Shown piece by piece: positions 1 through 64,000 of a DNA stretch of 64,000 nucleotides. The stretch covers positions 1 through 64,000 of the IMG/VR virus record IMGVR_UViG_3300035494_000060. One strand, written 5' to 3'. Position numbers and translations under genes: made by a program. The notes beneath the pieces were generated by a model. That model saw only the letters and a list, made by a program, of their open reading frames with translations, was not told where the DNA came from and searched no databases. The first letter of the stretch is position 1, and every line of letters begins with the position of its first letter. Source of the DNA: a virus.

Positions 1-1050
1 GCGCTTGTCATAGTTCTCGTACAGCGAATCCTTGGCCTGCTCGCTGCCAAAGCGCTCAACCTTGATGTCCACCTTGCCCGAGCTGTTCATGTCGCCGCTG
101 GTGCTGTGCACCTCGACGATGGCCGCCCGAGTCTGGCTCCGCGCCTTGCCGGATAGGACGTCATTCAGGTTGTCGCGGCTGGTGGTGGTCATGGCGCCGC
201 CGCCGACAAAGACAATGGCCGCCGGGATGCCACCGGCTTCGAAGAAGTCCAGGTTGGTCTCCTCGGCCTGCCGGCTGCCGAGCACGGACGGCATCTGGTT
301 GAGCCAGCGCGGGACGAAGTACGGAGACTTGGGCGCCGGGTGCACGCCGAACATGATCACTTCGCTGGCGCGGTCCTTGGCCGGCAGCTGGCGCCCCGCT
401 GGCTGTACCTCACCCGTGGACACGCTGACATCGACTGGGCAGCCGAACTGCTTGAAGTACACCGGACGCCCTGAGCCAGGGTCCTGCACGAACAGGCGGT
501 AGGGCAGGGCGGTCGTGACCTCTCGGTTCCCGGCCATGCGCAGGGTGGTCTTGATCGGCTCGCCCAGCTTCAGCAGGCGCATGCTGGCCACGGGGAGGTG
601 GCGGACCATCGCAATGGCACCCTGGGGCGTGCGGATGACTTCCATGAAGCCGTAGCCCACCGACTCCAGGTCTCGGCGGATCGCCCGGCGCACGCTGACA
701 AAGGAGGTGCGAGGGTACGGCTCCTTGAAGAAGTTGGTGATCCGGGCAATCTCCGGGTCCTCGTCATACTCCTCCGCATTGCCCGGGGAGTTGATCTGGA
801 ATCCGGTGCCGTCGATATTCACCTCCATGGCCTCGATGCACTGGGCCAGGGTGTTGTTCTCGAAACAAATGCGCTGGAGCCGCTCCGGGTCGTAGGGCGG
901 GGTCAGGACCTGGTGGGAGTGGTTCTTCACCAGGGTGGTGAAGCCGGAGTCCCAGTCGTTCTCGTTGGCGTTGGACTGGGCCAATTCGGCCTTCTTCACC
1001 AGTGTGACGGTGGAGCCCGGCTGGGCCTTATGGGTATCGGTCTCGCTCAT
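1..1050 (-). CDS. phage portal protein (Phage_portal/PBSX-like), first 350 codons; 3' end lies beyond the window start
   Basis: Hand-translated from ATG 1050 (MSETDTHKAQ...) to position 1 with no stop. GGAG lies 6 nt upstream. Portal-core-like stretch PYFVPRWLNQMPSVLGSRQAEETNLDFFEAGGIPAAIVFVGGG. Absent from the ORF track because it is open-ended. Confidence 0.75.
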   Translation of the reverse strand, partial: MSETDTHKAQPGSTVTLVKKAELAQSNANENDWDSGFTTLVKNHSHQVLTPPYDPERLQRICFENNTLAQCIEAMEVNIDGTGFQINSPGNAEEYDEDPEIARITNFFKEPYPRTSFVSVRRAIRRDLESVGYGFMEVIRTPQGAIAMVRHLPVASMRLLKLGEPIKTTLRMAGNREVTTALPYRLFVQDPGSGRPVYFKQFGCPVDVSVSTGEVQPAGRQLPAKDRASEVIMFGVHPAPKSPYFVPRWLNQMPSVLGSRQAEETNLDFFEAGGIPAAIVFVGGGAMTTTSRDNLNDVLSGKARSQTRAAIVEVHSTSGDMNSSGKVDIKVERFGSEQAKDSLYENYDKR

Positions 1051-1052
1051 GG

Positions 1053-3422
1053 TTAGCTCCAGGCGGGCAGGTTGTCGAGGTCAGGTTTTTCCAGCATGTC
1101 CGCCAAGTTTGGCCCCACTTCGTAGTCAACCTCAAACTTCAATTGCGGCTTCCACCCAAAATACTCGGTGATCGGCAGGTTCTCCATGATGCGCTGGACC
1201 TCGGGGACCCAGGTCTTCAGCTCGTCGATCTTGACGTAGGCTGTCAGGGCATCGTGGGTCATAAGGAAGAACTGGCAGCCCTCAGGCGTGCCGTGTTCCC
1301 GCTCAAACTCGGCCATGGCCAGCTGCGACAGGTCGGAGAGGGTCGACTGTACCGGGGAGTTCACGGCCTGCCGCTCCGCCTTCGACACGACATCGTAGAA
1401 GCTCGATGCCAGCTGTGGGAGGTGGCGGATGCGCCCCAACGGGGAGCGGATCATCTGGTGCTTCTTGGCGTAGCGTATTGAGTTCTCGTGCCACTTCGGC
1501 AGCATCGGGTACTCGTCGAAGAACGCCGCATGCTGGAACTCGGCCTCCTTCAGGCTGATGTGCACCCCATAGGTGTCTCGCGCATAGTTCTGGTAGCCCG
1601 CCGGCTGCATGCCGTAGATCAGGCCGAAGTTGCCGGCCTTCCCACCCTGGCGAATCTTCTTGATCAGTTTCTTGGCCGCCTCGTCGTCAGAGGCCTTCAT
1701 GGCCAGGGCCTGCTCCAGGGTGTAGCCGTTCAGCTTGGCGCCGGTGGCGAGGTGCAGGTCAATCTTCGCCTCGTACACCTCGATCATCCGGGTCTCGTTG
1801 GCGAGGCAGGCGGTAATGCGCAGCTCGCCCTGGGAGTAGTCCCAGTTCACGATCACGTAGCCCTCGGGGGCGTCATAGCACTCCCGCAGGCGGTGAGCCC
1901 AGGCGCTGTGCTTGGGGATGGTCTGCACGGCGGGGTCCTTGGCGGCGAGGCGCCCGGTCACGGTGCCGGATTCGCCCGAGTCGCCATAGTCGCCACGGTA
2001 CTGCACGTAAGTCGGGTGGAAGCGGCCGTCCGGGCACATGTGCGCCATGAAGCCATCGACGAAGGTCCCGAGGGTCTTGGTTGCCGAGTTGTAGCGCTTG
2101 AGGATGCCCATGAACTCCAGGGCCTCCGGCTCGTCTTCGAACATCTTCAGGTGATTCATGGCGGTGGAGGGCAGCCCATCCTTCGCCGTGACCATCTTCG
2201 GGGTGAGGTTGAGCCCATAGCCGGTGAACAGGAAGTCCCTGATCAGCGCCGCACGGGTCAGGGACAGGTTGTCCCGGTACTTGATGCGCAGCCGGCGCGG
2301 CATCATCGCCAGGGCTTCCTTCTCGGCGGCTGCGATCTCGGCCTTCAAGTCGCCGCGCAGAATCTCGACTTTCACCGGGTTAACGTGGATGCCCACGTGC
2401 TCCATGTTGTGGAACGCCAGGGTCGCCGGGTGCAGCAGCTTGACGTAGAAGGTCGCCAGCTTCTGGTCCTGCAACAGCTCCGAGGTCATGGAGTCGGCCA
2501 CCTGGTAGCAGGCATCGGTGTCGCCGCCCGCGTACTCCAGCAGGTCGTCATCCGGGATCAGGTCCATGCGGCCCTTGTCATACTTCTCGTTGAACTCCGC
2601 ATCATAGCCACCCATGTTGGTGCGCTGGTTGGCGTGCGCGGTCAGGCTGTTACTGCTGTTCTCGTCGAGCAGCGATCCGACCAGGGTGGTATCCATGCTG
2701 AAATTGGTGCACCGGATGCCCCACTTGTGGCGAATCCAGCGCAGGTCGTACTTGAAGTTCGCCCCCCGGACCTTGATGCGCGGGTGGGTCAAGAGCCATT
2801 CGATCTGTGAGTGCAATTGGTTGCACGGCTGGTCGTGCAAGCCCTTGAAGCGGATAGCGTCCGCCTGCCCAGGCTTGTAGGTGAAGCTGATGCTGACAAT
2901 GAACTTCTCGGGGTCAAAGGCATTGAGGCCGACCGTCTCCAAGTCACAGGTCAGGGTCACGGCCTTGGGGCTAGAGTCCAGGCGCTTCTTGATCCAGGCG
3001 ATCAGGTCGCTGAAGTCTGTAACCCAGCGGTAGTGCCCTGTCTGCGGGGCCAAGGTGCCGGTCTCATGCAGGCGCATGGCCAAGCGCAGGTCCCACTGGA
3101 TGTCGATCAGGCGGCCATAGTCCGTCCAGACCAGGGAGGCGTCGTAGCTCGCCAGGGTCCGGGCGGTCCCGGTGGGGTACTCGACCATGAAGACCTTCCC
3201 CCGGTTTGACCCCAGGGTGCTCTTCTTCCTGGCCAGCTTTTGCTCTTCCAGCAGCTCCAGTGCTGACTTGCCCGTGAGCAGCACGACATCCTTCTCGGCG
3301 TCCAGCTCGGGCAGGTGCCCAACAGACGCCACAAACTGGTGGCCCACCCCACTGCCACGCAGGACCGGCCCCCAAAACCGTTTGATGGCGTCCTGCTTGG
3401 ACTTCGTGATCACGTAGAGCAT
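1053..3422 (-). CDS. family A DNA polymerase with 3'-5' exonuclease domain
   Basis: ORF 1053..3467, start reset to ATG 3422 (MLYVITK) after GGAGGG. Exo I CDLETVGL, motif A DYSQGELRI, motif B RQGGKAGNFGLIYGM, motif C LMTHDAL. Confidence 0.9.
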   Translation of the reverse strand: MLYVITKSKQDAIKRFWGPVLRGSGVGHQFVASVGHLPELDAEKDVVLLTGKSALELLEEQKLARKKSTLGSNRGKVFMVEYPTGTARTLASYDASLVWTDYGRLIDIQWDLRLAMRLHETGTLAPQTGHYRWVTDFSDLIAWIKKRLDSSPKAVTLTCDLETVGLNAFDPEKFIVSISFTYKPGQADAIRFKGLHDQPCNQLHSQIEWLLTHPRIKVRGANFKYDLRWIRHKWGIRCTNFSMDTTLVGSLLDENSSNSLTAHANQRTNMGGYDAEFNEKYDKGRMDLIPDDDLLEYAGGDTDACYQVADSMTSELLQDQKLATFYVKLLHPATLAFHNMEHVGIHVNPVKVEILRGDLKAEIAAAEKEALAMMPRRLRIKYRDNLSLTRAALIRDFLFTGYGLNLTPKMVTAKDGLPSTAMNHLKMFEDEPEALEFMGILKRYNSATKTLGTFVDGFMAHMCPDGRFHPTYVQYRGDYGDSGESGTVTGRLAAKDPAVQTIPKHSAWAHRLRECYDAPEGYVIVNWDYSQGELRITACLANETRMIEVYEAKIDLHLATGAKLNGYTLEQALAMKASDDEAAKKLIKKIRQGGKAGNFGLIYGMQPAGYQNYARDTYGVHISLKEAEFQHAAFFDEYPMLPKWHENSIRYAKKHQMIRSPLGRIRHLPQLASSFYDVVSKAERQAVNSPVQSTLSDLSQLAMAEFEREHGTPEGCQFFLMTHDALTAYVKIDELKTWVPEVQRIMENLPITEYFGWKPQLKFEVDYEVGPNLADMLEKPDLDNLPAWS
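2812..2825. repeat. 14-bp palindrome copy (TGCAAT-N2-ATTGCA family)
   Basis: TGCAATTGGTTGCA inside the polymerase gene, read as C-N-Q-L-H. Confidence 0.9.
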
Positions 3423-3435
3423 TGTCCCCTCCATA

Positions 3436-3465
3436 CAACAAAAGGCCGCAGGTCTCCCGGCGGCC
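3436..3465 (-). terminator. intrinsic terminator or attenuator directly upstream of the polymerase RBS
   Basis: Minus strand GGCCGC-N10-GCGGCC followed by TTTTGTTGT, then ATGGAGGGGACAATG. Confidence 0.55.
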
Positions 3466-3485
3466 ATGGTGTCAAGCGTTGGTTA

Positions 3486-3938
3486 TCACAGCTGGCCCGC
3501 TAGGCCGTCGAGTTGTGCCCGTACCCATTTTGCATCCACCTGGTGGGAGGTGTACTTCGCCACCAGCATGGGGATGAAGTAGTCCTCGATGTTCTCCGGG
3601 GTGCACATGCCGCCGGCCTTCAGCACCGCGTCCGGTACGCGGTCGACGGACTCGCCCTTCTCGTAGTCGAGCACCAGCAGGGTAGCGCGTTTGTCATCAG
3701 CGATACAGAGCGCGAAGCCCAGGTTCGACGGCCCACGGAGCACCACAGCCGCAGCGGTGGAGTCCAGTCGGGAGTCCCATACGATGAACTTGATCGGGAT
3801 CGAAAGCCCCTCGGCCAGTTTCAGCTGCATCTTCACGTGGCCATCGAACTTCTCACCGTTGCAGCTGAGGGTGGTGGCCCCCAGCGTGTCCACGAGTGCG
3901 GTGGCAATCACCATGTTCTTGCTATTGGCGTTCGTCAT
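3486..3938 (-). CDS. hypothetical protein
   Basis: ORF-track 150 aa. Its ATG overlaps the upstream stop by 1 nt (TGATG). No motif recognised. Confidence 0.6.
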   Translation of the reverse strand: MTNANSKNMVIATALVDTLGATTLSCNGEKFDGHVKMQLKLAEGLSIPIKFIVWDSRLDSTAAAVVLRGPSNLGFALCIADDKRATLLVLDYEKGESVDRVPDAVLKAGGMCTPENIEDYFIPMLVAKYTSHQVDAKWVRAQLDGLAGQL

Positions 3939-4186
3939 CAGTTCTGAGCCTTCTTCACGTGGACCCCTACCAGACGGGGCTTTTCATTCTCGATGGTGGT
4001 GGTGATGTCCAGACTGGCCACCTTGACCCCGAGGAACATCAGGTCTGCCTTGTGGTCCCGGCGCACGCCATTCACGATGCCATCGGTGATGACCAGCTCG
4101 GCGGTGTCGGGGAAGCCCCCCAGGATCGTGAGACCCTGGAAGCGTTGGCCAATCTTGGCGTGGTACAGCTCTTTGAGGTCGGTCAT
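3938..4186 (-). CDS. hypothetical protein
   Basis: ORF-track 82 aa. ATGA start/stop overlap with the upstream gene. Confidence 0.55.
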   Translation of the reverse strand: MTDLKELYHAKIGQRFQGLTILGGFPDTAELVITDGIVNGVRRDHKADLMFLGVKVASLDITTTIENEKPRLVGVHVKKAQN

Positions 4187-5037
4187 GCGCCGCTCCCTAG
4201 TTGTTCGCCGCTAAGGGCTTGAGTGATGATTGCGCCGCATGCGCGGATCAGATAGACAGCCCATCCAAGTGTGGCTGCCATGTCGGTGGTGCTCTTGATG
4301 TCCCCCAGGTGGATCGACAGGTAGCCGTCTGACTTGTTGAATCCTTGCGCAACCAGAGCGCCAGACACCTTGGGGAGCCCGGGGCCCTCCAGACGGATAG
4401 ACAGGGTGTCACCCTTCCAGCGGGCCGCACCCTTGACATCCCCCAGCATGAACACTCGGTAGACCGACCCCTTGCTGGTGGCCATGACCGGCTGGTTGAG
4501 GGCTGTAGCCTTGGCCAGGGCGCAGTCAGGTACTTGATTGTTGAGCACGCCATGGGGGGAGGACGTCGCCACGATGTACTGCTCCGTGGGGGCCTGAGTC
4601 AGGTCAAGCTCGAAGTAGGAGGGGCTACCCCCCACGCCCTTCGCTCCCCCCTTGAACTTAGCGCCCAGGGTCTGCCACGCATCCGCGAACGGGCTGGGTG
4701 CCTCGTCGCCATCCTGTGGGGGTAGGGGGTCCGGCTCCATTGGCTGGGCGATGACCGGGTGAGTGGTTTGTGTCTCCACCACGGGTATCCCTATGGAATT
4801 GCAGATCATCTGCAAGCTAGGGCTGGTGTGGTGGTTGCCCATGAACTTGTTTTTGCCGACCCCGATCACGTAGCCGGCCTTGCCCGCATTGATCGCCAGG
4901 GTCCCGATCCCGCCGTTGTCGTAGTAGGACTTCAGCGACTCATGCAGGTCGGCCAGCAGGTGGTTAGGGAGCACGCCCTTCAGCGCGCCGACCTTCTCCT
5001 GGATGGTCCCCTTGTTGATCTTGATGGTTACCGCCAT
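4183..5037 (-). CDS. hypothetical protein with MAVTIK N-terminus
   Basis: ORF 4183..5049, start reset to ATG 5037 after CATGGAGGGGCAC. N-terminus MAVTIKINKG. Lies downstream of promoter 5072..5100. Confidence 0.65.
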   Translation of the reverse strand: MAVTIKINKGTIQEKVGALKGVLPNHLLADLHESLKSYYDNGGIGTLAINAGKAGYVIGVGKNKFMGNHHTSPSLQMICNSIGIPVVETQTTHPVIAQPMEPDPLPPQDGDEAPSPFADAWQTLGAKFKGGAKGVGGSPSYFELDLTQAPTEQYIVATSSPHGVLNNQVPDCALAKATALNQPVMATSKGSVYRVFMLGDVKGAARWKGDTLSIRLEGPGLPKVSGALVAQGFNKSDGYLSIHLGDIKSTTDMAATLGWAVYLIRACGAIITQALSGEQLGSGA

Positions 5038-5071
5038 GTGCCCCTCCATGATTCCGTTTCGCTATGGGGGT

Positions 5072-5100
5072 ATTCTCGCACCCCCAGGCGTGTTCGTCAA
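5072..5100 (-). promoter_or_regulatory. conserved sigma70-like promoter P1
   Basis: TTGACG-N17-GAGAAT, followed by CATGGAGGG RBS. The TGA stop of gene 5097..5768 lies inside the -35. Confidence 0.7.
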
Positions 5101-5768
5101 ACGAATAGGCTGCGCGGGGTCTTGATCGGGGACAGGCCGATGTAGTTCTTCGCCTTGCTGCCGCCCTTGGGCGAGACTTTCGAGCTGGTGGGCGGGAAGT
5201 CCTTGAAGGCCTTGCCCGAGTGGCTGGCATGGCCATACCCGTCCCACCCCTTCGATTTGTACCCGTCAATCTTCTTGATGCCGAAGTGCTTGTGCAGGAA
5301 GTTGACCTGTGGGGTGGTCTCCACCGCGTGATCGCAATAGTGCTTGCGGACGTAGGTGATCGCGTCCTTCTCGCCGGTCATGTGGGCCACCAGGGCCGCC
5401 AGGACGGTGCCGGTGCGCCCGTGGCCACCGATGCAGCCGACAAACACCTTCTTGCCCGCCAGGATTTGAGAAGCCACGTACTCGATCATCTTGGCGAAGC
5501 GTATGGGGTCCTCCGGGGCGGTCATGTCCTTGATCAGGTACGGATGCACCTCGGGGGTTGGCTTGTCGCTGCCTGCATCGTCCCAAGGGGCCTTGCCGGC
5601 TACCGATCTGTATCCCCAATCCAGCGGGATGATGACATCGTGCTCCTGGTAGGCCGGGGTTGGGCTGGTGCACGACCCTCCGCTGACATAGTAGGTTTGG
5701 CCCCCTACCACAATCGGCATTTTCGGGTGCTTGGTGTGGCAGCCGCCACTGTACAGGTTGGTGACCAT
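5097..5768 (-). CDS. cysteine-based (CX5R) dual-specificity-type phosphatase
   Basis: P-loop VFVGCIGGHGRTG (C-X5-R-T/S-G) with an upstream acidic IKDMTAPED. AGGAG RBS before ATG 5768. Confidence 0.65.
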   Translation of the reverse strand: MVTNLYSGGCHTKHPKMPIVVGGQTYYVSGGSCTSPTPAYQEHDVIIPLDWGYRSVAGKAPWDDAGSDKPTPEVHPYLIKDMTAPEDPIRFAKMIEYVASQILAGKKVFVGCIGGHGRTGTVLAALVAHMTGEKDAITYVRKHYCDHAVETTPQVNFLHKHFGIKKIDGYKSKGWDGYGHASHSGKAFKDFPPTSSKVSPKGGSKAKNYIGLSPIKTPRSLFV

Positions 5769-5780
5769 GGTGGTTCTCCT

Positions 5781-6953
5781 TTAGGCCGTTCTGGCCAGCT
5801 TGACTACTGGGTATTTGTGGGTGCCGACGCGGGCGAACTTCTGGGTCGGGGTGGTTCCGCCAGGGGTCTTCACGTGGCCCCCCCAGACCAGATTGCACAC
5901 AGCCTCGACCACGTTGTGCTGGATGATGCCCTTGGCGCACTTCTGGAAGTCCTCCTGGGTGGACCCAGACTCCGCAAACAGGGACACAAGCATGGCCTGG
6001 TCGGAGTCCTTCGTCATCAGCGCGGTGACCTGCTTACAGGCCATGCTCTGAGCCCCGCTGCCTGACATGGTTGGCGACTTCGAACTGAAGATGCCGGTCC
6101 AGTTGACCCGAGCCTCCCAGGCCTCACCGTGCTCGGCCAGGGCCGCCTGATACACCCCGTGCGGCGTGTCGACCCCTGGGTACTTCTTGCCCTGGTTGGT
6201 GGTGACGTAGCGACCTATCTGGCCTATGCGCTGGATGTCCAGGTACAGATTGAACTCCGACCCATAGTTGCCAAACATGTAGCCCTTATTGAAGATCGGC
6301 CCATTGTTGTGGCAGAGGGTGTAGCTGGTGTCGACCATGGCATGCAGGTTGATGTCGCCATTGGCGTACTTGAACAGGGTGTCTGCGATGTTGGCCCACG
6401 GCTTGCCACCGTAGCCCCCACCAAAGACACCATGGTAGAAGATCGCCTCCAGGGTGCCGGCGAACTCGCGCAGCGGGATCGCATTCAGCTTCGGCATGGC
6501 GTTCGGGTCAAACAGCATCTGAGCCGTGCCGGAAGACCCGAGGGTGGCGGCCTTCTCGGTGTAGGTCTGGACCCAGGTCTTGATCCCAGGGAGCCCACGC
6601 TGCTGAAGGCGGTGCTTCATGTCGATGTTGCACATCAGGTCCGCCTTGTAGTGCACGTGACGGACTTCGCGGGCGATGATCATCAGCATGTAGAGGAGGG
6701 AGAGCCCGCAACAGTCCACCAGCTCGGTGTAGCACATGCGGTTGGCATTCTTCACCGCCGGGGAGGGCACCAGCTTGCCCGCATCGCGCAGGCGCCGGAC
6801 CTTCATCAGGTACTCGGTCGCCATGTAGAACCGGATCAAGGTGCCCTCGGGCGAGGCATGGGTCTTGTGCAGGTTGAATCTACGGAAGTTGGCCAGGGTG
6901 AGGTCGCTGGGGGCTGGCCGGAAAAGCGGGGAATTGAGCAGCATGTCTAGCAT
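5781..6953 (-). CDS. hypothetical protein (390 aa, orphan)
   Basis: ATG 6953 lies 8 nt after GGAGGG and downstream of P2. Gly-rich stretch FGGGYGGKPWANIAD. No family recognised. Confidence 0.7.
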   Translation of the reverse strand: MLDMLLNSPLFRPAPSDLTLANFRRFNLHKTHASPEGTLIRFYMATEYLMKVRRLRDAGKLVPSPAVKNANRMCYTELVDCCGLSLLYMLMIIAREVRHVHYKADLMCNIDMKHRLQQRGLPGIKTWVQTYTEKAATLGSSGTAQMLFDPNAMPKLNAIPLREFAGTLEAIFYHGVFGGGYGGKPWANIADTLFKYANGDINLHAMVDTSYTLCHNNGPIFNKGYMFGNYGSEFNLYLDIQRIGQIGRYVTTNQGKKYPGVDTPHGVYQAALAEHGEAWEARVNWTGIFSSKSPTMSGSGAQSMACKQVTALMTKDSDQAMLVSLFAESGSTQEDFQKCAKGIIQHNVVEAVCNLVWGGHVKTPGGTTPTQKFARVGTHKYPVVKLARTA

Positions 6954-6990
6954 TAGCGCGTCCCTCCATGTGGTGATCGCTATAGGGTCT

Positions 6991-7020
6991 ATTTTCTCAG
7001 GGCCCTGCCGTGTTCGTCAA
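6991..7020 (-). promoter_or_regulatory. conserved sigma70-like promoter P2
   Basis: TTGACG-N18-GAAAAT with an extended TGn. The upstream gene reads through it. Confidence 0.65.
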
Positions 7021-7407
7021 GCGGTTTGTGCACGCGCACGGGCGGTTGACAGGGGTGTCACCGGCGCCGCCACAGGCGGGGCAACCCTCGCCATGGCAGG
7101 TCTGGCACTCCTCATACACGAGGAAGGTGCCGCGCCCCTCGCAGTGAGTGCAATTGGTTGCAATCACCCCCAGGCGGCGGGAGTCCTCCAGGGACCCGTC
7201 TACCACCCGCACGCCAATCGCCCTGAACCTGTGGGTCAGGTGGGCATGGGTGTAGGGCATGGCCCGGCGCAGAACCTCGTCGGTGGTCAGGAGCGGGTAC
7301 AGCTCCTCCACCAGGGCTTGCAGCTGGGCCTCGGCAGCGGGGGTCCTGCGGACATCACGCACGGTACGGCACCTCGTCACGGCGCACGTTGATGTGCTTC
7401 GGGACAT
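6997..7407 (-). CDS. DnaJ-type cysteine-rich (CxxCxGxG) zinc-finger protein
   Basis: Repeats CTHCEGRG, CQTCHGEG, CPACGGAG. Start uncertain: ATG 7407, or GTG 7362 four nt before the upstream TGA. Confidence 0.55.
   Translation of the reverse strand: MSRSTSTCAVTRCRTVRDVRRTPAAEAQLQALVEELYPLLTTDEVLRRAMPYTHAHLTHRFRAIGVRVVDGSLEDSRRLGVIATNCTHCEGRGTFLVYEECQTCHGEGCPACGGAGDTPVNRPCACTNRLTNTAGP
7149..7162. repeat. 14-bp palindrome copy
   Basis: TGCAATTGGTTGCA inside 6997..7407, read as A-T-N-C-T. Confidence 0.9.
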
Positions 7408-7657
7408 CGAAGATCACGCGGGCTTGGTCCATCGCGCCACGGGTGCCCGCCCCGATCAGAATGTCCGGCATGACCTCGATCAGCTCCTGCTGGGTGATCA
7501 GGTACTCGTGGGCCGCGCCCTGGCACTCCACCTCGACGGTGAAGCTGCGGGTGGTGTGAATCTGCTTGACGGTGAGGGTCCCGCGTTGCTTCGGGTTCTG
7601 GACGTTCTCGCCCACGTGAACCTTCTTGCCGATTTCCAGACCTAGTGCGAGTGGCAT
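7355..7657 (-). CDS. hypothetical protein with CsrA-like terminal segments
   Basis: ORF 7355..7729, start reset to ATG 7657 after AAAGGAG. LALGLEIGKKVHVGENV and ARVIFDVPKHINVRRDEV resemble CsrA beta1-2 and beta4-5. Confidence 0.55.
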   Translation of the reverse strand: MPLALGLEIGKKVHVGENVQNPKQRGTLTVKQIHTTRSFTVEVECQGAAHEYLITQQELIEVMPDILIGAGTRGAMDQARVIFDVPKHINVRRDEVPYRA

Positions 7658-7661
7658 GGGG

Positions 7662-8063
7662 TCACGCTCCTTTGAAGATGGCCACGGCTGCGGTGGTGAG
7701 GCGCCAGGTGCTGCCCCCTTCCACGCCACGCCGTTCGATGGTTCGGTACACCAGGCCCTTCCCCAGCAAGATGGTCAGCTGGGAGGCGGTGTCGCTGTTG
7801 TTCTGCCTGAGCTGGACGGCCAGCTCCTTGGTAGACGCCTCGGCCAATAGCCTGAGCGCCTGCAAGCATATCGAGAGCTTGGAGCCTTGGCGAGGTAGCC
7901 GCACCTCGTTGGCCGGCAGCCCCGTGTGGATCGTGACCCCCTCGCGGGTGGTGCGCTCGATGGCACGCTGATACCCGCAGAGGCACTTGATCCAGACGTC
8001 GCCAACTGTCGTGTGCAGTCCAGCGCGTCCTGTGCACTTCGGGCACTCGATATGCAGCGTCAT
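7662..8063 (-). CDS. zinc-ribbon plus winged-helix (MarR-like) DNA-binding protein
   Basis: CPKC...CLCG at the N-terminus. C-terminal stretch LLAEASTKELAVQLRQNNSDTASQLTILLGKGLV looks like a wHTH. Confidence 0.6.
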   Translation of the reverse strand: MTLHIECPKCTGRAGLHTTVGDVWIKCLCGYQRAIERTTREGVTIHTGLPANEVRLPRQGSKLSICLQALRLLAEASTKELAVQLRQNNSDTASQLTILLGKGLVYRTIERRGVEGGSTWRLTTAAVAIFKGA

Positions 8064-8075
8064 TCATTTCCCTCT

Positions 8076-9908
8076 TCACCCGAGCAGGCCCTCCAGCGCC
8101 TCGTCAAGGTGAATGGCTGGCAGGGCAATGCTTTTGGACACTAGCCCCGCCTTTTGCAATTGCGCCAGGACATGCGGGCCCCCGAGCGCATTGTAAACAT
8201 AACTTTGTGCAATCACACCCTCCACCGATGCACTTAATTGCAATAGCTCCCCCAGGTTCGTCGGGGTGATGACCGCCTGCGCGCCCCCCGCGTACTGGTT
8301 GAACATGCCTATGAGGAACTCCCCCTCCTTCGTGAGGCCATGGGCCTCCGGCATCAGCCCATGCCCCGAGTCGGGGTCGTCCCAGCAACTGGTGACGGAC
8401 TGGAACACGTCTTCGAAGGGGGTGCCCTTGGCAATGACGCAGCCCGGGTGCCCGATCCCATCCCCCTTGGCGGCCTTCAGCATGCCCATCAGGACGTCCA
8501 GGCCCGCAGCGGTCTCCAGCTCGGGGTGGCCCATGTAGACGGCCCCGGTCAGACCATCGACGGTGATCTTCTGGCCCGCCGGGATGCCGGTCACGCCCGC
8601 GCAGCCGACCACGCAGGTCTTGTCCATGCCCCGGGCCACCACGGCGGCGTGGCAGGTAATCCCACCTGTGCTGGTGAGGATCGCCACGGACTTGACCATC
8701 ATCGGGAAGTCATCCGGGGAGGTTTCGTCCGCAATCAGGATGCCCTGGCCCTGCGCCGCCTCCAGCTGCTGCATGTTGAAACAGGCGATGCCGTGCACGG
8801 CCCCACCTCCCGCCGCCAGGCCGGTGAAGTCGGCCTTCGCGGACCCGGCCACGGTCGATACGCTGAGGCTCGGCACGATGCTCAGGGGGATGCGCTTGAG
8901 GGCGGCCTGTAGCGACAGGCGCCCGGCCTTCCACAGGTCCTGCGCGATGACCACGTGAGCGGTGGCGGTGCGCTTGGCCGTGCGGGTCTGGAGCACGTAG
9001 AGCTTGCCGGATTCGATGGTGAACTCGACGTCCTGGGCATCGTTGAAGTGCTCCTCCAGGGCCACGGCCAAATCAAGCACCTGCTCGTACAGGGCGGTGT
9101 CCAGGGTCTCCAGGTTCTTCGGGGTGACGGCCCCGGACACCACGTCCTCGCCCTGGCCGCACACCACGTACTCCCCCACCATCTTGTTCTCCCCGGTGGC
9201 TGGGTCGCGGGTGAACATGACACCGGAGGCCGACTTCTCGTCCCGGTTGCCGAACACCATCTTCTGGATGACCACGGCGGTGCCCCAGTTGTCCGGGATG
9301 TTGTGCTTGGCCCGGTACACGCGGGCGCGCTCGGAGTTCCAGCTGTCAAACACAGCCCGGATCGCCTGGGATACCTGCGCCAGAATCGAGTTGGGGAACG
9401 GGCCCGCCAACTGTTCGAACAGGTCTCGGTGGTGCTCGTACCGGCCCATGGCGTCCAGGTCTTCGCAGTGGTAGTCCTCCTTGGCGTGGCCGCGCACGGT
9501 GACGCCGAACATTTCGATCAGGCGGCCCCAGCTGTCGTAGGCGGCCTCCTTGCCGATGGCGTTGGCCAAGTGCCCGATGGTCTGCTCGGTGATGCCCACG
9601 TTCAGGATCGTGTCCATCATGCCGGGCATGCTGACCCGCGCGCCGGAGCGTACTGACACGCACGGGTTGGACTGGGTGAACAGCACCCCGTCGCTCTTGT
9701 CCAGGGCTTCTTGCGCCAGGGCTTGGCAGTAGTGGGCCCGGTTGGTCGAGTCCAGCTTCAGGTAGTCGACGCAGCATTGCGTGGGGATGATGATGGCCTC
9801 GGGCACTGGCAGCTTGAGGTCCTGGGACATGACAGCAAGGCCATAGCCCTTCCCGCCCAGGTGCTCCTTGGTCATCAGTTTGTCGGGGATTTCGTTGAGC
9901 AGGTACAT
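8076..9908 (-). CDS. PPDK/PEP-synthase-like dikinase (ATP-grasp plus phosphohistidine swivel domain) lacking the PEP/pyruvate TIM-barrel
   Basis: ORF 8076..9923, start reset to ATG 9908. GGKGYGLAVM nucleotide-binding motif, RTAKRTA, swivel motif GGITCHAAVVARGMDKTCVVG. About 610 aa, versus about 870 aa for PPDK. C-terminal ~150 aa unassigned. Confidence 0.8.
   Translation of the reverse strand: MYLLNEIPDKLMTKEHLGGKGYGLAVMSQDLKLPVPEAIIIPTQCCVDYLKLDSTNRAHYCQALAQEALDKSDGVLFTQSNPCVSVRSGARVSMPGMMDTILNVGITEQTIGHLANAIGKEAAYDSWGRLIEMFGVTVRGHAKEDYHCEDLDAMGRYEHHRDLFEQLAGPFPNSILAQVSQAIRAVFDSWNSERARVYRAKHNIPDNWGTAVVIQKMVFGNRDEKSASGVMFTRDPATGENKMVGEYVVCGQGEDVVSGAVTPKNLETLDTALYEQVLDLAVALEEHFNDAQDVEFTIESGKLYVLQTRTAKRTATAHVVIAQDLWKAGRLSLQAALKRIPLSIVPSLSVSTVAGSAKADFTGLAAGGGAVHGIACFNMQQLEAAQGQGILIADETSPDDFPMMVKSVAILTSTGGITCHAAVVARGMDKTCVVGCAGVTGIPAGQKITVDGLTGAVYMGHPELETAAGLDVLMGMLKAAKGDGIGHPGCVIAKGTPFEDVFQSVTSCWDDPDSGHGLMPEAHGLTKEGEFLIGMFNQYAGGAQAVITPTNLGELLQLSASVEGVIAQSYVYNALGGPHVLAQLQKAGLVSKSIALPAIHLDEALEGLLG
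8229..8242. repeat. 14-bp palindrome copy
   Basis: TGCACTTAATTGCA inside the dikinase gene, read as L-Q-L-S-A. Confidence 0.9.
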
Positions 9909-9944
9909 TGCCGTTCCCTCCATGTAGTGTTCGGCGTAGTGGAT

Positions 9945-9973
9945 ATTCTCGCGCTGACCCCTCCGTTCGTCAA
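9945..9973 (-). promoter_or_regulatory. conserved sigma70-like promoter P3
   Basis: TTGACG-N17-GAGAAT, then CATGGAGGGAACGGCAATG. The upstream gene's TGA stop lies inside the -35. Confidence 0.7.
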
Positions 9974-10266
9974 GCGGTGGTGAGGCCAGCCAGCTTCAGA
10001 AGGGCACGGCGGGTCTGGATGCTCATGCTATTGGTTTCGTCGGCGGTCTTCACCGCACCCCGGACCCAGCCCTTCAGGTACTCCTCCGGCTTGGTCGCTG
10101 CGATCTTCTTGGCCCGATCCAGGGTCTCGACATCCGCATCCACCTTCACCGGGTTGCCTTTGGCCTTGGCAGCCTTTGGCTTTGCCTGGGGGGTGTCCGG
10201 TGCTGGGGCCGGTGCTGGGGCCGGTGCAGGCGCAGCCGGGTCCTTCTTCTTAATCACTACAGCCAT
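9970..10266 (-). CDS. hypothetical protein with MAVVIKKK N-terminus and a (PA)n linker
   Basis: ORF 9970..10287, start reset to ATG 10266. MAVVIKKKDPAAPAPAPAPAPAPD. Confidence 0.6.
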   Translation of the reverse strand: MAVVIKKKDPAAPAPAPAPAPAPDTPQAKPKAAKAKGNPVKVDADVETLDRAKKIAATKPEEYLKGWVRGAVKTADETNSMSIQTRRALLKLAGLTTA

Positions 10267-10447
10267 CGACGCCTCCACGTACTCCATAACCCTTCATGCT
10301 TGCCGCCAGGATGGCCTCGCGGGCCGTCCCCTCTTGCGCCACGATGTCCCCCGTTTCGAGGACGACGCGCCACGTGCCGGCGCCATACTGCAACTTGCCG
10401 TAGGTGAACACCTTCGGCTGAGCCTTCTTCTTGATGGTTACTGCCAT
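10250..10447 (-). CDS. hypothetical protein with MAVTIKKK N-terminus
   Basis: ORF 10250..10555, start reset to ATG 10447, which overlaps the upstream stop (ATGGCAGTAA). Confidence 0.55.
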   Translation of the reverse strand: MAVTIKKKAQPKVFTYGKLQYGAGTWRVVLETGDIVAQEGTAREAILAASMKGYGVRGGVDGCSD

Positions 10448-10725
10448 AGCTTGATCACTCGGGCCTCCAGGGCCTTCAGTTTCTGACGGTGGGCGATTGC
10501 GACGGCCTTCCCCGACGCCCCCATGCGAGTCATGGCATCCACGACTCCCGACCATCCTGACATCGCGTCCAGGGTGAGCCGGTTGGCCTGGGCCATGCGC
10601 TCGTCACGTTCGACGGAGCCCATGTCCAAGCCTACGCGGTAGGCGGCGGATAGGGCGTCAGTGGGTGATATGGACCCCTGCTCCAGCTGTTGCAGCAGGT
10701 CTTCGAGATACGGATGCGACACCAT
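10438..10725 (-). CDS. hypothetical protein
   Basis: ORF-track 95 aa. GGGAG lies before ATG 10725. Overlaps the 3' end of the XRE gene by 68 nt. Confidence 0.5.
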   Translation of the reverse strand: MVSHPYLEDLLQQLEQGSISPTDALSAAYRVGLDMGSVERDERMAQANRLTLDAMSGWSGVVDAMTRMGASGKAVAIAHRQKLKALEARVIKLWQ

Positions 10726-10960
10726 GCTTCTCCCAGGTGAGGCGGTAGCCCAGGGCTTCCGCTACTCGGCAGATGGTGTCGAGTCGGGGATTCTTGACCT
10801 TGCCCGAGGCCCACCCATTGAGTGTGGACGCCGACACTTTAGCCGTTTCTGCGAGGTCCGTCCGCTGGTGCGCGTGGGTCTTTTCGATGTCGCGTAGCAC
10901 GAGGTCCATCAGGTCCTGCTGGCTGGCGGTGCGCTCGTGGTTCTGGCGAGTGTTGGTCAT
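10658..10960 (-). CDS. XRE/Cro-type helix-turn-helix regulator
   Basis: ORF 10658..10975, start reset to ATG 10960 after CATGGAGGG. HTH stretch DLAETAKVSASTLNGWASGK. Confidence 0.7.
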   Translation of the reverse strand: MTNTRQNHERTASQQDLMDLVLRDIEKTHAHQRTDLAETAKVSASTLNGWASGKVKNPRLDTICRVAEALGYRLTWEKHGVASVSRRPAATAGAGVHITH

Positions 10961-10987
10961 GCGTGCTCCCTCCATGTGGTGCAGTGG

Positions 10988-11257
10988 TTAAGCGGTCTCC
11001 GCCTCCCGTGGCGCTATCAGCGTCGGGTCCATCAGGTAGCGGTCAAACAGGGCCTTCAGGGCTTCCCGGCGGTAGTGGTCGACCGGGTGCCCCAGCGAGG
11101 CATAGAACTTCGGGTCCTCATAGGCCAGCACCCCCTTCTCCAGAACCACGCGGGTAGCACCCGGCAGCTCAGCATCGTGTGCCAGCGCCGAGGTCAAGGC
11201 GGTCTTGTAGTCGCGGGCCAGCAAGGGCAGTACGACAAGGGTGGCTAAGGTTTCCAT
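10988..11257 (-). CDS. hypothetical protein
   Basis: Lies within ORF 10988..11602. Start ATG 11257 (METLATL) is 6 nt after GGAGG and downstream of P4. Confidence 0.6.
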   Translation of the reverse strand: METLATLVVLPLLARDYKTALTSALAHDAELPGATRVVLEKGVLAYEDPKFYASLGHPVDHYRREALKALFDRYLMDPTLIAPREAETA

Positions 11258-11293
11258 GGGGCCCCTCCGTAGGGGTGTGAGTCCGTAAGTCAC

Positions 11294-11322
11294 AGTCTCG
11301 CACCCCGACTTGCGTTCGTCAA
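11294..11322 (-). promoter_or_regulatory. conserved sigma70-like promoter P4
   Basis: TTGACG-N17-GAGACT. A palindrome lies 5 bp upstream. Confidence 0.7.
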
Positions 11323-11327
11323 GCGAG

Positions 11328-11341
11328 TGCAATTGGTTGCA
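11328..11341. repeat. 14-bp palindrome copy
   Basis: TGCAATTGGTTGCA, 5 bp upstream of the P4 -35. Confidence 0.9.
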
Positions 11342-11343
11342 AT

Positions 11344-11715
11344 CTATTCGGTGTGCCAGCCCGTGACTTCGCCCCGGGCGTCGGTGAACAGGTGACTGAA
11401 GAGTTCGGCCTTCTGCACCAGGGAAAGTTCCATCCATGTGGCCGCTGGGATCAGGAACGCCAGCCTCCCGTCTCCGGTGCCGCCCAGCTCGGGGGTGACC
11501 TTCACGTGTCGGCCAAGCTCGGCTTTCCCCGCCAGGGAGGCTGCCGCCGGGCTGTCCATCACCGTGGTGTACATGGGCTGGGTCTTGCCACAGTCGATGC
11601 ACTCCCGCACGCGCGGGCCATAGTAGTTGACCCAGGTGTGCTTGCCATCATTGGCATTCGGACAGGCGAACTTTCGCAGGGGAATGCAATTAGCTGCAAC
11701 GGCGCTCAGGTCCAT
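11344..11715 (-). CDS. hypothetical protein (Cys-containing)
   Basis: ORF 11344..11814, start reset to ATG 11715 after AGGAG. Confidence 0.55.
   Translation of the reverse strand: MDLSAVAANCIPLRKFACPNANDGKHTWVNYYGPRVRECIDCGKTQPMYTTVMDSPAAASLAGKAELGRHVKVTPELGGTGDGRLAFLIPAATWMELSLVQKAELFSHLFTDARGEVTGWHTE
11685..11698. repeat. 14-bp palindrome copy
   Basis: TGCAATTAGCTGCA inside 11344..11715. Confidence 0.9.
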
Positions 11716-12046
11716 GCGGGTGCTCCTCAGTGTCTGGAAAGGTGGGTTGGAATCGGGATGGCGCGTACTCCAGGAGCCAACCGGCATCGAGTACCTTCCG
11801 GCGCCCGTTGTCATCCTTCAGTTCGTCCGTCATGGCCCGGAGCATGTGGAACACGGCCAGCGCCGTGGCACGCACCGGGGTGACGGCTTCATGTGCATCG
11901 GTGAACAGGGGGAACTGGCCCCATACCGTCACGCGCCAGTAGTGTGGGACGGTCCTCAGGATGTGGGGGATGGAGGCCAGCACCTCCTCGGACCCCCTGG
12001 CATCGTTGTCGGAGAACTTGTAAGAGAGGGCCCCCTTGATCTTCAT
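11690..12046 (-). CDS. hypothetical protein
   Basis: ORF-track 118 aa. ATGA overlap with the upstream gene. Confidence 0.55.
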   Translation of the reverse strand: MKIKGALSYKFSDNDARGSEEVLASIPHILRTVPHYWRVTVWGQFPLFTDAHEAVTPVRATALAVFHMLRAMTDELKDDNGRRKVLDAGWLLEYAPSRFQPTFPDTEEHPHGPERRCS

Positions 12047-12369
12047 GGTGCGTCCTTATGCCCCGCGTCTCGGGCTGCTAGCTCACCCGCCAGGGCGGTG
12101 TAGCCGGCGCCATCAACGAAGCTGTCATGGTGGTAACCGGGCGCGCTGTAGCGGCGCACGATCTTGAGTAGGTTCTGGATTTCAGCGATGTCACGCCCGG
12201 ACAGCTGCGCCGCGCCCTTTCGATCAGCGGCGGCGTTGAACATGGTGGCCACCCGGTCGAAGCTGCGCTCCGGCGCCCCCTGGGCGTTCGGGTCGTACTG
12301 GGTGCTGGCGTGGGTCAGGACCTCACGGGCCTCGGTGAGCAGGTCGGCTGCGGGGTTAGCATAGGACAC
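12043..12369 (-). CDS. hypothetical protein (resembles the small phage DUF6378-type domain)
   Basis: ORF-track 108 aa. Pattern F..VA..F......LSGRDIAEI...KIVR......HHDSFVDGAGY. Family assignment is from memory only. Confidence 0.55.
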   Translation of the reverse strand: MSYANPAADLLTEAREVLTHASTQYDPNAQGAPERSFDRVATMFNAAADRKGAAQLSGRDIAEIQNLLKIVRRYSAPGYHHDSFVDGAGYTALAGELAARDAGHKDAP

Positions 12370-12550
12370 AGAACTTCTCCCGCTTCAGGACACGGATCAC
12401 GGTCAGGGAGACCATGGGGTCCTGGCTTTGGCTCAATTCCCGCAACAGGCGGCGGGCGGTGGCCAGCTCGGATTTGACCTCGACATAGGCCGCTTCAAGG
12501 TCGCCTCCGAACTCCTCCAGAAGGCGGTCGGTGTTGGTTGGGGCTGGCAT
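12356..12550 (-). CDS. hypothetical protein
   Basis: ORF 12356..12661, start reset to ATG 12550, 8 nt after AGGAG. Confidence 0.45.
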   Translation of the reverse strand: MPAPTNTDRLLEEFGGDLEAAYVEVKSELATARRLLRELSQSQDPMVSLTVIRVLKREKFCVLC

Positions 12551-12564
12551 CGGTACTGCTCCTA

Positions 12565-12792
12565 TCAGGGGAGTCGAGCCCACTCCCCCAAGGCTTGGTC
12601 GGTCATGTCGGTGGTGAGCTTGCTCTGGTGCTCGTCGGTTGCCACGTCGCATTTCGAGCATACCACCACCACACCTCTACGGAACTTCCCGCGCAGCTTG
12701 CTGTATCGGACCCCGAGGATCAGCTTTCCACCGCAGCGGCAGGGCTTGCTCAGGGGGTCGACGGGCTCCCGGCGGGTGATGCGGACGGCCAC
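12565..12792 (-). CDS. zinc-ribbon protein with MAVRIT N-terminus
   Basis: ORF-track 75 aa. CRCG...CSKC. Confidence 0.55.
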   Translation of the reverse strand: MAVRITRREPVDPLSKPCRCGGKLILGVRYSKLRGKFRRGVVVVCSKCDVATDEHQSKLTTDMTDQALGEWARLP

Positions 12793-12793
12793 C

Positions 12794-13075
12794 TCAGTGC
12801 AGGGTGTGGGTTGTGACCTTCAGGGCGACCACGCCGGGGCCCACGTCCTTCTGGATGCGCGCCAGGAGGGCACGCTTGAAGTTGGCGAAGGCACGCTTGG
12901 CCTCCGGGCTCCGCGCCAGCATGGCTTCGTTCGAATAGGCGTCCGAGAACTCCAGGATTTCGAAGGCGGCCTTGCGGATTTCGTCGTCAGTCTTGTCCGC
13001 ATTCGGCTGGCTCAGGAACTGGGTGTAGGCCTCGCACTTGGCGATCAACTCGGCATCGTTAAGCATGGTGTTCAT
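12794..13075 (-). CDS. hypothetical protein
   Basis: ORF 12794..13174, start reset to ATG 13075 after AGGAGG. Lies downstream of P5. Confidence 0.6.
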   Translation of the reverse strand: MNTMLNDAELIAKCEAYTQFLSQPNADKTDDEIRKAAFEILEFSDAYSNEAMLARSPEAKRAFANFKRALLARIQKDVGPGVVALKVTTHTLH

Positions 13076-13661
13076 TGGGGTGCCCCTCCTTGTGTGTTGC
13101 CCCATTCTGACCTTTGGGGCTTTGTTTGTCAAGTGGTTGCCAGGCTGCCCGGTGCGCCCGCATGCGCTTCTCAAACGTCCCCATCGGGATGCCCATCAGG
13201 TACGCGATCTGCCGGTAGGTCTTGCCCTGGCTCCGGTGCTCGCGGACCTGCTGCCAATAGGTCGACTGGTAGTCGTAGACCTCGGGGTACTTCTCCTTCC
13301 AGTAGCGATCACTTGCGGCCTGGGCCTTCTCCAGGTTGCGCAGGCTGGCGGCACGATGCGCCGGCGTGTCTGTGGCGGTCGGGTGGGTCTCCAGGTAGGC
13401 CGCATGGTCGTACTTGGGCCAGTCAATCCCAGGGTCTATGCGCCGCAGCATGGCCAGGAACTGCCCCTCGGTGAATCCGAGCAGGTCACCCGCGTGCACC
13501 TTGCAGTAGCCCAGGCTGGCGAGCTTCTCCAGCACCTTCAGGAAGGGGACGCCGTACTCGGCCTCGGCGGCTTCCACCAGGGCCAGGGTGGCCGGTGACA
13601 CCCGGCCTAGCAGCGGGCGACCGGAGTCCACTCGCTGCTTGCTTGGATCGCGCTGGCTCAT
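13059..13661 (-). CDS. putative HTH DNA-binding protein
   Basis: ORF-track 200 aa. C-terminal GKTYRQIAYLMGIPMGTFEKRM resembles a sigma70 region-4/LuxR-type HTH. Its 3' end reads through P5. Confidence 0.55.
   Translation of the reverse strand: MSQRDPSKQRVDSGRPLLGRVSPATLALVEAAEAEYGVPFLKVLEKLASLGYCKVHAGDLLGFTEGQFLAMLRRIDPGIDWPKYDHAAYLETHPTATDTPAHRAASLRNLEKAQAASDRYWKEKYPEVYDYQSTYWQQVREHRSQGKTYRQIAYLMGIPMGTFEKRMRAHRAAWQPLDKQSPKGQNGATHKEGHPNEHHA
13104..13132 (-). promoter_or_regulatory. conserved sigma70-like promoter P5
   Basis: TTGACA-N17-CAGAAT. Confidence 0.65.
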
Positions 13662-13957
13662 AGGTGGGTATACAGGCCGGTGTGCTCGGTGAAGGCTACT
13701 TGCAGCTGATCAGCGTAGATGCCTTCAGTGGACGACTTCACCTTGACCGTCATGCCCCGCACGAACAGGAACTGCATGTCGTAGGTGTCAGCGGCATTCA
13801 GGGTGATGCGGACCTTGTTCACGCCCTTGCAGTTGCGGCCCACCTTGAACTGGACTCCGCTTTTGATGGCGTAGATGTCCTTGGCGCCGGTCATGCTGGT
13901 GAAGCGGCGGCCTCCCAGCTGGGCGAGGATGGTTTCAGCGATTTGCATGTCTGACAT
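13658..13957 (-). CDS. hypothetical protein
   Basis: ORF 13658..14092, start reset to ATG 13957 after CATGGAGGGTCACCCA. Lies downstream of P6. Confidence 0.65.
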   Translation of the reverse strand: MSDMQIAETILAQLGGRRFTSMTGAKDIYAIKSGVQFKVGRNCKGVNKVRITLNAADTYDMQFLFVRGMTVKVKSSTEGIYADQLQVAFTEHTGLYTHL

Positions 13958-14001
13958 TGGGTGACCCTCCATGTAGGTGGGGCGGCGTGCCCCATGTGGT
14001 A

Positions 14002-14031
14002 ATTCTCGCGCCGCCCCCCCATGTTCGTCAA
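14002..14031 (-). promoter_or_regulatory. conserved sigma70-like promoter P6
   Basis: TTGACG-N18-GAGAAT. A palindrome lies 8 bp upstream. Confidence 0.7.
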
Positions 14032-14204
14032 GCGGTTCGTGCAATTGATTGCACAGGGCGGGATGCCCGTTCGGCCTCCTTGAATGCGTCATCGAGCAGC
14101 TTGGTCAGGTAGGCCTCGTCGATCACGACGCCAGCCCGACTTTGCTGTAGCAGGTGGTGGATCACCGGCGCCCCGCGTACTTTCTGCTTTGGGTCCAACG
14201 TCAT
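14028..14204 (-). CDS. hypothetical small protein (58 aa, below the ORF-track cutoff)
   Basis: Hand-translated MTLDPKQKVRGAPV...SIARTA. ATGA overlap with the upstream stop. Its own TGA stop lies inside the P6 -35. Confidence 0.45.
   Translation of the reverse strand: MTLDPKQKVRGAPVIHHLLQQSRAGVVIDEAYLTKLLDDAFKEAERASRPVQSIARTA
14040..14053. repeat. 14-bp palindrome copy
   Basis: TGCAATTGATTGCA (perfect arms), 8 bp upstream of the P6 -35. Confidence 0.9.
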
Positions 14205-14407
14205 TCCGCCCCGGACCCCTTCAGATCGACAAAGGAATACCCGTCCGGCATCGGCATCACCTCCAGGCGCCCGCTGTCGGTCAAGCTGCTGACCATGGCC
14301 ATGGCGTAGGACCAGCGTTCCTCCGGCAACAGAACCAGGTGCGGCCTCCCGTCAATCTCTACCACGATGCTGACTTTGCTGATGTCCTTGGTGGTCTTCT
14401 CAGTCAC
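14201..14407 (-). CDS. hypothetical protein
   Basis: ORF-track 68 aa. Tightly packed with its neighbours. Confidence 0.55.
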   Translation of the reverse strand: MTEKTTKDISKVSIVVEIDGRPHLVLLPEERWSYAMAMVSSLTDSGRLEVMPMPDGYSFVDLKGSGAE

Positions 14408-14636
14408 TGTGTGCTCCTTGTTGCTTCAGGATGGTGAGGCAGCGCTTGCAGGGGCGGCATCCGACCTTGCTCGGGTCCAGGGTGCTGGCGCCCATGCTGC
14501 TGGGGTTGGCGTGGCACAGGGCCCCGCCGTCGCGGATCGCGTGTGCGGTCCCATTCCGGTGCCCATCGGGAGTCTCCGAGGGGGCCCACCAGATGTAGGT
14601 CCCGGCCACGTGGACAGGTGGGGTCAGTGTGGCCAC
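14400..14636 (-). CDS. hypothetical Cys-rich protein
   Basis: ORF-track 78 aa with GTG start. High third-position GC. CHANP...CRPCKRC. Confidence 0.5.
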   Translation of the reverse strand: MATLTPPVHVAGTYIWWAPSETPDGHRNGTAHAIRDGGALCHANPSSMGASTLDPSKVGCRPCKRCLTILKQQGAHSD

Positions 14637-15055
14637 TTCAGGTCGTGCTCCGGGTTAAGGAATGCAATCACGTCCTCGGTCGGCAGCCGCGCCAGGAGAC
14701 GTCCGCCGGTGAGGCATTGGTAGACCACGCGGACGCTGGTGGTTCCATCCTCGCGTGGCATGAGGTCCACCGAGTAGCTGTCATGCAGCCAGCCATGGGT
14801 GCCGTAGATCATGTTCTCCCGGATGAAGTCGAACACCAACGGGGTCGGCTCCACGTAGATGAAGCGATCTGTCGGCGGGAATCCTTCGCGCTTCTTGATC
14901 AGGCCGCTGGTGACCCCGCCCATCACGAACAGCTCCTTGTGGGTGAGCTTCATGTTCAGGTGCTTCGGGGTGAACGGCTCAAAGGACCGGCTGAAGGTGA
15001 ACAGCTCCTCCATCCGGGTGACTTGCGGCATGTACAGGTGTGGGGTGGTTATCAC
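14624..15055 (-). CDS. hypothetical protein
   Basis: ORF 14624..15124, start reset to GTG 15055, 7 nt after ATGGAGGG. Confidence 0.55.
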   Translation of the reverse strand: MITTPHLYMPQVTRMEELFTFSRSFEPFTPKHLNMKLTHKELFVMGGVTSGLIKKREGFPPTDRFIYVEPTPLVFDFIRENMIYGTHGWLHDSYSVDLMPREDGTTSVRVVYQCLTGGRLLARLPTEDVIAFLNPEHDLKWPH

Positions 15056-15095
15056 GGTGTTGCCCTCCATGTTGGGGGATGGCCCCCAGGTTGTG

Positions 15096-15359
15096 TCAGC
15101 TTCGCTTGTTGATCCGCACGCCAAGGGGGCGAAGGGTCAGCCCCTCGTCCGCCAGGGTGCCCAGGTGGTGTGCACGGCCACGATCCTGGGTCGTGAAGTA
15201 GGGGTCCAGGATGTCGCAGAAACGCAACACCTCGCGGCCCACGCCCTCCACCAGTGCCAGGTAGAAGGTGAACACCTCCCCTCGGTAGTAGTGGGTGGCC
15301 CCCAGCTCCTTGGCCAGGGCCCGGGCCTCGCCCTCGTCGGCATAGGTGAAGTGCTCCAT
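15096..15359 (-). CDS. hypothetical protein
   Basis: ORF 15096..15545, start reset to ATG 15359, which overlaps the upstream TAA (TAATG). Confidence 0.55.
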   Translation of the reverse strand: MEHFTYADEGEARALAKELGATHYYRGEVFTFYLALVEGVGREVLRFCDILDPYFTTQDRGRAHHLGTLADEGLTLRPLGVRINKRS

Positions 15360-15667
15360 TACTTGGTGACCCTCACATGGCGGCGGATGTCCCACTTCTC
15401 CCACACGATGTCCCCCTCGGGGCTCTCGTCGACGGCGAGGTACAGCACGGTCTTGAGGATTTTCGCGCCCCGCAGCGGGGACTGGTGCGGCAGGTCGCGG
15501 TAGGTCAGGCGCACGGTGTGGGTGGCTCCGCGCTGCCCGGCCCATTCATCCGGCGCACCGTCCCAGTAGCAGAAGTGGTTCCCGGTGTCCTTCTCGTAGA
15601 ACGTGCCGTCAGCAGTCAGCTGGCACTTGAGGATGGCATTGCGGGTGTCGATGGGAAGGACTTGCAT
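15359..15667 (-). CDS. hypothetical protein
   Basis: ORF-track 102 aa. AGGAG lies 8 nt before the ATG. Lies downstream of P7. Confidence 0.6.
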   Translation of the reverse strand: MQVLPIDTRNAILKCQLTADGTFYEKDTGNHFCYWDGAPDEWAGQRGATHTVRLTYRDLPHQSPLRGAKILKTVLYLAVDESPEGDIVWEKWDIRRHVRVTK

Positions 15668-15710
15668 GTTCGGCGCTCCTGGTGATTGGGTTGGCCCCCG
15701 GTACAGACAC

Positions 15711-15739
15711 AGTATCTACGCCCGCCCTTTGTTCGTCAA
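15711..15739 (-). promoter_or_regulatory. conserved sigma70-like promoter P7
   Basis: TTGACG-N17-GATACT. A palindrome lies 8 bp upstream. Confidence 0.65.
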
Positions 15740-15747
15740 GTGGCGAG

Positions 15748-15761
15748 TGCAATTAAGTGCA
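15748..15761. repeat. 14-bp palindrome copy
   Basis: TGCAATTAAGTGCA, 8 bp upstream of the P7 -35. Confidence 0.9.
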
Positions 15762-15762
15762 A

Positions 15763-16047
15763 TCAGTCTAGGAGAGGATCATCGACCATGGACGGCATCA
15801 GGTCCCAGGCGGGCTGCCCAACCCTCGGGAACCAGCATTCGCCACGGCTCCGGTTGTGCGGGTAGGGGTAGGAGGAGCAACGGCAGGTGTAGGCCCGCCA
15901 GGGGCGGCTATTGGCCCACTTGTCGACGCGCAGCGGGCCATCGCAGCGCGGGCACACCGGAGGGCGGTCGTACCACTCAGGTGGCTGGTCCAGCGCCACA
16001 CGCTTGTCACATTTACGGCAGCGGCAATGCGTGCGGCTCACGGTCAC
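15763..16047 (-). CDS. zinc-finger protein
   Basis: ORF-track 94 aa. CRCRKC...CPRC...CRC. ATGA overlap with the upstream gene. Confidence 0.55.
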   Translation of the reverse strand: MTVSRTHCRCRKCDKRVALDQPPEWYDRPPVCPRCDGPLRVDKWANSRPWRAYTCRCSSYPYPHNRSRGECWFPRVGQPAWDLMPSMVDDPLLD

Positions 16048-16499
16048 TCCATCAGGGACTCTCGTGCGCTCTGGACCTCAGGCCGCACGAGAAACTTGGT
16101 CACATCCTTCAAGGGGTCGGGGTCACGCCCGGCTACCAGGGCATGGAGCAGCGCCAGCGCGTCACGGAGGATGCGAGACTTTACCGCTGAATGCGCCATG
16201 ATGACCAGCTTGATGCGGACAGCCAGCTCTGGCTTGACCCCCATCGCCATCATTTCCCGGAACAGGGAACTCCCCTCGCTCAGGTCGCCGCCTGGGACGT
16301 GCTCCATGGATCGGTGCCAGTCGTCCAGGCGCCGGCTCCATACCCTACCGTTGGGGCCCGAGTACACGACCTCCACCGGGTAGCGTTCAAGGTCAGTGCT
16401 GTGCTCGTTGGTGAGGGCCAGTACGACATACTGCATCTGGCTCTTGTAGTGCTTCCACTTGGTGCCCGGGATGACCGGGTGCAGGGTGGGTGTGTGCAT
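16044..16499 (-). CDS. DUF1653-like domain protein
   Basis: N-terminal KWKHYKSQMQYVVLALTNEHSTDLERYPVEVVYSGPNGRVWSRRLDDW matches the remembered DUF1653 pattern. Confidence 0.6.
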   Translation of the reverse strand: MHTPTLHPVIPGTKWKHYKSQMQYVVLALTNEHSTDLERYPVEVVYSGPNGRVWSRRLDDWHRSMEHVPGGDLSEGSSLFREMMAMGVKPELAVRIKLVIMAHSAVKSRILRDALALLHALVAGRDPDPLKDVTKFLVRPEVQSARESLME

Positions 16500-16527
16500 T
16501 GCAAGGCTCCTTGGGCGGGCTGGCCTA

Positions 16528-16944
16528 CTACCAGCGCCCCTCGATGATGGAGTTGGCGGCGATCATGATGTTGGTCCTCAGGGCCTCGGTCCAAGCGCCC
16601 CGGTAGTGCGACCATTGGTAGATCACGACCTCCACGTCTTCGAAGCGAAGCTCCATCTTGACGTCCCCGTTGATCCCGGTGGTGTCCACCCTCGTGACTG
16701 CCAGGGTGCGCCCATGGTTCTCCCAGCCACCCCCCAGGTAGTGGGCCCGGATGACGTGCATGGCGGTGCACACCGGGGTCATGTGGGCCCGCACCAGGGT
16801 GAACTTCTCCTCGGGCACCGCACGACGCACGGCAGACACCTCGTGCGCCAGGACTGGAATCAGGTCTTCTTGGTCTTTCGCAGTGAAGGCAACACCATCC
16901 CAGCCCAAGCCGGTCTGGATGCTGAACAGGTGAAATGCGTGCAT
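16528..16944 (-). CDS. hypothetical protein
   Basis: ORF 16528..16959, start reset to ATG 16944 after CATGGAGGG. Lies downstream of P8. Confidence 0.6.
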   Translation of the reverse strand: MHAFHLFSIQTGLGWDGVAFTAKDQEDLIPVLAHEVSAVRRAVPEEKFTLVRAHMTPVCTAMHVIRAHYLGGGWENHGRTLAVTRVDTTGINGDVKMELRFEDVEVVIYQWSHYRGAWTEALRTNIMIAANSIIEGRW

Positions 16945-16992
16945 CTGGTAACCCTCCATGAAGGGGACCGGGACGGCCCCCCAACACCCACT

Positions 16993-17021
16993 ATTCTCCT
17001 ACAACCCCCTGTGTTCGTCAA
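16993..17021 (-). promoter_or_regulatory. conserved sigma70-like promoter P8
   Basis: TTGACG-N17-GAGAAT. A palindrome lies 9 bp upstream. Confidence 0.7.
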
Positions 17022-17030
17022 GTCATCGGG

Positions 17031-17044
17031 TGCAGTTAATTGCA
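17031..17044. repeat. 14-bp palindrome copy
   Basis: TGCAGTTAATTGCA, 9 bp upstream of the P8 -35. Confidence 0.9.
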
Positions 17045-17051
17045 CACGCGG

Positions 17052-17540
17052 TCACAGCGCCGGCCAGTAATGACCACCCCCTCCGAGGCGGACCCCCAGG
17101 TACATCAAGGCAGCACGCCACCGCGCCACACCCTCTGCTCGTAGCGCCCGGTAGAAGATTCGGTCGCATTCCAGGCGGGGCAGGGCGCCCACCGTATACA
17201 GGTGGTCATGCAGGGCACTCGCGGCATTGCCGTACCCGGCGACTACCGCGTACAGCGCCAGGAGGATCAGCCCCAGGCCACCCATGAGGCTCGCCAACAG
17301 CGGAGCGGTTAGGAGCAGGGAGGCGGGGACGCTCAGGCCGGCGGCGGTGATCAAGGCCCCCACGCTGGCGGAACGGATGGACCGGATGCTGGCGAAGTTG
17401 GTGCTGGTGCCGGCCGCAACCACCTGCATGCCGTGCTTGGCATCGAAGAATATCAGCGGGGCTGACAGGCGCCACTCCCAGCGGCCCAGCTGCACGGTCG
17501 CCAGGGGTGTTGCAAAGTAGCTCTGGCCTACCGCATCCAC
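17052..17540 (-). CDS. DUF1353-like protein
   Basis: WEWRLSAPLIFFD...TNFASIRSIR...ALHDHLY...ECDRIFYRALRAEGV...YLGVRLGG. The ORF extends to 17675, but that N-terminal part has low GC3. GTG 17540 is proposed as the start. Confidence 0.55.
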   Translation of the reverse strand: MDAVGQSYFATPLATVQLGRWEWRLSAPLIFFDAKHGMQVVAAGTSTNFASIRSIRSASVGALITAAGLSVPASLLLTAPLLASLMGGLGLILLALYAVVAGYGNAASALHDHLYTVGALPRLECDRIFYRALRAEGVARWRAALMYLGVRLGGGGHYWPAL

Positions 17541-17704
17541 AGCAGGGTTCGGTTCAGCATCACGGACAGAACAGCGATCTGCTGGGAGGTCAGGTAAGGC
17601 ACCCCCGCAGCCCTCGCCAGCACACGCGCCTGCACAACATCCTTTGGTACTAGCACACATTCCATCGGCCTCCACGGCGTAAATTGACCGGGGTAGTGTG
17701 CCAT
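17528..17704 (-). CDS. hypothetical small protein
   Basis: Frame of ORF 17528..17725. By hand count, third-position GC is about 70% here versus about 45% in the overlapping frame. ATG 17704 lies 4 nt after the upstream TGA. Confidence 0.45.
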   Translation of the reverse strand: MAHYPGQFTPWRPMECVLVPKDVVQARVLARAAGVPYLTSQQIAVLSVMLNRTLLWMR

Positions 17705-17708
17705 GCGG

Positions 17709-17918
17709 TCACCAGTTCTGCCCATCTACCCGGCCCCCAAACACGAGGTCCCCGCAAGGGTCCAGGCGCGCCTCGACGTAGCACTCCCCGTCCTCGCCCA
17801 TCAGGGCCCGCAGGTTGTCGGTCTGCTCGACAAAGAACGCCAGCTTGCCATCCTCGGAGGTGGCCAGGAGCGGCCCCTCGGTGGAGTCGTTGGCCGGGCG
17901 CTTGAGCTTGATCAGCAT
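17709..17918 (-). CDS. hypothetical protein
   Basis: ORF-track 69 aa. 7-nt overlap with the upstream gene. Confidence 0.5.
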   Translation of the reverse strand: MLIKLKRPANDSTEGPLLATSEDGKLAFFVEQTDNLRALMGEDGECYVEARLDPCGDLVFGGRVDGQNW

Positions 17919-18130
17919 GCGAGGGCCTCCTCAGGGTGGGGGATCAGCAGGACACCGCCGAACTCGCGCACGCGGTCGCGCATGGCGTCCTCGCCAATGC
18001 CGTCCATGGTGAAGTTGACGATGTAGCTGTCACCGATCTGCGTCCCATCGGCTTCGAACTCGACCAGCTGAGGTGCGGTGATGAAGTTGGCCAGCTCGTC
18101 CGCCGACATGAACAGGGCTCCGTAGATCAT
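17912..18130 (-). CDS. hypothetical acidic protein
   Basis: ORF-track 72 aa. ATGA overlap with the upstream gene. Confidence 0.5.
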   Translation of the reverse strand: MIYGALFMSADELANFITAPQLVEFEADGTQIGDSYIVNFTMDGIGEDAMRDRVREFGGVLLIPHPEEALAC

Positions 18131-18390
18131 GCGCGCTTCCCCCAGTAGAGTTTCACGGCTGGACCCTCGGCCCCCTCGATCAGGTCCTCCCAGGGCCAGT
18201 GGTTGGCCAAGTTGGCCTCGATTTCGGCATTGCTGAAGCGGTTCGGGGAGACCTTCACTTCCTGGCCATTCACACCTTTGACAATGATGCGGAAGCGCTT
18301 GAAGGGCGCCTGGTCACGGGAGGGCAGGCCGGCGGCTTCAACGCGATTGAAACGGGCCATGTCGAGGAGGGAGGGGGCAAAAGCGGTCAT
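18127..18390 (-). CDS. hypothetical protein
   Basis: ORF-track 87 aa. AGGAG lies before the ATG. Lies downstream of P9. Confidence 0.6.
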   Translation of the reverse strand: MTAFAPSLLDMARFNRVEAAGLPSRDQAPFKRFRIIVKGVNGQEVKVSPNRFSNAEIEANLANHWPWEDLIEGAEGPAVKLYWGKRA

Positions 18391-18437
18391 GTGCTACTCC
18401 TTGGTGAGGTGGGGAATTTGCGTCCCCCGATGTACAC

Positions 18438-18466
18438 AGTCTCGCTAGTCCCCCTTTGTTCGTCAA
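18438..18466 (-). promoter_or_regulatory. conserved sigma70-like promoter P9
   Basis: TTGACG-N17-GAGACT. A palindrome lies 9 bp upstream. Confidence 0.7.
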
Positions 18467-18475
18467 GTGGTGGAG

Positions 18476-18489
18476 TGCAATTAGTTGCA
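18476..18489. repeat. 14-bp palindrome copy
   Basis: TGCAATTAGTTGCA, 9 bp upstream of the P9 -35. Confidence 0.9.
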
Positions 18490-18494
18490 CGAAT

Positions 18495-18758
18495 TTAGCG
18501 GGCGGTGGCTATCCAGTGAATCCAGCCCACCTGGTTGGTCCCATCGCCGCGCAGCCCGGCTTGGGCCTCCATGTACTCGTCGACCACGCGGGCCAGGTCC
18601 ATGGGGTTGGCCTTGCGCTTGGTCCTGAAGGTCAAGGAATCCAGGGCACCGTCCTGCCACATCACCTTCATCGACACCGACCAGATGCGCGGCGTCCGAT
18701 CCAGGCCCTTGGACTTCTCGATGATCCGCGTCCGGCTGTCAAAGCTGATCCTGGCCAT
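18495..18758 (-). CDS. hypothetical protein
   Basis: ORF-track 87 aa. 1-nt start/stop overlap. Confidence 0.55.
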   Translation of the reverse strand: MARISFDSRTRIIEKSKGLDRTPRIWSVSMKVMWQDGALDSLTFRTKRKANPMDLARVVDEYMEAQAGLRGDGTNQVGWIHWIATAR

Positions 18759-18979
18759 CAGTAGCCTCCAGGCCGGCGGCCAGGGTGGCAGGTCACGTCA
18801 CCCTCGCGGACTGCGTACCAGTGCAATTGGTTGCACCGAGGGCACTGCATTTCCTTGCCGTCCACGATCAAGTCAAGGCGCCCCATGTCGGCTCGGCAGC
18901 GCCCGCAGCGCAGCCCGAACGGCCCACGCAACATGGCGTCCGGGGTGATGACGGTTCCGGTGTGCACTCTAGTCGACAT
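18758..18979 (-). CDS. zinc-ribbon protein
   Basis: ORF-track 73 aa. CGRC...CPRC. Confidence 0.55.
   Translation of the reverse strand: MSTRVHTGTVITPDAMLRGPFGLRCGRCRADMGRLDLIVDGKEMQCPRCNQLHWYAVREGDVTCHPGRRPGGY
18822..18835. repeat. 14-bp palindrome copy
   Basis: TGCAATTGGTTGCA inside 18758..18979, read as C-N-Q-L-H. Confidence 0.9.
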
Positions 18980-19283
18980 TCTCAGGCTCCCCTAGTGGCC
19001 AGCGTTCTCCGGGGCGCGGGCCCCATACGGCGGTGCGCCGTTCCATTTCAACCTCCCGATAGAAGCCCTCCGGCGTGTGGTATCGGGGGAAGGTGTCCAG
19101 CCGGGCCAGGGCGGCGCCCGCCTGTGACTTCGACATCGCCGGGGTCCATCCGATCCGCTGCTTGGCAGTCTGTACGATCTGCCCGATCCGACTGGGGTTC
19201 AGGCCGTAGAGGGCCGCCAGCTCGGCATAGGTCCGACCACACAAGTGATCCATCAGGATGCGCTTATTCCTCAGGCTGACCAT
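18969..19283 (-). CDS. HTH protein (sigma70 region-4/LuxR-like)
   Basis: RNKRILMDHLCGRTYAELAALYGLNPSRIGQIVQTAKQRI. Confidence 0.55.
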   Translation of the reverse strand: MVSLRNKRILMDHLCGRTYAELAALYGLNPSRIGQIVQTAKQRIGWTPAMSKSQAGAALARLDTFPRYHTPEGFYREVEMERRTAVWGPRPGERWPLGEPENVD

Positions 19284-19962
19284 AGGCCCCCTCGTCTGGC
19301 AGTGGGCCCTCGTAGAGGTAGGCTTGGAGGTCCCACCCGTCGATCTGGCTGCTCTCGTAATCGCGGCTGATATTGGTGGCGCCGAAGGTGTAGAACGCCC
19401 CCAGCTTGAAGCCCCCCTCAGGCTCGTGCACCCCAGCCAGGATGTCCGAGCCGGCTTGGCTTATGTCCTCGGCCAGGATGTCGTACTGACCCGCCCGCAC
19501 CCGCACCAGCTTCTTGCCGAAGACCACCTCGCCATCGGAGGTCAGGCCAAGGTCACGACTACCCACCACCACGTAAATGGCCGGGTCCGGGTCGTCAGCC
19601 TCCTGGGCCTGCGGGGCGAGGGACAGCGGAGCTGGGGGTGGCGCCATGACGGGCGGGACCGCCGGCACGGGTACGGAAGCCGGCAGGGGCTGTGGCGCCT
19701 GGGAGCCATACCAGTCAAACACGGAGTCATAGCTCCCTTGGATGGTGGGCGGTACAGCCACCTCGACCCAATCCGGTAGGGGCCACACAGACACCAGGCG
19801 CTGGCCCGAGTAGGCGTGGGCCTTGCCATCCTCGATCTTCAGCGTCCACCCGCCATTCTCCACCTCGGCCCGGGTGATCCGCCCATCGGGGCCACGCTGA
19901 ACATCACTCAGTAGCAGGTCGGGGCGGCAGCCCTCACGGGTTACCAGCAAAACTCGACTCAT
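19264..19962 (-). CDS. hypothetical protein with Pro-rich linker
   Basis: ORF 19264..20370, start reset to ATG 19962, 8 nt after AGGAG and 5 nt after the upstream stop. Confidence 0.6.
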   Translation of the reverse strand: MSRVLLVTREGCRPDLLLSDVQRGPDGRITRAEVENGGWTLKIEDGKAHAYSGQRLVSVWPLPDWVEVAVPPTIQGSYDSVFDWYGSQAPQPLPASVPVPAVPPVMAPPPAPLSLAPQAQEADDPDPAIYVVVGSRDLGLTSDGEVVFGKKLVRVRAGQYDILAEDISQAGSDILAGVHEPEGGFKLGAFYTFGATNISRDYESSQIDGWDLQAYLYEGPLPDEGAYGQPEE

Positions 19963-19967
19963 GGGGG

Positions 19968-20966
19968 TCACTCCTGGGTATAGGCGCTGGCGCGCTGGTT
20001 GACTACGGTCTCGGGCACGAAGGACCAGCGACTGCCAGGCTCCATGTCCTTGTATTCGTTCTGGTAGTAGCGGGCGGCGCGCAGCTGGCGGAAGTGCCAG
20101 GGCCGCAGGTAGGCCTTCTGTAGCCGCTTGGGGTCCTGGCGCTTGCCGGCGGCCGGGCTGGTCATCGAGTAGGGGGCCAACCCACAGGCCGGCGGGTGCC
20201 CGATCAGCTTCACGCCCCGCTCGCTTGGGTAGCCCCGGTGCAAGCGCTGGCCGTGTGTCGCCTGGTTGTACACCCCTAGGGCGGCGATCAGGCGCAACAC
20301 GTGGTACTGGACCCGGGCCTCGGCGTCTGACATGGCCCAGCGGTGTCGGACCTCGGGGTTGGCCATGCACTTACTCAGCGTCTGCCGGAAGGCATCGAAG
20401 TCCCGGCTGGACAGCAGCAGGGGGAAGTCGGATTGAGGCAGCGCGGTGCGGGCATAGGTGCCATCGACGTCCAGGTAGGTGACCGACACGGCGCGCTGAC
20501 CCTTGAAGCCATCATGGAAGGAGGCCGTCACGCCCATGTACTCGCCCATGGCCACTGTGGCGGCAGCGCGGCTCTCCGGGGTCGACCAGTTGACCAGAAC
20601 GGACGGGATCACGGTGCCGTCCACCTTGAAGCCCTCGGGCATGGCCAGCACGAACGAATCGAAGGGCAGGGCAAAGCCCGCCGGGGTGTCCATGCTGAAG
20701 CGCGACCGGGACAGGGACTCCATCAGCTCGACGGCGGCGGGGAACAGGGTCACGCACTCGTCCTGGCGCCAGCAGTGCTCGTCGGACAGGACCAACCACG
20801 TGATTTCCCCAGGCTGGGTTCCCAGGCTGCCCGGCACCAGTTGCCGGAGGATGTCGCGGTCGGTGTAGCGGCTGCTGTCGGACCCCATGCCCCGGCGCAC
20901 TTGCTTGACGAAGCGCTCCAGGGCCGAAGGGTAGATGGCATAGCGGTTCTTGCGTTCTTGGCTCAT
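19968..20966 (-). CDS. hypothetical protein (332 aa)
   Basis: ORF 19968..21005, start reset to ATG 20966 after AGGTGG. ATGA overlap with the small upstream ORF. Confidence 0.65.
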   Translation of the reverse strand: MSQERKNRYAIYPSALERFVKQVRRGMGSDSSRYTDRDILRQLVPGSLGTQPGEITWLVLSDEHCWRQDECVTLFPAAVELMESLSRSRFSMDTPAGFALPFDSFVLAMPEGFKVDGTVIPSVLVNWSTPESRAAATVAMGEYMGVTASFHDGFKGQRAVSVTYLDVDGTYARTALPQSDFPLLLSSRDFDAFRQTLSKCMANPEVRHRWAMSDAEARVQYHVLRLIAALGVYNQATHGQRLHRGYPSERGVKLIGHPPACGLAPYSMTSPAAGKRQDPKRLQKAYLRPWHFRQLRAARYYQNEYKDMEPGSRWSFVPETVVNQRASAYTQE

Positions 20967-21115
20967 TTCAGCCACCTGGGTATGCGGTTGTAGACTCGGG
21001 GCCACTTGGCTTCAGCCACCGACACGAAGGGGCCCCCGAGGATGGCCAGGGCGGTGCTGCCTATCGCCAGCCACTTGAGCAGCTCCAGCACCATGGGCCC
21101 GTATTGCAGGGTCAT
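20963..21115 (-). CDS. small membrane protein (50 aa, below the ORF-track cutoff)
   Basis: Hand-translated MTLQYGPMVLELLKWLAIGSTALAILGGPFVSV.... ATGA overlaps at both ends. Confidence 0.45.
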   Translation of the reverse strand: MTLQYGPMVLELLKWLAIGSTALAILGGPFVSVAEAKWPRVYNRIPRWLK

Positions 21116-21426
21116 TCCACCCACCACACGCTGTCGACCTCCAGCAGGGGGTCACCGTGGCGCGGGTGGCCACCTTCCTCCTTGCCAGTGTTCGGGTTGC
21201 GATAGGGCGGGTTGTCGAACTGGGTCTTCACCACGTTGGCCACGCCATCGGCGGTGAGCTGGTCCCTGGCCTGGATCAGCAGGGCGTTCTGGACCACCCA
21301 GGGCAGCGAGTCAGGCGCGCACAGGTGGACCGTGCAAAAGCGGCCACCATGGCGGCGCTTTTCAATGATCAGGCTGAACTTCTTGGCGGCGCGTGTGATC
21401 GCGCTGGTCACGTTGGAATCGTTCAT
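21112..21426 (-). CDS. hypothetical protein
   Basis: ORF 21112..21510, start reset to ATG 21426 after CATGGAGGG. Lies downstream of P10. Confidence 0.6.
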   Translation of the reverse strand: MNDSNVTSAITRAAKKFSLIIEKRRHGGRFCTVHLCAPDSLPWVVQNALLIQARDQLTADGVANVVKTQFDNPPYRNPNTGKEEGGHPRHGDPLLEVDSVWWVE

Positions 21427-21460
21427 CGAGTACCCTCCATGCGGTTGTTTCGATGGGGTG

Positions 21461-21489
21461 ATTCTCGCACCCCTAGCTGTGTTCGTCAA
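21461..21489 (-). promoter_or_regulatory. conserved sigma70-like promoter P10
   Basis: TTGACG-N17-GAGAAT. Confidence 0.7.
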
Positions 21490-21748
21490 GCGGTGAGGCG
21501 GGGCGACCAATCAGCTCGCAGTGCGCGGCCCACCAGGCTCGGAACTCACTGGGCAGATACCAGGACACCGAGCCCTTGCGCTTGTTCTTCAGCTGGGGCC
21601 GGGGGCGTTCCAGCTTGGTCTGAGCCAAGTGCCCGCGCAGCGCATTGGCCGTGATGCCCAGCTCTGCCGCCAGCTCGACGAAGGACCTCAGAGGCTCGCG
21701 CTTCTGGCCCTTCAGCCGGTTCATGGTGGTGTAGGGAACCATCCTCAT
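21473..21748 (-). CDS. putative HTH protein
   Basis: ORF-track 91 aa. LRSFVELAAELGITANALRGHL. ATGA overlap upstream. The 3' end reads into P10. Confidence 0.5.
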   Translation of the reverse strand: MRMVPYTTMNRLKGQKREPLRSFVELAAELGITANALRGHLAQTKLERPRPQLKNKRKGSVSWYLPSEFRAWWAAHCELIGRPASPLDEHS

Positions 21749-21993
21749 AGCTCATGATTCCTGTGCGCCCGGTACTCCAGCAGCTTCTCCCGAAGGTGCT
21801 CCTCCAGCAGGTCGAGGTCCTCCGCCGGGTTCTCGCTGTCCACCAGGGTGACCGCCAGAGTGCCGGTGCCGGTGCACACGGTGACTTCGGTGTCGATGCC
21901 ATCCATGTTGCTGGCCAGACCCTCGGCGTACCACAGCTCGTCAGTGTCGCTGAAGGCCACGCGCAGCTGGTGCAGGCGGGTGAAATTGATCAT
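21745..21993 (-). CDS. hypothetical acidic protein
   Basis: ORF 21745..22068, start reset to ATG 21993 after CATGGAGGG. Lies downstream of P11. Confidence 0.6.
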   Translation of the reverse strand: MINFTRLHQLRVAFSDTDELWYAEGLASNMDGIDTEVTVCTGTGTLAVTLVDSENPAEDLDLLEEHLREKLLEYRAHRNHEL

Positions 21994-22038
21994 AGGTGAG
22001 CCCTCCATGTTGGGTGCGGGTGTCCGCTTGATGGACGT

Positions 22039-22068
22039 ATTCTCCCGCACCCGTACTCTGTTCGTCAA
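22039..22068 (-). promoter_or_regulatory. conserved sigma70-like promoter P11
   Basis: TTGACG-N18-GAGAAT. A palindrome lies 8 bp upstream. Confidence 0.7.
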
Positions 22069-22076
22069 ACAGTCCG

Positions 22077-22090
22077 TGCAGTTAATTGCA
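22077..22090. repeat. 14-bp palindrome copy
   Basis: TGCAGTTAATTGCA, 8 bp upstream of the P11 -35. Contains the TAA stop of 22082..22309. Confidence 0.9.
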
Positions 22091-22309
22091 GCGGTTTCTG
22101 GCCTCCAGGTCCGCTTTCAGTTGACCTATCAGTAGGGCCTGGTCCCGGCACAGCTGCTCAAGGTTGTCACCGACCACCTTGGCCTCCGCCACCAGTTTCT
22201 TGGCATTGTCGACGGCCTCCGCGCTCCGGCTGAGGTGGCGTTGCAGGTGGATGTGGGCCAGCACGACGCCCATTAGGACGCCTACCGCGAAGAACAGGGT
22301 GTCGCTCAT
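22082..22309 (-). CDS. membrane-anchored coiled-coil protein
   Basis: ORF-track 75 aa. N-terminal LFFAVGVLMGVVLAHI. ATGA overlap upstream. Confidence 0.5.
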   Translation of the reverse strand: MSDTLFFAVGVLMGVVLAHIHLQRHLSRSAEAVDNAKKLVAEAKVVGDNLEQLCRDQALLIGQLKADLEARNRCN

Positions 22310-22812
22310 GAAGAGACCCCCGGTGCCTGGGAGAGGAACTCGGCCACGCGCGCATGGATGCGGCGTTCAAACTCGCGGCGCTCCGCCAGGTCCAGGGCGC
22401 CCTCGACTGCCGTGGTCACACGCTGGTCGAGACCGGCCTCGTACTCGGCGGACAACTCGCTGATCAGGGTGGTGACGCGGGACACCACGTTGTCTCGGAA
22501 CGCCTTTCTGGCCGCGTCCGCCAGTGCCGTGGCCAGGGGGCTGCCATCAGGGACGTGCACCTTGCCCAGGGGCCCCAGGTGGCCACCCTGGAAATACTCA
22601 GCCACCAGGGCCTTGTAATCCAGCTCCTGGGTGGTAGCGGCCACCAGGGTGCGCAGGTATTCCCGCATGTCGTCGGTGAGGGCGCCCTTGACGAATTGCT
22701 TGGCCGCCGTGGAAAGGATGTGGTTTTGCAGTTGCACCCGGACTTCTGAACCTTCAGGGAACAGGGCCTGAATGGCCTCGTGGTCCAGCTTGAGTGTTAC
22801 GTTGGTCATCAT
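22306..22812 (-). CDS. hypothetical protein
   Basis: ORF-track 168 aa. CATGGAGGGTTCATGATG. Lies downstream of P12. Confidence 0.65.
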   Translation of the reverse strand: MMTNVTLKLDHEAIQALFPEGSEVRVQLQNHILSTAAKQFVKGALTDDMREYLRTLVAATTQELDYKALVAEYFQGGHLGPLGKVHVPDGSPLATALADAARKAFRDNVVSRVTTLISELSAEYEAGLDQRVTTAVEGALDLAERREFERRIHARVAEFLSQAPGVSS

Positions 22813-22850
22813 GAACCCTCCATGGGGGCCGGCGTGGCCCCGACTCGCTC

Positions 22851-22879
22851 AGTCTCACACCGTGATGTGTGTTTGTCAA
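22851..22879 (-). promoter_or_regulatory. conserved sigma70-like promoter P12
   Basis: TTGACA-N17-GAGACT. A palindrome lies 20 bp upstream. Confidence 0.65.
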
Positions 22880-22899
22880 GCGGTCGGGGTGCCGGCGAG

Positions 22900-22913
22900 T
22901 GCAATCAGTTGCA
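22900..22913. repeat. 14-bp palindrome copy
   Basis: TGCAATCAGTTGCA, 20 bp upstream of the P12 -35. Contains the stop of 22905..23099. Confidence 0.9.
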
Positions 22914-23099
22914 CGGTAGGCCCTGCTCCTCCAGGCGGGCGCGGTGGTCCAGATAGTCCTGGGCCCCTTGGTCAAAGCTGTCATAGGTGCCGAAGGTCCG
23001 GCTCTCGTGAATCAGGTGCTCCACCCGCTCGATGCCCTCCTCCTGATACACCCTCTCGGCGGCCTTCAGGCCTTCGAACCAGCGTGTATCCCGCTTCAT
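22905..23099 (-). CDS. hypothetical protein
   Basis: ORF 22905..23147, start reset to ATG 23099, which overlaps the upstream TAA (TAATG). Confidence 0.5.
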   Translation of the reverse strand: MKRDTRWFEGLKAAERVYQEEGIERVEHLIHESRTFGTYDSFDQGAQDYLDHRARLEEQGLPCN

Positions 23100-23362
23100 T
23101 ACTCGGTCCCCGCCAGCCACCCTGGCTCTGTTGCTTCCGCCAGCCATTCGCGCATGGACCCAATGTCCTCCTTGGTGTCGCAGCTGACCCAGCGCTTATC
23201 CAGGGTGGCCTCGTCGACTTCACCGGAATCGTCCTCGTGGCCCTCGACCAAATCTGGGTCGCCTATGAGGTCGTTGTGCAGTTGGATGGCCTCCTGTAGA
23301 GAGGTGGCCGCGTAATAGTCATGGTCGCCCACGTAGTAGGCTTTCAGCTCGGTTTCTGCCAT
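23099..23362 (-). CDS. hypothetical acidic protein
   Basis: ORF 23099..23521, start reset to ATG 23362 (MAETELK). Confidence 0.5.
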   Translation of the reverse strand: MAETELKAYYVGDHDYYAATSLQEAIQLHNDLIGDPDLVEGHEDDSGEVDEATLDKRWVSCDTKEDIGSMREWLAEATEPGWLAGTE

Positions 23363-23625
23363 TTGATCTGCTCCAGGGTGGCGGGGTCCACTGGGATCAT
23401 CAGAATCCCTGTATCGGCCCAGGTGGATGGTTGCTTGCATTTGCGGCAGGTCAGGGTGAGGTGATGGGGTGCCGGGGTGTCTTCCTCGCACCTCAGCCAC
23501 CCGCCTAGCGGGCCCTGCCACGTACCGCAGTGGACACAGGCCTGATCGCAGTGGTGGGCGGCCATGTAGGCCTCATGCGCCTTGCGCTCGGCGTACCGGA
23601 CCAGCCAGTTCCAGAACCTCAGCAT
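23344..23625 (-). CDS. Cys/His-rich protein
   Basis: ORF-track 93 aa. HHCDQACVHCG...CRKC. Confidence 0.5.
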   Translation of the reverse strand: MLRFWNWLVRYAERKAHEAYMAAHHCDQACVHCGTWQGPLGGWLRCEEDTPAPHHLTLTCRKCKQPSTWADTGILMIPVDPATLEQIKWQKPS

Positions 23626-23993
23626 CAGGGCCTCCCCCTCAGGTTGGAGTCGTGGGTGGCCGCGACGTCGACCTCGTAGCCTTGGCGCATGTAGCGAGCA
23701 GACGACTCCCGCCCGGTCACTACGGTGCCGCCGCTGGCCTTACGCAGGACAATCACCTCAGGTTGAGGCCCCACGAAGTCCCCGCGCCGCAGCCGCTCGC
23801 GCAGGGCACTGACGTCCTCCCCACGCAACCAGGCCTGGCACTCGGATTGGTCCCCCAGCCATTCCAAGGTGGCGGCCACCTCCGGGTACTCGCCCAGCCA
23901 CTGGCGTGCCAGTTGCAGGTGGTGCCGGTAGCGCTCCAGACGCTCCAACTCCAGTGCCCTAGCCCGGCGGGCCCGCAAGTATCGGCCTAGCAT
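23625..23993 (-). CDS. hypothetical protein
   Basis: ORF-track 122 aa. Tightly packed with its neighbours. Confidence 0.5.
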   Translation of the reverse strand: MLGRYLRARRARALELERLERYRHHLQLARQWLGEYPEVAATLEWLGDQSECQAWLRGEDVSALRERLRRGDFVGPQPEVIVLRKASGGTVVTGRESSARYMRQGYEVDVAATHDSNLRGRP

Positions 23994-24400
23994 GACGCTC
24001 CCTCCTTCCGCAATCCAAGTTCACGCCCGACTTGCTCCAGGTGGTCGAAGAAGGGCTTCGAGCGCTCCGCGTCTATAAAGGCACACAGGTGTGGCAGTTC
24101 CCCCTCGCAGCCCATCCGGGCCACGTAGCGGGCCCATTCGGCCTGCACGTCCGGGCGGCTGAAGTTCTCCAGCATCCAGGTCAGGCGCCCGTCCATCCGG
24201 TGCACCTCGTTGTCCAGGCGTCGCTCTTGGTCCCGTGCAATTAAGTGCACGTTGCCTACCGTGTGCACGGTCTTGCAGCGTGGACAGGTCCCGTTCAGAT
24301 AGGCGTGCTCCCTGTCGAGGCCGTCCGCTCCGTCTCTGTGAAAGGTCAGGTACTGGTGGCGATCCACCTTGTGCCCAAACAGCATGCAGATCAGGTTCAT
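23987..24400 (-). CDS. hypothetical zinc-binding protein
   Basis: ORF-track 137 aa. MLFGHK...CPRC. ATGA overlap with the DHFR stop. Confidence 0.55.
   Translation of the reverse strand: MNLICMLFGHKVDRHQYLTFHRDGADGLDREHAYLNGTCPRCKTVHTVGNVHLIARDQERRLDNEVHRMDGRLTWMLENFSRPDVQAEWARYVARMGCEGELPHLCAFIDAERSKPFFDHLEQVGRELGLRKEGASC
24236..24249. repeat. 14-bp palindrome copy
   Basis: TGCAATTAAGTGCA inside 23987..24400, read as V-H-L-I-A. Confidence 0.9.
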
Positions 24401-24783
24401 TGAGGGTTGGCTCCTGGGGGGAAGAGGGGCGGCAACCAGGTGTCCGCCGGGCCATCATAGTTGACCCGGTTGATGTAGCAGCGGTCCACGTGGGGCATCC
24501 ACGTCGCGTAGGTCTTGGCCCCGCCGATGATGTAGAGGTCCCCGCCGCCGCGTTCGGCGTGCTCGGCCATGATCTTCTCCGGGGTGTCCCCCCGCCCCAT
24601 CACCCGCAGGTATCGCCCCGGCAGCGGGGGCAGCTTCTTCGCGGTGTTGTACCCCACCACCAGGGTGTGGCCCATGGTCACCTTTCGGAACCAGGCGAGG
24701 TCGTCCGGGTCGTGCCAGGGCAGCTCCCCATTGAGACCCAGCTGACCCCGCCGGCCTGCCGCCGCAATCATGATGACGGTCAT
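24397..24783 (-). CDS. dihydrofolate reductase (short form)
   Basis: IMIAAAGRRGQLGLNGELPWHDPDDLAWFRKVTMGHTLVVGYNT and LYIIGGAKTY. Confidence 0.8.
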   Translation of the reverse strand: MTVIMIAAAGRRGQLGLNGELPWHDPDDLAWFRKVTMGHTLVVGYNTAKKLPPLPGRYLRVMGRGDTPEKIMAEHAERGGGDLYIIGGAKTYATWMPHVDRCYINRVNYDGPADTWLPPLFPPGANPQ

Positions 24784-25898
24784 TCATCACCCTTGGCGGA
24801 CAGGGCGGCTCGGGCTGCGCCAGCGCGACTTCTTGCGTAGCCTCGGACATCGGCCATGTCCTGCATGAACTCGTCTTTCCCGGCGCCGTTGCTGATTGTT
24901 TCCAGGGACTGCGCAGCATCGGCCAGCGCTTCCACCAGCCCACTCTGCTCCGGCTGCGGGGCGGTCTTGGACTCCAACGCCCTGACGCCAAGTTCTAGCG
25001 CCTCGCCGCGCGCTTTCTTGATCGGCGCCTCGGCGGCTTCTGCCAGCACCTTCGGGTCGGCTCCGCGCTGATGCAGCATCATGGCGAAGTTGGCCACGTC
25101 TTCGAATGTGCCGGCGTTGCCTTTGCCCAGGTGCTCGACCAGCAGCTGCGCAAGGAACTCGACGCTGCATACGTTCGGATCATCCCAGCCTCCTCGGCCC
25201 TTGGCACGAGACTTCGCCAGCTTGGCCTTCATGGCGGCGGCGAAGCGGTCGACGGCTGCATCGTCTGGATGCTGCGGGGCGGTCTGCGCGATGGGGGCGG
25301 CGTAGAGTGGGAATGTCCAGTGCGCACAAGCCTTGCGCGACCATGTAAGCCCGCCAGGTGACGGCTTGCGCCTCCCTTCAAGTTCATCTACGACCATTGG
25401 ATTGATGAAAACGAGCGGCTGCTGCTCGGTCTGCGCGATGGGGGCCACGTCGCCCGCTTTCAGCTCGTTCGGCCCAAGGGTCGGGTCCTCTACCACGGTG
25501 ATACCACAGACCTCGCGTGTCACCGGCGCAATGGGGTAGAACTTGCCCGGGCGTTCCGTAATCTCCCCCACCTTGAAATCGCTCAGGGCCCACTGACTGC
25601 CGGACCAGAAGAGGACCCGCTCAGGTGACACCTTGTACCACCCGAACTCGGTGCAATGGGTAGCCCCCGGCGGCACGATGGGGGCAGGCTGAGGGCGCTC
25701 ATACAGAGGGTGCAACCTGGCTACCCCAGCCTCGGGCGACACCGACGAGTTCCAGGCCAGGGCCCAGTCCTCACAGCTTGAGCGACTGCCCTCGTGCACA
25801 CGCCTTCCATTCACGCGCACCAGGTAGGTAGAGGGCTTCAACGTCTGTTCGCACCCGCAATGCGTCGGGTGTCCTTGCGGCATTTGGCAGTTAGGCAT
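24780..25898 (-). CDS. hypothetical protein (372 aa) with an internal repeat
   Basis: ORF-track 372 aa. 18-nt perfect direct repeat at 25281..25298 and 25428..25445 (APIAQT motif twice). Confidence 0.65.
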   Translation of the reverse strand: MPNCQMPQGHPTHCGCEQTLKPSTYLVRVNGRRVHEGSRSSCEDWALAWNSSVSPEAGVARLHPLYERPQPAPIVPPGATHCTEFGWYKVSPERVLFWSGSQWALSDFKVGEITERPGKFYPIAPVTREVCGITVVEDPTLGPNELKAGDVAPIAQTEQQPLVFINPMVVDELEGRRKPSPGGLTWSRKACAHWTFPLYAAPIAQTAPQHPDDAAVDRFAAAMKAKLAKSRAKGRGGWDDPNVCSVEFLAQLLVEHLGKGNAGTFEDVANFAMMLHQRGADPKVLAEAAEAPIKKARGEALELGVRALESKTAPQPEQSGLVEALADAAQSLETISNGAGKDEFMQDMADVRGYARSRAGAARAALSAKGDE

Positions 25899-26238
25899 CG
25901 TCGTTCTCCGGGTCGAGGATGGTCAGTACGGCGTCCAGCTGTTCCATGGTGTACTGGATGTCATGGCGGCGCATCAGGTTGCGCAATCGGGTCTGCTTGG
26001 CCACCCGCTCCTGCTCTCTGTGGTACTCCTCCCAGCTGGGCCACAGGGTGCCAGGGCTTGAGTAACCTCGGCCATCCATGCGCCCGGTGTGGATGTCGAA
26101 GCGGGCATTGATGTACCCGGCACCGGAGAGGCCAGCCCACTTGCGACCCAGGCTGGTGATGGTGACCTCCATGGCGGGGCGTCTACTGTCATTCGGGACC
26201 AGAATCATGGTCTGGCCTATGTGGTACTTCTGCATCAT
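25891..26238 (-). CDS. hypothetical protein
   Basis: ORF-track 115 aa. ATGA overlap with the small upstream ORF. Confidence 0.55.
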   Translation of the reverse strand: MMQKYHIGQTMILVPNDSRRPAMEVTITSLGRKWAGLSGAGYINARFDIHTGRMDGRGYSSPGTLWPSWEEYHREQERVAKQTRLRNLMRRHDIQYTMEQLDAVLTILDPENDDA

Positions 26239-26366
26239 CGGTTCCCCCTACAGCGGCACGGGTAGCCCTTCCGATTGAAGGTCCCGCAGTGGTGGCATTC
26301 AATCCGCCCATGGCGGGACAGGGCCCGCAGCACCCGGTACAACCAATCCCCCAGCCGGCTCAGCAT
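26235..26366 (-). CDS. small Cys-rich protein (43 aa, below the ORF-track cutoff)
   Basis: Hand-translated MLSRLGDWLYRVLRALSRHGRIECHHCGTFNRKGYPCRCRGNR. Coupled to neighbouring genes at both ends. Confidence 0.35.
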   Translation of the reverse strand: MLSRLGDWLYRVLRALSRHGRIECHHCGTFNRKGYPCRCRGNR

Positions 26367-26437
26367 GGCAGGCCGCCTGGAGTCGTGGTGTGGCAATACA
26401 CGTCGATCCTCAGGTCATTGGGGTTCAGCGCTTTCAT
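26360..26437 (-). CDS. 25-codon leader ORF
   Basis: ATG 26437 after CATGGAGGGTACTG, immediately downstream of P13. MKALNPNDLRIDVYCHTTTPGGLPC. Confidence 0.25.
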   Translation of the reverse strand: MKALNPNDLRIDVYCHTTTPGGLPC

Positions 26438-26470
26438 CAGTACCCTCCATGGGTGTTGGCCGATAGAGTC

Positions 26471-26499
26471 AGTCTCCCCTACCGGCCTTTGTTCGTCAA
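26471..26499 (-). promoter_or_regulatory. conserved sigma70-like promoter P13
   Basis: TTGACG-N17-GAGACT. A palindrome lies 7 bp upstream. Confidence 0.7.
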
Positions 26500-26506
26500 G
26501 TAGTTG

Positions 26507-26520
26507 TGCAATTGATTGCA
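26507..26520. repeat. 14-bp palindrome copy
   Basis: TGCAATTGATTGCA (perfect arms), 7 bp upstream of the P13 -35. Confidence 0.9.
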
Positions 26521-26895
26521 CTACGCACGGGGCAACGCCCTGGAGCACGACACCCCAAAGTAGGCCATCTCATACTCAGAGGTCTGGCGCGGGTTCCAGG
26601 GCAACGGCGTGTCGCCATCCCACTTGCCGCACAAGTCCTCAGCACTTTCGAGCAGGGCTTCCACGGCCCAGTCCTCGTTGATGATCTCCTGGACCTCGGC
26701 CAGGGCGGCAATGTCGACCCCGGCGGCGATCAGTTCGTCCCCGCAGATACGTTCACGCAACTGGGCCAGCACGGCCCCGCAGGAGACCCCCTTCTGGGTG
26801 ACCACGGCAATCACGTGCATCTGCACAGGGGGCGGGCCGGCGTTGATGCTCTGCTGACCCAGGAAGACAAGGCGCAGTTCGAAGGGGCGGCTCAT
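26521..26895 (-). CDS. hypothetical protein
   Basis: C-terminal part of the composite ORF 26521..27429. Start ATG 26895 has an ATGA overlap with 26892..27173. Confidence 0.5.
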   Translation of the reverse strand: MSRPFELRLVFLGQQSINAGPPPVQMHVIAVVTQKGVSCGAVLAQLRERICGDELIAAGVDIAALAEVQEIINEDWAVEALLESAEDLCGKWDGDTPLPWNPRQTSEYEMAYFGVSCSRALPRA

Positions 26896-27173
26896 GCGAC
26901 CTCCTGAATCACTTCGTCGGCGGAACGGTCCCAGGCGGCGGACGCCGAGAGGCCCTTGGACTTGCTGACCCAGTTCAGCAGCTCGCACGCGGTCATGCGC
27001 GTGTCTACCCACAGCAGGGTATGGTCTTCTAGGTAGGCCCCACGGTTTTCTACCCCTTCGGTGGTAGCCAGCGAACGCAGACGCTTGGCCAGGGTGGCGG
27101 CGCAGCCCGGGCTCACGGCCAGGGCCAGGCGGTTGATGGGGGCGGTGTACAGCGATTTGATGCGGACGGCCAT
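26892..27173 (-). CDS. hypothetical protein with MAVRIK N-terminus
   Basis: ORF-track 93 aa. Confidence 0.55.
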   Translation of the reverse strand: MAVRIKSLYTAPINRLALAVSPGCAATLAKRLRSLATTEGVENRGAYLEDHTLLWVDTRMTACELLNWVSKSKGLSASAAWDRSADEVIQEVA

Positions 27174-27194
27174 CGGCGCGCTCCTTTTCTCGGG

Positions 27195-27380
27195 TTACTT
27201 GGCTTCGGTGAGCTGGACTTCCAGGTTCAGGCCCTGGTGGTGGATGAAGTGGAACTGGCCCGCTCGATAGAGGCGATACCACTGGCCCGCCAGCTGCACC
27301 ATGTAGCCGCTGGACTGGACGTCGCGGTTCTTGTGCGCTTTCAGGGGCAGCCGGGTGCCGTCGAAATGGGCCTGGGTCAT
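27195..27380 (-). CDS. hypothetical small protein
   Basis: ORF 27195..27515, start reset to ATG 27380 (ATGA overlap). Confidence 0.45.
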   Translation of the reverse strand: MTQAHFDGTRLPLKAHKNRDVQSSGYMVQLAGQWYRLYRAGQFHFIHHQGLNLEVQLTEAK

Positions 27381-27802
27381 ACGCCGTCCTCGTCGCCCTC
27401 TTCGGCAGAGGTCTCCTGGACTTCTGCAATCAGTTGCACCGCCGCGATCCGCGCATAGACGTCGCCCAGGGGTCGGCCCCGGGTAGGGCTGAACACGCGG
27501 CAGGTGTAGAAGCACCCATTCAGGTCCGGCTCCCGCTCGGGCAAGCGCGTACCGTGGACGTCGAAGTAGCGGGCATCATGGGGGCAGTGGTGGTTCGGGC
27601 GCCGGTACACGCCGTCCTGGCTCTCCTCGATCTTCTCGTCACACAGCCCCAGGTTGCACTCGGTGTACTTGTCGCCCACGGCGTCGGAGTCCTCCCCGGT
27701 CAGCGGCAGGCGGTCGCGGGCTCGCTGCTTGAGGTCCAACAGGGACTGGTTGTAGCTGGCATCGGATTGGTACAGCGGCAGCTTGCTGATGTCACGGCTC
27801 AT
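27377..27802 (-). CDS. hypothetical protein
   Basis: ORF-track 141 aa. ATGA overlap upstream. Confidence 0.55.
   Translation of the reverse strand: MSRDISKLPLYQSDASYNQSLLDLKQRARDRLPLTGEDSDAVGDKYTECNLGLCDEKIEESQDGVYRRPNHHCPHDARYFDVHGTRLPEREPDLNGCFYTCRVFSPTRGRPLGDVYARIAAVQLIAEVQETSAEEGDEDGV
27425..27438. repeat. 14-bp palindrome copy
   Basis: TGCAATCAGTTGCA inside 27377..27802, read as V-Q-L-I-A. Confidence 0.9.
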
Positions 27803-28149
27803 GGCGTGGTTCCTTCAGGTTGGGCGGTGGATTGGGCGCGCTGCTCGGCCCCCAGTTCGCGCACGATGCGGCTCAGGGCCGTGTCTATGTGGTCGTCTTG
27901 CAGGCCGGCGGCGTACACGCTGTTGATCCAGGTCTGGCCATCCACGTGGCTCGGCTCCAGCAGGCGCGGCTGGGTGCGCCAGCGCGGGTGATCATCCGCA
28001 AAGGAGCGCTGGGCGTTGACCTCGTGGAACACGGTGTAGATCGACGTCCTGGCCAGCTGGTCCACGGGGCAGAGCACGTGGTACTTCTCGCGCAGGAGCA
28101 GGGCCATGTCTGCCTTCAGCTGGTTGAACATCGGTAATGGCATCTTCAT
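27799..28149 (-). CDS. hypothetical protein
   Basis: ORF-track 116 aa. CATGGAGGGATACCACGATG. Lies downstream of P14. Confidence 0.6.
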   Translation of the reverse strand: MKMPLPMFNQLKADMALLLREKYHVLCPVDQLARTSIYTVFHEVNAQRSFADDHPRWRTQPRLLEPSHVDGQTWINSVYAAGLQDDHIDTALSRIVRELGAEQRAQSTAQPEGTTP

Positions 28150-28192
28150 CGTGGTATCCCTCCATGTGGCGTGTGATTCGCCGTAGGCCCCT

Positions 28193-28222
28193 ATTCTCCC
28201 GCACCCGCCCCTTGTTTGTCAA
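28193..28222 (-). promoter_or_regulatory. conserved sigma70-like promoter P14
   Basis: TTGACA-N18-GAGAAT. A palindrome lies 10 bp upstream. Confidence 0.65.
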
Positions 28223-28232
28223 GTGGTGGTGG

Positions 28233-28246
28233 TGCAGTTAATTGCA
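28233..28246. repeat. 14-bp palindrome copy
   Basis: TGCAGTTAATTGCA, 10 bp upstream of the P14 -35. Confidence 0.9.
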
Positions 28247-28495
28247 CTAGCGGACGGCGCAGAAGTCGCTGCGCACCTCGTACTGGCAGCGCACCTTCAT
28301 GCCAGGGCGCAGGGTGTGCGGGAGGGGGCACTTCACCACGTGGCGCACCTGAAGCCAGGGGCACACGTGCTGAGGTTGGATAGGTTCCCGGCGGACCTCC
28401 GCCAGGACGGGCGCTCCCAGCTGAAACGCCAGGGCTGTGAGGTAGACCGCCAGGGCGGTGCCTGCAAGTTGCCAGCTGAGGTACTGGGAGCGCAT
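28247..28495 (-). CDS. hypothetical membrane protein
   Basis: ORF-track 82 aa. Hydrophobic N-terminus. Starts 4 nt after the dUTPase stop. Confidence 0.4.
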   Translation of the reverse strand: MRSQYLSWQLAGTALAVYLTALAFQLGAPVLAEVRREPIQPQHVCPWLQVRHVVKCPLPHTLRPGMKVRCQYEVRSDFCAVR

Positions 28496-28498
28496 GGG

Positions 28499-28927
28499 TC
28501 AGGCCTTCCCTGTCGAGCCCAGGCCGCCTTCACCGCGCGGGGTGTCGGACAGCTCCTCGACCTCCTCCAGCTCTTCGCTGAAGTAGTCGACGATGGTCAG
28601 CTGGGCAATGCGCTCGCCCGCTTCGATGGTGTAGGCCAGGGCGCCGGTGTTGTGCAGGATCGCCTTCACCTCGCCCCGGTAGTCGGAGTCGATGTTGCCG
28701 GGGGCATTGACGATGGTGATGCCATGCTTGTGCGCCAGCCCTGAGCGGGGGCAGAGCAGCCCCACCTTGCCCCCCGGGATTTCCCAGGCGAAGCCCGTGC
28801 CCAGGGTCATCCGCTCGCCGCCTTGCAGGGTGTAGCCCTCCACGGTGCGCAGGTCGTAGCCGGCGGCGTGGGCGCTGGCGCGGGAGGGAAGGGGCAGGTC
28901 ATGGCTGCCGATACGCTTGATCTTCAT
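28499..28927 (-). CDS. dut: dUTP diphosphatase (trimeric dUTPase)
   Basis: ORF 28499..28951, start reset to ATG 28927 after AGGAG. AAGYDL, PRSGLAHKHGI, GNIDSDYRGEV, RIAQL. Confidence 0.9.
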   Translation of the reverse strand: MKIKRIGSHDLPLPSRASAHAAGYDLRTVEGYTLQGGERMTLGTGFAWEIPGGKVGLLCPRSGLAHKHGITIVNAPGNIDSDYRGEVKAILHNTGALAYTIEAGERIAQLTIVDYFSEELEEVEELSDTPRGEGGLGSTGKA

Positions 28928-28947
28928 GGTGTCTCCTCGATGGTTGT

Positions 28948-29250
28948 TCAAATGGCCCGTCCACCACGCTGGTGGTAGGCCAACAGGCGGGCCGCAGTCT
29001 CCTTGACCCAGGCGTCTGCCGGCAAGTGGTAGCCGGTGGAGCCGTCGAAGTCCTTGAAGGCCTCGTCATAGAAGCCAATCTCGCACCAGCCCCATTTGGC
29101 CAGATCGTTGGCCCACTCCTGCCAGCGGTCATCACTGACGATGGCCTCGTCCAGGTGGTAGTAGAGGTAGGAGTGGATCAGCATCTGTGACCGGCGGCGC
29201 TTGATCAGCTCGGGGGTCACTCGCTCCTTTCGCTTGATGGTGACCGCCAT
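28948..29250 (-). CDS. hypothetical protein with MAVTIKRK N-terminus
   Basis: ORF-track 100 aa. Confidence 0.6.
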   Translation of the reverse strand: MAVTIKRKERVTPELIKRRRSQMLIHSYLYYHLDEAIVSDDRWQEWANDLAKWGWCEIGFYDEAFKDFDGSTGYHLPADAWVKETAARLLAYHQRGGRAI

Positions 29251-29252
29251 GG

Positions 29253-29447
29253 CTACACGGCCCCCCGTTTGGTGTAGGAACGAATCAGCCGTTCGGTGTC
29301 ATCCTGGCGCTGCCGCAGCGTGCACTCGGCGTGCTCGGTGAACAGGCTGGTGTAATAGGCCGCTGGCTTGCCGGTGACGTCCTTGGCCGCCCGCTCTGCT
29401 GCGCTGGGTTTCAGGACTACTGGCCGCCCACACAGGGTGCAGTTCAT
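29253..29447 (-). CDS. hypothetical small protein
   Basis: ORF 29253..29519, start reset to ATG 29447 (ATGA overlap). MNCTLCGRP. Confidence 0.45.
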   Translation of the reverse strand: MNCTLCGRPVVLKPSAAERAAKDVTGKPAAYYTSLFTEHAECTLRQRQDDTERLIRSYTKRGAV

Positions 29448-29707
29448 ACCGCCTCCGCCTTCTTGATGGCGGCACGGGCGCGCTTGGCTTCGTTCCAATC
29501 GCGGTCGGGTTGAACGCAATTCAGCAACTCCTTGCAGGAGGCCAAGAGGTCGTCCGCTGCCAGGGCGGCCTTGGGCTTAACCCGGCTGTCGAGGGCGGCG
29601 CACACGGCGGCATGCTGGTCCAGGGTGACACTGCCGGACTGGGTGGAGCTGTAGCCGCTCGCCGCCTTCAGCGTGTAGCGGTAGGTGGCTGGTTCAGGTT
29701 TCGACAT
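29444..29707 (-). CDS. hypothetical protein
   Basis: ORF-track 87 aa. Confidence 0.5.
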   Translation of the reverse strand: MSKPEPATYRYTLKAASGYSSTQSGSVTLDQHAAVCAALDSRVKPKAALAADDLLASCKELLNCVQPDRDWNEAKRARAAIKKAEAV

Positions 29708-29747
29708 GACGCTCTCCTTGAAGGGGGGCGCACGGCCCCCTGTAGGG

Positions 29748-29999
29748 TTATTGGAAGTGGGTTCCGAGGAAGACTTCCTCAGCGACGGCGACCTGCTGGG
29801 TGTAGGTCAGGGCCCGGAACTCGGCCAGCTCGCCCGCGTCGGCGCGTCCCATGAGTTCCAGGCGGTCGGCGTCCAGCACCAGCTCGATCACCGTGGCGCG
29901 GGGTACAGCGGTCAGCTCCGGCTGGGCGGCGAAGACGTCATACCCCACCTGCTGCCAGACCCGCTCCATCGCCCGCTTTACCGATTCGAATTTGCCCAT
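29748..29999 (-). CDS. hypothetical protein
   Basis: ORF-track 83 aa. CATGGAGGGACACTAGATG. Lies downstream of P15. Confidence 0.6.
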   Translation of the reverse strand: MGKFESVKRAMERVWQQVGYDVFAAQPELTAVPRATVIELVLDADRLELMGRADAGELAEFRALTYTQQVAVAEEVFLGTHFQ

Positions 30000-30046
30000 C
30001 TAGTGTCCCTCCATGAGGGCCGGGGGTGATCCCCGGCCGCAGACAC

Positions 30047-30075
30047 AGTATCTCGCACCGCCCTATGTTCGTCAA
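30047..30075 (-). promoter_or_regulatory. conserved sigma70-like promoter P15
   Basis: TTGACG-N17-GATACT. A palindrome lies 8 bp upstream. Confidence 0.65.
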
Positions 30076-30083
30076 GCGGTTGG

Positions 30084-30097
30084 TGCAATTGATTGCA
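30084..30097. repeat. 14-bp palindrome copy
   Basis: TGCAATTGATTGCA (perfect arms), 8 bp upstream of the P15 -35. Confidence 0.9.
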
Positions 30098-30099
30098 CG

Positions 30100-30348
30100 C
30101 TAATCTGGGATGCCTTCCAGCAGCAGGTCTACCTTGCGCAGCAGCTCCAGGCGCCGCGCTGGGCCACCCATCGGGCCCTCGGCCAGGACCTCCTGGGCCT
30201 GGACCAGCAGCGCGTACATGGCCGGCGCCATGTGGCAGACCCTGAAATACTCGTTTGGGCTCAGGGCTTCGAAGGCGCTGTTCCGCACGGCCACCATTTC
30301 GGCGTTGTGCTGGGCGTGGTTGGGGTACTCGTGGCTATCGCTGGGCAT
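30100..30348 (-). CDS. hypothetical protein
   Basis: ORF-track 82 aa. Confidence 0.5.
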   Translation of the reverse strand: MPSDSHEYPNHAQHNAEMVAVRNSAFEALSPNEYFRVCHMAPAMYALLVQAQEVLAEGPMGGPARRLELLRKVDLLLEGIPD

Positions 30349-30351
30349 GGG

Positions 30352-31017
30352 TCAATTTCCCGTGGATGGGTTGCGGAGGACTTGGCTGTGGCCTGTCAGG
30401 GGGAAGAGGCGGACGATCAGTTCGTCCCCGGCCTCAGCGTCCTTCAGGTAGCGCGTAGCCTCCTGCTCAACGCTGATGAACATGGCCAGAACCTCGGCGC
30501 GGGTCAGGTAGCGCCAGCGCTGGGCGGCCTTGCGGTAGCCCCGGCGCATCCAGTGCAGGGTTAGGCGCAGGGCCTCCTGGGCGCGGTCGACGTCCAGGGG
30601 TTCATCCTGCATCGAGAGGACCTCGCTGTGCATGACCGCCAGGGTGCGCTCCGCCAGCTGCTGCAACCGATCCTCGTCTCCCTCCTCCCACAAGTGGGGG
30701 CTGCGGGTCGGTGCCACGTCCATGTCCCGCTCCAGCAGGAAGTAGGCCAGATCATGCGACATGTTCTCCGAGAAGCGGGTCTCTCGCCGGCCGGTCTCGG
30801 CCCAGTAGTTGGCCATGTCGTCCCCCCGGATGTAGAGGGCGGCGCCAAAGGCCAGCAGTTCCGACTCCAGGGTTCCGTCGAGGTCGAAATGCTCCATGGC
30901 ATCGTGGGCGACCCCCAGGCCGCTGCTGGGTTCGAAACACTCGGGCGCGCCGGCTATCTGCCAGCCTTCGATGCCGCTCGGATGGGTGTCGCAGAAGGTG
31001 AAGCGCTTGCTGATCAT
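30352..31017 (-). CDS. hypothetical protein (221 aa)
   Basis: ORF 30352..31068, start reset to ATG 31017 after CATGGAGGGGCCCAAC. Lies downstream of P16. Confidence 0.65.
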   Translation of the reverse strand: MISKRFTFCDTHPSGIEGWQIAGAPECFEPSSGLGVAHDAMEHFDLDGTLESELLAFGAALYIRGDDMANYWAETGRRETRFSENMSHDLAYFLLERDMDVAPTRSPHLWEEGDEDRLQQLAERTLAVMHSEVLSMQDEPLDVDRAQEALRLTLHWMRRGYRKAAQRWRYLTRAEVLAMFISVEQEATRYLKDAEAGDELIVRLFPLTGHSQVLRNPSTGN

Positions 31018-31050
31018 GTTGGGCCCCTCCATGTGGGTGGTGATGGGGAG

Positions 31051-31079
31051 ATTCTCGCCTCCCCCCATGCGTTCGTCAA
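31051..31079 (-). promoter_or_regulatory. conserved sigma70-like promoter P16
   Basis: TTGACG-N17-GAGAAT. Confidence 0.7.
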
Positions 31080-31086
31080 GCGGTGG

Positions 31087-31266
31087 TTACTCGTTCACGC
31101 CCAGGACCGGAGGCTGCCCGTACCACAGATGGCGCTCCACGACGGTGGACTCGATGCCATCCGCCACCAGGGCATCGCTGAAGCGCTGGGCATCCTCGGG
31201 ATGGGCGAACACGGCATAGATGCGGCCCGGGCAGTTGCCGGTGTCTTCTACCAGATGGACGTTCAT
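31087..31266 (-). CDS. hypothetical small protein (59 aa, below the ORF-track cutoff)
   Basis: Hand-translated MNVHLVEDTGNCPGRIYAVFAHPEDAQRF...GVNE. ATGA overlap with the RNase H stop. Confidence 0.45.
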   Translation of the reverse strand: MNVHLVEDTGNCPGRIYAVFAHPEDAQRFSDALVADGIESTVVERHLWYGQPPVLGVNE

Positions 31267-31784
31267 AAGGTCTCCTTGCAGTTAATTGCATTCGGGTACA
31301 GCAGCTTGTCGCGCTGGCGGCGCATGTGCTTCCTCGCCTCGTTGTCGCACCAGGTGTTGACCCAGTTGCGCGGGGTGCCGATGCCCTTATGGGCGGGCAC
31401 ATGGTTGATCTTGAGCCAGCAGTCCCAGGCGTCGAGCTGAGCCAGGGCGTCAGCCACCACACGCCCCACCTCCGGGATGGCCATGGACGCGGTGTAGCTC
31501 TCCAGCGCCTGCTTCACCCCCAGGCAGTCGACCACCAGCACCAGCCGGGTGGACCGGCCCCGCTCCAGGCGGCGGGCGAACTCGTTCTCGCCGGCCAGCT
31601 CCTGAATGGCGGTGCAGGCGGCCAGGATTTCCGCGCTATTGGAATCCGGGGCAATCAGGGCAAAGGCCCGCTGCAAGCGCAGGTCGCCATCCCCGCGTGC
31701 CCAAAAGGCGCCACCGGCGGCCTTGGTCTGCGGGCAATGGCTGGCGTCGGTGAAGACGGTGATGTTCTCGATGCTCACTCGCAA
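31263..31784 (-). CDS. RNase H-like nuclease
   Basis: VFTDASH, SAEILAACTAI, LVVDCLG, HVPAHKG...NTWCDNEA. This D-E-D-D arrangement is typical of RNase HI. Confidence 0.7.
   Translation of the reverse strand: MRVSIENITVFTDASHCPQTKAAGGAFWARGDGDLRLQRAFALIAPDSNSAEILAACTAIQELAGENEFARRLERGRSTRLVLVVDCLGVKQALESYTASMAIPEVGRVVADALAQLDAWDCWLKINHVPAHKGIGTPRNWVNTWCDNEARKHMRRQRDKLLYPNAINCKETL
31277..31290. repeat. 14-bp palindrome copy
   Basis: TGCAGTTAATTGCA at the RNase H 3' end, read as A-I-N-C-K. Confidence 0.9.
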
Positions 31785-32119
31785 CCCTCCAGCTGTTCGC
31801 AGAGCCAGACCAGCAGGCGCATCCTGGCACGGCCATACTCAGTTTTCTGATCCCACTGGCAACCGAGGAAGCAGCCCTCGGAGTACGCCATGAAGGCCGG
31901 GTCCGGGTGCAACCCCTCCATGCCATATCCGGGGACGGTGTAGTCAGCCCGTCCCGTGCCCTCTGGCCACTTCTCCAGCAGCGGGCCCAACAGGCGGTAG
32001 GCTGCGGGGGACACCCGCTGGGCCTGCACGGCGCGGCAGATGCCATGCGCTGGCACGCGGGAGGTCGGCTGGTAGCGGACGGTCTGAAGGGCCGCCAACA
32101 GTTCCTGCTCGGGGCTCAT
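31775..32119 (-). CDS. hypothetical protein (paralogue of 32116..32511)
   Basis: ORF 31775..32197, start reset to ATG 32119 (ATGA overlap). Shared C-terminal pattern TEYG.xR..LL.WL...LE. Confidence 0.55.
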   Translation of the reverse strand: MSPEQELLAALQTVRYQPTSRVPAHGICRAVQAQRVSPAAYRLLGPLLEKWPEGTGRADYTVPGYGMEGLHPDPAFMAYSEGCFLGCQWDQKTEYGRARMRLLVWLCEQLEGCE

Positions 32120-32511
32120 ACGTGGTCCTCCAGGGTGGTGATCAGCCATTCCAACAGTTCCCAGCGCAGCTGGCCGTACTCGGTACTGACGTCCCACATG
32201 TTCGGGTCCTCCTTGTAGAGGGTCTCGTCAAATATCCGCATGGAGTGGGTCGGCATGCCGCAGTCATAGCGCTTCTCGTCGCACCCGGCATCCTGGCGGG
32301 ACGGTGGGATCGGGTACACCGGGTCACCGCTGTAGAGGGGCCAAAGGGTCACCAGGCCGGAGAGCACGAGGGTCCGGCAGTAGCGGTGCACAGGCCCCAG
32401 CTGCGCGTCGACGTTGGCGCAGAGGCCCATTTCAAGGTCTAGGGTCTCGGGGTTGTCCTTCAGTGACTTCAGGGCGGCCAGGACTCGGGCGGCTGCGGTG
32501 GGTTGACTCAC
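32116..32511 (-). CDS. hypothetical protein (paralogue of 31775..32119)
   Basis: ORF-track 131 aa. ATGA overlap upstream. Confidence 0.55.
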   Translation of the reverse strand: MSQPTAAARVLAALKSLKDNPETLDLEMGLCANVDAQLGPVHRYCRTLVLSGLVTLWPLYSGDPVYPIPPSRQDAGCDEKRYDCGMPTHSMRIFDETLYKEDPNMWDVSTEYGQLRWELLEWLITTLEDHV

Positions 32512-32720
32512 GGTTGACCTCCATTGATCAGGTGCTCGGCCTCGCAGATTTCCGCCTGCTCCAGGGCATTCGGACCTTCAAAGGCGCGGTTACAGATGCT
32601 ACAGCTATGCGGGGTGGGCTCGGGGGCCTTGGTCCCCCACACCAGGGCGAACACGATCCCGAGGATCGCCAGGATGCCCAGCGTCTCCAGGGCGAGCTGG
32701 AAGTAGTCCCCCGGGGTCAT
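32508..32720 (-). CDS. small membrane protein with a Cys motif
   Basis: ORF-track 70 aa. LGILAILGIVFALVWG. ATGA overlap. Confidence 0.5.
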   Translation of the reverse strand: MTPGDYFQLALETLGILAILGIVFALVWGTKAPEPTPHSCSICNRAFEGPNALEQAEICEAEHLINGGQP

Positions 32721-33061
32721 AGGGCCTCCTGGGTAATCCAGCCTTCGTTGAGCCCGCGTTGCAGACCCTCGTCATTGACCAGCACGACCCACCACCAGTC
32801 TTCGGTGTTGCCCATCTTGCGCGGGCCCATGCAGAAGGCGATGGCGGGCTCGCCAAAGAACGCTGAGGGGTCGAAGTCGTCCGAGTGGCCCTGCTCGGTG
32901 ACCGTGGCCCCCAGGTGCAGCTCGTAGCCCCGCTCGCGGGTCAGGCCTTGCAGCCGGTAGCGCACGCCGTCTTTCACGCAGCCCTTGAAGGCTGAGGGGC
33001 GGCGGAACTCGTCGATGCACCCGCCCAGGGTGCCCTTCTTGGTGATCGGGAATATCTTCAT
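32717..33061 (-). CDS. hypothetical protein
   Basis: ORF-track 114 aa. Confidence 0.55.
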   Translation of the reverse strand: MKIFPITKKGTLGGCIDEFRRPSAFKGCVKDGVRYRLQGLTRERGYELHLGATVTEQGHSDDFDPSAFFGEPAIAFCMGPRKMGNTEDWWWVVLVNDEGLQRGLNEGWITQEAL

Positions 33062-33109
33062 CGGGATGGTCCTTCCATGATGGGCCCCGCGTGTGGGCCC
33101 GGTGGTGAA

Positions 33110-33469
33110 TCAGCTCGGGCAATGAACCGGACGACCCAGGAAGGTCTCCAGCTGCTCCTGGATGCCACGCAGGGCTTCGACGGCGCGGTTGTACTCCGCG
33201 TGGGTGATCTGCCCCAGGCGCAGGCGGTCCTGCTCGACCAGGGTGTAGGTGTTGCCTTCCACCCCTTCGACGATGACCTGGAAGTCCTCCAGGGTGTGGC
33301 AGTCGAAGTCCCCGCCCAGCATGCGGGTGATGCTGGCATAGAAGGCCTGGGCCTGCTCGTCGTCGCAGCTGAACAGCTCGCAGAGGCCGTCCTCGTCTTC
33401 CAGGTGCAGGGCCTGCATCCGGTGCTTGAGGATGTCCTTCTGCAACTCGGTCAGGTTGAAAGTGGTCAT
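33110..33469 (-). CDS. hypothetical acidic protein
   Basis: ORF 33110..33532, start reset to ATG 33469 after CATGGAGGG. Lies downstream of P17. Confidence 0.6.
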   Translation of the reverse strand: MTTFNLTELQKDILKHRMQALHLEDEDGLCELFSCDDEQAQAFYASITRMLGGDFDCHTLEDFQVIVEGVEGNTYTLVEQDRLRLGQITHAEYNRAVEALRGIQEQLETFLGRPVHCPS

Positions 33470-33517
33470 GCGGTGTCCCTCCATGATCCCCGGCGGGTGT
33501 CGCCGGGGTACGGTTCT

Positions 33518-33546
33518 ATTCTGGACCCCCAACCTACGTTCGTCAA
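33518..33546 (-). promoter_or_regulatory. conserved sigma70-like promoter P17
   Basis: TTGACG-N17-CAGAAT. A palindrome lies 8 bp upstream. Confidence 0.65.
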
Positions 33547-33554
33547 GCGGTAAA

Positions 33555-33568
33555 TGCAGTTAATTGCA
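33555..33568. repeat. 14-bp palindrome copy
   Basis: TGCAGTTAATTGCA, 8 bp upstream of the P17 -35. Confidence 0.9.
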
Positions 33569-33617
33569 CGGGCCCACCCCGCGCACGGTGTCCAGGTTGG
33601 CCGGCGTCTTACCGTGG

Positions 33618-34130
33618 TCAGCAGGCCCCCTCGGCGTGTGGGTTCGGTGCATTCAGTTGCACGAGCACGGGGTCGGTGTGCTCGCTGATCAGGCCTGCCT
33701 GCTTCGCCCAGTTGAAATAGCTGGGGTCATGGCGGTACACGTAGCCCACGTGCTTGCCCTTGTACTTGCCACAGGGCATGACGGCGTTGTTCACCTCCCT
33801 GGCGAGGCGCAGGGCGCGTTCCGGCTCGGTCTCCGGGTGGATGGCGTGGCCCGGCAGCTCGCCGCGCACGAACTCGTAGAGGGTGGTTCCCTGGTGAGGC
33901 TTGCCAAGTCCGCCCATGGCCCGGTTAAAGGCCCCGACCTCCTTGCCGATCCAGGCGTCCATCCCGGCCCGCTCGACTTGCAGCCACTTGGTGTTGTTCA
34001 TCGGCCCCCCGCCATAGGGGTTGGTGGTTTGCAGGTAGTCTGACTGACCCTCGTAGACCAGCGACAGCGGGCGGCAGTAGTCACCGCGCTGGATCACGTC
34101 ACGCCCCTCAAGGTACTGGATGGTCTTCAT
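33618..34130 (-). CDS. hypothetical protein with DUF3820-like C-terminal motif
   Basis: Part of ORF 33618..34364. Start ATG 34130 (ATGA overlap). MPCGKYKGKHVGYVYRHDPSYFNWA. Confidence 0.55.
   Translation of the reverse strand: MKTIQYLEGRDVIQRGDYCRPLSLVYEGQSDYLQTTNPYGGGPMNNTKWLQVERAGMDAWIGKEVGAFNRAMGGLGKPHQGTTLYEFVRGELPGHAIHPETEPERALRLAREVNNAVMPCGKYKGKHVGYVYRHDPSYFNWAKQAGLISEHTDPVLVQLNAPNPHAEGAC
33648..33661. repeat. 14-bp palindrome copy (variant)
   Basis: TGCATTCAGTTGCA inside the 3' end of 33618..34130. Confidence 0.75.
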
Positions 34131-34567
34131 GCTGTATGTGCCTCGATGTGCTCGCGCAGGAGGATGCTCAGGAAGCTGACCTCGCTGCGCCCGGTGAGCC
34201 GTCCGCGCTGTTTGCCATTGGGCTTGGGGTTGGCCCGCCTCCAGGCGCGCTTGGCCTCCAGGTCGGCCTGGTGCTGGGCCTTGGCCTTCTCGCACAGCTG
34301 GTCGTACAGGGCCCGCTCCAGGTGCTTGCCGGTGCTCAAGGTGTAGGACCAGCCGAACATCCAATAGTCATAGCCGCTGATCGCACCCTCGGGCGGGCAG
34401 TACCACTTCACGTGGCTGTAATGCCCCCGGTGGATGGTGATGCGGCCCAGGCTGCACCCGTCCTTGGTCTTCACGAACAGGCGCTGGTAATCCGGGTGGC
34501 CGGTGTTCTGGAGGCCGCTGTTCAGGCCGGCGATGGCCAGGAGCCGCTGAATCTCCAGGACGTTCAT
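34127..34567 (-). CDS. hypothetical protein
   Basis: ORF-track 146 aa. ATGA overlap upstream. Confidence 0.55.
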   Translation of the reverse strand: MNVLEIQRLLAIAGLNSGLQNTGHPDYQRLFVKTKDGCSLGRITIHRGHYSHVKWYCPPEGAISGYDYWMFGWSYTLSTGKHLERALYDQLCEKAKAQHQADLEAKRAWRRANPKPNGKQRGRLTGRSEVSFLSILLREHIEAHTA

Positions 34568-34785
34568 GCCTGGGCCCCTTGCAGCATGGCGGGGACGTCA
34601 CGCATGGCGCCTTCCACGAGCTGGCGGAAGTAACGGGCCGTGGCCCCCTCGGGATCGTTCACCACAGCGTCCATGACGGCCTCATGGGTGACGCCCGCCT
34701 TCTTCGCCATCATGGTCATGGCCTCCAGGGAGGCGGTGGCGGCGATGCGCAGTTGCAGCTCGGATACTTGGACTTGTGCAGACAT
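34564..34785 (-). CDS. hypothetical protein
   Basis: ORF 34564..34800, start reset to ATG 34785 after CATGGAGGG. Lies downstream of P18. Confidence 0.55.
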   Translation of the reverse strand: MSAQVQVSELQLRIAATASLEAMTMMAKKAGVTHEAVMDAVVNDPEGATARYFRQLVEGAMRDVPAMLQGAQA

Positions 34786-34831
34786 GTTCAGACCCTCCAT
34801 GTGCGGGGCGATGTGCCCTCTCGATGTGGTT

Positions 34832-34861
34832 ATTCTCCCGCACCCCCACCCTGTTCGTCAA
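34832..34861 (-). promoter_or_regulatory. conserved sigma70-like promoter P18
   Basis: TTGACG-N18-GAGAAT. A palindrome lies 10 bp upstream. Confidence 0.7.
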
Positions 34862-34871
34862 GCGGTGGAGG

Positions 34872-34885
34872 TGCAGTTAATTGCA
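34872..34885. repeat. 14-bp palindrome copy
   Basis: TGCAGTTAATTGCA, 10 bp upstream of the P18 -35. Confidence 0.9.
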
Positions 34886-34888
34886 AAT

Positions 34889-35263
34889 TTAACGGGACAG
34901 CTGCTCGATGATAGAGGCCTTGGCCGCACGCAGGTGCAGGGCCATCAGGTTGGCGGATGTGGAGGACGAAGCCGGGATGTGGCGACAGTCTTGCAGCAGT
35001 TCGCGGGTCAGGTCCTCGCGGATCATGTCCAGGGCCTCCCCCTCGTCGGCGTGCTCAGCGAGCAGGGCGGCGTGCCTGTCGAGGACGGAGCGGCAGACCT
35101 TCTGGCGGGCGGCAGCCTCGTAGGCGACTTCGGCCCACTCCAGGGCGTACACCGGGTCGTTCAGCAGGGACTGGCTGAACTTGGTCAGGTTCTCCTCGGC
35201 GCTTTCCAGAACGGCCTTAACAGTGAGAAGGGTGAGGCTGGCGCTGGTGAGGGGAGTATTCAT
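34889..35263 (-). CDS. hypothetical protein
   Basis: ORF 34889..35362, start reset to ATG 35263 (MNTPLTS). Confidence 0.55.
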   Translation of the reverse strand: MNTPLTSASLTLLTVKAVLESAEENLTKFSQSLLNDPVYALEWAEVAYEAAARQKVCRSVLDRHAALLAEHADEGEALDMIREDLTRELLQDCRHIPASSSTSANLMALHLRAAKASIIEQLSR

Positions 35264-35290
35264 CTGGTTGGCCCTTTCGTTGGTGGTGGA

Positions 35291-35304
35291 TGCAGTTAAT
35301 TGCA
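35291..35304. repeat. 14-bp palindrome copy
   Basis: TGCAGTTAATTGCA in the short promoter-less intergenic gap 35264..35331. Confidence 0.9.
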
Positions 35305-35331
35305 CTAAGAGGGTGATCAGCGGGGAGGGGG

Positions 35332-35574
35332 TCAGGCTTCTACGCCGATGGCCTTGAACCACTCGGCTTCTTCGGCGGTGTGGCCGTCGCTAACCGAGAG
35401 CAGACCGAGGATGGATTCGAACCAGACATCGACGAAAGCATCGGTGAACTCCTTGTTGGCGTCGAAACGATTGCCCCAACCAACAGTGTCGGCTGCGTTA
35501 TCGGCTGCCCGGCTGTCGATGTCGATGACTGCATCGGTATCGCGGGCCAGGTTGAAGATTTCGCGGCGGTTCAT
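35332..35574 (-). CDS. hypothetical acidic protein
   Basis: ORF 35332..35589, start reset to ATG 35574 after CATGGAGGG. Lies downstream of P19. Confidence 0.55.
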   Translation of the reverse strand: MNRREIFNLARDTDAVIDIDSRAADNAADTVGWGNRFDANKEFTDAFVDVWFESILGLLSVSDGHTAEEAEWFKAIGVEA

Positions 35575-35619
35575 TGTGTTTCCCTCCATGTCCGGGGAGG
35601 AGTTCCCCGGTACAGCTCT

Positions 35620-35648
35620 ATTCTCGCAACCCCCCTCCCGTTCGTCAA
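35620..35648 (-). promoter_or_regulatory. conserved sigma70-like promoter P19
   Basis: TTGACG-N17-GAGAAT. A palindrome lies 8 bp upstream. Confidence 0.7.
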
Positions 35649-35656
35649 ACAGTAAT

Positions 35657-35670
35657 TGCAGTTAATTGCA
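35657..35670. repeat. 14-bp palindrome copy
   Basis: TGCAGTTAATTGCA, 8 bp upstream of the P19 -35. Confidence 0.9.
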
Positions 35671-35673
35671 CAG

Positions 35674-35700
35674 AAAAAAGCCCCTGCTGGAGGGGCTTCT
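35674..35700 (-). terminator. intrinsic terminator after the packaging/deacetylase operon
   Basis: Minus strand AGCCCCT-CCAGC-AGGGGCT followed by TTTTTTC. Flanked on both sides by palindrome copies. Confidence 0.7.
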
Positions 35701-35713
35701 GCAATTGGTTGCA
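35700..35713. repeat. 14-bp palindrome copy
   Basis: TGCAATTGGTTGCA between the deacetylase stop (35715) and the terminator. Confidence 0.9.
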
Positions 35714-35714
35714 A

Positions 35715-36392
35715 TCAGGCGCGGAGGCGGATGACGTGGAGCAGCTCGGCATACTCACAGGCGGACTCGACCCCACGCAGGCGCGCCAGGGCGTCGGCGG
35801 CGTAGGTGCTGATCAGGTCCTCGGGTCCGCGCATCTGCGAGTGGTGCTGGTTCAGGGCCTCACGCTTGAGGTCCATCTGCTCGCTGATGTCGACGTACAT
35901 CCCGCCACGCCCCACGGTGAACTCCGCGCCCGGGCCCCAGCCGGTGGCCGGGTACTCGTAGGCCAGGACCTTCTCCACGTAGCGGGTGGCGGCACGCGGG
36001 CGGCAGGCGGCCATGGCGGCCCGGTGGGTGACCTCGTGGTCCTGGTGGGCAGAGGGCAGGGGCAGCAGTATCTCGCGGGGCTTGAGGTCCGCGATGGCGC
36101 CCTCGATCTTGCCGATCACCTCCTTGAGCGGGAGGGTGTCGAGCATGGTGTCCTTGTTCACGAAGCCATAGTGCACGCCATAGGCCCCCAGGACCTTGGC
36201 CGCCGCGTCTGCCTCCTCCAGGCGCACATGCCACCGCACGGTGTGGCCGGTGTCGAGGTGGGTGATGTCGCCCAAGGCCATGATCAGCACGTGCACCTCG
36301 GCGCCCTGCTGAGCGCGCTTGGCCATGTAGCCGCCACAGCCCAGCTCGGCGTCGTCAGAGTGGGGGGCAATCACCAGAATACGGTCAGGCAT
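35715..36392 (-). CDS. PIG-L/LmbE-family N-acetylglucosaminyl deacetylase
   Basis: ILVIAPHSDDAELGCGG and SAHQDHEVTH motifs. Confidence 0.8.
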   Translation of the reverse strand: MPDRILVIAPHSDDAELGCGGYMAKRAQQGAEVHVLIMALGDITHLDTGHTVRWHVRLEEADAAAKVLGAYGVHYGFVNKDTMLDTLPLKEVIGKIEGAIADLKPREILLPLPSAHQDHEVTHRAAMAACRPRAATRYVEKVLAYEYPATGWGPGAEFTVGRGGMYVDISEQMDLKREALNQHHSQMRGPEDLISTYAADALARLRGVESACEYAELLHVIRLRA

Positions 36393-38295
36393 CGGCCTGT
36401 TCTCCTTTGGTCTTGTTGGCGTCCGCTTTCTTCGGCTCTCGCACGGACGGGGGAATGTTGACGGGGGAAATGTCGTGCTCCAGCCAGATCGACATCTGCT
36501 GGGTCAGGCCCACCACCACGCCGGCCAGGGCGTCTGCACAGTCCTTGGAGCCGGTGGAGGGGTGGTCGATCTTGCTCTTCTTCGGGTCATACTCCACGGA
36601 CAGCAGCTCGCGGCGCAGGCGGGGGTGCTCGGGCAGGCGCAGGCGCCCGTCATAGATCGCCGCCTTCAGCAGGGCGTAAGGGGTCAGGTTGGTATCCATC
36701 GAGCGCATGCCGGTGATGAAGCCTTGCTGGCGCAGGGTCTGGAGCGAGTCCACCGACTGGAAGCTGTCGAAGCTGACCCACTTGATGTTCAGGCCCATGC
36801 CGCGCAGCTTATAGAGCATTTCACGGATGCGGTAGAAGAGGATTTCACCGCCCTGAGGTGGCGCCACTTCCAGGGTGAAGTCGGCGGTGATCTCCGGCCA
36901 TGTCTCGATGCAGTCGCCACGGTCGATGTTCTTGAAGCCTGACACGTGGCCGCAGGCTATCCCGGTGCTGTCTCCGCTGACCGAGAGGTCGATGTGGACC
37001 CAGCGCGGCTTGTGGCCGTCGACGATGCGGTTCTTGAAGGCCTTGATCTTGTAGGCCTGGAAGTCGGTCATCACGTCCGACAGCACGCTCAGGTAGTCTG
37101 GCCGCATGCAGCGGGCCAGGGCCTCGGTGTCCAGAATGTACGGGTGCTTGGCCAGGGTCGACACACCGGCGATCTCCCGCAGGGCATTGGTGATGTCCTT
37201 CTGGAACTCGGTCTTGTACTCCACGGGGATCGGCATCACCAGGGCGCGGTCCTCCGCCGTCAGCCCCGCCAGCGACTCCAGCACACGGGGCTTGCGGAAC
37301 TCGTCCCCGATGAACACGAGGAACGTGTCATCCGAGTAGGAGCCCTTGGGCTTCACCTCCCAGGCGCGCTTGTCGTAGATGAAGATGTTGGTGGAGCCGC
37401 GCTCCGCGATCTGCTGCTTCGACTCCTCTTCCTTGATGTCGGTGAACTGGCCCGGGAAGCGCTTGGACGACACGAGGCACAGCATGCCGTAGGTCTTGCC
37501 CCCCTTGATGAAGCGCGACTTGCGCCGGCGGGCGATGGAGTTGTAGAGGGCCCAGGCCTGGTCATAGGAGCCGCCGTCCACGGAGGCCTTCGACTTCTCG
37601 ATCACCGCCATGTAGTTCACTTCGTCGAGGATGCCGCCCATCACGTTCTGGCCGATGGCCGCCGTCTCCTGGCCGCTGAGGGGCAGCACCTCGATCCGGT
37701 TGGGGAAGACCAGCTTCGACTCGATGTCCTTGTCAAACGGCCAGACGTCCTTGAAGTAGTGGCTGCTCTCCATCAGCGAGCGGAAGCGGTTGTACTCCAG
37801 GGCCTTGGCGTGGGTGGCGCTGAGGGACTGGAACACGTAGAGGATTTCCGAGGCGCTGTCCAGGGAGAAGAACTTGTGGGGGTCCCGCATGCAACTGAGG
37901 ATGTACAGCTGGTAGGCGATGGCGTAGTGGGCTGCCGTGGTCTTGCCCGAGCCAATGCCGCCGGTGAACACGGCCTCGATGTACTTGCCGCTGGCCAGTT
38001 CCTCCAGCTCCTCCATGATCTTCGGGTAGACCGTGCCCTTCTTGTCCAGGAAGTAGGGGTCTTCGATGAACGTGCGGATGTCGACCGGCGTGTGCTTGTA
38101 CACGGTCATGTCCGCCATCCGCCGCATGTCCCCCGAGGCCAGGGAGCCCAGCAGGTTGCGCAGCCAGTGCTCGCGGGCCGCTGGGTCGCTGATGCCTTGG
38201 GCAATGGCTTCGATGCTCGGCCACTTCGGCCCCAGGACCTTCTGGAGCGTTGCAATCAATTGCACGGGGGTGAGGCGGGCCAGCGCGTCAGTCAT
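36385..38295 (-). CDS. terL: terminase large subunit
   Basis: ORF 36385..38310, start reset to ATG 38295. Walker A GGIGSGKT, Walker B GGILDEVNY. Nuclease-domain acidic residues in HIDLSVSGDSTGIACG and GSKDCADALAG. Confidence 0.85.
   Translation of the reverse strand: MTDALARLTPVQLIATLQKVLGPKWPSIEAIAQGISDPAAREHWLRNLLGSLASGDMRRMADMTVYKHTPVDIRTFIEDPYFLDKKGTVYPKIMEELEELASGKYIEAVFTGGIGSGKTTAAHYAIAYQLYILSCMRDPHKFFSLDSASEILYVFQSLSATHAKALEYNRFRSLMESSHYFKDVWPFDKDIESKLVFPNRIEVLPLSGQETAAIGQNVMGGILDEVNYMAVIEKSKASVDGGSYDQAWALYNSIARRRKSRFIKGGKTYGMLCLVSSKRFPGQFTDIKEEESKQQIAERGSTNIFIYDKRAWEVKPKGSYSDDTFLVFIGDEFRKPRVLESLAGLTAEDRALVMPIPVEYKTEFQKDITNALREIAGVSTLAKHPYILDTEALARCMRPDYLSVLSDVMTDFQAYKIKAFKNRIVDGHKPRWVHIDLSVSGDSTGIACGHVSGFKNIDRGDCIETWPEITADFTLEVAPPQGGEILFYRIREMLYKLRGMGLNIKWVSFDSFQSVDSLQTLRQQGFITGMRSMDTNLTPYALLKAAIYDGRLRLPEHPRLRRELLSVEYDPKKSKIDHPSTGSKDCADALAGVVVGLTQQMSIWLEHDISPVNIPPSVREPKKADANKTKGEQADA
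38251..38264. repeat. 14-bp palindrome copy
   Basis: TGCAATCAATTGCA (perfect arms) in terL codons 11-15, read as V-Q-L-I-A. Confidence 0.9.
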
Positions 38296-38965
38296 TGGCC
38301 ACCTCCCCATCGATCACGTCGCCCAGCCCCAGCTCCATCAGGGCTTGCTGGGTGGCCATGGCCAGCTGCTGGTTCACGGTTCTGGAGTCTTCCACGTACT
38401 TGGCCCCATCGGTGTCTCTGAGGTGTGCCGTCATATCGAACTTGCGCGACACGCGGCGGAGCAGGCCGGTCTCCATCTGGAGGCGGGCCAGTTCGGACAG
38501 GGTGTCCTTGTACAGGCGGATGTCAGCCGAGAGGCTGGTGATCAGGGTGGGCAGTGACTGCTCGCGCACCAGCATCTTGGAGACCCTGCCCTTCTGCGCC
38601 ATGCACAGCTGTTGCAGCTCCAGCATGACGTCGAACTTCTCCTCCAGGTCGGCCAGGATGATCTTGCGCCGCCCATCATCGAGGGTCTCGCTGTACACCG
38701 CCAGCCGGGTGGCGAGTTCCTTGTCCTTGTAGCGCTGGAGCTGGCGGGACAGGGTGAGCTGCTGGATGTCCTGGAACAGCCCCCAGTCGTCCTGGATGAT
38801 GGCGGCCACCTTGAGGCAGGCGTCACCTTTGATCAGCATCTGCTCCACCGCAGCCAGTCGCTCATGCCCCAGCCCCTTGATCCGCTCAAAGGGCTTACGA
38901 CTTGGGTTGCGCTTCTTGGTGCCCTTCTTGGGCCCCGGCTTTTTCCGGGCAGGCGTGGTGGTCAT
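38288..38965 (-). CDS. putative terminase small subunit
   Basis: Lies immediately upstream of, and overlaps, terL. Basic N-terminus followed by an HTH-like segment. The call rests on position and composition. Confidence 0.5.
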   Translation of the reverse strand: MTTTPARKKPGPKKGTKKRNPSRKPFERIKGLGHERLAAVEQMLIKGDACLKVAAIIQDDWGLFQDIQQLTLSRQLQRYKDKELATRLAVYSETLDDGRRKIILADLEEKFDVMLELQQLCMAQKGRVSKMLVREQSLPTLITSLSADIRLYKDTLSELARLQMETGLLRRVSRKFDMTAHLRDTDGAKYVEDSRTVNQQLAMATQQALMELGLGDVIDGEVAND

Positions 38966-38974
38966 CTTGGCCCC

Positions 38975-39799
38975 TTAGTTCAAGAAGTCGAGCGTGGGGA
39001 CGTCAGCGGTGAAGGTGCCTTCCACGTCCGGGCACTCGGCCAGCAGCGCCGCCACGGTCTCCTCGTCCAGGGATTCCAGCAGCTTGTGCATCAGGTGGTC
39101 CATCGACTTGTTGGCCGCCTTGGTCTGTGCAGCTAATTGCAAAAAGGTCTTCTTCTGGCCCGTCTGCATGCGCAGCCACACCGACTCCTTGCCACCGAAG
39201 TCCACGATCATGTAGCCGTGCGGCAGGGTGTCTCCGTGGGTGGTGAAGAGGTAGTTCAGCACCTTGGCCAGGTCATCCATGGTGCGAATCTCTTTGGCCG
39301 CGTCCTTGAAGGCCTGCTTCATGTCCTTGGGCAGGGACTTCTCGGTCGCCTTGATCAGCTTCTTGAACTCGGCCTCGTCGGTGAAACCGAACAGCTCGGC
39401 GGCCACGTCATCGGCGTACTTCTCGCTCAGGGAGTTGTACAGGGCCATGAACTTATCGGCGTTCATCTGGCCGTGAATGATGTTGTGACGGACCACCTGG
39501 AACTTCTCGGCGTCCTCGTCGAACTCGGGGTCGCTGATCACGGTGGCGGGGATGGTGTCGAAGCCCAGCAGCTTGGCGACCTCCAGGCGGTGGTGACCGC
39601 CCACTACGCGGTAGCGCCCCTTCTTGCTGGGGTGGGGCCGCACGAGGATCGGGTCGGTGATCCCCACGCGCTCCACGTTGTCATACAGCATGTTGAACTG
39701 GGCCTCGGACATTTCGTTCGGGTTCAGCTCGTTGTTGTCCAGCAGCTCGACATCAATGTCCAGGCGGTTCAGCTTCTTGGTCTTTTCTACGGCGCTCAT
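38975..39799 (-). CDS. ParB/Srx-fold N-terminal domain protein
   Basis: LNPNEMSEAQFNMLYDNVERVGITDPILVRP...YRVVGGHHRLEVAKLLG. ATGA overlap with the upstream gene. Confidence 0.75.
   Translation of the reverse strand: MSAVEKTKKLNRLDIDVELLDNNELNPNEMSEAQFNMLYDNVERVGITDPILVRPHPSKKGRYRVVGGHHRLEVAKLLGFDTIPATVISDPEFDEDAEKFQVVRHNIIHGQMNADKFMALYNSLSEKYADDVAAELFGFTDEAEFKKLIKATEKSLPKDMKQAFKDAAKEIRTMDDLAKVLNYLFTTHGDTLPHGYMIVDFGGKESVWLRMQTGQKKTFLQLAAQTKAANKSMDHLMHKLLESLDEETVAALLAECPDVEGTFTADVPTLDFLN
39128..39141. repeat. 14-bp palindrome copy
   Basis: TGCAGCTAATTGCA inside the ParB-like gene, read as L-Q-L-A-A. Confidence 0.9.
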
Positions 39800-41310
39800 T
39801 CGGCGTCCCCTTGTGCAATTGGTTGCAATACGCCGACCTGAGGTCCGGCATCCCTGACATTGTGGTGTGCAATTAGCTGCAATCTGAAGGTGTGCCAGTC
39901 GGTGATCCAGACCGAACGGAAGGCCTCGCGCTGGTTGTCCACCAACTTCTGCCCGAACGTGCGGATGTCCGGCTCACCGTCGACCATGCGTTGCAGCAGC
40001 GACAGCAGGGCCTCCGGCTGCGGCTGCAAGTAGGTGGCGGCCCGGCGGACCATTTCCTGCTCCTTGCCCAGGGCCTTCCACTCTTCGAACTCCTCGACCC
40101 ACTGCGCCAGCACCAGCTCCACGACCAGCGGGGTCCAGGTGTCGTTGCGCGATTGCAGCAGGGGCAGGAACTTCTCCCGCTGCCAGAGGACAAACTTCTT
40201 GTAGTGGGTGGCGTAGTCCTCATAGAACGCCCGGATCACTCCGTAGGCCTCGGTCGGGGTCTTGATGTAGAAGGGGTATTCGTCCCCCAGGGTGGCGCGG
40301 GCCCAGTCGCAATCGAGCACGGCCACCGGCAGCCCGAGGATCAGCGGCTCGACCAACGACAGGCTGTAGTCCTCCTCGTTGGAGAGGAACAAGCCCACGT
40401 CGCTCTCCTCGCGCACGATGCGCCAGAACTCCTCGCGCGGGGCCGGGTGGAACTCGATGAAGTCAGGCGGGTTCATGCCCTGACCCAGCCCCTTGGAGGC
40501 CGTGGTCATCATGCAGCGAATCTTGGTCTCTTCCTTGTTGCGCATGACCCAGTGTTTGGTCATCACGTCCCAAATGTCCTCGATGCGGTGGCCCCACACC
40601 ATGCGGCCCGAGAACGAAATGGTGAAGGGCTTCTCCCGCTTGATCACCTTCTCGACCACCGCCTTGGTCTTCGGCTGCACCTCGTCCACCTGGATCGGGG
40701 ACGACTCCACCAACACGGATTGCAGGCGACGGAGGAAGGCGGCACTGAAGTGGTCCCGAGCGATCTTGAGCATGTGGCGCTTCTGCCAGAAGGCGCAGAT
40801 GGCCACCAGGTCGGACTGGTAGTAGCCCAGGAGCGTCTGCTGATCGGAGACCTGCCCCGGGGCGATGGCCACCGCTGATTTGTAGGACATCATCGGCATG
40901 TCCTCCAGCAGCACAATCTTCTTCGCCCACCGCATGCCCTCGGCGCCCGGCTTGCAGCAGTTCATTCTGATCAGGGGGACCAACGCTGACTTGTTGGTGA
41001 CCAGGATGTCCCAGTCCCAATACTCGCCATCAATGGCATAGACCATTTCCAGTTCACGCGGCAGGCGACTGTACTCCCGGTAGCGATCCAGGATGCCTGG
41101 GGCCGGCGTGTACACGAACTGGATGCGCTCCACATGGGGCAGTGACTTCAGCCACTCCATGCACTCCTCGGGGATGTCGTCCGGGATCAGCCAGTAGGCG
41201 TACAGGTCTGGATGCTTGGGGGCTAGGTAGCTCCATATCTTCGCGTACTTGGAGGCTGAGGCGCAGCGGCTTGGAAAGGTCGTATAGATCGGGTCCAACA
41301 GCATTTTCAT
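39796..41310 (-). CDS. putative GT-B-fold glycosyltransferase (504 aa)
   Basis: C-terminal half GLFLSNEEDYSLSLVEPLILGLPVAVL resembles the GT1/GT4 E-x7-E region. Strong AAGGAGGG RBS. Confidence 0.5.
   Translation of the reverse strand: MKMLLDPIYTTFPSRCASASKYAKIWSYLAPKHPDLYAYWLIPDDIPEECMEWLKSLPHVERIQFVYTPAPGILDRYREYSRLPRELEMVYAIDGEYWDWDILVTNKSALVPLIRMNCCKPGAEGMRWAKKIVLLEDMPMMSYKSAVAIAPGQVSDQQTLLGYYQSDLVAICAFWQKRHMLKIARDHFSAAFLRRLQSVLVESSPIQVDEVQPKTKAVVEKVIKREKPFTISFSGRMVWGHRIEDIWDVMTKHWVMRNKEETKIRCMMTTASKGLGQGMNPPDFIEFHPAPREEFWRIVREESDVGLFLSNEEDYSLSLVEPLILGLPVAVLDCDWARATLGDEYPFYIKTPTEAYGVIRAFYEDYATHYKKFVLWQREKFLPLLQSRNDTWTPLVVELVLAQWVEEFEEWKALGKEQEMVRRAATYLQPQPEALLSLLQRMVDGEPDIRTFGQKLVDNQREAFRSVWITDWHTFRLQLIAHHNVRDAGPQVGVLQPIAQGDAE
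39814..39827. repeat. 14-bp palindrome copy
   Basis: TGCAATTGGTTGCA at the glycosyltransferase 3' end, 15 bp upstream of the ParB-like start. Confidence 0.9.
39868..39881. repeat. 14-bp palindrome copy
   Basis: TGCAATTAGCTGCA inside the glycosyltransferase gene, read as L-Q-L-I-A. Confidence 0.9.
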
Positions 41311-41351
41311 GTTGTCATTCCCTCCTTGTCAGTGTTGGTGTGGTGTCGCGC

Positions 41352-41381
41352 ATCTTACAGGTCGACTTCCTGTGCAATCAA
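41352..41381 (-). promoter_or_regulatory. candidate promoter of the glycosyltransferase-ParB-terS-terL operon
   Basis: TTGATT-N18-TAAGAT in the 204-bp non-coding gap. The -35 lies inside a near-palindrome copy. It differs from the P1-P25 family. Confidence 0.35.
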
Positions 41382-41386
41382 TTACA
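41373..41386. repeat. 14-bp palindrome, one-mismatch copy
   Basis: TGCAATCAATTACA overlapping the candidate -35. Confidence 0.55.
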
Positions 41387-41460
41387 AGTCTCTTCCCTAT
41401 GGTAATGACGTTCTTCTCCTCTCTCTTGTGTGTCTCTGTGACATGGGTTCTTTCCCCCCA

Positions 41461-41496
41461 CAAATGGAAAGCCCCCGGTGGTGTTCCGAGGGCTTC
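41461..41496 (-). terminator. candidate intrinsic terminator after the WbqC-like gene
   Basis: Minus strand AAGCCCTCGG-AACACCA-CCGGGGGCTT followed by a weak T tract, TCCATTTG. Confidence 0.4.
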
Positions 41497-41514
41497 TTGT
41501 GGTTCCGGGGGTAG

Positions 41515-42297
41515 TTAAGGTTCGTGGGTCAGGGGCCCCCATTCATAGACGGTCTCGGGTGTGACTTCCTCAGTGGATTCCCCCCAGGTGGGTGTGAGTA
41601 GTTCCCGCGTCTTCTTGGCCCCGATGGTCATCAGGGGATCAAGGATGGAGGTCATGCCATTGAGGTTCAGGGTTCCCGCCACGGTCTCGTAGCTGTCGGG
41701 CATCTTGTAGTTCTGGATGTGGAGTTCGATGCCCTTCTCCTTGAAGGCGGGCCGCCGGATGTAGTTGGTCATGGCCGCGCCGCCTCCCAGGTAGTCGGTG
41801 CCTCCCACGGCTTCCACCATCTTCGCTACCCACTCACTGGCATCCCATTCGGGTTGGCGGTCCCCGAGCAGAGCCCAGGCGTCCACGACTACCGCTTCGA
41901 TCCCGCACAGCTTGTTGGCCCAGTCCATGGTCGCGCCGGCGAAGACGGACAGGATCGGGGCCTCGCGTGCAATTAGCTGCAATCGTTCCAGCAGCTCCTC
42001 GCCGTGGTCCTTGTAGCCGGGGCACTTCCCGTAGTTGGCCTTCAGGGTCCCCTCAAACTTCTTGAGCCAGCGCATGGGCTGATCCAGCTCGATCTGGTTG
42101 AGCGGCCTGAAGTCCCGGTTCTTCAGCGGGACACTGAGCTTGGCGGGCCCCTGCTTGCTGAAGATGTCAGCGCGGGAGTGGTGGCCGAACTTGCTGTACT
42201 GGGCTTCCCCCATCAGCACGATGGCATCCACCAGGCGGAAGCGGTGCATCATGTAACAAGCCGGGAATAATAAAGTCTGGTTGCAGGTGACTTTCAA
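41515..42297 (-). CDS. WbqC-like family protein
   Basis: ORF-track 260 aa with TTG start. N-terminal FPACYMMHRFRLVDAIVLMGEAQYSKFGHHSRADI...LSVPLKN...W..KFEGTLKANYGKCPGY matches the remembered WbqC pattern. Confidence 0.55.
   Translation of the reverse strand: MKVTCNQTLLFPACYMMHRFRLVDAIVLMGEAQYSKFGHHSRADIFSKQGPAKLSVPLKNRDFRPLNQIELDQPMRWLKKFEGTLKANYGKCPGYKDHGEELLERLQLIAREAPILSVFAGATMDWANKLCGIEAVVVDAWALLGDRQPEWDASEWVAKMVEAVGGTDYLGGGAAMTNYIRRPAFKEKGIELHIQNYKMPDSYETVAGTLNLNGMTSILDPLMTIGAKKTRELLTPTWGESTEEVTPETVYEWGPLTHEP
41968..41981. repeat. 14-bp palindrome copy
   Basis: TGCAATTAGCTGCA inside the WbqC-like gene, read as L-Q-L-I-A. Confidence 0.9.
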
Positions 42298-42806
42298 TCT
42301 TCAATCTCCAGATGGGCCCACTTCCTGCCGGCCTTGATGTTGTAGGTGTAGCCCAAACTTATCCCGTATTGGGCGGCTAGAGCTTTAGGGTTCCCGCCGG
42401 CCAGCAGCGCCTTTTTCAGGGCCCTGGCTTGTTCTTCGGTCAGTTTGGCGTGTGGGTTGGCCTCACCAGGGTTCGAGTGATTCCTGCCCTTCTGGTGCAT
42501 GTCACGCATGTTGTCCAGCTGAGACCCAGCGAACAGGTGATCAGGTCGGGCACACGCGGGGTTGTCACAGGTATGGCAGACATGCAGCCCCTCGGGGATC
42601 GGCCCTTTGTGGGCCTCAAACATCAGACGATGCACGTAGATCATCTGGCCCGCGTCCGGGCTGTATATCATCCCGTAGCCTGCCGAAGACTTCCCATAGG
42701 GCCACTCCCAACAGCCCTCAGCGGGTTGTGGGAGGCGCCCCATCACGCGCTCTAGTGAGAGCTTATCCATAGGGCAGCAGGAGGGTCTGGTTGCAGGTGA
42801 CTTTCA
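42275..42806 (-). mobile_element. free-standing HNH homing-endonuclease insertion bounded by a 22-bp direct repeat
   Basis: GTCTGGTTGCAGGTGACTTTCA occurs at 42275..42296 and at 42785..42806. The repeat encodes the first 8 codons (MKVTCNQT) of the WbqC-like gene. GC looks locally lower by eye. Confidence 0.7.
42294..42770 (-). CDS. HNH homing endonuclease (HNH_3-type) with a C-terminal HTH
   Basis: CWEWPYGKSSAGYGMIY...YVHRLMFEAHKGPIPEGLHVCHTCDNPACARPDHLFAGSQLDNMRDM. Confidence 0.85.
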   Translation of the reverse strand: MDKLSLERVMGRLPQPAEGCWEWPYGKSSAGYGMIYSPDAGQMIYVHRLMFEAHKGPIPEGLHVCHTCDNPACARPDHLFAGSQLDNMRDMHQKGRNHSNPGEANPHAKLTEEQARALKKALLAGGNPKALAAQYGISLGYTYNIKAGRKWAHLEIED

Positions 42807-42807
42807 T
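42763..42807 (-). pseudogene. 14-codon remnant of the original WbqC-like 5' end (MKVTCNQTLLLPYG)
   Basis: Its ATG 42807 overlaps the methyltransferase TGA (ATGA). Its TAA stop lies 8 nt inside the HNH ORF. Confidence 0.55.
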
Positions 42808-43406
42808 AGCGGCTTACTCGGAATCAGCAGGAGGCGGTGCTTGTCCCCCGGCACCTGGGCGGCGATGCACTCGGACAGGGGGCAGCCAAAGGCTTCTTCG
42901 ATCTCCTCGTCCGTGTAGGAGCGGAACATGCCGTCATACTCGGGGGCGGGGTAGTAGGCCAGGGCGATGTAGCAGCCGGCCAGCTGGCGCAGTTCAGCGG
43001 CAAACCCCTTCAGGCCCCCCTCTGGCAGGGTCGACACCACGCCCACCGCTACAGCGACGTCATAGACGTTCTGCTCGTCGCGGATAAGGTCGCCCATCGT
43101 GCGGCACTCGATGCGGGCCTCCGGGTATTTGGACCGGCCTTCGTCTGCGATCCAGCGGATGGCGTCGATGCCGTGGTAGTCCGCCAGCGGCCTCGGGAAG
43201 TGGATGCTCAGGTCACCATAGCCACAGCCCACATCCAGAACATCGCTAGGGTACTCGCCCATCCGACCGATGATCATCAGTGCAATCAGTTGCAATCGCC
43301 GGGCGGGTAGGTCGGTGTTGGGCGACAGCAGGCCTTTCTGCTCACCCTTGTGGGCCTCCGCCTGCTGGTACATGGCGGCGTACTTTGGATCAATGGGTTG
43401 GGTCAT
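42804..43406 (-). CDS. class I SAM-dependent methyltransferase (small-molecule type)
   Basis: ORF 42804..43433, start reset to ATG 43406 (ATGA overlap). Motif I VLDVGCGYGDL. No DNA-methyltransferase DPPY or PC motifs seen. Confidence 0.75.
   Translation of the reverse strand: MTQPIDPKYAAMYQQAEAHKGEQKGLLSPNTDLPARRLQLIALMIIGRMGEYPSDVLDVGCGYGDLSIHFPRPLADYHGIDAIRWIADEGRSKYPEARIECRTMGDLIRDEQNVYDVAVAVGVVSTLPEGGLKGFAAELRQLAGCYIALAYYPAPEYDGMFRSYTDEEIEEAFGCPLSECIAAQVPGDKHRLLLIPSKPL
43281..43294. repeat. 14-bp palindrome copy
   Basis: TGCAATCAGTTGCA inside the methyltransferase gene, read as L-Q-L-I-A. Confidence 0.9.
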
Positions 43407-44446
43407 GGGTAGCTCCAGAAGGTGTTGGGCCATTGGTCATCGGGGTGCAGGCGCCCGAAGTTGCGGTGGGCAAGGCACATGCCCCACATGGCCCGGATGG
43501 TGCCGGCGAATCGCTCGTCATCGCCGTCCGTGTGGACTCCATCAGCAAAGTAGCTGGGGAAGTGTTTCTCGCTTGGGGTGTCCCAGTATTGGATGGCCTT
43601 GGCGATCAGGGGCTTCACCTCGGCCAGGGTGATCTTCGGCTCCATGGCCTGTAGTTCGTCAGAGCCGACCGGCTGGAACAGGCGAATCAGGGCTTGGCCG
43701 GTGTAGTTCCCGTCTGCTGACAGGTCCTTGAGGTTGTCCCGGTAGACCGCCAGGGTCCGCAGGGCGTCCTCCTTGCCCAGTTCGGTGGCCAGGGTGGTGA
43801 GTTCCTGGCACATGCGTGCCGCGTTCACCTTGCCCGCGTACAGGGCCTCCCAGGCGGCCACCGCCGTATCCATGTCGCCCGAGCGCACCGCCTCGGCCAT
43901 TTCGAGGTATTTCTCGTCCTCGGTGCGGCAGGCAAACACCTTGTGGTGGTTCAGGGCATTGCAGCGGCGGAAGGCCCGGATGTATTCGACCCCGCCCTCG
44001 TCGGCGTACCAGTTCGGGGTGCGGCAGAGGCGCATGACTTGCGCGCAGAGGTTGACCAGGGTGATGTTGGCGTAGTCCCGGCGCCATGCCGAGGTGCGCT
44101 CCATGGTGTACAGGGAAATGTTGTCCTCGCCGGCCATGATCATCACACGGCGTATCAGGCGAAACTTCTGGTCGGGGATGCGCCAGAGGTAGACCGCGTA
44201 TTTCACGGCCTCGTATTCCCAGCGTAGGCGCTGGCTCTTGATCAGCCCGGACATGGCCCGCCCGGGGGTTACCTTTCTGACTTTATCGCTCACTACGTGG
44301 CCCCTCATGTGTTTGCATGGTGTCTTCCGCTTCTTGAAGGCGGGGCAGGTGCAGGTCTTGGCCGCGATGTCGACCGTGTAGAAGACCCCAGGCTCGCTGA
44401 AGCTCTCCACTTGGATGGCGTTGCCGATCAGGTCCAACTGCTGCAT
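43403..44446 (-). CDS. SWIM zinc-finger protein (347 aa)
   Basis: ORF 43403..44551, start reset to ATG 44446, downstream of P20. CTCPAFKKRKTPCKH fits the CxC-Xn-CxH pattern. Confidence 0.6.
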   Translation of the reverse strand: MQQLDLIGNAIQVESFSEPGVFYTVDIAAKTCTCPAFKKRKTPCKHMRGHVVSDKVRKVTPGRAMSGLIKSQRLRWEYEAVKYAVYLWRIPDQKFRLIRRVMIMAGEDNISLYTMERTSAWRRDYANITLVNLCAQVMRLCRTPNWYADEGGVEYIRAFRRCNALNHHKVFACRTEDEKYLEMAEAVRSGDMDTAVAAWEALYAGKVNAARMCQELTTLATELGKEDALRTLAVYRDNLKDLSADGNYTGQALIRLFQPVGSDELQAMEPKITLAEVKPLIAKAIQYWDTPSEKHFPSYFADGVHTDGDDERFAGTIRAMWGMCLAHRNFGRLHPDDQWPNTFWSYP

Positions 44447-44474
44447 ATCCGCGCCCTCTGCGTCTTGACCCCTT

Positions 44475-44503
44475 ATTCTCCCACCCCCACCTATGTTTGT
44501 CAA
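44475..44503 (-). promoter_or_regulatory. conserved sigma70-like promoter P20
   Basis: TTGACA-N17-GAGAAT. A terminator lies just upstream. Confidence 0.7.
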
Positions 44504-44513
44504 ACGGTGGCCC

Positions 44514-44543
44514 ATAAAAAAGCCCCCTGGGGGAAGGGGGCTA
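44514..44543 (-). terminator. intrinsic terminator
   Basis: Minus strand AGCCCCCT-TCCC-CAGGGGGCT followed by TTTTTTA. Confidence 0.7.
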
Positions 44544-44562
44544 GGGTCCAACGAGGAGGGGG

Positions 44563-45429
44563 TTACATGGTCACTTCGAGGTCCACGCCAGGGAAGCAGG
44601 TCTCGAAGATTTCCAGCACCTTTTCGACACCGGCGGCTTTCATCAGTTCCGCCAGGGAGGGCTGCTTGGTCTTGTTGCTGCCGCCGGTCGCGTAGGACTG
44701 GCAGATGTGCTCCAGGGCCACCGCGTCGTACTCGGTGCCGTAGTCTTCCTTCGCCTTGTCGACGGTGGCTCGGATGACTTCCTTCTGGTCGGTGTGAACC
44801 TTGAAGGTCAGGGTGGTGATCGGGGAGCTGGGGGCCTCCGGCATTTCTGGAGCCGTGCCAGGAGTCTTCAGCGACTTGATGTACTCGATCAGCTCCAGGA
44901 CGGTCATGGTCTGAGCCTTCTCGACCAGGGCGTCCACGTTGTCGTTGTTCAGGATCGGGGACAGTTCCTTGAGCTTGGTCCAGCCCAGGCCCTGCACCTT
45001 CTCCCAGGCCACGCCCGACTCCACCAGATCGTTGTAAATCTGGATCAAGTACATCGCCTTGCGGTATTGCAGGCCGTACTCGGCATTGATGAACGCCTTG
45101 AAGCTATCGTGGCCGTGGCCTTCCCAGTAGCTCTTGGTCTGGATCAGTGCCAGGACGCCACCCAACTTGAAGTAGGTCTCGTCGACCGACTCCAGCAGGT
45201 CCTTGGCCGAGCTGATCGCCGCGTCCTCAGCCATGTTCTCGATTTCAGAGACAATGTTGACGATGACGTCCGTCTCTGCCGTGGCCTTGGCTTTCGCGGT
45301 GGCCTTCTTGGCCGCAGCCGGCTTCTTCTTCACGGCAGTGGTGGTGCCCGCTTCGGACTCAACCGCTGCTGCTTCGGTGGTGCCAACTGCTTCTTCTGCT
45401 GCTTCGGGTTTCTTCTTGGAAATTGCCAT
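44563..45429 (-). CDS. hypothetical protein with MAISKKK N-terminus and a Lys/Ala-rich tract
   Basis: ORF-track 288 aa. Lies downstream of P21. No family recognised. Confidence 0.65.
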   Translation of the reverse strand: MAISKKKPEAAEEAVGTTEAAAVESEAGTTTAVKKKPAAAKKATAKAKATAETDVIVNIVSEIENMAEDAAISSAKDLLESVDETYFKLGGVLALIQTKSYWEGHGHDSFKAFINAEYGLQYRKAMYLIQIYNDLVESGVAWEKVQGLGWTKLKELSPILNNDNVDALVEKAQTMTVLELIEYIKSLKTPGTAPEMPEAPSSPITTLTFKVHTDQKEVIRATVDKAKEDYGTEYDAVALEHICQSYATGGSNKTKQPSLAELMKAAGVEKVLEIFETCFPGVDLEVTM

Positions 45430-45473
45430 TTGGTGTTCCCTCCATGCGGGGTAAGGTTTGTTTCGACAGGGTT

Positions 45474-45502
45474 AGTCTCGCAATCCCCGCTATGTTCGTC
45501 AA
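45474..45502 (-). promoter_or_regulatory. conserved sigma70-like promoter P21
   Basis: TTGACG-N17-GAGACT. A palindrome lies 9 bp upstream. Confidence 0.7.
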
Positions 45503-45511
45503 GTAGTTGAG

Positions 45512-45525
45512 TGCAATTAGTTGCA
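45512..45525. repeat. 14-bp palindrome copy
   Basis: TGCAATTAGTTGCA, 9 bp upstream of the P21 -35. Contains the TAA stop of the RuvC-like gene. Confidence 0.9.
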
Positions 45526-46068
45526 GATTTTTTCCTTATGGAGAGCGTGCACCGCTTCCATATTCACCTGAGGCAAACCCAAGTTGGCCCCGTCATACGC
45601 CCGAGCGAAGAATGCCAGACCAACCGCGTCTGCTTCGTTATCGGTCGCGCAGGATACCCCAAAGCGCTGAAAAACGCTGAGCAGCATCATGTCCTTTTTC
45701 GCATTGCCCTTGCCGGAGACGAACTTCTTCAGGCTCGTCGGCGGCACTTCCAGGTAGTCCAGGCCGCACTGCATAAGGCGTAGACGCAGGATCGTGCCCA
45801 GTTCCACCATCGTCGCCTGGTTGAAGTTGGAGGCGAAACTGTAGCCCTCGATCACTGCTCGTGTGACCTTGTGGCGTGCAATCAGTTCCTCGATCTGATC
45901 TGCCAGCCACAGGGCCCGGGGGATTCCGGTCTTGCCCTTGGGGGTCTTGATTTCCCCCGACAGCTCCAGGCGGTCGCCTACGGTGACGGCATAGCCGCAC
46001 TTGGTTGAGGGGTCGACGGCCAGGGTGACCACCTCCCCTTTTGGCTTCTGTTTGATCGTGATGGCCAC
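45517..46068 (-). CDS. RuvC-like Holliday-junction resolvase
   Basis: GTG 46068 overlaps the upstream TAG by 1 nt, giving the N-terminus (M)AITIKQKPKG. LAVDPSTKCGYAV, VIEGYSF, DNEADAVGLAFFA. Confidence 0.75.
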   Translation of the reverse strand: MAITIKQKPKGEVVTLAVDPSTKCGYAVTVGDRLELSGEIKTPKGKTGIPRALWLADQIEELIARHKVTRAVIEGYSFASNFNQATMVELGTILRLRLMQCGLDYLEVPPTSLKKFVSGKGNAKKDMMLLSVFQRFGVSCATDNEADAVGLAFFARAYDGANLGLPQVNMEAVHALHKEKICN

Positions 46069-46991
46069 TAGGCGGGCTCCAGGTTCTTGAGCTTGATGAC
46101 TGTGCCCGGGTCGTACTTGCCGCTGAAGCAAGCCTTCACCGAAGAGCACCCCTGAGCCCGCTTGCAGAGGACGTTGGGGCAAATGCCGCTGGGTATGGTG
46201 CCCGTCTCGCGGAAGAGCTTCAAGGCCCGCGCCTTGTTCATGTAGACCCCGGTGGCGGTGTCATCCCGAACCACCGAGAACTCCTTGAAGGGGCTGAAGG
46301 CGGTGTCCGGGTGCTTGAACTTCATGCCGTCCGTCTTCACCCCGAAGCCCTTCATCATGTACAGCACCCGGGCGCGCTCGGTGTTGATGTGGCCGCGCAT
46401 GGGGTGGTCGCTGTCCTCGATCAGGCGGAGGTACAGGTTCGTCCGCAGCCGGTGCTCGGGCTTCGGGGCCATCAGGGTCTTGAAGTCATCCGCCTTGATC
46501 GACTTCAGCTCCACCACTTCCAGAGGCCCGGTATTGAGGTCGACCAACAGGTCTATCCCGCCAGAGGCCCCGGAGGTCTTGCTGATGAAGCGCACCTCCT
46601 CATAGCGGAAGGCGTCCTCCGCGCCGCAGCTGGAACACCAGCCCGGGCGCTTCTGGAACGTGTGCAATTGATTGCAGCGAACGCAGGTCCAATCCCCCAC
46701 GGCAATCGGAAGCGCCCACTTGTTGCAGAGCAGCTCAGCCAGTGAGTTGCCCATGTCGAAGGTGTAGCGCAGGGCCGTGCCTACGGCCTTGGGTTTGCGG
46801 GTGTCCGGGAACAGGTCCGCCAGGGCGTGCTCCCGGGGGCAGTAGGGCGTCTCCTCGTTGGTTATGTCTGAGGCATGGATGCGGGTCGCAGGGCGGGGCG
46901 GCTCGTAGGCCGCCATGTTGGCGTGTAGGGCGTGGATCAGCTCCGTCCCCACGGGCACGGCATTGAGCTTGACCTTCTGCACGAACTTCAC
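46068..46991 (-). CDS. PD-(D/E)XK (Cas4/RecB-like) exonuclease with Cys clusters
   Basis: GIDLLVD...LEVVELKSIK core. N-terminal YCPRE, C-terminal CPNVLCKRAQGC, and an inserted CVRC...CSSCG ribbon. Confidence 0.7.
   Translation of the reverse strand: MKFVQKVKLNAVPVGTELIHALHANMAAYEPPRPATRIHASDITNEETPYCPREHALADLFPDTRKPKAVGTALRYTFDMGNSLAELLCNKWALPIAVGDWTCVRCNQLHTFQKRPGWCSSCGAEDAFRYEEVRFISKTSGASGGIDLLVDLNTGPLEVVELKSIKADDFKTLMAPKPEHRLRTNLYLRLIEDSDHPMRGHINTERARVLYMMKGFGVKTDGMKFKHPDTAFSPFKEFSVVRDDTATGVYMNKARALKLFRETGTIPSGICPNVLCKRAQGCSSVKACFSGKYDPGTVIKLKNLEPA
46663..46676. repeat. 14-bp palindrome copy
   Basis: TGCAATTGATTGCA (perfect arms) inside the nuclease gene, read as C-N-Q-L-H. Confidence 0.9.
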
Positions 46992-47389
46992 TGGGCACCC
47001 CCTGTCAGGCGCAGGAAGTCAGCCTCGGGGATGGCGACCCAGGCGCCTTCCCGGCGGACCACCCCGGATTTGTCCGTGAACAGCAGCTGGAGTGCCGGGA
47101 CCTGGTTGAGAGAATTGGCCTCGTGGCTGATCTTCAGCAGCCACTCGTGCTTGACGCTCAGGCTGTCCTTGATGGTCTGCTTGTGCTCCAGGCGGAAGGC
47201 GAGGGCGGGGGACAGGAACACCCCATCCCCCTTGTCCCCATCGGTGGCGCCGGAGTTGGCGGTGGCCTTGGCGCCGATCCTGGCCATGGTACGGCTCTCG
47301 GTGTACTTGCCCAGGCAGTCGCCAGCCCCGAGCTTGCCCTTCCTGGCCACGGTCTTGCCCCTGAGGGTGGTGGGCTTGAGTGCCGACAT
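46988..47389 (-). CDS. hypothetical protein (possible small PD-(D/E)XK-type nuclease)
   Basis: ORF-track 133 aa. GATDGDKGD...RLEHKQT is weakly nuclease-like. Confidence 0.45.
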   Translation of the reverse strand: MSALKPTTLRGKTVARKGKLGAGDCLGKYTESRTMARIGAKATANSGATDGDKGDGVFLSPALAFRLEHKQTIKDSLSVKHEWLLKISHEANSLNQVPALQLLFTDKSGVVRREGAWVAIPEADFLRLTGGAQ

Positions 47390-48489
47390 CAGTCATCCCC
47401 CTCCTGGGCATCCACCATGGTCGCGCCCTCCAGTAGCCGGCGGCAGACGTCCGCCCTCACCTTATCCAGCAGACCCGGGGTGCCCATCACGTGCTCCTTG
47501 ATCTGCTTGATGGTGGGGAACTCCTCACCGTAGAACTGGAACTTGGTGCCCACCTTATCGAGCAGCCCGAGGCCTTTCAGCTTGTGCGTCAGCGGGTTCC
47601 AGTCGTCGCACTCGCCCACGGCCAGCCCCTTGTGCGGGATGACCACCATTTTGTACTCGAAGTTGGTCTGGAGGATCGGCACCTTCCACTTGCGGATGAT
47701 GCAGGTGGTGACCTTCATGGCTGGCAGGACCGGATTGACCTCCTTGACCACTTCGTTCTTGCCGTAGAGGCGGATGGTCATCGAGCTGGCGAACATCAGC
47801 GGTTTGCCCCCGGGCATGGTCTCCGGGTCACCGTGCATCACCCCGATCTTGAGGCGAATCTGGTTGACCGCGATGAAGGTGGGGAACCGGCCCTGCTTCT
47901 TCGCTTTCATCTGCCCCAGGACGATCTTGCGGGCCAGCTTGCCCACCACCAGGGAGGCCCCCCCGACGATGGCGCCCTCGGCGGACTTCTCGGTCTCGGC
48001 GTGGGTGACCAGGGCGGCGATGCTGTCGAAGATGATCAGCCCGATGTTGTCCGCCTCCATGAGCATGTCAGCGATGTCCACGGCCTGCTCGGCAAAGTCA
48101 GGTTGGATGATGTGCAGCTTGTTGAGGTTGACGCCCATCTTCTTGGCCCAGGCCGGGTCGAAGGCATTCTCCAGGTCGACGAACACGCACTCCTCGTCGG
48201 GCCAGAGGCGCTGGTGGTTGGCAATGGTCTTCAGAATCAGGTTGGTCTTGCCCGAGGACTCCGGGCCATAGACGATGCTGATCTTTCCTCGGGGGAATCC
48301 ACCCCCGGTGGCGATGTCGACATCGAGCAACCCGGTCGGGATTCGCTCAACGACCACGTTCTCGGCCTCGCTGGCCAGCAGAGAGACGCCATCCCCCAGC
48401 TTGTCCTTGACCCCTTTGAGCAGGCTGCTGACGCTGCTTTTGGAGAGCGGCTTGGCCTCTCCGTTCTTACCCTTCACGCTTACTGCCAT
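47389..48489 (-). CDS. RecA-family recombinase
   Basis: ORF 47389..48681, start reset to ATG 48489 (MAVSVKGKNG). LDVDIATGGGFPRGKISIVYGPESSGKT and GLIIFDSIAAL. Confidence 0.85.
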   Translation of the reverse strand: MAVSVKGKNGEAKPLSKSSVSSLLKGVKDKLGDGVSLLASEAENVVVERIPTGLLDVDIATGGGFPRGKISIVYGPESSGKTNLILKTIANHQRLWPDEECVFVDLENAFDPAWAKKMGVNLNKLHIIQPDFAEQAVDIADMLMEADNIGLIIFDSIAALVTHAETEKSAEGAIVGGASLVVGKLARKIVLGQMKAKKQGRFPTFIAVNQIRLKIGVMHGDPETMPGGKPLMFASSMTIRLYGKNEVVKEVNPVLPAMKVTTCIIRKWKVPILQTNFEYKMVVIPHKGLAVGECDDWNPLTHKLKGLGLLDKVGTKFQFYGEEFPTIKQIKEHVMGTPGLLDKVRADVCRRLLEGATMVDAQEGDD

Positions 48490-48509
48490 GGTGCCCCCAA
48501 ATGCCCCAG

Positions 48510-48938
48510 TCAGGCCTGATTCAACACTTCTTCCATCTTGCGGTTCACCCAGTCCTGACCGAAGGCTAGCGCCGTGTCTATGCCCTCCAGAGGGACCGGG
48601 ATGTTGATGCTCACCTGCACCTTGAAGCTGTTGTAGTCCCCCAGGTTGCGGGTGGCCCCAGCACTGAAGCCCACGTTGCACAGTGGCTGGTCGGAGGAAA
48701 CGGAGTACAGGTGCTCCTCGGTGAAGGTTTCAGCCCCCGACTTCTTCTCGTGGGTGGTGATGGTCGCCTTGGCGTTCTTGGACTTCAGGTCCCCGCCCGC
48801 GCCTTGCTCGTCCCAGGGCATGGATTCGGCAGGGGCTGCGCCCTTCTTCTTCGCCACAGCGCCGCTGGGCTTCTTCTCTTGGGTGTCGTCAGGCGGGGTG
48901 GCGCCGGCTTTGGTCTTGAGCTTAATGGCCACTGTCAT
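48510..48938 (-). CDS. hypothetical protein with MTVAIKLK N-terminus
   Basis: ORF 48510..49007, start reset to ATG 48938. Confidence 0.55.
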   Translation of the reverse strand: MTVAIKLKTKAGATPPDDTQEKKPSGAVAKKKGAAPAESMPWDEQGAGGDLKSKNAKATITTHEKKSGAETFTEEHLYSVSSDQPLCNVGFSAGATRNLGDYNSFKVQVSINIPVPLEGIDTALAFGQDWVNRKMEEVLNQA

Positions 48939-49287
48939 GCTCCTTGTAGAAGGCGGTGATCTTTGCAACATCTGAGGCGGTGAACAGGCGCGCATGGTAC
49001 TCGCCAATCTCCGGCCATGGGATGTTGCCCTTGGTGCCGTGCCACTTCAGGGACTCCACGGTCTTTCCGACCTTGGCCGCCACCTCGGAAGTGGTGAACG
49101 TGTTCGCCGGGCGAGCCGGCTTGGCAGTTGCGCCCGCATTGCGACGCTTTTCCTGCACGGCCTCCAGTTGGGCCTTGCGGTACTCGGGGTCGTTCTTGTA
49201 GCGCTCGCGGCGCTTGCGGTTGTATTCGTCTCGGTTCTTGTCGTACCAGCGGGTGAAGGTGCTGGTGCCTGCGGTGTCGTTACTCAT
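48922..49287 (-). CDS. putative MerR/excisionase-type HTH protein
   Basis: Part of ORF 48922..49755. Start ATG 49287. FTTSEVAAKVGKTVESLKWH. Confidence 0.5.
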   Translation of the reverse strand: MSNDTAGTSTFTRWYDKNRDEYNRKRRERYKNDPEYRKAQLEAVQEKRRNAGATAKPARPANTFTTSEVAAKVGKTVESLKWHGTKGNIPWPEIGEYHARLFTASDVAKITAFYKEHDSGH

Positions 49288-49301
49288 GGGGTGGGTTCCT
49301 T

Positions 49302-50711
49302 TCAGATAGTGATTTTCTTCACCGGCGCCTGCTTGGATTTGTAGAACTTCATGCGCTGGTTGTGAAAGCCCGTCAGTACCGTGGAATCCCGATCTACTAG
49401 GTCTATGACTGTCGGGTCCTTCTTGCCCTCGTAGGGCCTCAGAATGCGCCCGACAACCTGCAACACGTCCGACTTCGGACTCACCAGCACCGCTGTATCG
49501 AACCAGGGGAGGTTCACGGCTTCGCTGGTCATCTGGTACGTGGTGCAGAGGACCGTCTTCTCTGCTGCCTCCTGGCGTGCCGCCTCCTTCATCCCGCCGG
49601 TGAGGTAGCCAACCTCCCCAGCCCCCAACACCTTGGCTATCTCGGCCCCCACGGCCTTCATGTAGTCCAGGGTGGTGAAGAACAGGATGATCCTGCGCCC
49701 GCGCTCGGCGGATATGCAGGTCAGCTTGACCGCGATCTGCGTCCGCCCGTGGCACTTGATCATGCCCTTCTCAAGCATGACGGTGCGCCCGTGCGGAGGT
49801 TCGACCTTGGTCAGTTTCTTCTCCTTGGTCAGCTTGTTGACCACCAGCCGGCGCGGCAGCTTGTACGGGGTGTCGACCGCCAGCACCTTGAATGGCAGCG
49901 GCATTGCCTCGGACTTCACCAGTGTCGGCCCGATGAACATCTTGAACAGCCGCTCGCGGCGATCCTTGCGCTCGGGGCGCGCTGACAGGCCGATCATGCT
50001 GCGGCAGCTGAGGTTCCACATGACCTGGGTGAAGTAGTCGGAGCCCAGGCGGTGCACCTCGTCGAAGATGGCCAGCCCGAACGCTTCATAGACCCAGGAC
50101 GGATACCGGCCCGGCTTGCATAGCGACTGGAGCATGGCGATCACGACTGGCCTACCCTGCACGTTGCACTTGTCGCCCTGTATCAGGCCGATGTCTGTGC
50201 GGTGCAGGCCGAGCACGACCTCCATGGCCTCGACCCATTGCCCGATGATCATTTCCTTGTTGACCACGATCAGGGTGGAACGTTTGCAATTAAGTGCAAT
50301 CGCGGACCCGACATAGGTCTTACCGAAGCCGGTCGGGGCCTCGATGATGTGGTTCCTGCCGGCCAGGAGCAGGGAGGTGCTCTCGTCAACCACGCGCTGC
50401 TGCTCGGCGTCCTTGGCCTTGAACGTGCCCCCGAACTGCACCGGGATGCCCCGACTACGGCGGTCGTCATCACAGGGCGGCACGGCAGCGGGCGGGACGT
50501 AGATCAACCCCTCCTCGCGCCGGTAGGCCTGGTAGAACTTGTCGTCGTCCTCCGCACCCGGGTCAGCGAACATGTTCTTGAAGGTGAGCGCCTTGGCCAG
50601 CGCCGGGCTGTACTTGTAGGCCGCGCCCAGGTCGATGAACAGGGGCGGCTCGTGGGTGATAAGGGAGGGGGCTTTCACCCCGCCCCCCTGCTTCGCGTGC
50701 TTAAAGATCAT
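49302..50711 (-). CDS. SF2 DEAD/DEAH-box helicase
   Basis: ORF 49302..50915, start reset to ATG 50711. Motif I APTGFGKT, motif II FDEVH, motif III GLSARP. Confidence 0.8.
   Translation of the reverse strand: MIFKHAKQGGGVKAPSLITHEPPLFIDLGAAYKYSPALAKALTFKNMFADPGAEDDDKFYQAYRREEGLIYVPPAAVPPCDDDRRSRGIPVQFGGTFKAKDAEQQRVVDESTSLLLAGRNHIIEAPTGFGKTYVGSAIALNCKRSTLIVVNKEMIIGQWVEAMEVVLGLHRTDIGLIQGDKCNVQGRPVVIAMLQSLCKPGRYPSWVYEAFGLAIFDEVHRLGSDYFTQVMWNLSCRSMIGLSARPERKDRRERLFKMFIGPTLVKSEAMPLPFKVLAVDTPYKLPRRLVVNKLTKEKKLTKVEPPHGRTVMLEKGMIKCHGRTQIAVKLTCISAERGRRIILFFTTLDYMKAVGAEIAKVLGAGEVGYLTGGMKEAARQEAAEKTVLCTTYQMTSEAVNLPWFDTAVLVSPKSDVLQVVGRILRPYEGKKDPTVIDLVDRDSTVLTGFHNQRMKFYKSKQAPVKKITI
50285..50298. repeat. 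14-bp palindrome copy
   Basis: TGCAATTAAGTGCA inside the helicase gene, read as I-A-L-N-C-K. Confidence 0.9.
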
Positions 50712-51477
50712 CGTCGCTGACGCCGCCGGCTGCCGGCTCGTCTTCGAAGGCGGCGTTGGACGGAGTACCCGGACCACCGAAGCCCTGCTCGCGCAGTTCC
50801 TTGGCCGACACGTAGGGCAGCTCCTCCTCGTAGTTCGCCGGGGTGAAGTCGGCGTCCTTGTAGTGAGCGGCCAGCTCCTCCAGCGTGTGCTTCTCGCTGA
50901 AGTCGAACAGCCCACCGACCGCCGCGTCCTTGTCGCTCTCGCGTGACACGTCGAAGGTGCAGCCCGCCAGACCGCCGCGCTTGGTAGCGATCTTCTGGAG
51001 CATCTTGTAGGTGTTGCGCTTGGCGATCAGCAGCTTCTTCACGTCCTTGTACACCTTGTTCTTCCCCTTGTACGGGGTGTGCACGATGACCGTGAACGCC
51101 GCCACCAGGGAAGGCTCGTCGCCACCCTCGCAGATCGGGCACGGCTCCTCGTCCGAGGTGCAAACGAAGTGGTTGTTCCAGCTGCCATTGATGTGCAGGC
51201 GGTGCTCGCGGTAGATCGGCGCCATGAGCACGCCATCGTCATCGAGGTCGCCGTCGACGAAGGTAATCTCGGACTCCTCGCCGGGTTTCAGGAAGAAACG
51301 GAACAGCTTGGAGGACTCGGCCTTCTTCTGTTCGGCTTTCTTCTCTTCCTCTTCGAAGGCGTGGGCGGCTTTCTTGCCCGCCATCATCCAACTGGGCTTT
51401 TTGCCCGCGCCGCCGGTGGCAGCTGCTTTGGTCTTGACGGCTTCTTCTGTGGTTTTGCTCTTTTTCGTAATTGCCAT
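50701..51477 (-). CDS. T4 gp32-like zinc-containing ssDNA-binding protein
   Basis: FRFFLKPG...EHRLHINGSWNNHFVCTSDEEPCPICEGG gives a His+3Cys pattern. Acidic tail DEPAAGGVSDDDL. N-terminus MAITKKSK. Confidence 0.65.
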   Translation of the reverse strand: MAITKKSKTTEEAVKTKAAATGGAGKKPSWMMAGKKAAHAFEEEEKKAEQKKAESSKLFRFFLKPGEESEITFVDGDLDDDGVLMAPIYREHRLHINGSWNNHFVCTSDEEPCPICEGGDEPSLVAAFTVIVHTPYKGKNKVYKDVKKLLIAKRNTYKMLQKIATKRGGLAGCTFDVSRESDKDAAVGGLFDFSEKHTLEELAAHYKDADFTPANYEEELPYVSAKELREQGFGGPGTPSNAAFEDEPAAGGVSDDDL

Positions 51478-51513
51478 GATATGGCTCCTGTGAGACCGGA
51501 ATGGTCGGCTGGC

Positions 51514-51542
51514 AGTGTATGACTTGACAATCTGTTTGTCAA
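51514..51542 (-). promoter_or_regulatory. conserved sigma70-like promoter P22
   Basis: TTGACA-N17-TACACT. Confidence 0.6.
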
Positions 51543-52508
51543 TCAGTCCAGCAAGTCGGACAGCACTCGCTGGATTTCCTCGATGGGGGTGTCACCCGCA
51601 TCCCCCTCTTCTTCGGTGGGCTCCACGTGGTCGATGTGCGCCGTGTGGCCCAGGTGCTTGTCGATCAGCTCCCTGGCCATGTCCCCGGCTTTCCCCGCAT
51701 CGAACCACGTGATGATGTGATGGGCTGACCGCAGCCGGCGCAGCTTCAGCGGCGGCATGTTCACGGAGTGGGCGGCAAGGACGTTGGTGTTGACGTGCAT
51801 GATCTTGGCGAGGTCGAAGCCACCCTCGGTGACGATCACCGGGTAGCCCAGGTCGACATTCTGCTCATTCAGCCAGATGTGGGGGTTGCTGTGCTTCTCG
51901 GGCCCGTGGGTGTAGCCCAGCCAGCGCAGCTCACTCTCGCCGGTGACGTCCCGCCCATGGAGACCGCACAGGGTCCCGGCCCAGTCCCGGATCGGAAAGC
52001 AGAGGCGCTTGCGCTTGGTGTCGAAGCGCAGGTCCAGGGCCTTGGCCACCTCCAGGCTGATGCCGCGCTGAGCCAGATAGGGGTGGTTGACACCGGGCAA
52101 GAACGTGGCCAGCCACTCCTCGGGGAACGGGTGCAGCTTGGTGATGCCGGTGCCGCTCGCGGCTTCCTCGTAGTCGGGGATGTCGTAGTCGCTCGACGCC
52201 AGCTCCTCGTCCGCCAGCAGCTCCATGGCCGCTTTGAAGTCCACCACCGCACAGTCCTCGGGGGAGTGCAGCTTGACCTCGCGCATGTCCATCACCAGGT
52301 CGTGAAGGTCCCCATGGGTGCCGCAGCTGAAGCAGTTAAAGTGCGACTGCCCCTCAGTGACACTAATTGCAAACGAGGGCTTGCGGTCGAAGCCCTTCTG
52401 GTGCTTCCAGGGGGCGTAGGGGCAGCGCCCGAGGACCCACCCCGGACGCTTACCGACTTGCTCCAGTCCCATCGCCTTGTAGAACTTGAGGACGTCGTTT
52501 TCGAGCAT
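51543..52508 (-). CDS. DNA primase (zinc finger plus TOPRIM)
   Basis: CPYAPWKHQ...HFNCFSCGTHGD zinc motif. TOPRIM motifs VIVTEGGFD and ITWFDAGKAG. Confidence 0.8.
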   Translation of the reverse strand: MLENDVLKFYKAMGLEQVGKRPGWVLGRCPYAPWKHQKGFDRKPSFAISVTEGQSHFNCFSCGTHGDLHDLVMDMREVKLHSPEDCAVVDFKAAMELLADEELASSDYDIPDYEEAASGTGITKLHPFPEEWLATFLPGVNHPYLAQRGISLEVAKALDLRFDTKRKRLCFPIRDWAGTLCGLHGRDVTGESELRWLGYTHGPEKHSNPHIWLNEQNVDLGYPVIVTEGGFDLAKIMHVNTNVLAAHSVNMPPLKLRRLRSAHHIITWFDAGKAGDMARELIDKHLGHTAHIDHVEPTEEEGDAGDTPIEEIQRVLSDLLD

Positions 52509-52512
52509 CGGG

Positions 52513-53001
52513 TCAGGCCTTCGGCACGTACTTCAGGGTGCGGCTTTCGGTGGTGACCTTCTCGATGTACTTGGAGGCCTCGTCCTCGCTCAGGGTCTTG
52601 TCGATGGCGGACAGGGAGACATCGCAGAGGTCGAAGAACAGGCCCTCCTGGATGCCCTCGATGGCGTGGTACAGGCCTTCCTTGTCCTTGATGACGCGGG
52701 ATTGGCGCCCGGCGCTGAACACGATGGCGTACTTGTCGCCCTCGATGGTCACCGGAACCGAGGTGTCGGCCAGGGCATCGGCGTTGGCCGCCTTGACCTC
52801 CTTGATCAGCTTGGCCTGCTGATCGGTCAGCCCCTTGAGTTGGGCCTTCAGCTCAGCGATCTGGAGGTCCAGGCCGGCGGCCGCGTCCACGGCTTCGGCT
52901 ACGGGGTCGTGGGTCAGTTGCTTCTTGAGGTCCTTGGCCGCGCTGCCCTTCTTGCTGGTGCTGGTGGCTTTGGTGGTCTTCTTCTGGATCGTGACGGTCA
53001 T
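52513..53001 (-). CDS. hypothetical coiled-coil protein with MTVTIQKK N-terminus
   Basis: ORF 52513..53016, start reset to ATG 53001 after CATGGAGGG. Lies downstream of P23. Confidence 0.6.
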   Translation of the reverse strand: MTVTIQKKTTKATSTSKKGSAAKDLKKQLTHDPVAEAVDAAAGLDLQIAELKAQLKGLTDQQAKLIKEVKAANADALADTSVPVTIEGDKYAIVFSAGRQSRVIKDKEGLYHAIEGIQEGLFFDLCDVSLSAIDKTLSEDEASKYIEKVTTESRTLKYVPKA

Positions 53002-53040
53002 GGTGCGCCCCTCCATGAGGGTTGAGTGGTGTGAGTGGAT

Positions 53041-53069
53041 AGTCTCACACCCCCACCTTTGTTCGTCAA
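53041..53069 (-). promoter_or_regulatory. conserved sigma70-like promoter P23
   Basis: TTGACG-N17-GAGACT. A terminator lies just upstream. Confidence 0.7.
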
Positions 53070-53081
53070 GTGGTTGGGCAT

Positions 53082-53108
53082 AAAAAAGCCCTCGGTGAGG
53101 AGGGCTTT
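53082..53108 (-). terminator. intrinsic terminator after dnaB
   Basis: Minus strand AGCCCTC-CTCACC-GAGGGCT followed by TTTTTTAT. Confidence 0.75.
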
Positions 53109-53176
53109 CTGGTCATGGGGGCCAACCCTGTCCAGGGCTCGTCCAAGCGGGGGAGCGTTGTGCCGAGCTGGAGCGA

Positions 53177-53205
53177 ACATTACCGAACGGCGGATGGCCC
53201 GTCAA
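53177..53205 (-). promoter_or_regulatory. candidate promoter of a short non-coding transcript
   Basis: TTGACG-N17-TAATGT, 10 bp after the dnaB stop and about 70-90 nt upstream of terminator 53082..53108. No ORF or RBS lies between them. Confidence 0.3.
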
Positions 53206-53214
53206 TACCCTAGA

Positions 53215-54474
53215 TCACAGGAATTGCAGCTCCTCGATCTTGTTCTCGTCGTACTCGTCGAAGTTCATGGTGAGGAAGTCCCAGTTCATCAGGAACTCCC
53301 CGACTTCGCCGTTCCGGCCCTTGAGGATCGAGCACTTGCGGCGGATGGCCGTCTCGATGCCCTCGTGCTCCAGCAGGCCCAGCACCACGGTGGACACCTG
53401 GCCGATGACGTCCGAATAGCCGATGTCCTCCAGGCCGGGGTCACCCTCGCCCTTCTTCTTCGACTTCTTCGCGGCTTCCCGGTTGAACTGCCAGGAGGTG
53501 GCGACCGGGATGTTCAGCAGACCGGCAAGGTCGGACTTGAAGGCCTCGGCGTTCTCGGCCACGCGGTCGTACTTGTTGATCTTGCTGTTCGGGTGGCGCA
53601 CCAGGTAGGCACCGTCGATCACGATGAACTGCGGCTCCAGCTGTTGAGCCAGCATCATGATGTCGTCCACCGTGGCGGTCAGGTTCCCGTCGACCACGTA
53701 CAGGCTCGACTCGGCAGCCTCCAGGGCCATCATGCTCTCGGTGAACTGCTTGAGGCCCTTGCTGGTAAGCTCGGCGTTCTTCAGGTTGGTCAGCGACTTG
53801 TGGGTGTGCATAGCGGCCAGACGTTGAAGGATCGGCAACGGCTTCATTTCCATCGACACGAACAGGCCGGTCTTGTTCTGGTAGAACGCTTGCAGGGCCA
53901 TCCTCAGCATCATGAAGGTCTTACCCAGTGCCGGGCGCCCGACTACGGATATGACATCGCCGCCGAGCATGCCCCCCATCATCTGGTCCAGGGAGCCCCA
54001 GCCGGTCAGGATGCCGTAGTCATCGCCCTGAGTCAGCTTCTCCTTGTAGGCCTGGAGCAGGGGCGCCGCCGATTCCTTGAAGTCCACGATGTTGAGACCG
54101 CTGGCGCTGGTGGTGATCCGCGACACCGTGCGCTTCAGCTCCTCGAACGCGGCCAGAGGGTCCAGGCCGGACTTGTTCATCAGGGGCTTGACCTCGGCAA
54201 TCGAGGCGGCCAGTTCCCGGTGAATCCAGCGCTTGCGCAACTCCTCGATGTAGTAGCCCGAGACCTCGGTGGCCTTGGGCAGGCTCTCCCCGTGCCAGCC
54301 CTCGACCATGGCGCGTGACGGCAGGCCCCCGAACTTCCTCAGGTGCTGGATAGCCCGCTCGTACAGCTCACGCTCTAGTGGATCAAAATGCTCGGGGTTC
54401 AGTGTGGTCCCCAACAGTCCCTTCACGCTTCCGCTATCAATAACGGATGCAATTAACTGCAATCCAATGCTCAC
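53215..54474 (-). CDS. dnaB: replicative DnaB-family helicase
   Basis: GTG start. Walker A VVGRPALGKT, Walker B FIVIDGAYL, plus a DnaB-like N-terminal domain. Confidence 0.9.
   Translation of the reverse strand: MSIGLQLIASVIDSGSVKGLLGTTLNPEHFDPLERELYERAIQHLRKFGGLPSRAMVEGWHGESLPKATEVSGYYIEELRKRWIHRELAASIAEVKPLMNKSGLDPLAAFEELKRTVSRITTSASGLNIVDFKESAAPLLQAYKEKLTQGDDYGILTGWGSLDQMMGGMLGGDVISVVGRPALGKTFMMLRMALQAFYQNKTGLFVSMEMKPLPILQRLAAMHTHKSLTNLKNAELTSKGLKQFTESMMALEAAESSLYVVDGNLTATVDDIMMLAQQLEPQFIVIDGAYLVRHPNSKINKYDRVAENAEAFKSDLAGLLNIPVATSWQFNREAAKKSKKKGEGDPGLEDIGYSDVIGQVSTVVLGLLEHEGIETAIRRKCSILKGRNGEVGEFLMNWDFLTMNFDEYDENKIEELQFL
54448..54461. repeat. 14-bp palindrome copy
   Basis: TGCAATTAACTGCA in dnaB codons 5-9, read as L-Q-L-I-A. 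Confidence 0.9.
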
Positions 54475-54490
54475 TCGTTGTTCCCCGCCT

Positions 54491-55105
54491 TCAAAGTGCG
54501 TTCATGTAGTGTTCAGCGATCAGTTGGCAGACGTCATCGCCGTAGTCTTCACGGATTTGCTCGATCCCTTCGATACCGATGATGGTCTGCTTCTGCTCGC
54601 CATAGCGCTGGTACATCCAGTCGAGCAACAGCCCCACGAATCGCGGGTGGAGTTGGCCCCCCTTCTCCGGCGACACGTGAAAGTTCGGGATCAGCACCAC
54701 GGTGCCCTCGATGGCCAGCCCGCCCTTGAGCTGGTCGATCACCGACTGCAACGTCATGACGCGGGCGTCGATGAAGTTTCGGATCAGGGCACCGGCAATG
54801 GTCAGCATGCGCTCGTAGGTGTGGTGCTGGCCATGCAGGGCGAGCCCGGCGATGTCTTTGTCCACGAGGGTCTTGAACGTGCGGACCCAGTTCACCTCGG
54901 CCTGGGAGCACGTGCCCTTCATGCTGTGCTTGTACACGTACTGCGGTGGGATGTTGGCCGTCCTGGCGATACCAGGGAGGTCGGCCACTAACCGCCAGTG
55001 CACTTCGGGTTGGAGGATGCCCGGCTCGTAGAACTTCGCGGCAGCTTCCGTCTGCTTCACGATGTCTCCGGCCAGATCGGCGGACAAGGCGTTGACTTGG
55101 TACAT
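54491..55105 (-). CDS. hypothetical protein (helicase-loader position)
   Basis: ORF 54491..55117, start reset to ATG 55105 after GGAGAA. Lies between the initiator-like gene and dnaB. The loader role is inferred from position only. Confidence 0.5.
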   Translation of the reverse strand: MYQVNALSADLAGDIVKQTEAAAKFYEPGILQPEVHWRLVADLPGIARTANIPPQYVYKHSMKGTCSQAEVNWVRTFKTLVDKDIAGLALHGQHHTYERMLTIAGALIRNFIDARVMTLQSVIDQLKGGLAIEGTVVLIPNFHVSPEKGGQLHPRFVGLLLDWMYQRYGEQKQTIIGIEGIEQIREDYGDDVCQLIAEHYMNAL

Positions 55106-55118
55106 GTTGTTCTCCACG

Positions 55119-56255
55119 TCAGGGCTTGCCTGACAAGTTGTTCAGGAGCGCTTCCAGCTCCTCGACGGTGGCGATCCCCCCGGACGCCTGTGTGGCCGCT
55201 GTGGCCGCTTTCTCGGGTGCAGGAAGGCCCTGGGATGGCTTGGCCGCGTCGAACGTCTTCAGGGGCACGCTCGGGGCCTTCTCCAGGGACTTCTGGTACA
55301 GGTTGGTCAGGGCCTCGATGTTCTTCAGCACGAACCCCACACTCGGGACTGAAGGCACCGGGAACACACCGAAGGTGGATTCCAGCTTGGCCTTGACCGC
55401 TGACCAGTGCTCCAGCGCATAGGTCAGAACCGGCTCAGCCAGGCCCGCCGGGGTCCGCTTGATCACGTGCCGGAGCTGTCCAAGCTGGGCGGTGGTGAGC
55501 GGGGCCACGAATGACACGGCTGTGAAGTTGGCGAGCAGAAGTTCCCGCCACTTGTCGGCTAAGGCTGTGACACCTTTCGGCGCCGAAGGTTTCTTGTGCC
55601 CAGTCGACCCAGTGGCCTTGAACGCGGCCAGCTTCTCTTCAACGGTCGGCATAGTGAGGTTCCCCGTGCAATTAAGTTCAATCTGCTGGACGGCGGAAGT
55701 CAGGACGACTGCCCCCAGTTCGGCCAGGGCATCTTCCTTTCGACGGCCCCTAGTCTTCCTCCGCTCCCCGAAGGAGTTCTCCGAATCCACCCCTGAAATC
55801 TCGCTGATGGAATCAGCTCGTATAGCTCTGTCAGGATCAATAACCGGATCAAAAGCAGGATTGGGTGAAATGGGTTGCACCCCCCCACTGCAATGGGTTG
55901 CATCCCCCCCATGCAATGGGTTGCAGGGGTCCCCCTCCAAACCCAGGTCCTTTTCGACCTCGCGGTTGAGCAGGAAAGTATTGATCTGACCCTGAGCGGC
56001 GACCCGGCGAACAAGGCCTTTGTCCTCCAGGGCGGACAGGTGGTAACGGATCATGCGCGGGGTGAGGCCGACCATCTTGGCCAGCTTCCCGATGGAAACG
56101 CGGGAGGAGTCTGCTTGCTTGTAGGCATAGTTGGCGATGGCGACAAGCACCAGTTTTTGGACTGGCGGCAAGGCAGCCGTCTCCAAAGCCCAGGATATGG
56201 CTTGGATACTCAAACGGGTGGCCCCCGGAATGTGGTTGGACAGAAAAAGCCCCAC
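55119..56255 (-). CDS. replication-initiator-like winged-helix protein
   Basis: N-terminal LSIQAISWALETAALPPVQKLVLVAIANYA...VSIGKLAKMVGLTPRMIRYHLSALEDKGLV (HTH_36/DnaD-like pattern). Iterons lie inside the gene. Confidence 0.6.
   Translation of the reverse strand: MGLFLSNHIPGATRLSIQAISWALETAALPPVQKLVLVAIANYAYKQADSSRVSIGKLAKMVGLTPRMIRYHLSALEDKGLVRRVAAQGQINTFLLNREVEKDLGLEGDPCNPLHGGDATHCSGGVQPISPNPAFDPVIDPDRAIRADSISEISGVDSENSFGERRKTRGRRKEDALAELGAVVLTSAVQQIELNCTGNLTMPTVEEKLAAFKATGSTGHKKPSAPKGVTALADKWRELLLANFTAVSFVAPLTTAQLGQLRHVIKRTPAGLAEPVLTYALEHWSAVKAKLESTFGVFPVPSVPSVGFVLKNIEALTNLYQKSLEKAPSVPLKTFDAAKPSQGLPAPEKAATAATQASGGIATVEELEALLNNLSGKP
55667..55680. repeat. 14-bp palindrome, one-mismatch copy
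   Basis: TGCAATTAAGTTCA inside the initiator-like gene. Confidence 0.55.
55889..55902. repeat. 14-bp palindrome copy (iteron 2)
   Basis: TGCAATGGGTTGCA. Confidence 0.85.
55912..55925. repeat. 14-bp palindrome copy (iteron 3)
   Basis: TGCAATGGGTTGCA. Confidence 0.85.
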
Positions 56256-56313
56256 CTGGTTGAGGGGTGGGGCGCTTAGACAATCACACTACCGATCAGT
56301 TCGTCAAGCCGGA

Positions 56314-56895
56314 TCAGTACACGTCCTGATCGTCCTCGTCGTCGTCTTCGTCGTCATCCTTCACCGTGTACTCCCCGGTGGCCTTCTCGGGGAATTTCAG
56401 CTCGACCACGTTGCTCCCCTCAGGGATGGCGGCCGGCTCCAGGATGTTCACCGTGTCGAGCATGGCGTCCACGATGTACTCGACCGGGAGCATGTCCTCG
56501 ACGGTGACGGCGAGCGGGGCCTGAATTTTCGAACGGAGCAGCTCGCGCACCTCCAGCATGCCGGTGATCAGCTTGTCGCGCAGCGCATCCTTGGCGGATG
56601 CCAGGATGCTGCTCGGGCACTTCAACGCACCCATTTCGAAGCTGAAGCGCTCGGCGTCCATTTTGGTCCAGGGCAGGTCGGTCATGAACAGGCCGGACTC
56701 CGGGGTGGGCATGGGCATGCCATTCTCGGTGACCGCGCGGATGCGCAGACCCATCACACGGTCTTGACCGGCATAGCCAAACAGCGGCTTGGCCAGGATC
56801 AAGATAGAGCCCGCCTTGAGCAAGCACACATAGTCCGGGCTGCCTTCGGTGCCGGTGTACATTGTTGCCTTAGGGGTTTCGTTGACTTCTTGCAT
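56314..56895 (-). CDS. hypothetical protein with poly-acidic C-terminus
   Basis: ORF 56314..56907, start reset to ATG 56895 after CATGGAGGG. Tail KDDDEDDDEDDQDVY. Lies downstream of P24. Confidence 0.6.
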   Translation of the reverse strand: MQEVNETPKATMYTGTEGSPDYVCLLKAGSILILAKPLFGYAGQDRVMGLRIRAVTENGMPMPTPESGLFMTDLPWTKMDAERFSFEMGALKCPSSILASAKDALRDKLITGMLEVRELLRSKIQAPLAVTVEDMLPVEYIVDAMLDTVNILEPAAIPEGSNVVELKFPEKATGEYTVKDDDEDDDEDDQDVY

Positions 56896-56938
56896 GTTGC
56901 CCTCCATGTGGGCCGGTTGGTGTTGGTTCTGAGGTTCC

Positions 56939-56967
56939 AGTCTGAGCTAGAGGTTCATGTTCGTCAA
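56939..56967 (-). promoter_or_regulatory. conserved sigma70-like promoter P24
   Basis: TTGACG-N17-CAGACT. Confidence 0.65.
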
Positions 56968-58077
56968 GTAGTTGCGCAGCCAGGTTTTCGTCTGGTTGTG
57001 CACACGAGCCGGGTTGTCATCGGTGGTGGAGTCCATGCCCTTCAGGGCCTCCTTGAGGAGGTGAGGGTAGCCCAGTTCCTCCAGGGTGGCTTTGATGATC
57101 GGAGGGCGCGGCACGGCGCTCGGCATCACGCTCACGGTGTCGATACGCCCCGGGCGCAACAGCTCCTGTGGAATCTTGGTCATGTCGTTCGCCGTGACCA
57201 CCAACAGGGCGGCGCTGGTGCGTTCCTGCATCCACCACAGCAGCTGAGCCAGCATGCGCGGGGCAGAGCCAGAGTTGTCATCCGAGAATAGCTTGTCCAT
57301 TTCGTCGATCAGCGCCACACAGGCCCCGATCTGATCCAGGGTGGCCAGGGCCGCACGCAGGCTGGCCTCGGCCTCCCCCTGCCACTTGGACATCATGCTG
57401 GAGACGTCCAGGCGGTACAGAGGCACCCCCAGCTGGTTGGCCAGGTACTTGGCCGCCTGGGACTTGCCGGTGCCGGGCTCGCCATGCAACAGAATCCCGC
57501 GATCCGCCAGCATGGGGCGGTGGAACAGGAACCCTCGCATGTCATGCAGCCAATGGGACAGCATCATCGGCGGGTGGTAGTGCACTTCCTTCGTCGGGAT
57601 CAAGAACAGGCCGCGCACGGTCGGGCGGATGGCCTCGCGGGCACGCAGTAGCGCCCGGTGCGTCACTTCGTCACCGCACAGTGCCAGGGCGGCGGTGGCT
57701 TCCATGAAGGTCAGGCCTTGGAGGGCGTCCGCCAGGGTCTGCAAGGTCTCGTCGTCAGCATCGAGCATGGAGTCGAGCCAGGTGATCATGGCGCCTCGTG
57801 TCGGCAGCAGTTCACCGGCGTCTATCGCGTAGAACTGCCAGTCCAGGTCGTCAGGCGGGTTGATCAGGAACAGGGTGACCTCAGATTCCTTCATGGTCTT
57901 GTAGAGGTCACCGAGGTCTCGGTTGTCGTAGTCGACCATGTAGAAGGCGGCACCCGAGCCAGTCCCGTACTCGGTCACCTTCATGCCGCTCACCAGGGTC
58001 AGCGTGCGGGCCACGTGGGCCAGGTCCCGGCAGGCGAGCTTCACCATCGGGATGCCGCTCGTTATCAGGTCATTCAT
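56947..58077 (-). CDS. classical AAA+ ATPase (FtsH/Cdc48-type module)
   Basis: ORF 56947..58221, start reset to ATG 58077. Walker A GEPGTGKS, Walker B ALIDEMD, second region of homology VVTANDMTKIPQELLRPGRID. Confidence 0.85.
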   Translation of the reverse strand: MNDLITSGIPMVKLACRDLAHVARTLTLVSGMKVTEYGTGSGAAFYMVDYDNRDLGDLYKTMKESEVTLFLINPPDDLDWQFYAIDAGELLPTRGAMITWLDSMLDADDETLQTLADALQGLTFMEATAALALCGDEVTHRALLRAREAIRPTVRGLFLIPTKEVHYHPPMMLSHWLHDMRGFLFHRPMLADRGILLHGEPGTGKSQAAKYLANQLGVPLYRLDVSSMMSKWQGEAEASLRAALATLDQIGACVALIDEMDKLFSDDNSGSAPRMLAQLLWWMQERTSAALLVVTANDMTKIPQELLRPGRIDTVSVMPSAVPRPPIIKATLEELGYPHLLKEALKGMDSTTDDNPARVHNQTKTWLRNYLTNMNL

Positions 58078-58095
58078 GCGCTCTAGTCTCCAGAT

Positions 58096-58109
58096 TGCAA
58101 TTGGTTGCA
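58096..58109. repeat. 14-bp palindrome copy
   Basis: TGCAATTGGTTGCA in the ~90-nt 5' leader between P25 and the AAA+ start. Confidence 0.9.
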
Positions 58110-58179
58110 CGCAGGAGGGCAGGCGCGGCCTGTCTGTGTCCCCTCCATGCTGTCCGAGGTAGCCCCCGGATATGCCGCT

Positions 58180-58209
58180 ATTCTCCCAACCACCACCTGT
58201 GTTTGTCAA
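58180..58209 (-). promoter_or_regulatory. conserved sigma70-like promoter P25
   Basis: TTGACA-N18-GAGAAT. A terminator lies just upstream. Confidence 0.7.
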
Positions 58210-58219
58210 GCGGTTGGAC

Positions 58220-58261
58220 AAAAAAATCCCCCTGATCCTAGTGGGGGGAGGAGTCAGGGGG
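58220..58261 (-). terminator. intrinsic terminator after the lysis cassette
   Basis: Minus strand CCCCCTGA-N18-TCAGGGGG followed by ATTTTTTTG. Confidence 0.6.
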
Positions 58262-58283
58262 CGAGCAAGGAGTCTGGCAACAC

Positions 58284-58610
58284 TCAGTCAACTGTCACGG
58301 TAATGACGGCCTGATTATGCGCGGCGAGGCAGCGCTTGTAAACGGCCAACCTCGACTTGTAGGCCTGGATCACAGTCTTCACCTGCGCCAGCCCAACGGA
58401 CATGCGTTCGTAGTCGGCCAGGGGGAGCAGCAGGACAGGCTCGCCTTCGATCACCACCAGCTTGAAGGTCGGGGCATGCAGGCTGGGCCTCAGGACCAGG
58501 GGGTCTGGACCGCAGTCGATGGCCCGTGGCCTGGGGGCAGCCACCTGGTGGGGAGTGCAACCAACTGCAAACAGCAGCCCCAGGAGGACCACCAGGAGGA
58601 AGCGGATCAT
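58284..58610 (-). CDS. o-spanin (outer-membrane lipoprotein)
   Basis: Signal peptide plus lipobox LLGLLFAVGC. ATGA overlap with the i-spanin gene. Confidence 0.65.
   Translation of the reverse strand: MIRFLLVVLLGLLFAVGCTPHQVAAPRPRAIDCGPDPLVLRPSLHAPTFKLVVIEGEPVLLLPLADYERMSVGLAQVKTVIQAYKSRLAVYKRCLAAHNQAVITVTVD
58556..58569. repeat. 14-bp palindrome copy (variant)
   Basis: TGCAACCAACTGCA across the lipobox codons. Confidence 0.7.
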
Positions 58611-58975
58611 AGCGCGTCCTCCAGGTCCTTGAAGGCCTTCTGCGTGGCGGTGTTGATGCGATTCTCGACCAGGCCGGGCTTGGCCACCGCGAGCCGGCTG
58701 AGGTCGTGCTTGGCGAGGGTAGTCTGGAGCTGCTGGAGCTTCGTGTGCTGGGCTTCCACTTCCGTGTGCAGGTCAGCGGTGGCCGCCTCCACTTCGCCGG
58801 CGACGATGGCGCGTATCTCCTCCTCGCCCTGTAGCTGCTCCACCTGTGTGGTCAGCTTCCCGTTCTCCTCCTTCAACAGGGCGCGGTCGAAGTAGAGTTC
58901 AGTTCCCCACATCAGCAGGGCGCCCAGCAGCATCAGGGCGATCATCGAGCCTATATCCTTGAGTAGGGTCAGCAT
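58607..58975 (-). CDS. i-spanin (N-terminal TM plus coiled coil)
   Basis: IGSMIALMLLGALLMWG followed by a long heptad-like region. Confidence 0.6.
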   Translation of the reverse strand: MLTLLKDIGSMIALMLLGALLMWGTELYFDRALLKEENGKLTTQVEQLQGEEEIRAIVAGEVEAATADLHTEVEAQHTKLQQLQTTLAKHDLSRLAVAKPGLVENRINTATQKAFKDLEDAL

Positions 58976-59249
58976 TGTTCCGTGCCTCCGAGTAGAACTT
59001 GAACACCGCCGCTTGCAGGGCGGATATGGGGGTCAGGACGGCGCCAATGACTGCACCAACGTCCCAGGAAACGTCCTTGACCGGGATCGCAAAGGCCCAT
59101 TCATACGCCACCCAGGTCAGGTACAGCGTGAAGAACAGGACCATGCGGCGAATGATACGGCTGTCATCGACCTGCCGCCATAAGCCATTCAGTAGAGCGT
59201 GAAGGACCGACCATGCCCCTTCCACGTGGTAGATGATGCGCTGGTACAT
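58899..59249 (-). CDS. holin-like two-TM protein
   Basis: ORF-track 116 aa. MVLFFTLYLTWVAYEWAFAI and VGAVIGAVLTPISALQAAV. Overlaps the i-spanin start by 77 nt. Confidence 0.45.
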   Translation of the reverse strand: MYQRIIYHVEGAWSVLHALLNGLWRQVDDSRIIRRMVLFFTLYLTWVAYEWAFAIPVKDVSWDVGAVIGAVLTPISALQAAVFKFYSEARNNADPTQGYRLDDRPDAAGRPADVGN

Positions 59250-59264
59250 GGTCGGCCTCGTGGG

Positions 59265-59774
59265 TCAGAAGTAGAACTTGAGCACGCCATAGCGGAACAG
59301 GTGGCGTTCGCTCTGCCGGCGACGGGTCAGGCCAGGGATCGCGGTCAGCTTCCCATTGATGCGACCCTTGTTCCAGACGAGGAACTGGTCTCCCGCGCCA
59401 ACCACGTCACCGGCGGCCCACTTGCGCAACAGGGTGGAGTCAGCGATGTCCCCCATGACCCCATCGTGCACGCCGGCTCCGCAGTTGAAGATGATGGACA
59501 CCAGGGCATCGAACTGATCCTGGGTCGGTTGGATGTTGTAGTCGTCCAGCAAGCCATTGGCGTCGTCCTCGGCCCAGATCACGTCCTTGCGCAGCAGGGC
59601 ATCCGCCGCCTGAGCCGACATCGGGGTGACGAAGGTCTCACCCTTGCGGATCAGGTGGCCCCAGCCAATGGTCATGTGCCCGGTCGAGTCCTGGTAGGGG
59701 TGGGTGGCATGGCCGCCCTTGGGCCCCTGCTCGAAGTGCTTGATCAGTTCCAAGCCTGTGCTGCTGAGCTTCAT
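59265..59774 (-). CDS. endolysin, GH24 (T4/lambda-type) lysozyme
   Basis: GLELIKHFEQG...PYQDSTGHMTIGWGH carries the E-D-T catalytic triad pattern. Confidence 0.85.
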   Translation of the reverse strand: MKLSSTGLELIKHFEQGPKGGHATHPYQDSTGHMTIGWGHLIRKGETFVTPMSAQAADALLRKDVIWAEDDANGLLDDYNIQPTQDQFDALVSIIFNCGAGVHDGVMGDIADSTLLRKWAAGDVVGAGDQFLVWNKGRINGKLTAIPGLTRRRQSERHLFRYGVLKFYF

Positions 59775-60181
59775 CTAGGCGCTCCTGTCGTGGTTTGCGG
59801 GTCAGCGGCGCGAGCGTGCTGGCGCGTGTATCGGACGCGGAGCAGGATCACGGCAAGCAGGGTGCCAAGCTGGAACAACAGCGTGACGATGGGGTAGGCA
59901 AACAGATTGAACACCACCCCAAGATTGGCGCTGATTATCAGGCCGATCATCAGGGTGAAGGGGAGCCCGGACATGCCGGACTCGGCATCGCTGTGATGCT
60001 CCTTGATCAGCGCACCACCGAACAGGAAGCACATCAGGGCGCAGGCGACCCCGAGCGTTCGGGTCATCTGCAAGGTGCCCTGGGCAATGGTGTCCCCGAT
60101 CAGGACCCCCAACGCCAGGAACACCACCACAGCACTTGAAAGTTCAACATGCGCCATCCAGCAGAGCAGTCGGTTTTTCAT
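59771..60181 (-). CDS. four-TM membrane protein (holin candidate)
   Basis: ORF-track 136 aa with four hydrophobic segments. ATGA overlap with the endolysin start. Confidence 0.5.
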   Translation of the reverse strand: MKNRLLCWMAHVELSSAVVVFLALGVLIGDTIAQGTLQMTRTLGVACALMCFLFGGALIKEHHSDAESGMSGLPFTLMIGLIISANLGVVFNLFAYPIVTLLFQLGTLLAVILLRVRYTRQHARAADPQTTTGAPR

Positions 60182-60191
60182 GGTTGGGGGC

Positions 60192-60488
60192 CTACTTTTT
60201 GAAGGGGTGGGCAGCCGTGTCGTGGCGGTACTGCTCCGCCCCGAGTTCGGCCATGCGGATTTGCAGCTGGACGATCTGTGCTCCTAGCTCGTCGAGCTTG
60301 GCTGAGTGGCGATCCAGGCGGGCCTCCACTCGACGGCCACTGTCCTGGGCCTCCTTCAAGCCGTTGTGAAGGGGTGCGACCTGTGTGGCCACGTAGTACC
60401 CGAGCAACAGCGCTCCCACGGCGACGACCAGCCGCCACCCTACGGTGACACCATTTGGCTGGACGTTGATTTCTTCAGCACCGGACAT
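60192..60488 (-). CDS. single-TM coiled-coil membrane protein
   Basis: ORF-track 98 aa. WRLVVAVGALLLGYYVA. AGGAG RBS. Confidence 0.45.
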   Translation of the reverse strand: MSGAEEINVQPNGVTVGWRLVVAVGALLLGYYVATQVAPLHNGLKEAQDSGRRVEARLDRHSAKLDELGAQIVQLQIRMAELGAEQYRHDTAAHPFKK

Positions 60489-60556
60489 CGGGGGCTCCTA
60501 GTGGTCAAGCCCGGAGCGAGTAGGCTCCGCAGCTGAGTGCCAGCTTATGGCCACCT

Positions 60557-60586
60557 AACAAAAAGGGCACCCGAAGGCGCCCTTGT
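60557..60586 (-). terminator. intrinsic terminator between the tail-fibre and lysis genes
   Basis: Minus strand AAGGGCGCC-TTCG-GGTGCCCTT followed by TTTGTT. Confidence 0.65.
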
Positions 60587-60589
60587 TTT

Positions 60590-60603
60590 TGCAGTTAAGT
60601 GCA
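60590..60603. repeat. 14-bp palindrome copy (variant)
   Basis: TGCAGTTAAGTGCA abutting the terminator. Confidence 0.75.
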
Positions 60604-60765
60604 CTAGGCCCAACCGCCCCGGTTACCGGATGGAGCCACGGGGGCCTTCTCACGAATGACCACGGCCCGGAACACCATGCCGCCGACGCCCACTACCAGC
60701 CTGGCCACACGTGCGGCAGGGGCTGGGCCATTGTCCAACACGCGAGTGGCAGTATAGGTGGCCAT
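60604..60765 (-). CDS. hypothetical small protein (53 aa, below the ORF-track cutoff)
   Basis: Hand-translated MATYTATRVLDNGPAPAARVARLVVGVGGMVF.... AGGGGTGA lies before the ATG, 2 nt after the upstream stop. Confidence 0.3.
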   Translation of the reverse strand: MATYTATRVLDNGPAPAARVARLVVGVGGMVFRAVVIREKAPVAPSGNRGGWA

Positions 60766-60767
60766 GA

Positions 60768-61910
60768 TCACCCCTTATACAAGCTGAACTGATGTTGCGA
60801 GGTTATCCCAGGCGACACATACGTTTCATCCCCCACCACCAGTTCGTCCAAGTACGACAGCAGCACGCTGGACGTGTGTGCGTTCTCGGGGGAGACATAC
60901 GCGGGGGCCACCTTCGGTAGCTTGATGATGGGCTTGACGGTGGAGGAGTACACGTCCACCCCACTTAGAACCAGACCGATGCTGGACTCTAGCCAACCAC
61001 GTTCAGTGACAGTGTTGTCTGCCTTAGATGTGGTCGAATAGACAGACGTCCCAACTAGGTCGAAGGCCCACCGGATGGCGCGGGCTGACGTGGTGGTGTA
61101 GGGGTTCCATCCCCCAGGCATCCCGAACTCACTGGACAGAGGTTCAGTAAAGCTGCCGTAGGCATTACCAACACCCCTAGCAAACGTGATGCCCCGTGCA
61201 GTCTTGGAGCTGTCTGACGTTGTGAGGTTCACGGGACCAGGCAGGCTGACGTTATACGAGTAGAAGGACGCCACCAGAGGGAACGGCCAATTCTCGGGGG
61301 TAGCCCACGCCCCCAGCTCGGCGCGAGGCACGTCATACATGCGGATCAGCTGCTGATGCGTGGTTCCATAGTGAGCATAGATACAGGTCATGCCCTGAAT
61401 GCTTGACACCTGGAGCTGCATTTCCCCCGTTGAGATAGGGCCCGACGAAAACAACCCATTGATGGTGGAGGCGGTGCTGCTTGTCCCGGCCGTAAACAGC
61501 ACAGTGTTTGAGTTTGAATCAGCCCCAAACGCGGACGCACCGAACTGGTCAGATACCGCGAACCCTGTGACGTCTATTGGAGCGGGCCGCTTAGCCACCG
61601 GGTCCCAGGCACCGCAGGTCCAGCTGTTGTAGTTGAGGGTCCCGGACACGTCCGTAAGGATCAGGCCCATGGTCTTTGGGATGCCACCATCGTCGACACC
61701 CTCAAACACGAAGTGTTTACGGGTGGCGGTGTCCGCCAGCGCTTGAACAAAGGTCCAGGTGGCAGCCTCCTTGATCACCAATTCGGTGGCGGCCACGTCC
61801 ACAGAGGTCAAACTCGCAGCACTGACTACAGCACCCGTGAGCAGCCCCTTCAGGTCATTGGCCAGCTCAGTGAGGGTGGCCCCGTTCTTCAACGTCATCT
61901 TGCAATACAT
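60768..61910 (-). CDS. hypothetical structural protein (tail-fibre-associated)
   Basis: ORF-track 380 aa. AGGAG lies 7 nt before ATG 61910. Ser/Thr/Gly-rich. GC visibly lower, about 50-55% by eye. Confidence 0.5.
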   Translation of the reverse strand: MYCKMTLKNGATLTELANDLKGLLTGAVVSAASLTSVDVAATELVIKEAATWTFVQALADTATRKHFVFEGVDDGGIPKTMGLILTDVSGTLNYNSWTCGAWDPVAKRPAPIDVTGFAVSDQFGASAFGADSNSNTVLFTAGTSSTASTINGLFSSGPISTGEMQLQVSSIQGMTCIYAHYGTTHQQLIRMYDVPRAELGAWATPENWPFPLVASFYSYNVSLPGPVNLTTSDSSKTARGITFARGVGNAYGSFTEPLSSEFGMPGGWNPYTTTSARAIRWAFDLVGTSVYSTTSKADNTVTERGWLESSIGLVLSGVDVYSSTVKPIIKLPKVAPAYVSPENAHTSSVLLSYLDELVVGDETYVSPGITSQHQFSLYKG

Positions 61911-61936
61911 GGTGTTTCTCCTACTACTTGAGGCGG

Positions 61937-63016
61937 TCAGGCGCGTGGGAACGCTTCGGATGGTGGGGTGAAGGCTTCCGTATACCGGGCCACGCCCTTA
62001 GTCAAGCGGAACTCGTCTATATGCCCTGTCAGGTAGCGCATGTTACGGGGGTGCCCACCCAAAGATAGATGGGTCTGATCATAGGACACAGCATCGGCGG
62101 TAAGACTAGCCTCTAGTACACCATCCACGAACAGACGCACCACACCCCCGGTTCTGGTAACTGCTAAATGGTAGTACCGCCCGGTTTCCACCACAGTAGT
62201 CCCAGATAGAGTGCCCTCTTTGGCAATCGCAATCAGGGTCCCCGATACGGAGATAGCTAGTGTTAGGTCTAGCGTCAACAGAGTCCCATCTAATTCACCA
62301 TGCAGAGCCAGGATGACCCGGTTGAAGTCAGTGGTTGGGATGGTAGTGACATTAACGAAGACCTCAGCTGTGTAATCCCCCACCCCAAATGCCAGCGATG
62401 GATCAGAGCCTGTAATACGATCCCCACCACTGGCTGCGAATGCCCCTGCCCCGAACTTAGGAGTCGAAGACATCGAATTGGTGGACCCGGTTAGGGACGG
62501 CCCCACGTCAAGGGCTAGAGGTGTCGAGTCAAACCCGGCCAGCGCCACTACCGTGCTGAAAGGGGGCTCACCAACCGGCCCTGGCACGGGGTCTGGCGTG
62601 GATTCTGGGGTGCCCATCGTTAGGTAGTCCACTCGGATGCCAAGTCCGGTGCCCGCGCCTGCAATCAGTTGCACGTCGAAGGCGGTCTCAGCCGGAAACT
62701 CGGGCAGGGCGGACAGGTCCACGACCTCGCCCTCGGTAGCCCCAGCGGCCACGGTCGGATGCGCAATGCCATTGGCGGCCAAGATGTCGGCCCCGTCGAC
62801 GATCAGGGTGGCCTTGTATTCGGTGCTCACAGGTTCGTCAGCCCATACACGCAGGGCGGTCAGCTTGATCGGATGGCCAGTGATGCGAGGCACGTCACTC
62901 GTGAACGGTACTACCGCCCCATCCTGAAAGTAGTAGAAGGAGTCAGGCTTAGGGCCCGAGCTTCCACCCGAACCGCCGGAGCCGCCTGCTTGGCCCGGCC
63001 TGTAAATCTTTACCAT
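61937..63016 (-). CDS. tail fibre / receptor-binding protein with C-terminal LamG-like lectin domain
   Basis: Gly-rich N-terminus. C-terminal YYHLAVTRTGGVVRLFVDGV...LTGHIDEFRLTKGVARY fits the concanavalin/LamG pattern. Confidence 0.6.
   Translation of the reverse strand: MVKIYRPGQAGGSGGSGGSSGPKPDSFYYFQDGAVVPFTSDVPRITGHPIKLTALRVWADEPVSTEYKATLIVDGADILAANGIAHPTVAAGATEGEVVDLSALPEFPAETAFDVQLIAGAGTGLGIRVDYLTMGTPESTPDPVPGPVGEPPFSTVVALAGFDSTPLALDVGPSLTGSTNSMSSTPKFGAGAFAASGGDRITGSDPSLAFGVGDYTAEVFVNVTTIPTTDFNRVILALHGELDGTLLTLDLTLAISVSGTLIAIAKEGTLSGTTVVETGRYYHLAVTRTGGVVRLFVDGVLEASLTADAVSYDQTHLSLGGHPRNMRYLTGHIDEFRLTKGVARYTEAFTPPSEAFPRA
62660..62673. repeat. 14-bp palindrome copy
   Basis: TGCAATCAGTTGCA inside the tail-fibre gene, read as V-Q-L-I-A. 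Confidence 0.9.
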
Positions 63017-63021
63017 GGGGA

Positions 63022-63351
63022 TTACTCCTGAGTGAATACGCGGGCGCCGGCTGCGAGGCCGATCACCTTGACGAAGTTGTACGGGATGGCGAACTCGACC
63101 AAGGCCTGGGTCTCGGAGGCGGTGTCGATTGTCTGGTAGTCGAGCCAGTCAGCGTCGCTATGCAGCTTGACCTGCACGATGACGCCCGCCATTGCAGGGG
63201 TCAGGCCGGTGAGGGACACGGCGTATGGCGCGCTGGCCACACCACTCTCGGTGGCATCGGCGCCTTGGCGGGCCGGGGTCAGGGCTTGATCGTAGATGCA
63301 GAACGCTCGGCGCTGCATCGACAGGCTGGATTGGATCACGTTCGCAGACAT
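63022..63351 (-). CDS. hypothetical structural protein
   Basis: ORF 63022..63402, start reset to ATG 63351 (MSANVIQ). Confidence 0.5.
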   Translation of the reverse strand: MSANVIQSSLSMQRRAFCIYDQALTPARQGADATESGVASAPYAVSLTGLTPAMAGVIVQVKLHSDADWLDYQTIDTASETQALVEFAIPYNFVKVIGLAAGARVFTQE

Positions 63352-63397
63352 GGCTGTAGGCCTCTCGGTGGGTGTACCGGAAAGCCTACAACTACCG

Positions 63398-63411
63398 TGC
63401 AATTAACGTCA
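63398..63411. repeat. 14-bp palindrome, one-mismatch copy
   Basis: TGCAATTAACGTCA. Contains the stop of 63409..63645. Confidence 0.5.
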
Positions 63412-63645
63412 CACGTAGAAAGTCGGGACGTCCTGGGCCGCGCCTATGATGCCGGTCACCATGTTGTTTCTGATCACCACCCGCTGGCCCTCGGTGGGGG
63501 TCAGGCCTGGGGCGGCGGGGAAGGCCTGGATGCCATCCCGGGTAGCCACGTGGACCAGGCCCTCGGCGTACCGGGTGACCTCGCCGGACAGCTCGGACTT
63601 CGGCATCAGGAGTTCGCGCAGGGCGAGCAGGGCTTGGTTGCTCAT
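63409..63645 (-). CDS. hypothetical structural protein
   Basis: ORF-track 78 aa. ATGA overlap upstream. Confidence 0.5.
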   Translation of the reverse strand: MSNQALLALRELLMPKSELSGEVTRYAEGLVHVATRDGIQAFPAAPGLTPTEGQRVVIRNNMVTGIIGAAQDVPTFYV

Positions 63646-63944
63646 GGCGTGGGCCTCACAAGGGTGACGTTGAGGAGCGTGGTGGGCCCCTGGGTCTGGA
63701 TCGAGAGGCCGACCACCTTGCCCCGGTAGGTCTCGCCCTGTAGCGCGTCGGAGACCTCCACCAGCTGGCCACGCTTCACCCCACTGCGATAGCGGCAGCT
63801 CAGGTAGACCTTCTGCAAGGCTGTGGAGCTGGCGTCAATCTCGACCCGCCCACGCTCGACCATGACCAGCTGATTCGACAGCAGGCCATCCACGATGTCG
63901 GGGCCCTGGTTCAGGCCCTCACCGCGCTGCACGAAGATGCCCAT
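63642..63944 (-). CDS. hypothetical structural protein
   Basis: ORF-track 100 aa. Starts 2 nt after the upstream stop. Confidence 0.5.
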   Translation of the reverse strand: MGIFVQRGEGLNQGPDIVDGLLSNQLVMVERGRVEIDASSTALQKVYLSCRYRSGVKRGQLVEVSDALQGETYRGKVVGLSIQTQGPTTLLNVTLVRPTP

Positions 63945-63945
63945 G

Positions 63946-64000
63946 TCACTGGCCCTCGATGTGGATCAGGATGTCGAAGGTGTCCCGCCCTGCCACCTGG
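63946..64000 (-). CDS. 3' end of an upstream (tail-module) gene; its start lies beyond the window end
   Basis: Open frame ...QVAGRDTFDILIHIEGQ ending at TGA 63946..63948. Confidence 0.35.
   Translation of the reverse strand, partial: QVAGRDTFDILIHIEGQ

Follow-up and report, generated by a model that had tools for sequence, protein, structure and literature searches.

We analyzed a 64,000-nucleotide stretch of viral DNA (IMGVR_UViG_3300035494_000060; hereafter the window) in which a run of minus-strand genes leads from a truncated dikinase to a DNA polymerase. The initial annotation had correctly assigned this DNA to a phage, and all open reading frames that it reported are indeed present; all features described below lie on the minus strand. 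The dikinase (8076..9908) is of the pyruvate phosphate dikinase (PPDK) type and comprises, within 610 residues, an ATP-grasp domain, a phosphohistidine swivel domain (GGITCHAAVVARG) and a 146-residue tail. Its reading frame extends to 9923 (615 residues); the start at 9908 (MYLLNEI) is backed by the public gene call P0008, by the homologue P0009 and by a conserved leader, ACATGGAGGG (9916-9925), with an ATG 7 nt later. Three small genes follow, with frequencies here given for 84 related loci. The first (7662..8063; 37/84) encodes a 133-residue protein with a CxxC...CxC motif; it had been read as a Zn ribbon plus wHTH, which no library confirms, as the protein has no match in any of the profile libraries searched. 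The second (7355..7657; 77/84) encodes a CsrA-like RNA-binding protein, annotated as a 124-residue frame, whose likely true start (MPLALGLEIG) yields 100 residues. The family profile of the 124-residue frame matches eight CsrA structures (E-values of 7e-4 to 1e-2), and its orthologue in locus L169 exceeds the Pfam CsrA cutoff (28.5 versus 27 bits); the window's own protein matches nothing in Pfam, and we regard it as CsrA-like at the profile level. The third (6997..7407; 68/84) encodes a 136-residue protein with DnaJ-type CXXCXGXG zinc-finger repeats, for which the expected DnaJ match is recovered, but weakly (E-value of 1.8e-4) and under the cutoff.

Next in the row is p390 (5781..6953), a 390-residue all-alpha protein of the uncharacterized family phrog_20946, and 12 nt past its stop codon starts a cysteine phosphatase of the PTP/DSP superfamily (5097..5768), the 'PTP2' orthologue of related loci. 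The conserved p288 gene (4183..5037; 80 of the 84 loci), whose start at 5037 comes after a conserved leader, opens a unit that ends in PolA. Two small genes of 82 and 150 residues (3486..4186) lie between p288 and PolA, and their start and stop codons overlap, consistent with translational coupling. PolA itself (1053..3467) is a family A DNA polymerase with a 3'-5' exonuclease, and likely starts at 3422, after the leader CCATGGAGGG. Promoter-like sites of one repeated sequence (TTGACGAAC...GAGAAT) precede the dikinase unit (9945..9973), p390 (6991..7020) and the p288-PolA unit (5072..5100). The family counts 10 exact copies, each on the minus strand, compared with 0.01 expected by chance. Going by these repeats, the dikinase unit, the p390-phosphatase unit and the p288-PolA unit are all predicted to be transcribed from a single class of promoter; the same class precedes a block of small early genes.

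We compared the dikinase to PPDK (EC 2.7.9.1; Clostridium symbiosum, PDB 1KBL/1DIK), with which it shares the ATP-grasp and swivel domains. Pfam matches to PPDK_N (1.4e-47) and PEP-utilizers (3.8e-21) account for the N-terminal ATP-grasp domain of PPDK and for the G-G-x-T-x-H swivel domain, which is central rather than C-terminal in the phage protein, and the Pfam scan returned no match to PEP-utilizers_C (PF02896), the PEP/pyruvate TIM barrel, in agreement with the domain reading proposed earlier. The protein aligns with residues 15-512 of the Clostridium enzyme (E-value of 1e-84), with GGITCHAAVVARG inside the alignment, and its N-terminal 470 residues are ~43% identical to real PPDK. It reaches neither the cutoff of the PPDK equivalog TIGR01828 (418 versus 843 bits), nor that of the short PPDK-like model NF004531/PRK05878 (398 versus 456 bits, over model positions 21-462), nor that of the rifampicin phosphotransferase model NF041857 (78 versus 999 bits). 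In 65 viral dikinase homologues, conservation reaches 97% or more at 70 positions; real PPDK has the same residue at 68 of them, among which are the counterparts of R92, G101, M103, D321, E323, Q335, R337 and H455. Its sequence shows that the dikinase is still fully equipped for the first partial reactions of PPDK, in which ATP and the enzyme histidine yield AMP and enzyme-His~PP and then His~P; the catalytic His and all known catalytic residues for the ATP/Pi steps are in place, and the pyruvate/PEP domain has been lost. The ~340-residue TIM barrel of PPDK is missing, with a short, fast-evolving tail instead (146-290 residues in the phage homologues among the matches, versus about 420 residues in real PPDK), and the phage version sits in a replication module. 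Without the pyruvate/PEP domain, the dikinase therefore has no role in glycolysis, and the phosphoryl or pyrophosphoryl group must go to another acceptor.

The phage gene has been annotated in the literature as a pyruvate phosphate dikinase or AMG (PMC9229204, PMC10141217, PMC10671443), and we found no paper that treats the phage dikinase as anything but a glycolytic 'AMG', which agrees with the earlier view of the module as undescribed. The published label cannot be right. An ordinary AMG boosting host glycolysis or gluconeogenesis has these annotations and the N-terminal identity to real PPDK on its side, but it is exceedingly improbable: the window protein and the phage homologues among the matches lack the barrel (no PF02896), the tail has no similarity to it, and the TIGR01828 score is far under the cutoff. 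Its pyruvate/PEP half-reaction is already refuted, unless a separate PEP-binding subunit exists. The same barrel-less two-domain architecture occurs in short cellular 'PPDK' proteins (the 534-position NF004531/PRK05878 model), which, unlike the phage dikinase, are not known to be associated with p390 or PTP genes.

The tail of the window dikinase (8079..8516, about residues 470-615 of the 615-residue frame) is lineage-specific. Its sole homologue is found in P0009 (47% identical), a search of 5.8 billion proteins returned no match, and hhalign detected no similarity to the family tail or to the PPDK barrel (probability of 0.3% for real PPDK barrels); the AlphaFold prediction has a pLDDT of 46, too low to use. 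This segment of about 150 residues had been described as unassigned and as taking the barrel's place, with dikinases of swapped acceptor domain cited as examples. Because the family tail contains no invariant residue, it is unlikely to be a catalytic domain that binds the acceptor. Rifampicin phosphotransferase (RPH), glucan-water dikinase (GWD), phenylphosphate synthase and PigC/RedH follow the same logic, in that an ATP-derived His~P is passed to a non-pyruvate acceptor. RPH and GWD differ in domain order from the phage dikinase, which scores far under the cutoffs of the swapped-acceptor NCBIfam models and has no conserved acceptor domain. In phenylphosphate synthase, the acceptor site can be on a separate subunit.

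The neighboring p390 had been described as an orphan but belongs to a large family, with 783 cluster representatives matching at E-values of at most 1e-3. Twenty residues, most of them polar, are invariant in this family, and p390 features a Gly-rich loop and a Lys at a helix N terminus; in the window's lineage, a C-terminal extension of ~100 residues is added. We found no Pfam, NCBIfam or PDB match for p390, no Pfam match for any of 94 family members, and no structural relative in the PDB with an E-value below 1 (Foldseek). An assignment as aG/PT-PPlase is not supported (no match to the aGPT-Pplase families in Pfam; hhalign probability of 0.1% against M6 gp51 and gp55), and Foldseek gave no match to a helix-hairpin-helix glycosylase-like fold.

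The reading of the phosphatase as a CX5R enzyme of the dual-specificity type was borne out. Its P-loop (VGCIGGHGRTG) has the CX5R(S/T) signature, with GCIGGHGRTG found in the window protein and in 67 of 82 PTP2 orthologues, and its Pfam score for Tc-R-P DSP-PTPase (28.8 bits) is above the cutoff of 27, while those for PTP-SAK (26.5 versus 27) and DSPc (16.6 versus 33.5) are below threshold. In the PDB, it matches archaeal PTPs and DUSP23 best. The phage enzyme resembles Tk-PTP (5Z59), SsoPTP and DUSP23 in its P-loop (C-[IM]-G-G-x-G-R-[ST]-G), core size and general-acid Asp, which aligns between IKDMTAP in the phage protein and IPDFTAP in Tk-PTP and whose role we presume from the known Tk-PTP family. 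It differs from them by a Gly instead of a His before the catalytic Cys, by a conserved P-loop His, by an added low-complexity C-terminal extension and by its viral context. We consider it an active-looking CX5R enzyme. To our knowledge, plant GWD with SEX4/LSF2 is the sole pairing of a PPDK-type dikinase with a DSP-family phosphatase, and a similar phosphorylation/dephosphorylation cycle on host glycogen, capsule or envelope glycan would fit the glycan-type genes in the window. Such a cycle is nevertheless very unlikely here: the dikinase, p390 and the phosphatase showed no carbohydrate-binding module, the domain order is unlike that of GWD, and the genes lie within a replication module.

We then compared ~130 related phage and prophage loci, which come from a large group of roughly 80-100-kb siphoviruses (DLP5/DLP3, SIO-2/VHS1, RcZahn and RHph_TM16 types). 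Their gene order is near-universal: dikinase, CsrA-like/Zn proteins, phosphatase 1, p390, phosphatase 2, p288, PolA and portal. All 80 IMG/VR loci anchored on p390 and all 10 genome loci keep to it. A single phosphatase, as noted initially, is accurate for the window, but the typical cassette has two; phosphatase 1 has been lost from the window and is thus dispensable. Of 42 loci anchored on PolA, 40 have the whole trio of dikinase, p390 and phosphatase, two have none of it, and no intermediate is found. The initial annotation had linked the three genes by proximity and had made its proposal depend on their co-occurrence elsewhere; they do co-occur, almost all related loci have them in the same order, and they disappear as a set. 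These genes might still act independently and keep together only by synteny, as parts of a replication module that is itself conserved. The loci all derive from a single phage lineage, in which synteny is strong from terminase to portal, so the fixed order may in part be inherited synteny, and phosphatase 1 can be lost by itself. The absence of a joint function is quite unlikely, however, given the all-or-none pattern in the 42 loci, a gene order that has outlived divergence of p390 to about 25-30% identity, and the 12-nt spacing and common predicted promoter of p390 and PTP2. On our favored reading, the genes would constitute a conserved phosphotransfer cassette, regulated together, within the replication module.

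In L140, one of the two cassette-less loci, the order reads terminase, HAD phosphatase, thymidylate-kinase homologue, PolA and portal; it is the one locus from which a swap in the cassette slot is known. About 10 loci have genes for T4-gp1-type dNMP kinases no more than 10 kb away from the cassette, mostly directly upstream of the dikinase, and some relatives have an ordinary dNMP kinase in addition to the cassette. Genes of the dCTP-deaminase type are close to the cassette in four loci, directly upstream of the dikinase in Vibrio phage VH2_2019, and the window encodes a dUTPase. Our best guess for the target is a DNA base or nucleotide, with indirect support from the L140 swap, the dNMP-kinase and dCTP-deaminase-like neighbors and the DNA of phage DLP3 (see below). 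Base-replacing phages couple a dNMP kinase with a nucleotide phosphatase, gp1 and gp56 in the case of T4. PBS1/2 have a dTMPase and a dUMP kinase (PMC12697855). The PBS1/2 set, which also has a dCTP deaminase, and the T4 set resemble the cassette in pairing kinase and phosphatase beside replication genes, and L140 has such a conventional pair in the cassette slot; P-loop and HAD/HD families are used there, versus PPDK-type and PTP-type enzymes here.

We tentatively propose that the cassette edits the dNTP pool or the DNA by phosphotransfer for the adjacent PolA, which we regard as possible. The acceptor site would lie outside the unconserved tail, either on the invariant-rich p390 or in the ATP-grasp site itself, where a (deoxy)nucleoside monophosphate could be converted to the triphosphate by a reversal of PPDK step 1. 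PPDK in vivo forms ATP from AMP, PPi and PEP. The dikinase would activate a non-canonical or otherwise limiting dNMP, p390 would make or bind the phosphorylated nucleotide, and the cysteine phosphatases would take out either the canonical competitor nucleotide or a phospho-intermediate that has not reacted, giving modified virion DNA resistant to host nucleases. The 20 mostly polar invariant residues of p390, versus none in the family tail, argue for pool editing, while the solved structures nearest to the phosphatases are protein phosphatases, which argues against it. Also counting against it are the loss of phosphatase 1 from the window, the ordinary dNMP kinase in some relatives and the lack of a known base-modifying enzyme among the window ORFs scanned. 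In a more specific version, to which we give somewhat less credence, the cassette would be an ATP-driven phosphohistidine transfer system: a PPDK without its pyruvate domain would charge itself and then either pyrophosphorylate non-canonical dNMPs directly or pass phosphate to a p390-held substrate, p390 would be a new all-alpha enzyme, the PTP-fold proteins would be editing phosphatases or Cys~P carriers, and the product would be a new modified DNA. If true, this would be a new type of DNA modification in a widespread phage clade with marine, soil and clinical-host members.

A protein target would shift the function to host take-over or counter-defence, with the dikinase passing His~P to a host or phage protein and the PTPs dephosphorylating host phosphoproteins or carrying Cys~P in a PTS-like relay. 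Consistent with this, the phosphatase is closest, among solved structures, to protein tyrosine/dual-specificity phosphatases, Enzyme I uses the same swivel module to hand phosphate to HPr, the promoter class is common to the cassette and the block of small early genes, and the fast-evolving tail fits a protein-protein interface. We nevertheless find a protein target rather improbable, because the position of the cassette in the operon region of PolA is fixed and nucleotide-type enzymes take its place in L140. In addition, the PTP2 P-loop and the polar residues of p390 are nearly invariant in phages with widely differing hosts (Vibrio, Stenotrophomonas, Rhizobium, Rhodobacter and others), which favors a universal small-molecule or nucleic-acid substrate over a host protein.

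A rival to pool editing is post-replicative hypermodification. The dikinase would then phosphorylate a hydroxyl on a base that is already part of the DNA, much as 5-HMUDK, a P-loop kinase, acts on 5-hydroxymethyluracil; p390 would exchange the phosphate for a nucleophile, and unreacted sites would be cleared by the phosphatases. PPDK-type enzymes phosphorylate hydroxyls (of rifampicin, glucan and phenol), and the related ligases PigC and RedH are among the NCBIfam matches of the dikinase. The thymidine hypermodification clusters of M6, ViI, SP10 and PhiW-14 (5-HMUDK plus aG/PT-PPlase) likewise place a kinase and an unknown transferase just upstream of the DNA polymerase (for M6, PMC5889632), with restriction-resistant DNA as the presumed common outcome. 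The kinase there is of the P-loop type, versus PPDK-type here, and two cysteine phosphatases are added here; known pathways do not need a phosphatase. We consider hypermodification unlikely, since p390 is unrelated to aG/PT-PPlases (hhalign, Foldseek) and the L140 replacement is of the thymidylate-kinase rather than the 5-HMUDK type. The window ORFs scanned, a set that excludes some small ORFs and the ~21 kb of the genome outside the window, contain no thymidylate-synthase-like hydroxymethylase or dUMP hydroxymethyltransferase, no TET, no DpdA and no P-loop 5-hmdU DNA kinase. The same genome does carry a glycosyltransferase/WbqC/methyltransferase/PIG-L block, which fits hypermodification. Modified DNA, the outcome of pool editing as well as of hypermodification, is suggested by the cassette carrier DLP3, whose DNA resisted all 15 restriction enzymes tried in one gel-based observation (PMC7326821); the glycosyltransferase, WbqC and methyltransferase genes in such genomes are alternative candidates for this modification. 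The resistance of DLP3 DNA to SmaI and ApaI points to a modification of C or G.

We compared the dikinase encoded at window positions 8076-9908/9923 (minus strand, 610-615 aa) with authentic pyruvate-phosphate dikinases (PPDKs). Pfam assigns it two domains only, PPDK_N (1.4e-47) and the mobile domain PEP-utilizers (3.8e-21). Residues 15-512 of Clostridium symbiosum PPDK align to it with an E value of 1e-84, with GGITCHAAVVARG located within the aligned part. When 65 viral dikinase homologues are aligned, conservation reaches 97% or more at 70 positions, of which 68 carry the same residue in authentic PPDKs. The conserved positions include the catalytic His and the equivalents of R92, G101, M103, D321, E323, Q335, and R337, the roles of which we take to be those of published PPDK enzymology. 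Because the PPDK residues are conserved across the viral dikinases, the ATP/Pi half-reactions and phosphorylation of the His are almost certainly intact, as judged from sequence. The PEP/pyruvate barrel is absent, with no match to PF02896 in Pfam, and the protein is thus, as the initial annotation had it, an ATP-grasp and swivel domain dikinase without this barrel. It reaches 418 bits against TIGR01828 (cutoff 843), and the nearest cellular model, NF004531 for short PPDK-like proteins, gives 398 bits, under its cutoff of 456. The truncation is common to many homologues, which have 230-290 residues past the His motif versus ~420 in PPDK. Matches from Enterococcus, Listeria, and human-faecal 'phage' records were set aside as probably bacterial DNA; two such loci, from unverified records, contain ORFs of ~890 aa, the full PPDK length. 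In phages under consideration for aquaculture or for use against Stenotrophomonas, the dikinase is routinely published as an auxiliary metabolic gene of glycolysis (PMC9229204, PMC10141217, PMC10671443). As the protein lacks the pyruvate/PEP domain, this label cannot be right.

The segment in place of the barrel is poorly conserved. A single homologous group accounts for 149 of ~160 tails of the truncated homologues; it contains zero invariant residues and has no detectable similarity to the barrel past the linker. A profile of this family tail returned noise alone from the PDB and Pfam, and a weak match to a de novo TIM barrel (E 0.007) had no passing stretch. The 146-aa tail of the window protein has a sole lookalike, in the dikinase homologue P0009 (47% identity). 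It showed no similarity to the family tail or to real PPDK barrels in phmmer and hhalign comparisons, nor to any entry in a word-indexed search of 5.8 billion proteins. Its AlphaFold model, built on a 3-sequence alignment, has a pLDDT of 46, too low for a usable structure.

All genes of the region are on the minus strand. The dikinase is followed by a 133-aa protein (p133, 7662-8063), a 124-aa CsrA-like ORF (7355-7729), a 136-aa protein with CXXCXGXG repeats (6997-7407), a 390-aa protein (p390, 5781-6953), a 223-aa phosphatase (5097-5768), a 288-aa protein (p288, 4183-5049), two small genes (3486-4186), and the family A DNA polymerase PolA (1053-3467). After PolA, only the start of a portal gene is found, which extends past the window edge. 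PolA carries a clade-conserved N-terminal region of ~140 aa ahead of the exonuclease domain, with no Pfam match there, and its true start is probably 3422, downstream of a CCATGGAGGG leader. The window is a fragment of a phage genome and encodes phage-type genes elsewhere, among them a terminase homologue, ParB, RecA, helicases, primase, dUTPase, RNase H (31263-31784), and phage lysozyme (59265-59774). Its proteins are also encoded on an 85,432-bp metagenomic contig, and a near-identity DNA search of a phage collection gave no match, with no sequenced phage being close to the window in DNA.

A promoter-like motif, TTGACGAAC-N11-12(G-rich)-G(C/G)GAGAAT, occurs in 10 exact copies on the minus strand between 5072 and 35648, against a chance expectation of 0.01. 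All copies lie upstream of gene starts, and three are found immediately before the dikinase, p390, and p288, each trailed by the leader ACATGGAGGG with the start codon 6-9 nt beyond. The motif marks a predicted class of phage promoter that serves the region from 5 to 36 kb. Given the three copies, the cassette of dikinase, p390, and phosphatase is predicted to be expressed as three units, the last of which includes PolA, from a promoter class common to the long upstream block of small genes. The leader, an extended Shine-Dalgarno sequence, is found with at most one mismatch at 29 minus-strand sites in the window (7 expected), for example at 9916-9925, 6962-6971, and 5042-5051. Its ACA-N-GGA core is similar to the consensus bound by CsrA, and one of the cassette genes is CsrA-like, which may reflect control by the phage over translation of its own operons. 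A small protein immediately upstream of the dikinase promoter (9970-10287) contains a (PA)n repeat (PAAPAPAPAPAPAPD).

p390 had been described as an orphan, a view that does not survive a search of 1.84 billion representatives, which returned 783 relatives (each standing for a cluster at 50% identity) at E<=1e-3, with lengths of mostly 330-370 aa. Aligning 94 sequences gives 20 invariant columns, mostly polar or charged, which fall in the motifs R95-E96-x-R98-H99, G182-G183-x-x-W186, D208, H215-N216, P219, N222-K223, and D239-x-Q241. No member of this set matches Pfam, and the profile has no match in the PDB. Searches with p390, p288, and the small proteins against Pfam, PHROGs, NCBIfam, and PDB sequences returned function-less PHROGs only. 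The AlphaFold model of p390 is all-alpha (pLDDT 78, pTM 0.79); Foldseek found no PDB structure at E<1 and, in BFVD, matched only p390's own family. p390 is thus without known sequence or structural relative outside that family. In the model, a Gly-rich loop with a Lys at the N-terminus of helix 184-197 forms a putative phosphate-binding site. Assignment as an aG/PT-PPlase was ruled out by comparison with these enzymes, and assignment as ThyX, suggested by the labelling of the adjacent phosphatase as thymidylate synthase in Stenotrophomonas phage DLP5, has no structural or sequence support. Longer homologues contained no informative domain fusions. The window protein has a lineage-specific C-terminal extension of ~100 aa, common to the related locus L175.

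The CX5R loop of the phosphatase reads VGCIGGHGRTG, and the general-acid Asp is aligned. The protein matches Pfam Tc-R-P above cutoff and has Tk-PTP, SsoPTP, and DUSP23 as its best solved relatives, in agreement with its first description as a cysteine phosphatase. Related phages contain two phosphatase genes, PTP1 and PTP2, which flank p390 on either side and have both kept the catalytic motif. PTP2 is nearly invariant (GCIGGHGRTG in 67/82), and PTP1 varies at one position. The window encodes the PTP2 orthologue alone: comparing 5097-8063 with L001-L086, PTP1 is missing in the window and in L175 and present in 73 of the 74 other loci. L175 is also the sole contig sharing the dikinase tail type of the window, and in this lineage the loss of PTP1 goes together with an unalignable short tail and a p390 extended at its C-terminus. 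These features may be connected, for example via an interaction between tail and PTP1. PTP2 orthologues are labelled 'thymidylate synthase ThyX' in DLP5 (L001, gp143) and DLP3, and PHROG 17568 bears a 'thymidylate synthase' label. These labels appear to be annotation errors, because the PTP2 sequence is that of a CX5R phosphatase.

We investigated how tightly these genes are linked. By tblastn, dikinase, p390, and phosphatase occur together in Stenotrophomonas phages DLP5, DLP3, and Summit, in Vibrio phages SIO-2, VHS1, VH2_2019, and others, and in Rhizobium and Rhodobacter phages; the cassette is carried by hundreds of phage genomes. A set anchored on the p390 profile comprised 84 loci (80 from IMG/VR, three reference phages, and the window), with PTP and p390 in 84/84, p288 and PolA each in 80/84, and the dikinase in 79/84. 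The order in the 80 IMG/VR loci is dikinase; p133, CsrA-like, and Zn proteins; PTP1; p390; PTP2; p288; PolA; portal. In a second set, anchored on PolA (80 of 568 IMG/VR candidates, 42 with sufficient upstream sequence), all three genes are present in 40 of 42 loci and none in 2, and a gene linkage first proposed from proximity is conserved across phages. Simple synteny without joint function is a rival reading of this linkage. The 185,579 species genomes contain 10 loci only, with the cassette in all 10. One of these (L169:6621-8510, Thalassobaculaceae MAG chromosome OZ001190.1) is a rearranged remnant. Its chimeric ORF joins part of the FAD domain of a class-A flavin monooxygenase to the PPDK swivel domain and tail, and genes for a CsrA-like protein, PTP1, p390, and an integrase come after it. 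We rejected a meaningful monooxygenase-swivel fusion and treat the locus as probably a decayed, rearranged prophage remnant, because the FAD domain is only partial and lies in a rearranged remnant adjoining an integrase.

One of the two PolA-anchored loci without the cassette, L140 (IMGVR_UViG_3300014202_000994), has the order terminase, HAD-type phosphatase (Pfam 1e-8), thymidylate-kinase homologue (1e-18), two small genes, PolA, portal. The slot normally taken by the cassette thus holds a different kinase/phosphatase pair, of HAD/PNKP type and thymidylate-kinase type (L140:7015-8372), between terminase and PolA. The PolA of this locus is 933 aa long, with an additional N-terminal region. Near the cassette, and mostly immediately upstream of the dikinase, we found genes for T4-gp1-type dNMP kinases (~10 loci) and dCTP-deaminase-like proteins (4 loci). 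p390 occupies a position where other phages encode DNA-modification or nucleotide-editing enzymes, and the cassette resembles the kinase-plus-phosphatase sets of base-replacing phages (PMC12697855). The DNA of DLP3, a cassette carrier, is restriction-resistant (PMC7326821). Because of the L140 swap, the nucleotide-gene neighbours, the operon link to PolA, and the resistance of DLP3 DNA, we tentatively propose that the cassette could act chemically on deoxynucleotides or DNA on behalf of the polymerase. The dUTPase of the window (28499-28951, Pfam 7e-29) argues against uracil-DNA in this phage. The dikinase must pass its His~P or His~PP to a non-pyruvate acceptor, and the acceptor chemistry may be sited on p390 or within the ATP-grasp site, because the tail is unconserved and many polar residues of p390 are invariant. 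A reversed PPDK step 1 acting on a dNMP would yield a dNTP. That the dikinase acts instead as a post-replicative DNA kinase seems somewhat less likely to us. Protein targets are a further rival, under which the cassette would represent a new type of phage take-over kinase. If a modified nucleotide or base is produced, a phosphohistidine dikinase working with cysteine phosphatases would be new enzymology in phage DNA modification and would account for the restriction resistance of DLP3-type DNA, with consequences for the host range, sequencing, and therapeutic use of cassette phages. The components come from known superfamilies, and their combination is not a described system. Literature searches turned up no paper that gives the cassette a function, consistent with its having been flagged as unfamiliar, and none in which the dikinase is tied to anti-defence or to the modification of DNA.

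A second block, a candidate for modifying DNA or glycans, is common to the window and Vibrio phage VH2_2019 and is located at 35715-43433. It encodes a PIG-L deacetylase (35715-36392), the terminase homologue (36385-38310), ParB (38975-39799), a 504-aa protein labelled glycosyltransferase in VH2_2019 (39796-41310), a WbqC-like protein (41515-42297), an HNH endonuclease (42294-42770), and a SAM methyltransferase (42804-43433). For the cassette, a glycan cycle is another rival to deoxynucleotide chemistry. The free-standing HNH endonuclease clustered with PolA ORFs of about twice the normal length (4.8-5.6 kb) in the related loci L011, L036, L044, and L049, which suggests intein or homing-endonuclease insertions in PolA.

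Follow-up and report, generated by a model that had tools for sequence, protein, structure and literature searches.

Positions 35715-44446 of the 64,000-nt stretch of phage DNA analysed here (the window) form a single unit on the minus strand, with a promoter and terminators at its limits; all features given below lie on that strand. Along the direction of transcription the genes encode a SWIM zinc-finger protein, a class I SAM-dependent methyltransferase, an HNH endonuclease, a WbqC-like protein, a GT-B glycosyltransferase (GT), a ParB-like protein, a putative small terminase subunit (TerS), the large terminase subunit (TerL) and a PIG-L deacetylase. The first-pass annotation had described carbohydrate-type genes interleaved with packaging genes. 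All nine genes are indeed found where it placed them, and its family assignments hold, including the two it flagged as open to reassignment, GT-B (from the AlphaFold fold) and WbqC (from PF08889). One flank of the block carries replication and recombination genes (DnaB, primase, helicase, RecA, RuvC), the other nucleotide and DNA genes (dUTPase, DHFR, RNase H, PolA). The block does not lie among the structural and lysis genes, the former beginning past PolA.

An intrinsic terminator at about 44521-44542, an 8-bp GC-rich stem followed by TTTTTT, directly follows the stop codon of the gene at 44563-45429 and closes the upstream replication/recombination unit. The block promoter comes next, at 44475-44503 (TTGACAAAC-N-GGGAGAAT). 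It matches exactly the phage consensus TTGACR-N16-18-GAGAAT, of which the window has 12 exact copies (0.01 expected), 12/12 on the minus strand. A scan of the window with this consensus gave no copy between this promoter and the next one downstream, at 35620-35648. Like the upstream terminator, the one that ends the block (about 35672-35700; hairpin GAAGCCCCU...AGGGGCUUUUUU) has a U6 tract. Since there is no second consensus promoter inside it, the block is most simply one promoter-to-terminator transcription unit. This map and the overlapping gene junctions support co-transcription of the sugar genes with TerS and TerL.

Overlaps of 4 nt join SWIM to methyltransferase (ATGA), HNH to WbqC (TTGA, with a TTG start) and GT to ParB (ATGA), while TerS/TerL (ATGACTGA) and TerL/PIG-L (ATGCCTGA) overlap by 8 nt. 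The ATGA overlaps noted earlier are therefore present at two junctions; those of the terminase genes do overlap, but not as a plain ATGA. Gaps of 33 and 9 nt separate methyltransferase from HNH and ParB from TerS. The remaining gap, between WbqC and GT, is a spacer of 204 nt (41311-41514), the length previously given for this leader, with an 11-bp GC-rich hairpin (about 41468-41496; MFE -30.3 kcal/mol, z -3.47). The terminator proposed after WbqC is correct as to the hairpin, but the U tract behind it, UUUCCAUUU, is weak, and an attenuator is possible. The spacer matched no Rfam family. Its sequence is weakly conserved in two relatives, L006 and L015, which both keep a hairpin at the same place.

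The first gene (43403-44446) encodes an all-helical protein of 347 amino acids that combines a SWIM zinc finger (Pfam, 3.9e-7) with a region like the C-terminal domain of MgsA/RarA. A profile of 55 homologues matches the RarA/MgsA C-terminal domains in the PDB (3ctd, 1e-7; 3pvs, 1e-5), and MgsA_C is detected in 9 of the 55. The AlphaFold model (pLDDT 94.4) is all alpha and gave no whole-fold structural match. The protein is not a sugar enzyme. It travels with the modification cassette: it accompanies WbqC and PIG-L in L015, L023 and L028, and weaker relatives occur in the ParB-methyltransferase loci L035 and L058, so that both kinds of locus, these and the GT cassettes, have it. The methyltransferase (42804-43406, 200 amino acids) is of the small-molecule type; it matches Methyltransf_25/23/12/11 (Methyltransf_25 at 5.1e-7, 30.7 bits against a cutoff of 27), and its motif I reads DVGCGYG.

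The free-standing HNH endonuclease gene (42294-42770; HNH_3, 4.3e-15; phrog_1872, 7e-31) is an insertion, as had been supposed, since the methyltransferase-WbqC junction lacks it in L006, L007 and L015 and its GC3 is 0.71 against 0.80-0.92 for neighbouring genes. The WbqC-like protein (41515-42297, TTG start, 260 amino acids) matches PF08889 at 6.5e-28 (98.5 bits, cutoff 21.3), and searches of the PDB, including a profile search, returned no relative. WbqC, PIG-L and GT are found together again in L015, L023, L096 and the P0011 locus; L028 has WbqC with PIG-L, the GT family itself being undetected there.

The GT (39796-41310) is a GT4-like, retaining-type GT-B enzyme with a C-terminal helical extension of ~140 residues. 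Its sequence has no match in Pfam and a single one in PHROGs (phrog_30253, 2e-7). The assignment comes from the AlphaFold model (pLDDT 88.4), which has a GT-B fold and in Foldseek resembles MshA, BshA, LmbT, PglA and glycogen synthase with E values of about 1e-9 to 1e-10; MshA, BshA and LmbT are closest, and OtsA and phage GTs, among them that of SP-15, are also matched. The GT profile matches the EX7E region of GT4 enzymes, with an invariant E321. The acceptor is not readable from the fold, which serves to glycosylate proteins, lipids and small molecules alike. Translationally coupled to the GT through the ATGA overlap, as judged from the sequence, is a ParB/Srx-fold protein of 274 amino acids (38975-39799; ParB_N, 1.5e-9; phrog_26387, 1.3e-85). 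Aligned with Caulobacter ParB (6t1f), it has GGHHR where GERR stands. A further PHROGs match is phrog_498, annotated as 'DNA methyltransferase', and the protein adjoins TerS and TerL in every characterised relative.

The putative TerS (38288-38965, 225 amino acids; pI 9.3, with a basic N-terminal tail) is assigned from position and conserved synteny, its homologues in DLP_3 and RHph_TM16 being annotated as hypothetical. TerL (36385-38295; phrog_2) is 50-57% identical by tblastn to annotated large terminases in 354 phage records. The PIG-L/LmbE-family zinc deacetylase (35715-36392; PF02585, 9.5e-22), whose gene overlaps the TerL stop, has the motifs APHSDDAE and HQDH. Its top NCBIfam match is BshB1 (5e-19, under that model's cutoff). 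The TerL-PIG-L adjacency is also seen in L006, L015, L016 and the P0011 locus.

The GT-ParB-TerS-TerL core is kept across a lineage of 80-100 kb siphophages that includes Stenotrophomonas DLP_3/DLP_5, Rhodobacter RcZahn, Rhizobium RHph_TM16, a Vibrio group and metagenomic contigs. Preceded by a variable cassette, the core is found in DLP_3, RHph_TM16, VH2_2019, RcZahn, L006-L008, L096 and the P0011 locus. Cultured phages with a GT of this family are DLP_3, DLP_5, Summit, RcZahn, RHph_TM16 and KarBoss. The gene order is preserved even where the GT of a relative is only 50% identical, which argues against chance. The sugar-tailoring genes ahead of the core are exchanged between members. Of 80 IMG/VR loci from the TerL clade, 15 carry the GT family, so the cassette is accessory. 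The GT is never more than about 5 kb from TerL in these 15; 13 of them have it upstream of ParB, and 2 have it immediately after TerL. Where the cassette has moved, in L023 and L063, it remains beside TerL. In relatives that lack the GT, this slot is occupied by DNA methyltransferases or by fusions of ParB with a methyltransferase: an N6/N4 DNA methylase in L037, DAM-like and GNAT-like proteins in L049 and L077, and a ParB_N-methyltransferase fusion in L035. In L020 it has a PAPS-reductase/DndC-like protein. These comparative data support a glycosyl-type modification linked to packaging, as suggested earlier.

The block may constitute one operon, middle or late, in a siphophage of roughly 85 kb, from which the enzymes of an amino-sugar glycosylation module would be made alongside the packaging proteins. 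Known recurring pairs consist of a GT4 HexNAc transferase and an LmbE/PIG-L deacetylase that acts after it (PIG-A/PIG-L, MshA/MshB, BshA/BshB, BtrM/BtrD). Since the GT is nearest to MshA, BshA and LmbT and the PIG-L protein to BshB1, the GT would place an N-acetyl-hexosamine on an acceptor hydroxyl; GlcNAc drawn from the UDP-GlcNAc pool of the host would be the simplest donor sugar. The deacetylase would then strip the acetyl group and leave a free, positively charged amine, and the WbqC-like protein and the methyltransferase would tailor the sugar further. The likeliest acceptor, with a probability of about 0.45, would be the phage's own replicated DNA, given the ParB partner of the GT, the DNA methyltransferases found in the same slot and the location of the block among replication rather than structural genes. 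The ParB/Srx-fold protein would bring the GT to DNA or hold it there, perhaps assisted by the SWIM/RarA-C-like protein, and the modification would be made while TerS and TerL package the DNA or shortly beforehand. Candidate benefits are charge neutralisation to ease packaging, self-marking and anti-defence.

Among the targets listed earlier, DNA, virion proteins and the host surface, the evidence thus favours DNA, but several observations weaken this choice. The GT and ParB are both acidic (pI 5.8 and 5.2). An enzyme that would make an acceptor hydroxyl was not found: a Pfam search of ~60 window ORFs, with precomputed Pfam matches, revealed no ThyA homologue, ThyX, TET/JBP or DpdA, and a ThyA probe gave no match to the window or to those parts of characterised relatives that were retrieved. 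The only ThyA, in relative L063, is canonical (D169, N177, L143), and dUTPase and DHFR, both present, are signs of an ordinary thymidylate supply. In addition, 6-bp palindromes are strongly avoided in the window (mean O/E 0.45; 30/64 absent). This implies that the phage DNA has met type II restriction, unlike that of fully hypermodified phages. Partial or site-specific modification would be more likely than replacement of every copy of a base.

Glycosylation of virion proteins, in which capsid, tail or fibre proteins would receive an amino sugar late and the terminase linkage would reflect shared timing only, survives best among the alternatives, although we consider it unlikely. It predicts both the lack of a base-hydroxylating enzyme and the palindrome avoidance. 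GT4-fold enzymes include protein O-GlcNAc transferases, and protein-glycosylating SdgB-like chains are among the sequence and profile matches of the GT. Outside the clade, the viral proteins nearest to it in structure are ~500-residue GTs of Arthrobacter phages, and actinobacteriophage GTs reportedly glycosylate virions; giant viruses such as Mimivirus encode viosamine and bacillosamine pathways for capsid fibrils. However, the cassette is not beside the structural genes, the GT is coupled to a ParB-fold protein, and relatives have DNA methyltransferases in its place.

It is quite improbable that the region upstream of ParB-TerS-TerL is an accessory-gene hotspot with no functional tie to packaging, whose cargo makes a soluble amino-sugar conjugate, thiol or aminoglycoside-like, aimed at host defences or competitors. 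The slot is certainly variable (sugar cassettes, methyltransferases, a DruA-like protein, PAPS reductase, HNH genes), MshA, BshA and LmbT all take small-molecule acceptors in pathways with LmbE/PIG-L partners, and the hairpin and spacer split the tailoring genes from the GT. Yet the TerL/PIG-L and GT/ParB overlaps persist in several diverged relatives, which is hard to fit with neutral cargo, a moved cassette stays next to TerL, and neither an MshC/BshC-type ligase nor acceptor-synthesis genes were seen.

There is little to recommend a complete, T4-like protective hypermodification, with a sugar on every copy of one base and restriction-immune DNA. DLP3 and DLP5 DNA was reported to resist all enzymes tried (PMC7326821, PMC8228603), and that of Stenotrophomonas DLP3 to be uncut by SmaI, ClaI, EcoRI and NdeI (PMC7326821), which have 68, 18, 7 and 4 sites in the DLP_3 genome. 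However, that genome lacks a site for 10 of the 15 enzymes assayed on DLP3, so this resistance is mostly absence of sites and weak support for DNA modification. Furthermore, the window and DLP_3 both show strong, host-specific avoidance of 6-bp palindromes, with different avoided sets, and a nucleotide-level pathway of known type is not present. Least probable of all is a modification of LPS, O-antigen or another surface glycan for superinfection block or serotype change, as the DLP3 authors proposed for their GT. WbqC, DegT-type aminotransferases, 4,6-dehydratases and GT4 enzymes are typical O-antigen genes, and lysogenic conversion is caused by DLP3 and DLP5, both temperate phages (PMC7326821, PMC8228603). 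But the cassette has no flippase, polymerase or membrane protein, and it shares a phage promoter and a transcription unit with terminase, unlike a moron expressed during lysogeny. Vibrio relatives that are described as lytic carry it as well (PMC9413028).

Modification of phage DNA can be set against several known systems. Virion glycosylation in actinobacteriophages and giant viruses likewise combines virus GTs with amino-sugar and methyl tailoring enzymes; unlike here, those genes are found among or close to structural genes and are not coupled to ParB or terminase. The GT4-LmbE/PIG-L pairs share with the window the GT fold, the deacetylase family and the implied two-step chemistry leading to a free-amine glucosaminide, whereas the window places its genes in a phage packaging operon and has neither a Cys ligase nor any other gene for the later steps of the thiol pathways. 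Phage GT-B enzymes, and nucleotide-sugar tailoring genes that vary the glycan between relatives, are also features of the glycosylated 5-hydroxycytosine and 5-hydroxymethylcytosine systems (T4 alpha/beta-GT; RB69 and Acinetobacter DLP3 arabinosyl-5hoC), and phage-encoded NDP-sugar pathways supply DNA glycosylation in RB69 and Acinetobacter DLP3 (PMC13326640). These systems rely on a hydroxylated nucleotide that a ThyA homologue supplies ahead of replication; in the window the ThyA probe was negative, and the only ThyA of a relative is canonical.

In the 5mYOX (TET/JBP)-ParB-GT clusters of phage DNA hypermodification (O'Toole et al. 2026, PMC13229309; Pyle et al. 2023, bioRxiv 10.1101/2023.12.21.572611), GTs lie beside ParB-fold and terminase genes, as in the window, and sugar-tailoring enzymes (there O-methyltransferases and epimerases) are nearby. 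ParB there is a partner of the DNA-modifying enzyme, not a partition protein: a phage ParB activates the DNA-modifying dioxygenase on dsDNA. The window differs in that no TET/JBP dioxygenase or C5-methyltransferase is detected, its ParB is coupled to the GT itself, and the enzymes characterised in those reports do not appear to include WbqC, PIG-L or a GT of this family. Finally, ParB-domain DNA methyltransferases beside phage terminases occupy the very same slot in GT-less relatives (the L035 fusion, L037), where the window has a GT and sugar-tailoring enzymes in place of the methyltransferase and ParB as a separate protein.

The genes of the block at 35715-44446 (minus strand) are all present where the first-pass annotation had placed them, and Pfam upholds the calls of a SWIM protein, a class I SAM methyltransferase, an HNH protein, a WbqC-like protein, a ParB_N protein and a PIG-L deacetylase. 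The HNH gene is indeed an insertion, as had been claimed, since it is missing at the same junction in relatives and has a lower GC3. HNH genes recur around the terminase at differing places in four related loci (L032, L051, L052 and L088), and the large terminase of another locus (L008, 12967-15276) carries an intein (PF14890). The ATGA overlaps said to join several of the genes, terminase genes included, are found at the SWIM/methyltransferase and glycosyltransferase/ParB junctions; HNH/WbqC reads TTGA instead, and at the terminase junctions, TerS/TerL as well as TerL/PIG-L, the overlap is 8 nt.

The glycosyltransferase (GT, 39796-41310) is predicted to adopt the GT-B fold that had been assigned to it (AlphaFold pLDDT 88.4), with two Rossmann-like domains and the nucleotide-sugar site in the C-terminal one. 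Foldseek matches the model with probability 1.00 to MshA, BshA, LmbT, PglA, OtsA and glycogen synthase, at TM values up to 0.69 on the target. An EX7E-type motif is present: with a 16-homologue profile, residues 294-348 align to the GT4 region (8qoy, 3.2e-5), and E321 is invariant among the homologues. By sequence, the window protein does not fall in Glycos_transf_1/GT4 and has no Pfam or NCBIfam match, PF00534 being present only in a distant homologue (P0015). Charge and pI give no useful signal on a DNA acceptor. Single-sequence PDB searches with GT, the SWIM protein and WbqC returned no matches.

The deacetylase (35715-36392) scores 78.3 bits against PF02585 (cutoff 28.2) and carries the metal-binding motifs APHSDDAE and HQDH. 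BshB1 is its nearest named relative; the BshB1 equivalog score is below cutoff, and the protein is therefore not BshB itself. WbqC matches PF08889 over its full length (98.5 bits, gathering score 21.3). It has no PDB relative, whether searched as a single sequence or as a profile; PF08889 has no assigned chemistry, and a literature search returned no functional study of WbqC. The ParB protein has the nucleotide-binding domain at its N-terminus (ParB_N, 1.5e-9) and aligns to ParB 6t1f, with GERR replaced by GGHHR. TerL is 50-57% identical to the annotated TerL proteins of Stenotrophomonas phages DLP_3 (also written DLP3), DLP_5 and Summit, of ~80-kb Vibrio siphophages, of Rhizobium phage RHph_TM16 and of Rhodobacter phage RcZahn. 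The gene directly upstream (38288-38965) is a putative TerS, by position only.

HexNAc transferases of the GT4 type recur in partnership with an LmbE/PIG-L deacetylase that acts second, as in PIG-A/PIG-L, MshA/MshB, BshA/BshB and BtrM/BtrD. Such a two-step pair fits what the structural neighbours of GT and the BshB1-like deacetylase show, and from these likenesses we infer a chemistry of three steps. GT would move an N-acetyl-hexosamine onto a hydroxyl, N-deacetylation would then leave a free amine, and WbqC and the methyltransferase might tailor the sugar further.

The block is delimited by a terminator at 44521-44542, a promoter at 44475-44503 and a second terminator at ~35672-35700. The phage promoter consensus, TTGAC(A/G)AAC-N13/14-G(C/G)GAGAAT, has 12 exact matches in the window, against 0.01 expected, all of them on the minus strand (first base of the -35 box at 5100, 9973, 14031, 17021, 21489, 22068, 28222, 31079, 34861, 35648, 44503 and 58209). 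The stretch from 44475 to 35648 is free of further copies, so that the sugar and terminase genes stand under one promoter. Within this unit, WbqC is followed by a strong hairpin whose U tract is weak and which could reduce read-through into GT; the 204-nt spacer has no Rfam family match and is poorly conserved. Behind most of the 12 promoters is a conserved leader with ACATGGAGGG as the ribosome-binding site. A palindromic operator-like element, GTGCAATTAACTGCAC, is found ~9-10 nt upstream of six of the 12 -35 boxes (14031, 17021, 22068, 28222, 34861 and 35648), and TGCAATTR has 36 occurrences where 2.06 are expected. The promoters at 44503 (that of the block) and 58209 are without the GTGCAATTAACTGCAC element, and both come after terminators. 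This distribution suggests that there may be two promoter classes and a dimeric regulator.

The window has a G+C content of 63% and carries almost all of its genes on the minus strand; calls of small ORFs were based on a GC3 heuristic. First in transcription order are a phage lysozyme (59265-59774) and a concanavalin-A-like lectin-domain protein (Laminin_G_3, 3.6e-15; 61937-63016), upstream of a replication/recombination module. The latter comprises an AAA ATPase, a DnaB-like helicase, a primase, an SF2 helicase, RecA, a Holliday-junction resolvase (46988-47389, PHROG annotation), an exonuclease and, directly downstream of the exonuclease gene, a RuvC protein (Pfam). It ends with a clade-conserved protein of 288 aa (44563-45429; phrog_17202, 7e-80), directly before the variable modification slot. 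After the modification/packaging block come ~25 kb of small genes, including those for RNase H, dihydrofolate reductase and dUTPase (the latter two at 24397-24783 and 28499-28951; thymidylate synthase was not detected in the window). Beyond these are genes for a PPDK-like dikinase, for Cys-phosphatases and for a DNA polymerase of family A; the last feature is the beginning of the portal gene. The same set of proteins is found on contigs from metagenomes that reach 85 kb, and the phage extends ~21 kb beyond the window. A search of a phage collection for DNA near-identical to the block returned no close phage record.

A GT-ParB-TerS-TerL core is common to all characterised relatives, and the genes before GT vary. 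They are the SWIM gene, the methyltransferase and WbqC in the window and in three related loci (L006, L007 and L015), with PIG-L shifted behind TerL. Vibrio phage VH2_2019 has PIG-L, two unknown proteins, a methyltransferase and WbqC at this place. DLP_3, DLP_5, RcZahn and locus L088 have PIG-L, a WcaG-type dehydratase/epimerase, a WecE/DegT aminotransferase and a methyltransferase; RHph_TM16 has the dehydratase and aminotransferase only, PIG-L and methyltransferase not being annotated in the fetched stretch. Two further loci (L008 and L045) have two epimerases/dehydratases and unknown proteins, and in L096 an aminotransferase, a Polysacc_synt_2 dehydratase, two methyltransferases, WbqC and PIG-L are all found together. 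The alternative cassettes (dehydratase/epimerase-type, DegT/WecE aminotransferase, methyltransferase and PIG-L) would yield di-amino or N-methyl-amino deoxyhexoses. Judging from the predicted chemistry of the cassettes, a cationic sugar is probably the theme common to the whole lineage. Identity between relatives is 25-30% for GT, 45-50% for ParB and ~50% for TerL; the fast divergence of GT fits with changing donor sugars.

The TerL alignment gathered 80 IMG/VR loci belonging to this TerL clade. Fifteen of these carry a member of the GT family, every time within ~5 kb of TerL (upstream of ParB in 13, directly downstream of TerL in 2). The family thus forms an accessory module tied in position to the packaging genes. 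In relatives devoid of GT the slot is filled by an N6/N4 DNA methylase, DAM-like and GNAT-like proteins, a ParB_N-methyltransferase fusion, a PAPS-reductase/DndC-like protein or a DruA-like protein. The last of these, a 489-aa protein with a DruA (Druantia) domain, occupies the slot before ParB and TerL in a Vibrio-like subgroup (L050, 1239-2708; also L052). The possibility that the large ORFs upstream of ParB/TerL in these relatives are divergent glycosyltransferases was rejected, since hhalign gave <2% and Pfam identifies DNA methylases and others. In 150 neighbouring ORFs, the families that Pfam finds most often include methyltransferases, ParB_N, ThyX, DCD, PAPS reductase, PEP-CTERM and GNAT-phage-like proteins; TET/JBP and ThyA are absent among the 25 families listed.

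The SWIM protein (43403-44446) does not belong to the carbohydrate enzymes. Searching the whole library with HMMER gathered 190 relatives, whose profile matches the C-terminal domain of the RarA/MgsA replication-associated ATPases; MgsA_C itself is recognised by Pfam in 9 of 55 family members. The predicted structure (pLDDT 94.4) is all-helical and has no whole-fold PDB match. A hidden dioxygenase or sugar enzyme was rejected on account of the helical fold, the RarA/MgsA C-terminal-like subdomain and the lack of a whole-fold match. In relocated cassettes (L023 and L028) the SWIM gene travels with WbqC and PIG-L, and the ParB-methyltransferase loci L035 and L058 hold weaker relatives of it. This pattern of co-location suggests that the protein is a DNA-side or replisome-side helper of the modifying enzyme in the slot.

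As to the acceptor of the sugar, which the first-pass annotation had left between virion proteins, packaged DNA and the host surface, we favour DNA with a probability of about 0.45. Such a DNA modification, if present, is most likely partial or site-specific. DNA is favoured because GT is coupled to a ParB-fold protein, because the equivalent slot holds DNA methyltransferases and ParB-methyltransferase fusions, and because the block sits among DNA-metabolism genes, not structural genes. In published phage DNA-hypermodification clusters, glycosyltransferases co-occur with ParB and terminases, and on double-stranded DNA a phage ParB is the activator of a DNA dioxygenase (PMC13229309; bioRxiv 10.1101/2023.12.21.572611). 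By analogy with polyamine-type base modifications, a cationic sugar added shortly before packaging would have a physical rationale. The case for DNA is weakened because no enzyme that would provide the acceptor hydroxyl was found: according to Pfam, a ThyA homologue, ThyX, TET/JBP and DpdA are absent among ~60 window ORFs, though a divergent or novel enzyme may be present. A probe with E. coli ThyA, validated by its 41.5% full-length match in L063, whose ThyA has the canonical thymidylate-synthase residues, gave no match in the window or in those parts of other relatives that were fetched. Glycosylation of virion proteins, the main rival, would dispense with a hydroxyl on DNA and is judged less likely than modification of DNA. 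A soluble product, modification of the host envelope and other possibilities share the remaining probability.

Strong avoidance of 6-bp palindromes also counts against DNA as the acceptor. The mean observed/expected ratio of 6-bp palindromes in the window is 0.45, against 1.00 for other hexamers, and 30 of the 64 are missing (e.g. CCGCGG, 0 against 33.5 expected; CTGCAG, 0 against 23.4). Avoidance is equal in the DLP_3 genome (L095, L005, L002 and L004), where 25 of 64 are absent; the mean ratio is 0.45-0.48 across both genomes, and the sets of avoided palindromes differ between them. Palindrome avoidance is a signature of past exposure to type II restriction and argues against a complete, T4-like protective modification. 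DLP3 DNA has been reported to resist 15 enzymes (PMC7326821). The genome has no site for 10 of these and a single one for XbaI, leaving as informative only SmaI (68 sites), ClaI (18), EcoRI (7) and NdeI (4), which were reported not to cut (PMC7326821). The published inference is thereby corrected, in that absent sites explain most of the "restriction resistance"; what is left is a weakened hint, the only experimental one in the lineage.

A more elaborate form of the DNA reading holds that a cationic amino sugar is added after replication by a GT4-like enzyme guided by its ParB/Srx-fold partner, and that this modification is as yet undescribed; taken jointly with the components that follow, it is rather improbable. 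The sugar would be glucosamine-derived in the window and of the 2,4-diamino-trideoxyhexose type in DLP_3, RcZahn and L096, with their 4,6-dehydratase/epimerase-type enzyme, DegT/WecE aminotransferase, methyltransferase and PIG-L. The acceptor would arise by chemistry other than that of ThyA homologues or TET/JBP, and might be made by a module in which a truncated PPDK-like dikinase is grouped with two Cys-phosphatases and a further, uncharacterised enzyme. The role would be packaging or self-recognition, not blanket restriction evasion.

The module in question is conserved in the lineage (window 8076-9923, 6997-7407, 5781-6953 and 5097-5768). Its dikinase, listed in databases as an auxiliary 'pyruvate phosphate dikinase', is devoid of a PEP/pyruvate domain; its match to PPDK (865 residues) spans 14-516, and ~140 C-terminal residues of unknown kind come in addition. 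Relatives have two Cys-phosphatases, one of which is confirmed in the window (CIGGHGRTG, 5097-5768). The "thymidylate synthase" label of its homologues (DLP3 gp141, phrog_17568, DLP3/DLP5 records) looks wrong, given the CX5R phosphatase motif and PTP-type Pfam matches of the window protein. The conserved enzyme at 5781-6953 (~330-390 aa in its family) has invariant TRExRH, GGYGGxPW, HNNGPIFNKG and LDVQRSGQ motifs and, by profile, is without a PDB relative; a search for ThyX-motif sequences to set beside it gave a single one. A dikinase accompanied by dual-specificity phosphatases is reminiscent of the pair formed by plant glucan-water dikinase and SEX4/laforin, or possibly of a nucleotide pathway.

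If DNA is the target, an amino-sugar branch would be added to the known phage DNA glycans, the ParB-fold helper would work on a glycosyltransferase instead of a dioxygenase, and the modification would arise in a lineage without the two known routes to the acceptor hydroxyl. Cultured members of this lineage are DLP_3, DLP_5, Summit, RcZahn, RHph_TM16 and KarBoss. The nature of any modification of DLP3/DLP5 DNA is of consequence, since DLP3 is under discussion for therapeutic use.

The block is not a member of any characterised pathway. It shares with mycothiol and bacillithiol synthesis the first two steps, i.e. a GT4 transferase and an LmbE-type deacetylase, but the cysteine ligase MshC/BshC was not found in the window. 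RB69-type systems encode sugar-nucleotide pathways on the phage genome (PMC13326640); the block likewise has sugar-tailoring genes, but not the ThyA-type hydroxylase that defines those systems. Its arrangement is like that of the phage GT/ParB/terminase hypermodification clusters, whose defining enzyme, the dioxygenase, it lacks; indeed, Pfam finds no TET/JBP match near the block ParB. This protein has the same N-terminal domain as the ParB associated with 5mYOX, the TET/JBP-type DNA dioxygenase, but in place of an adjacent cognate 5mYOX its neighbours are GT and TerS.
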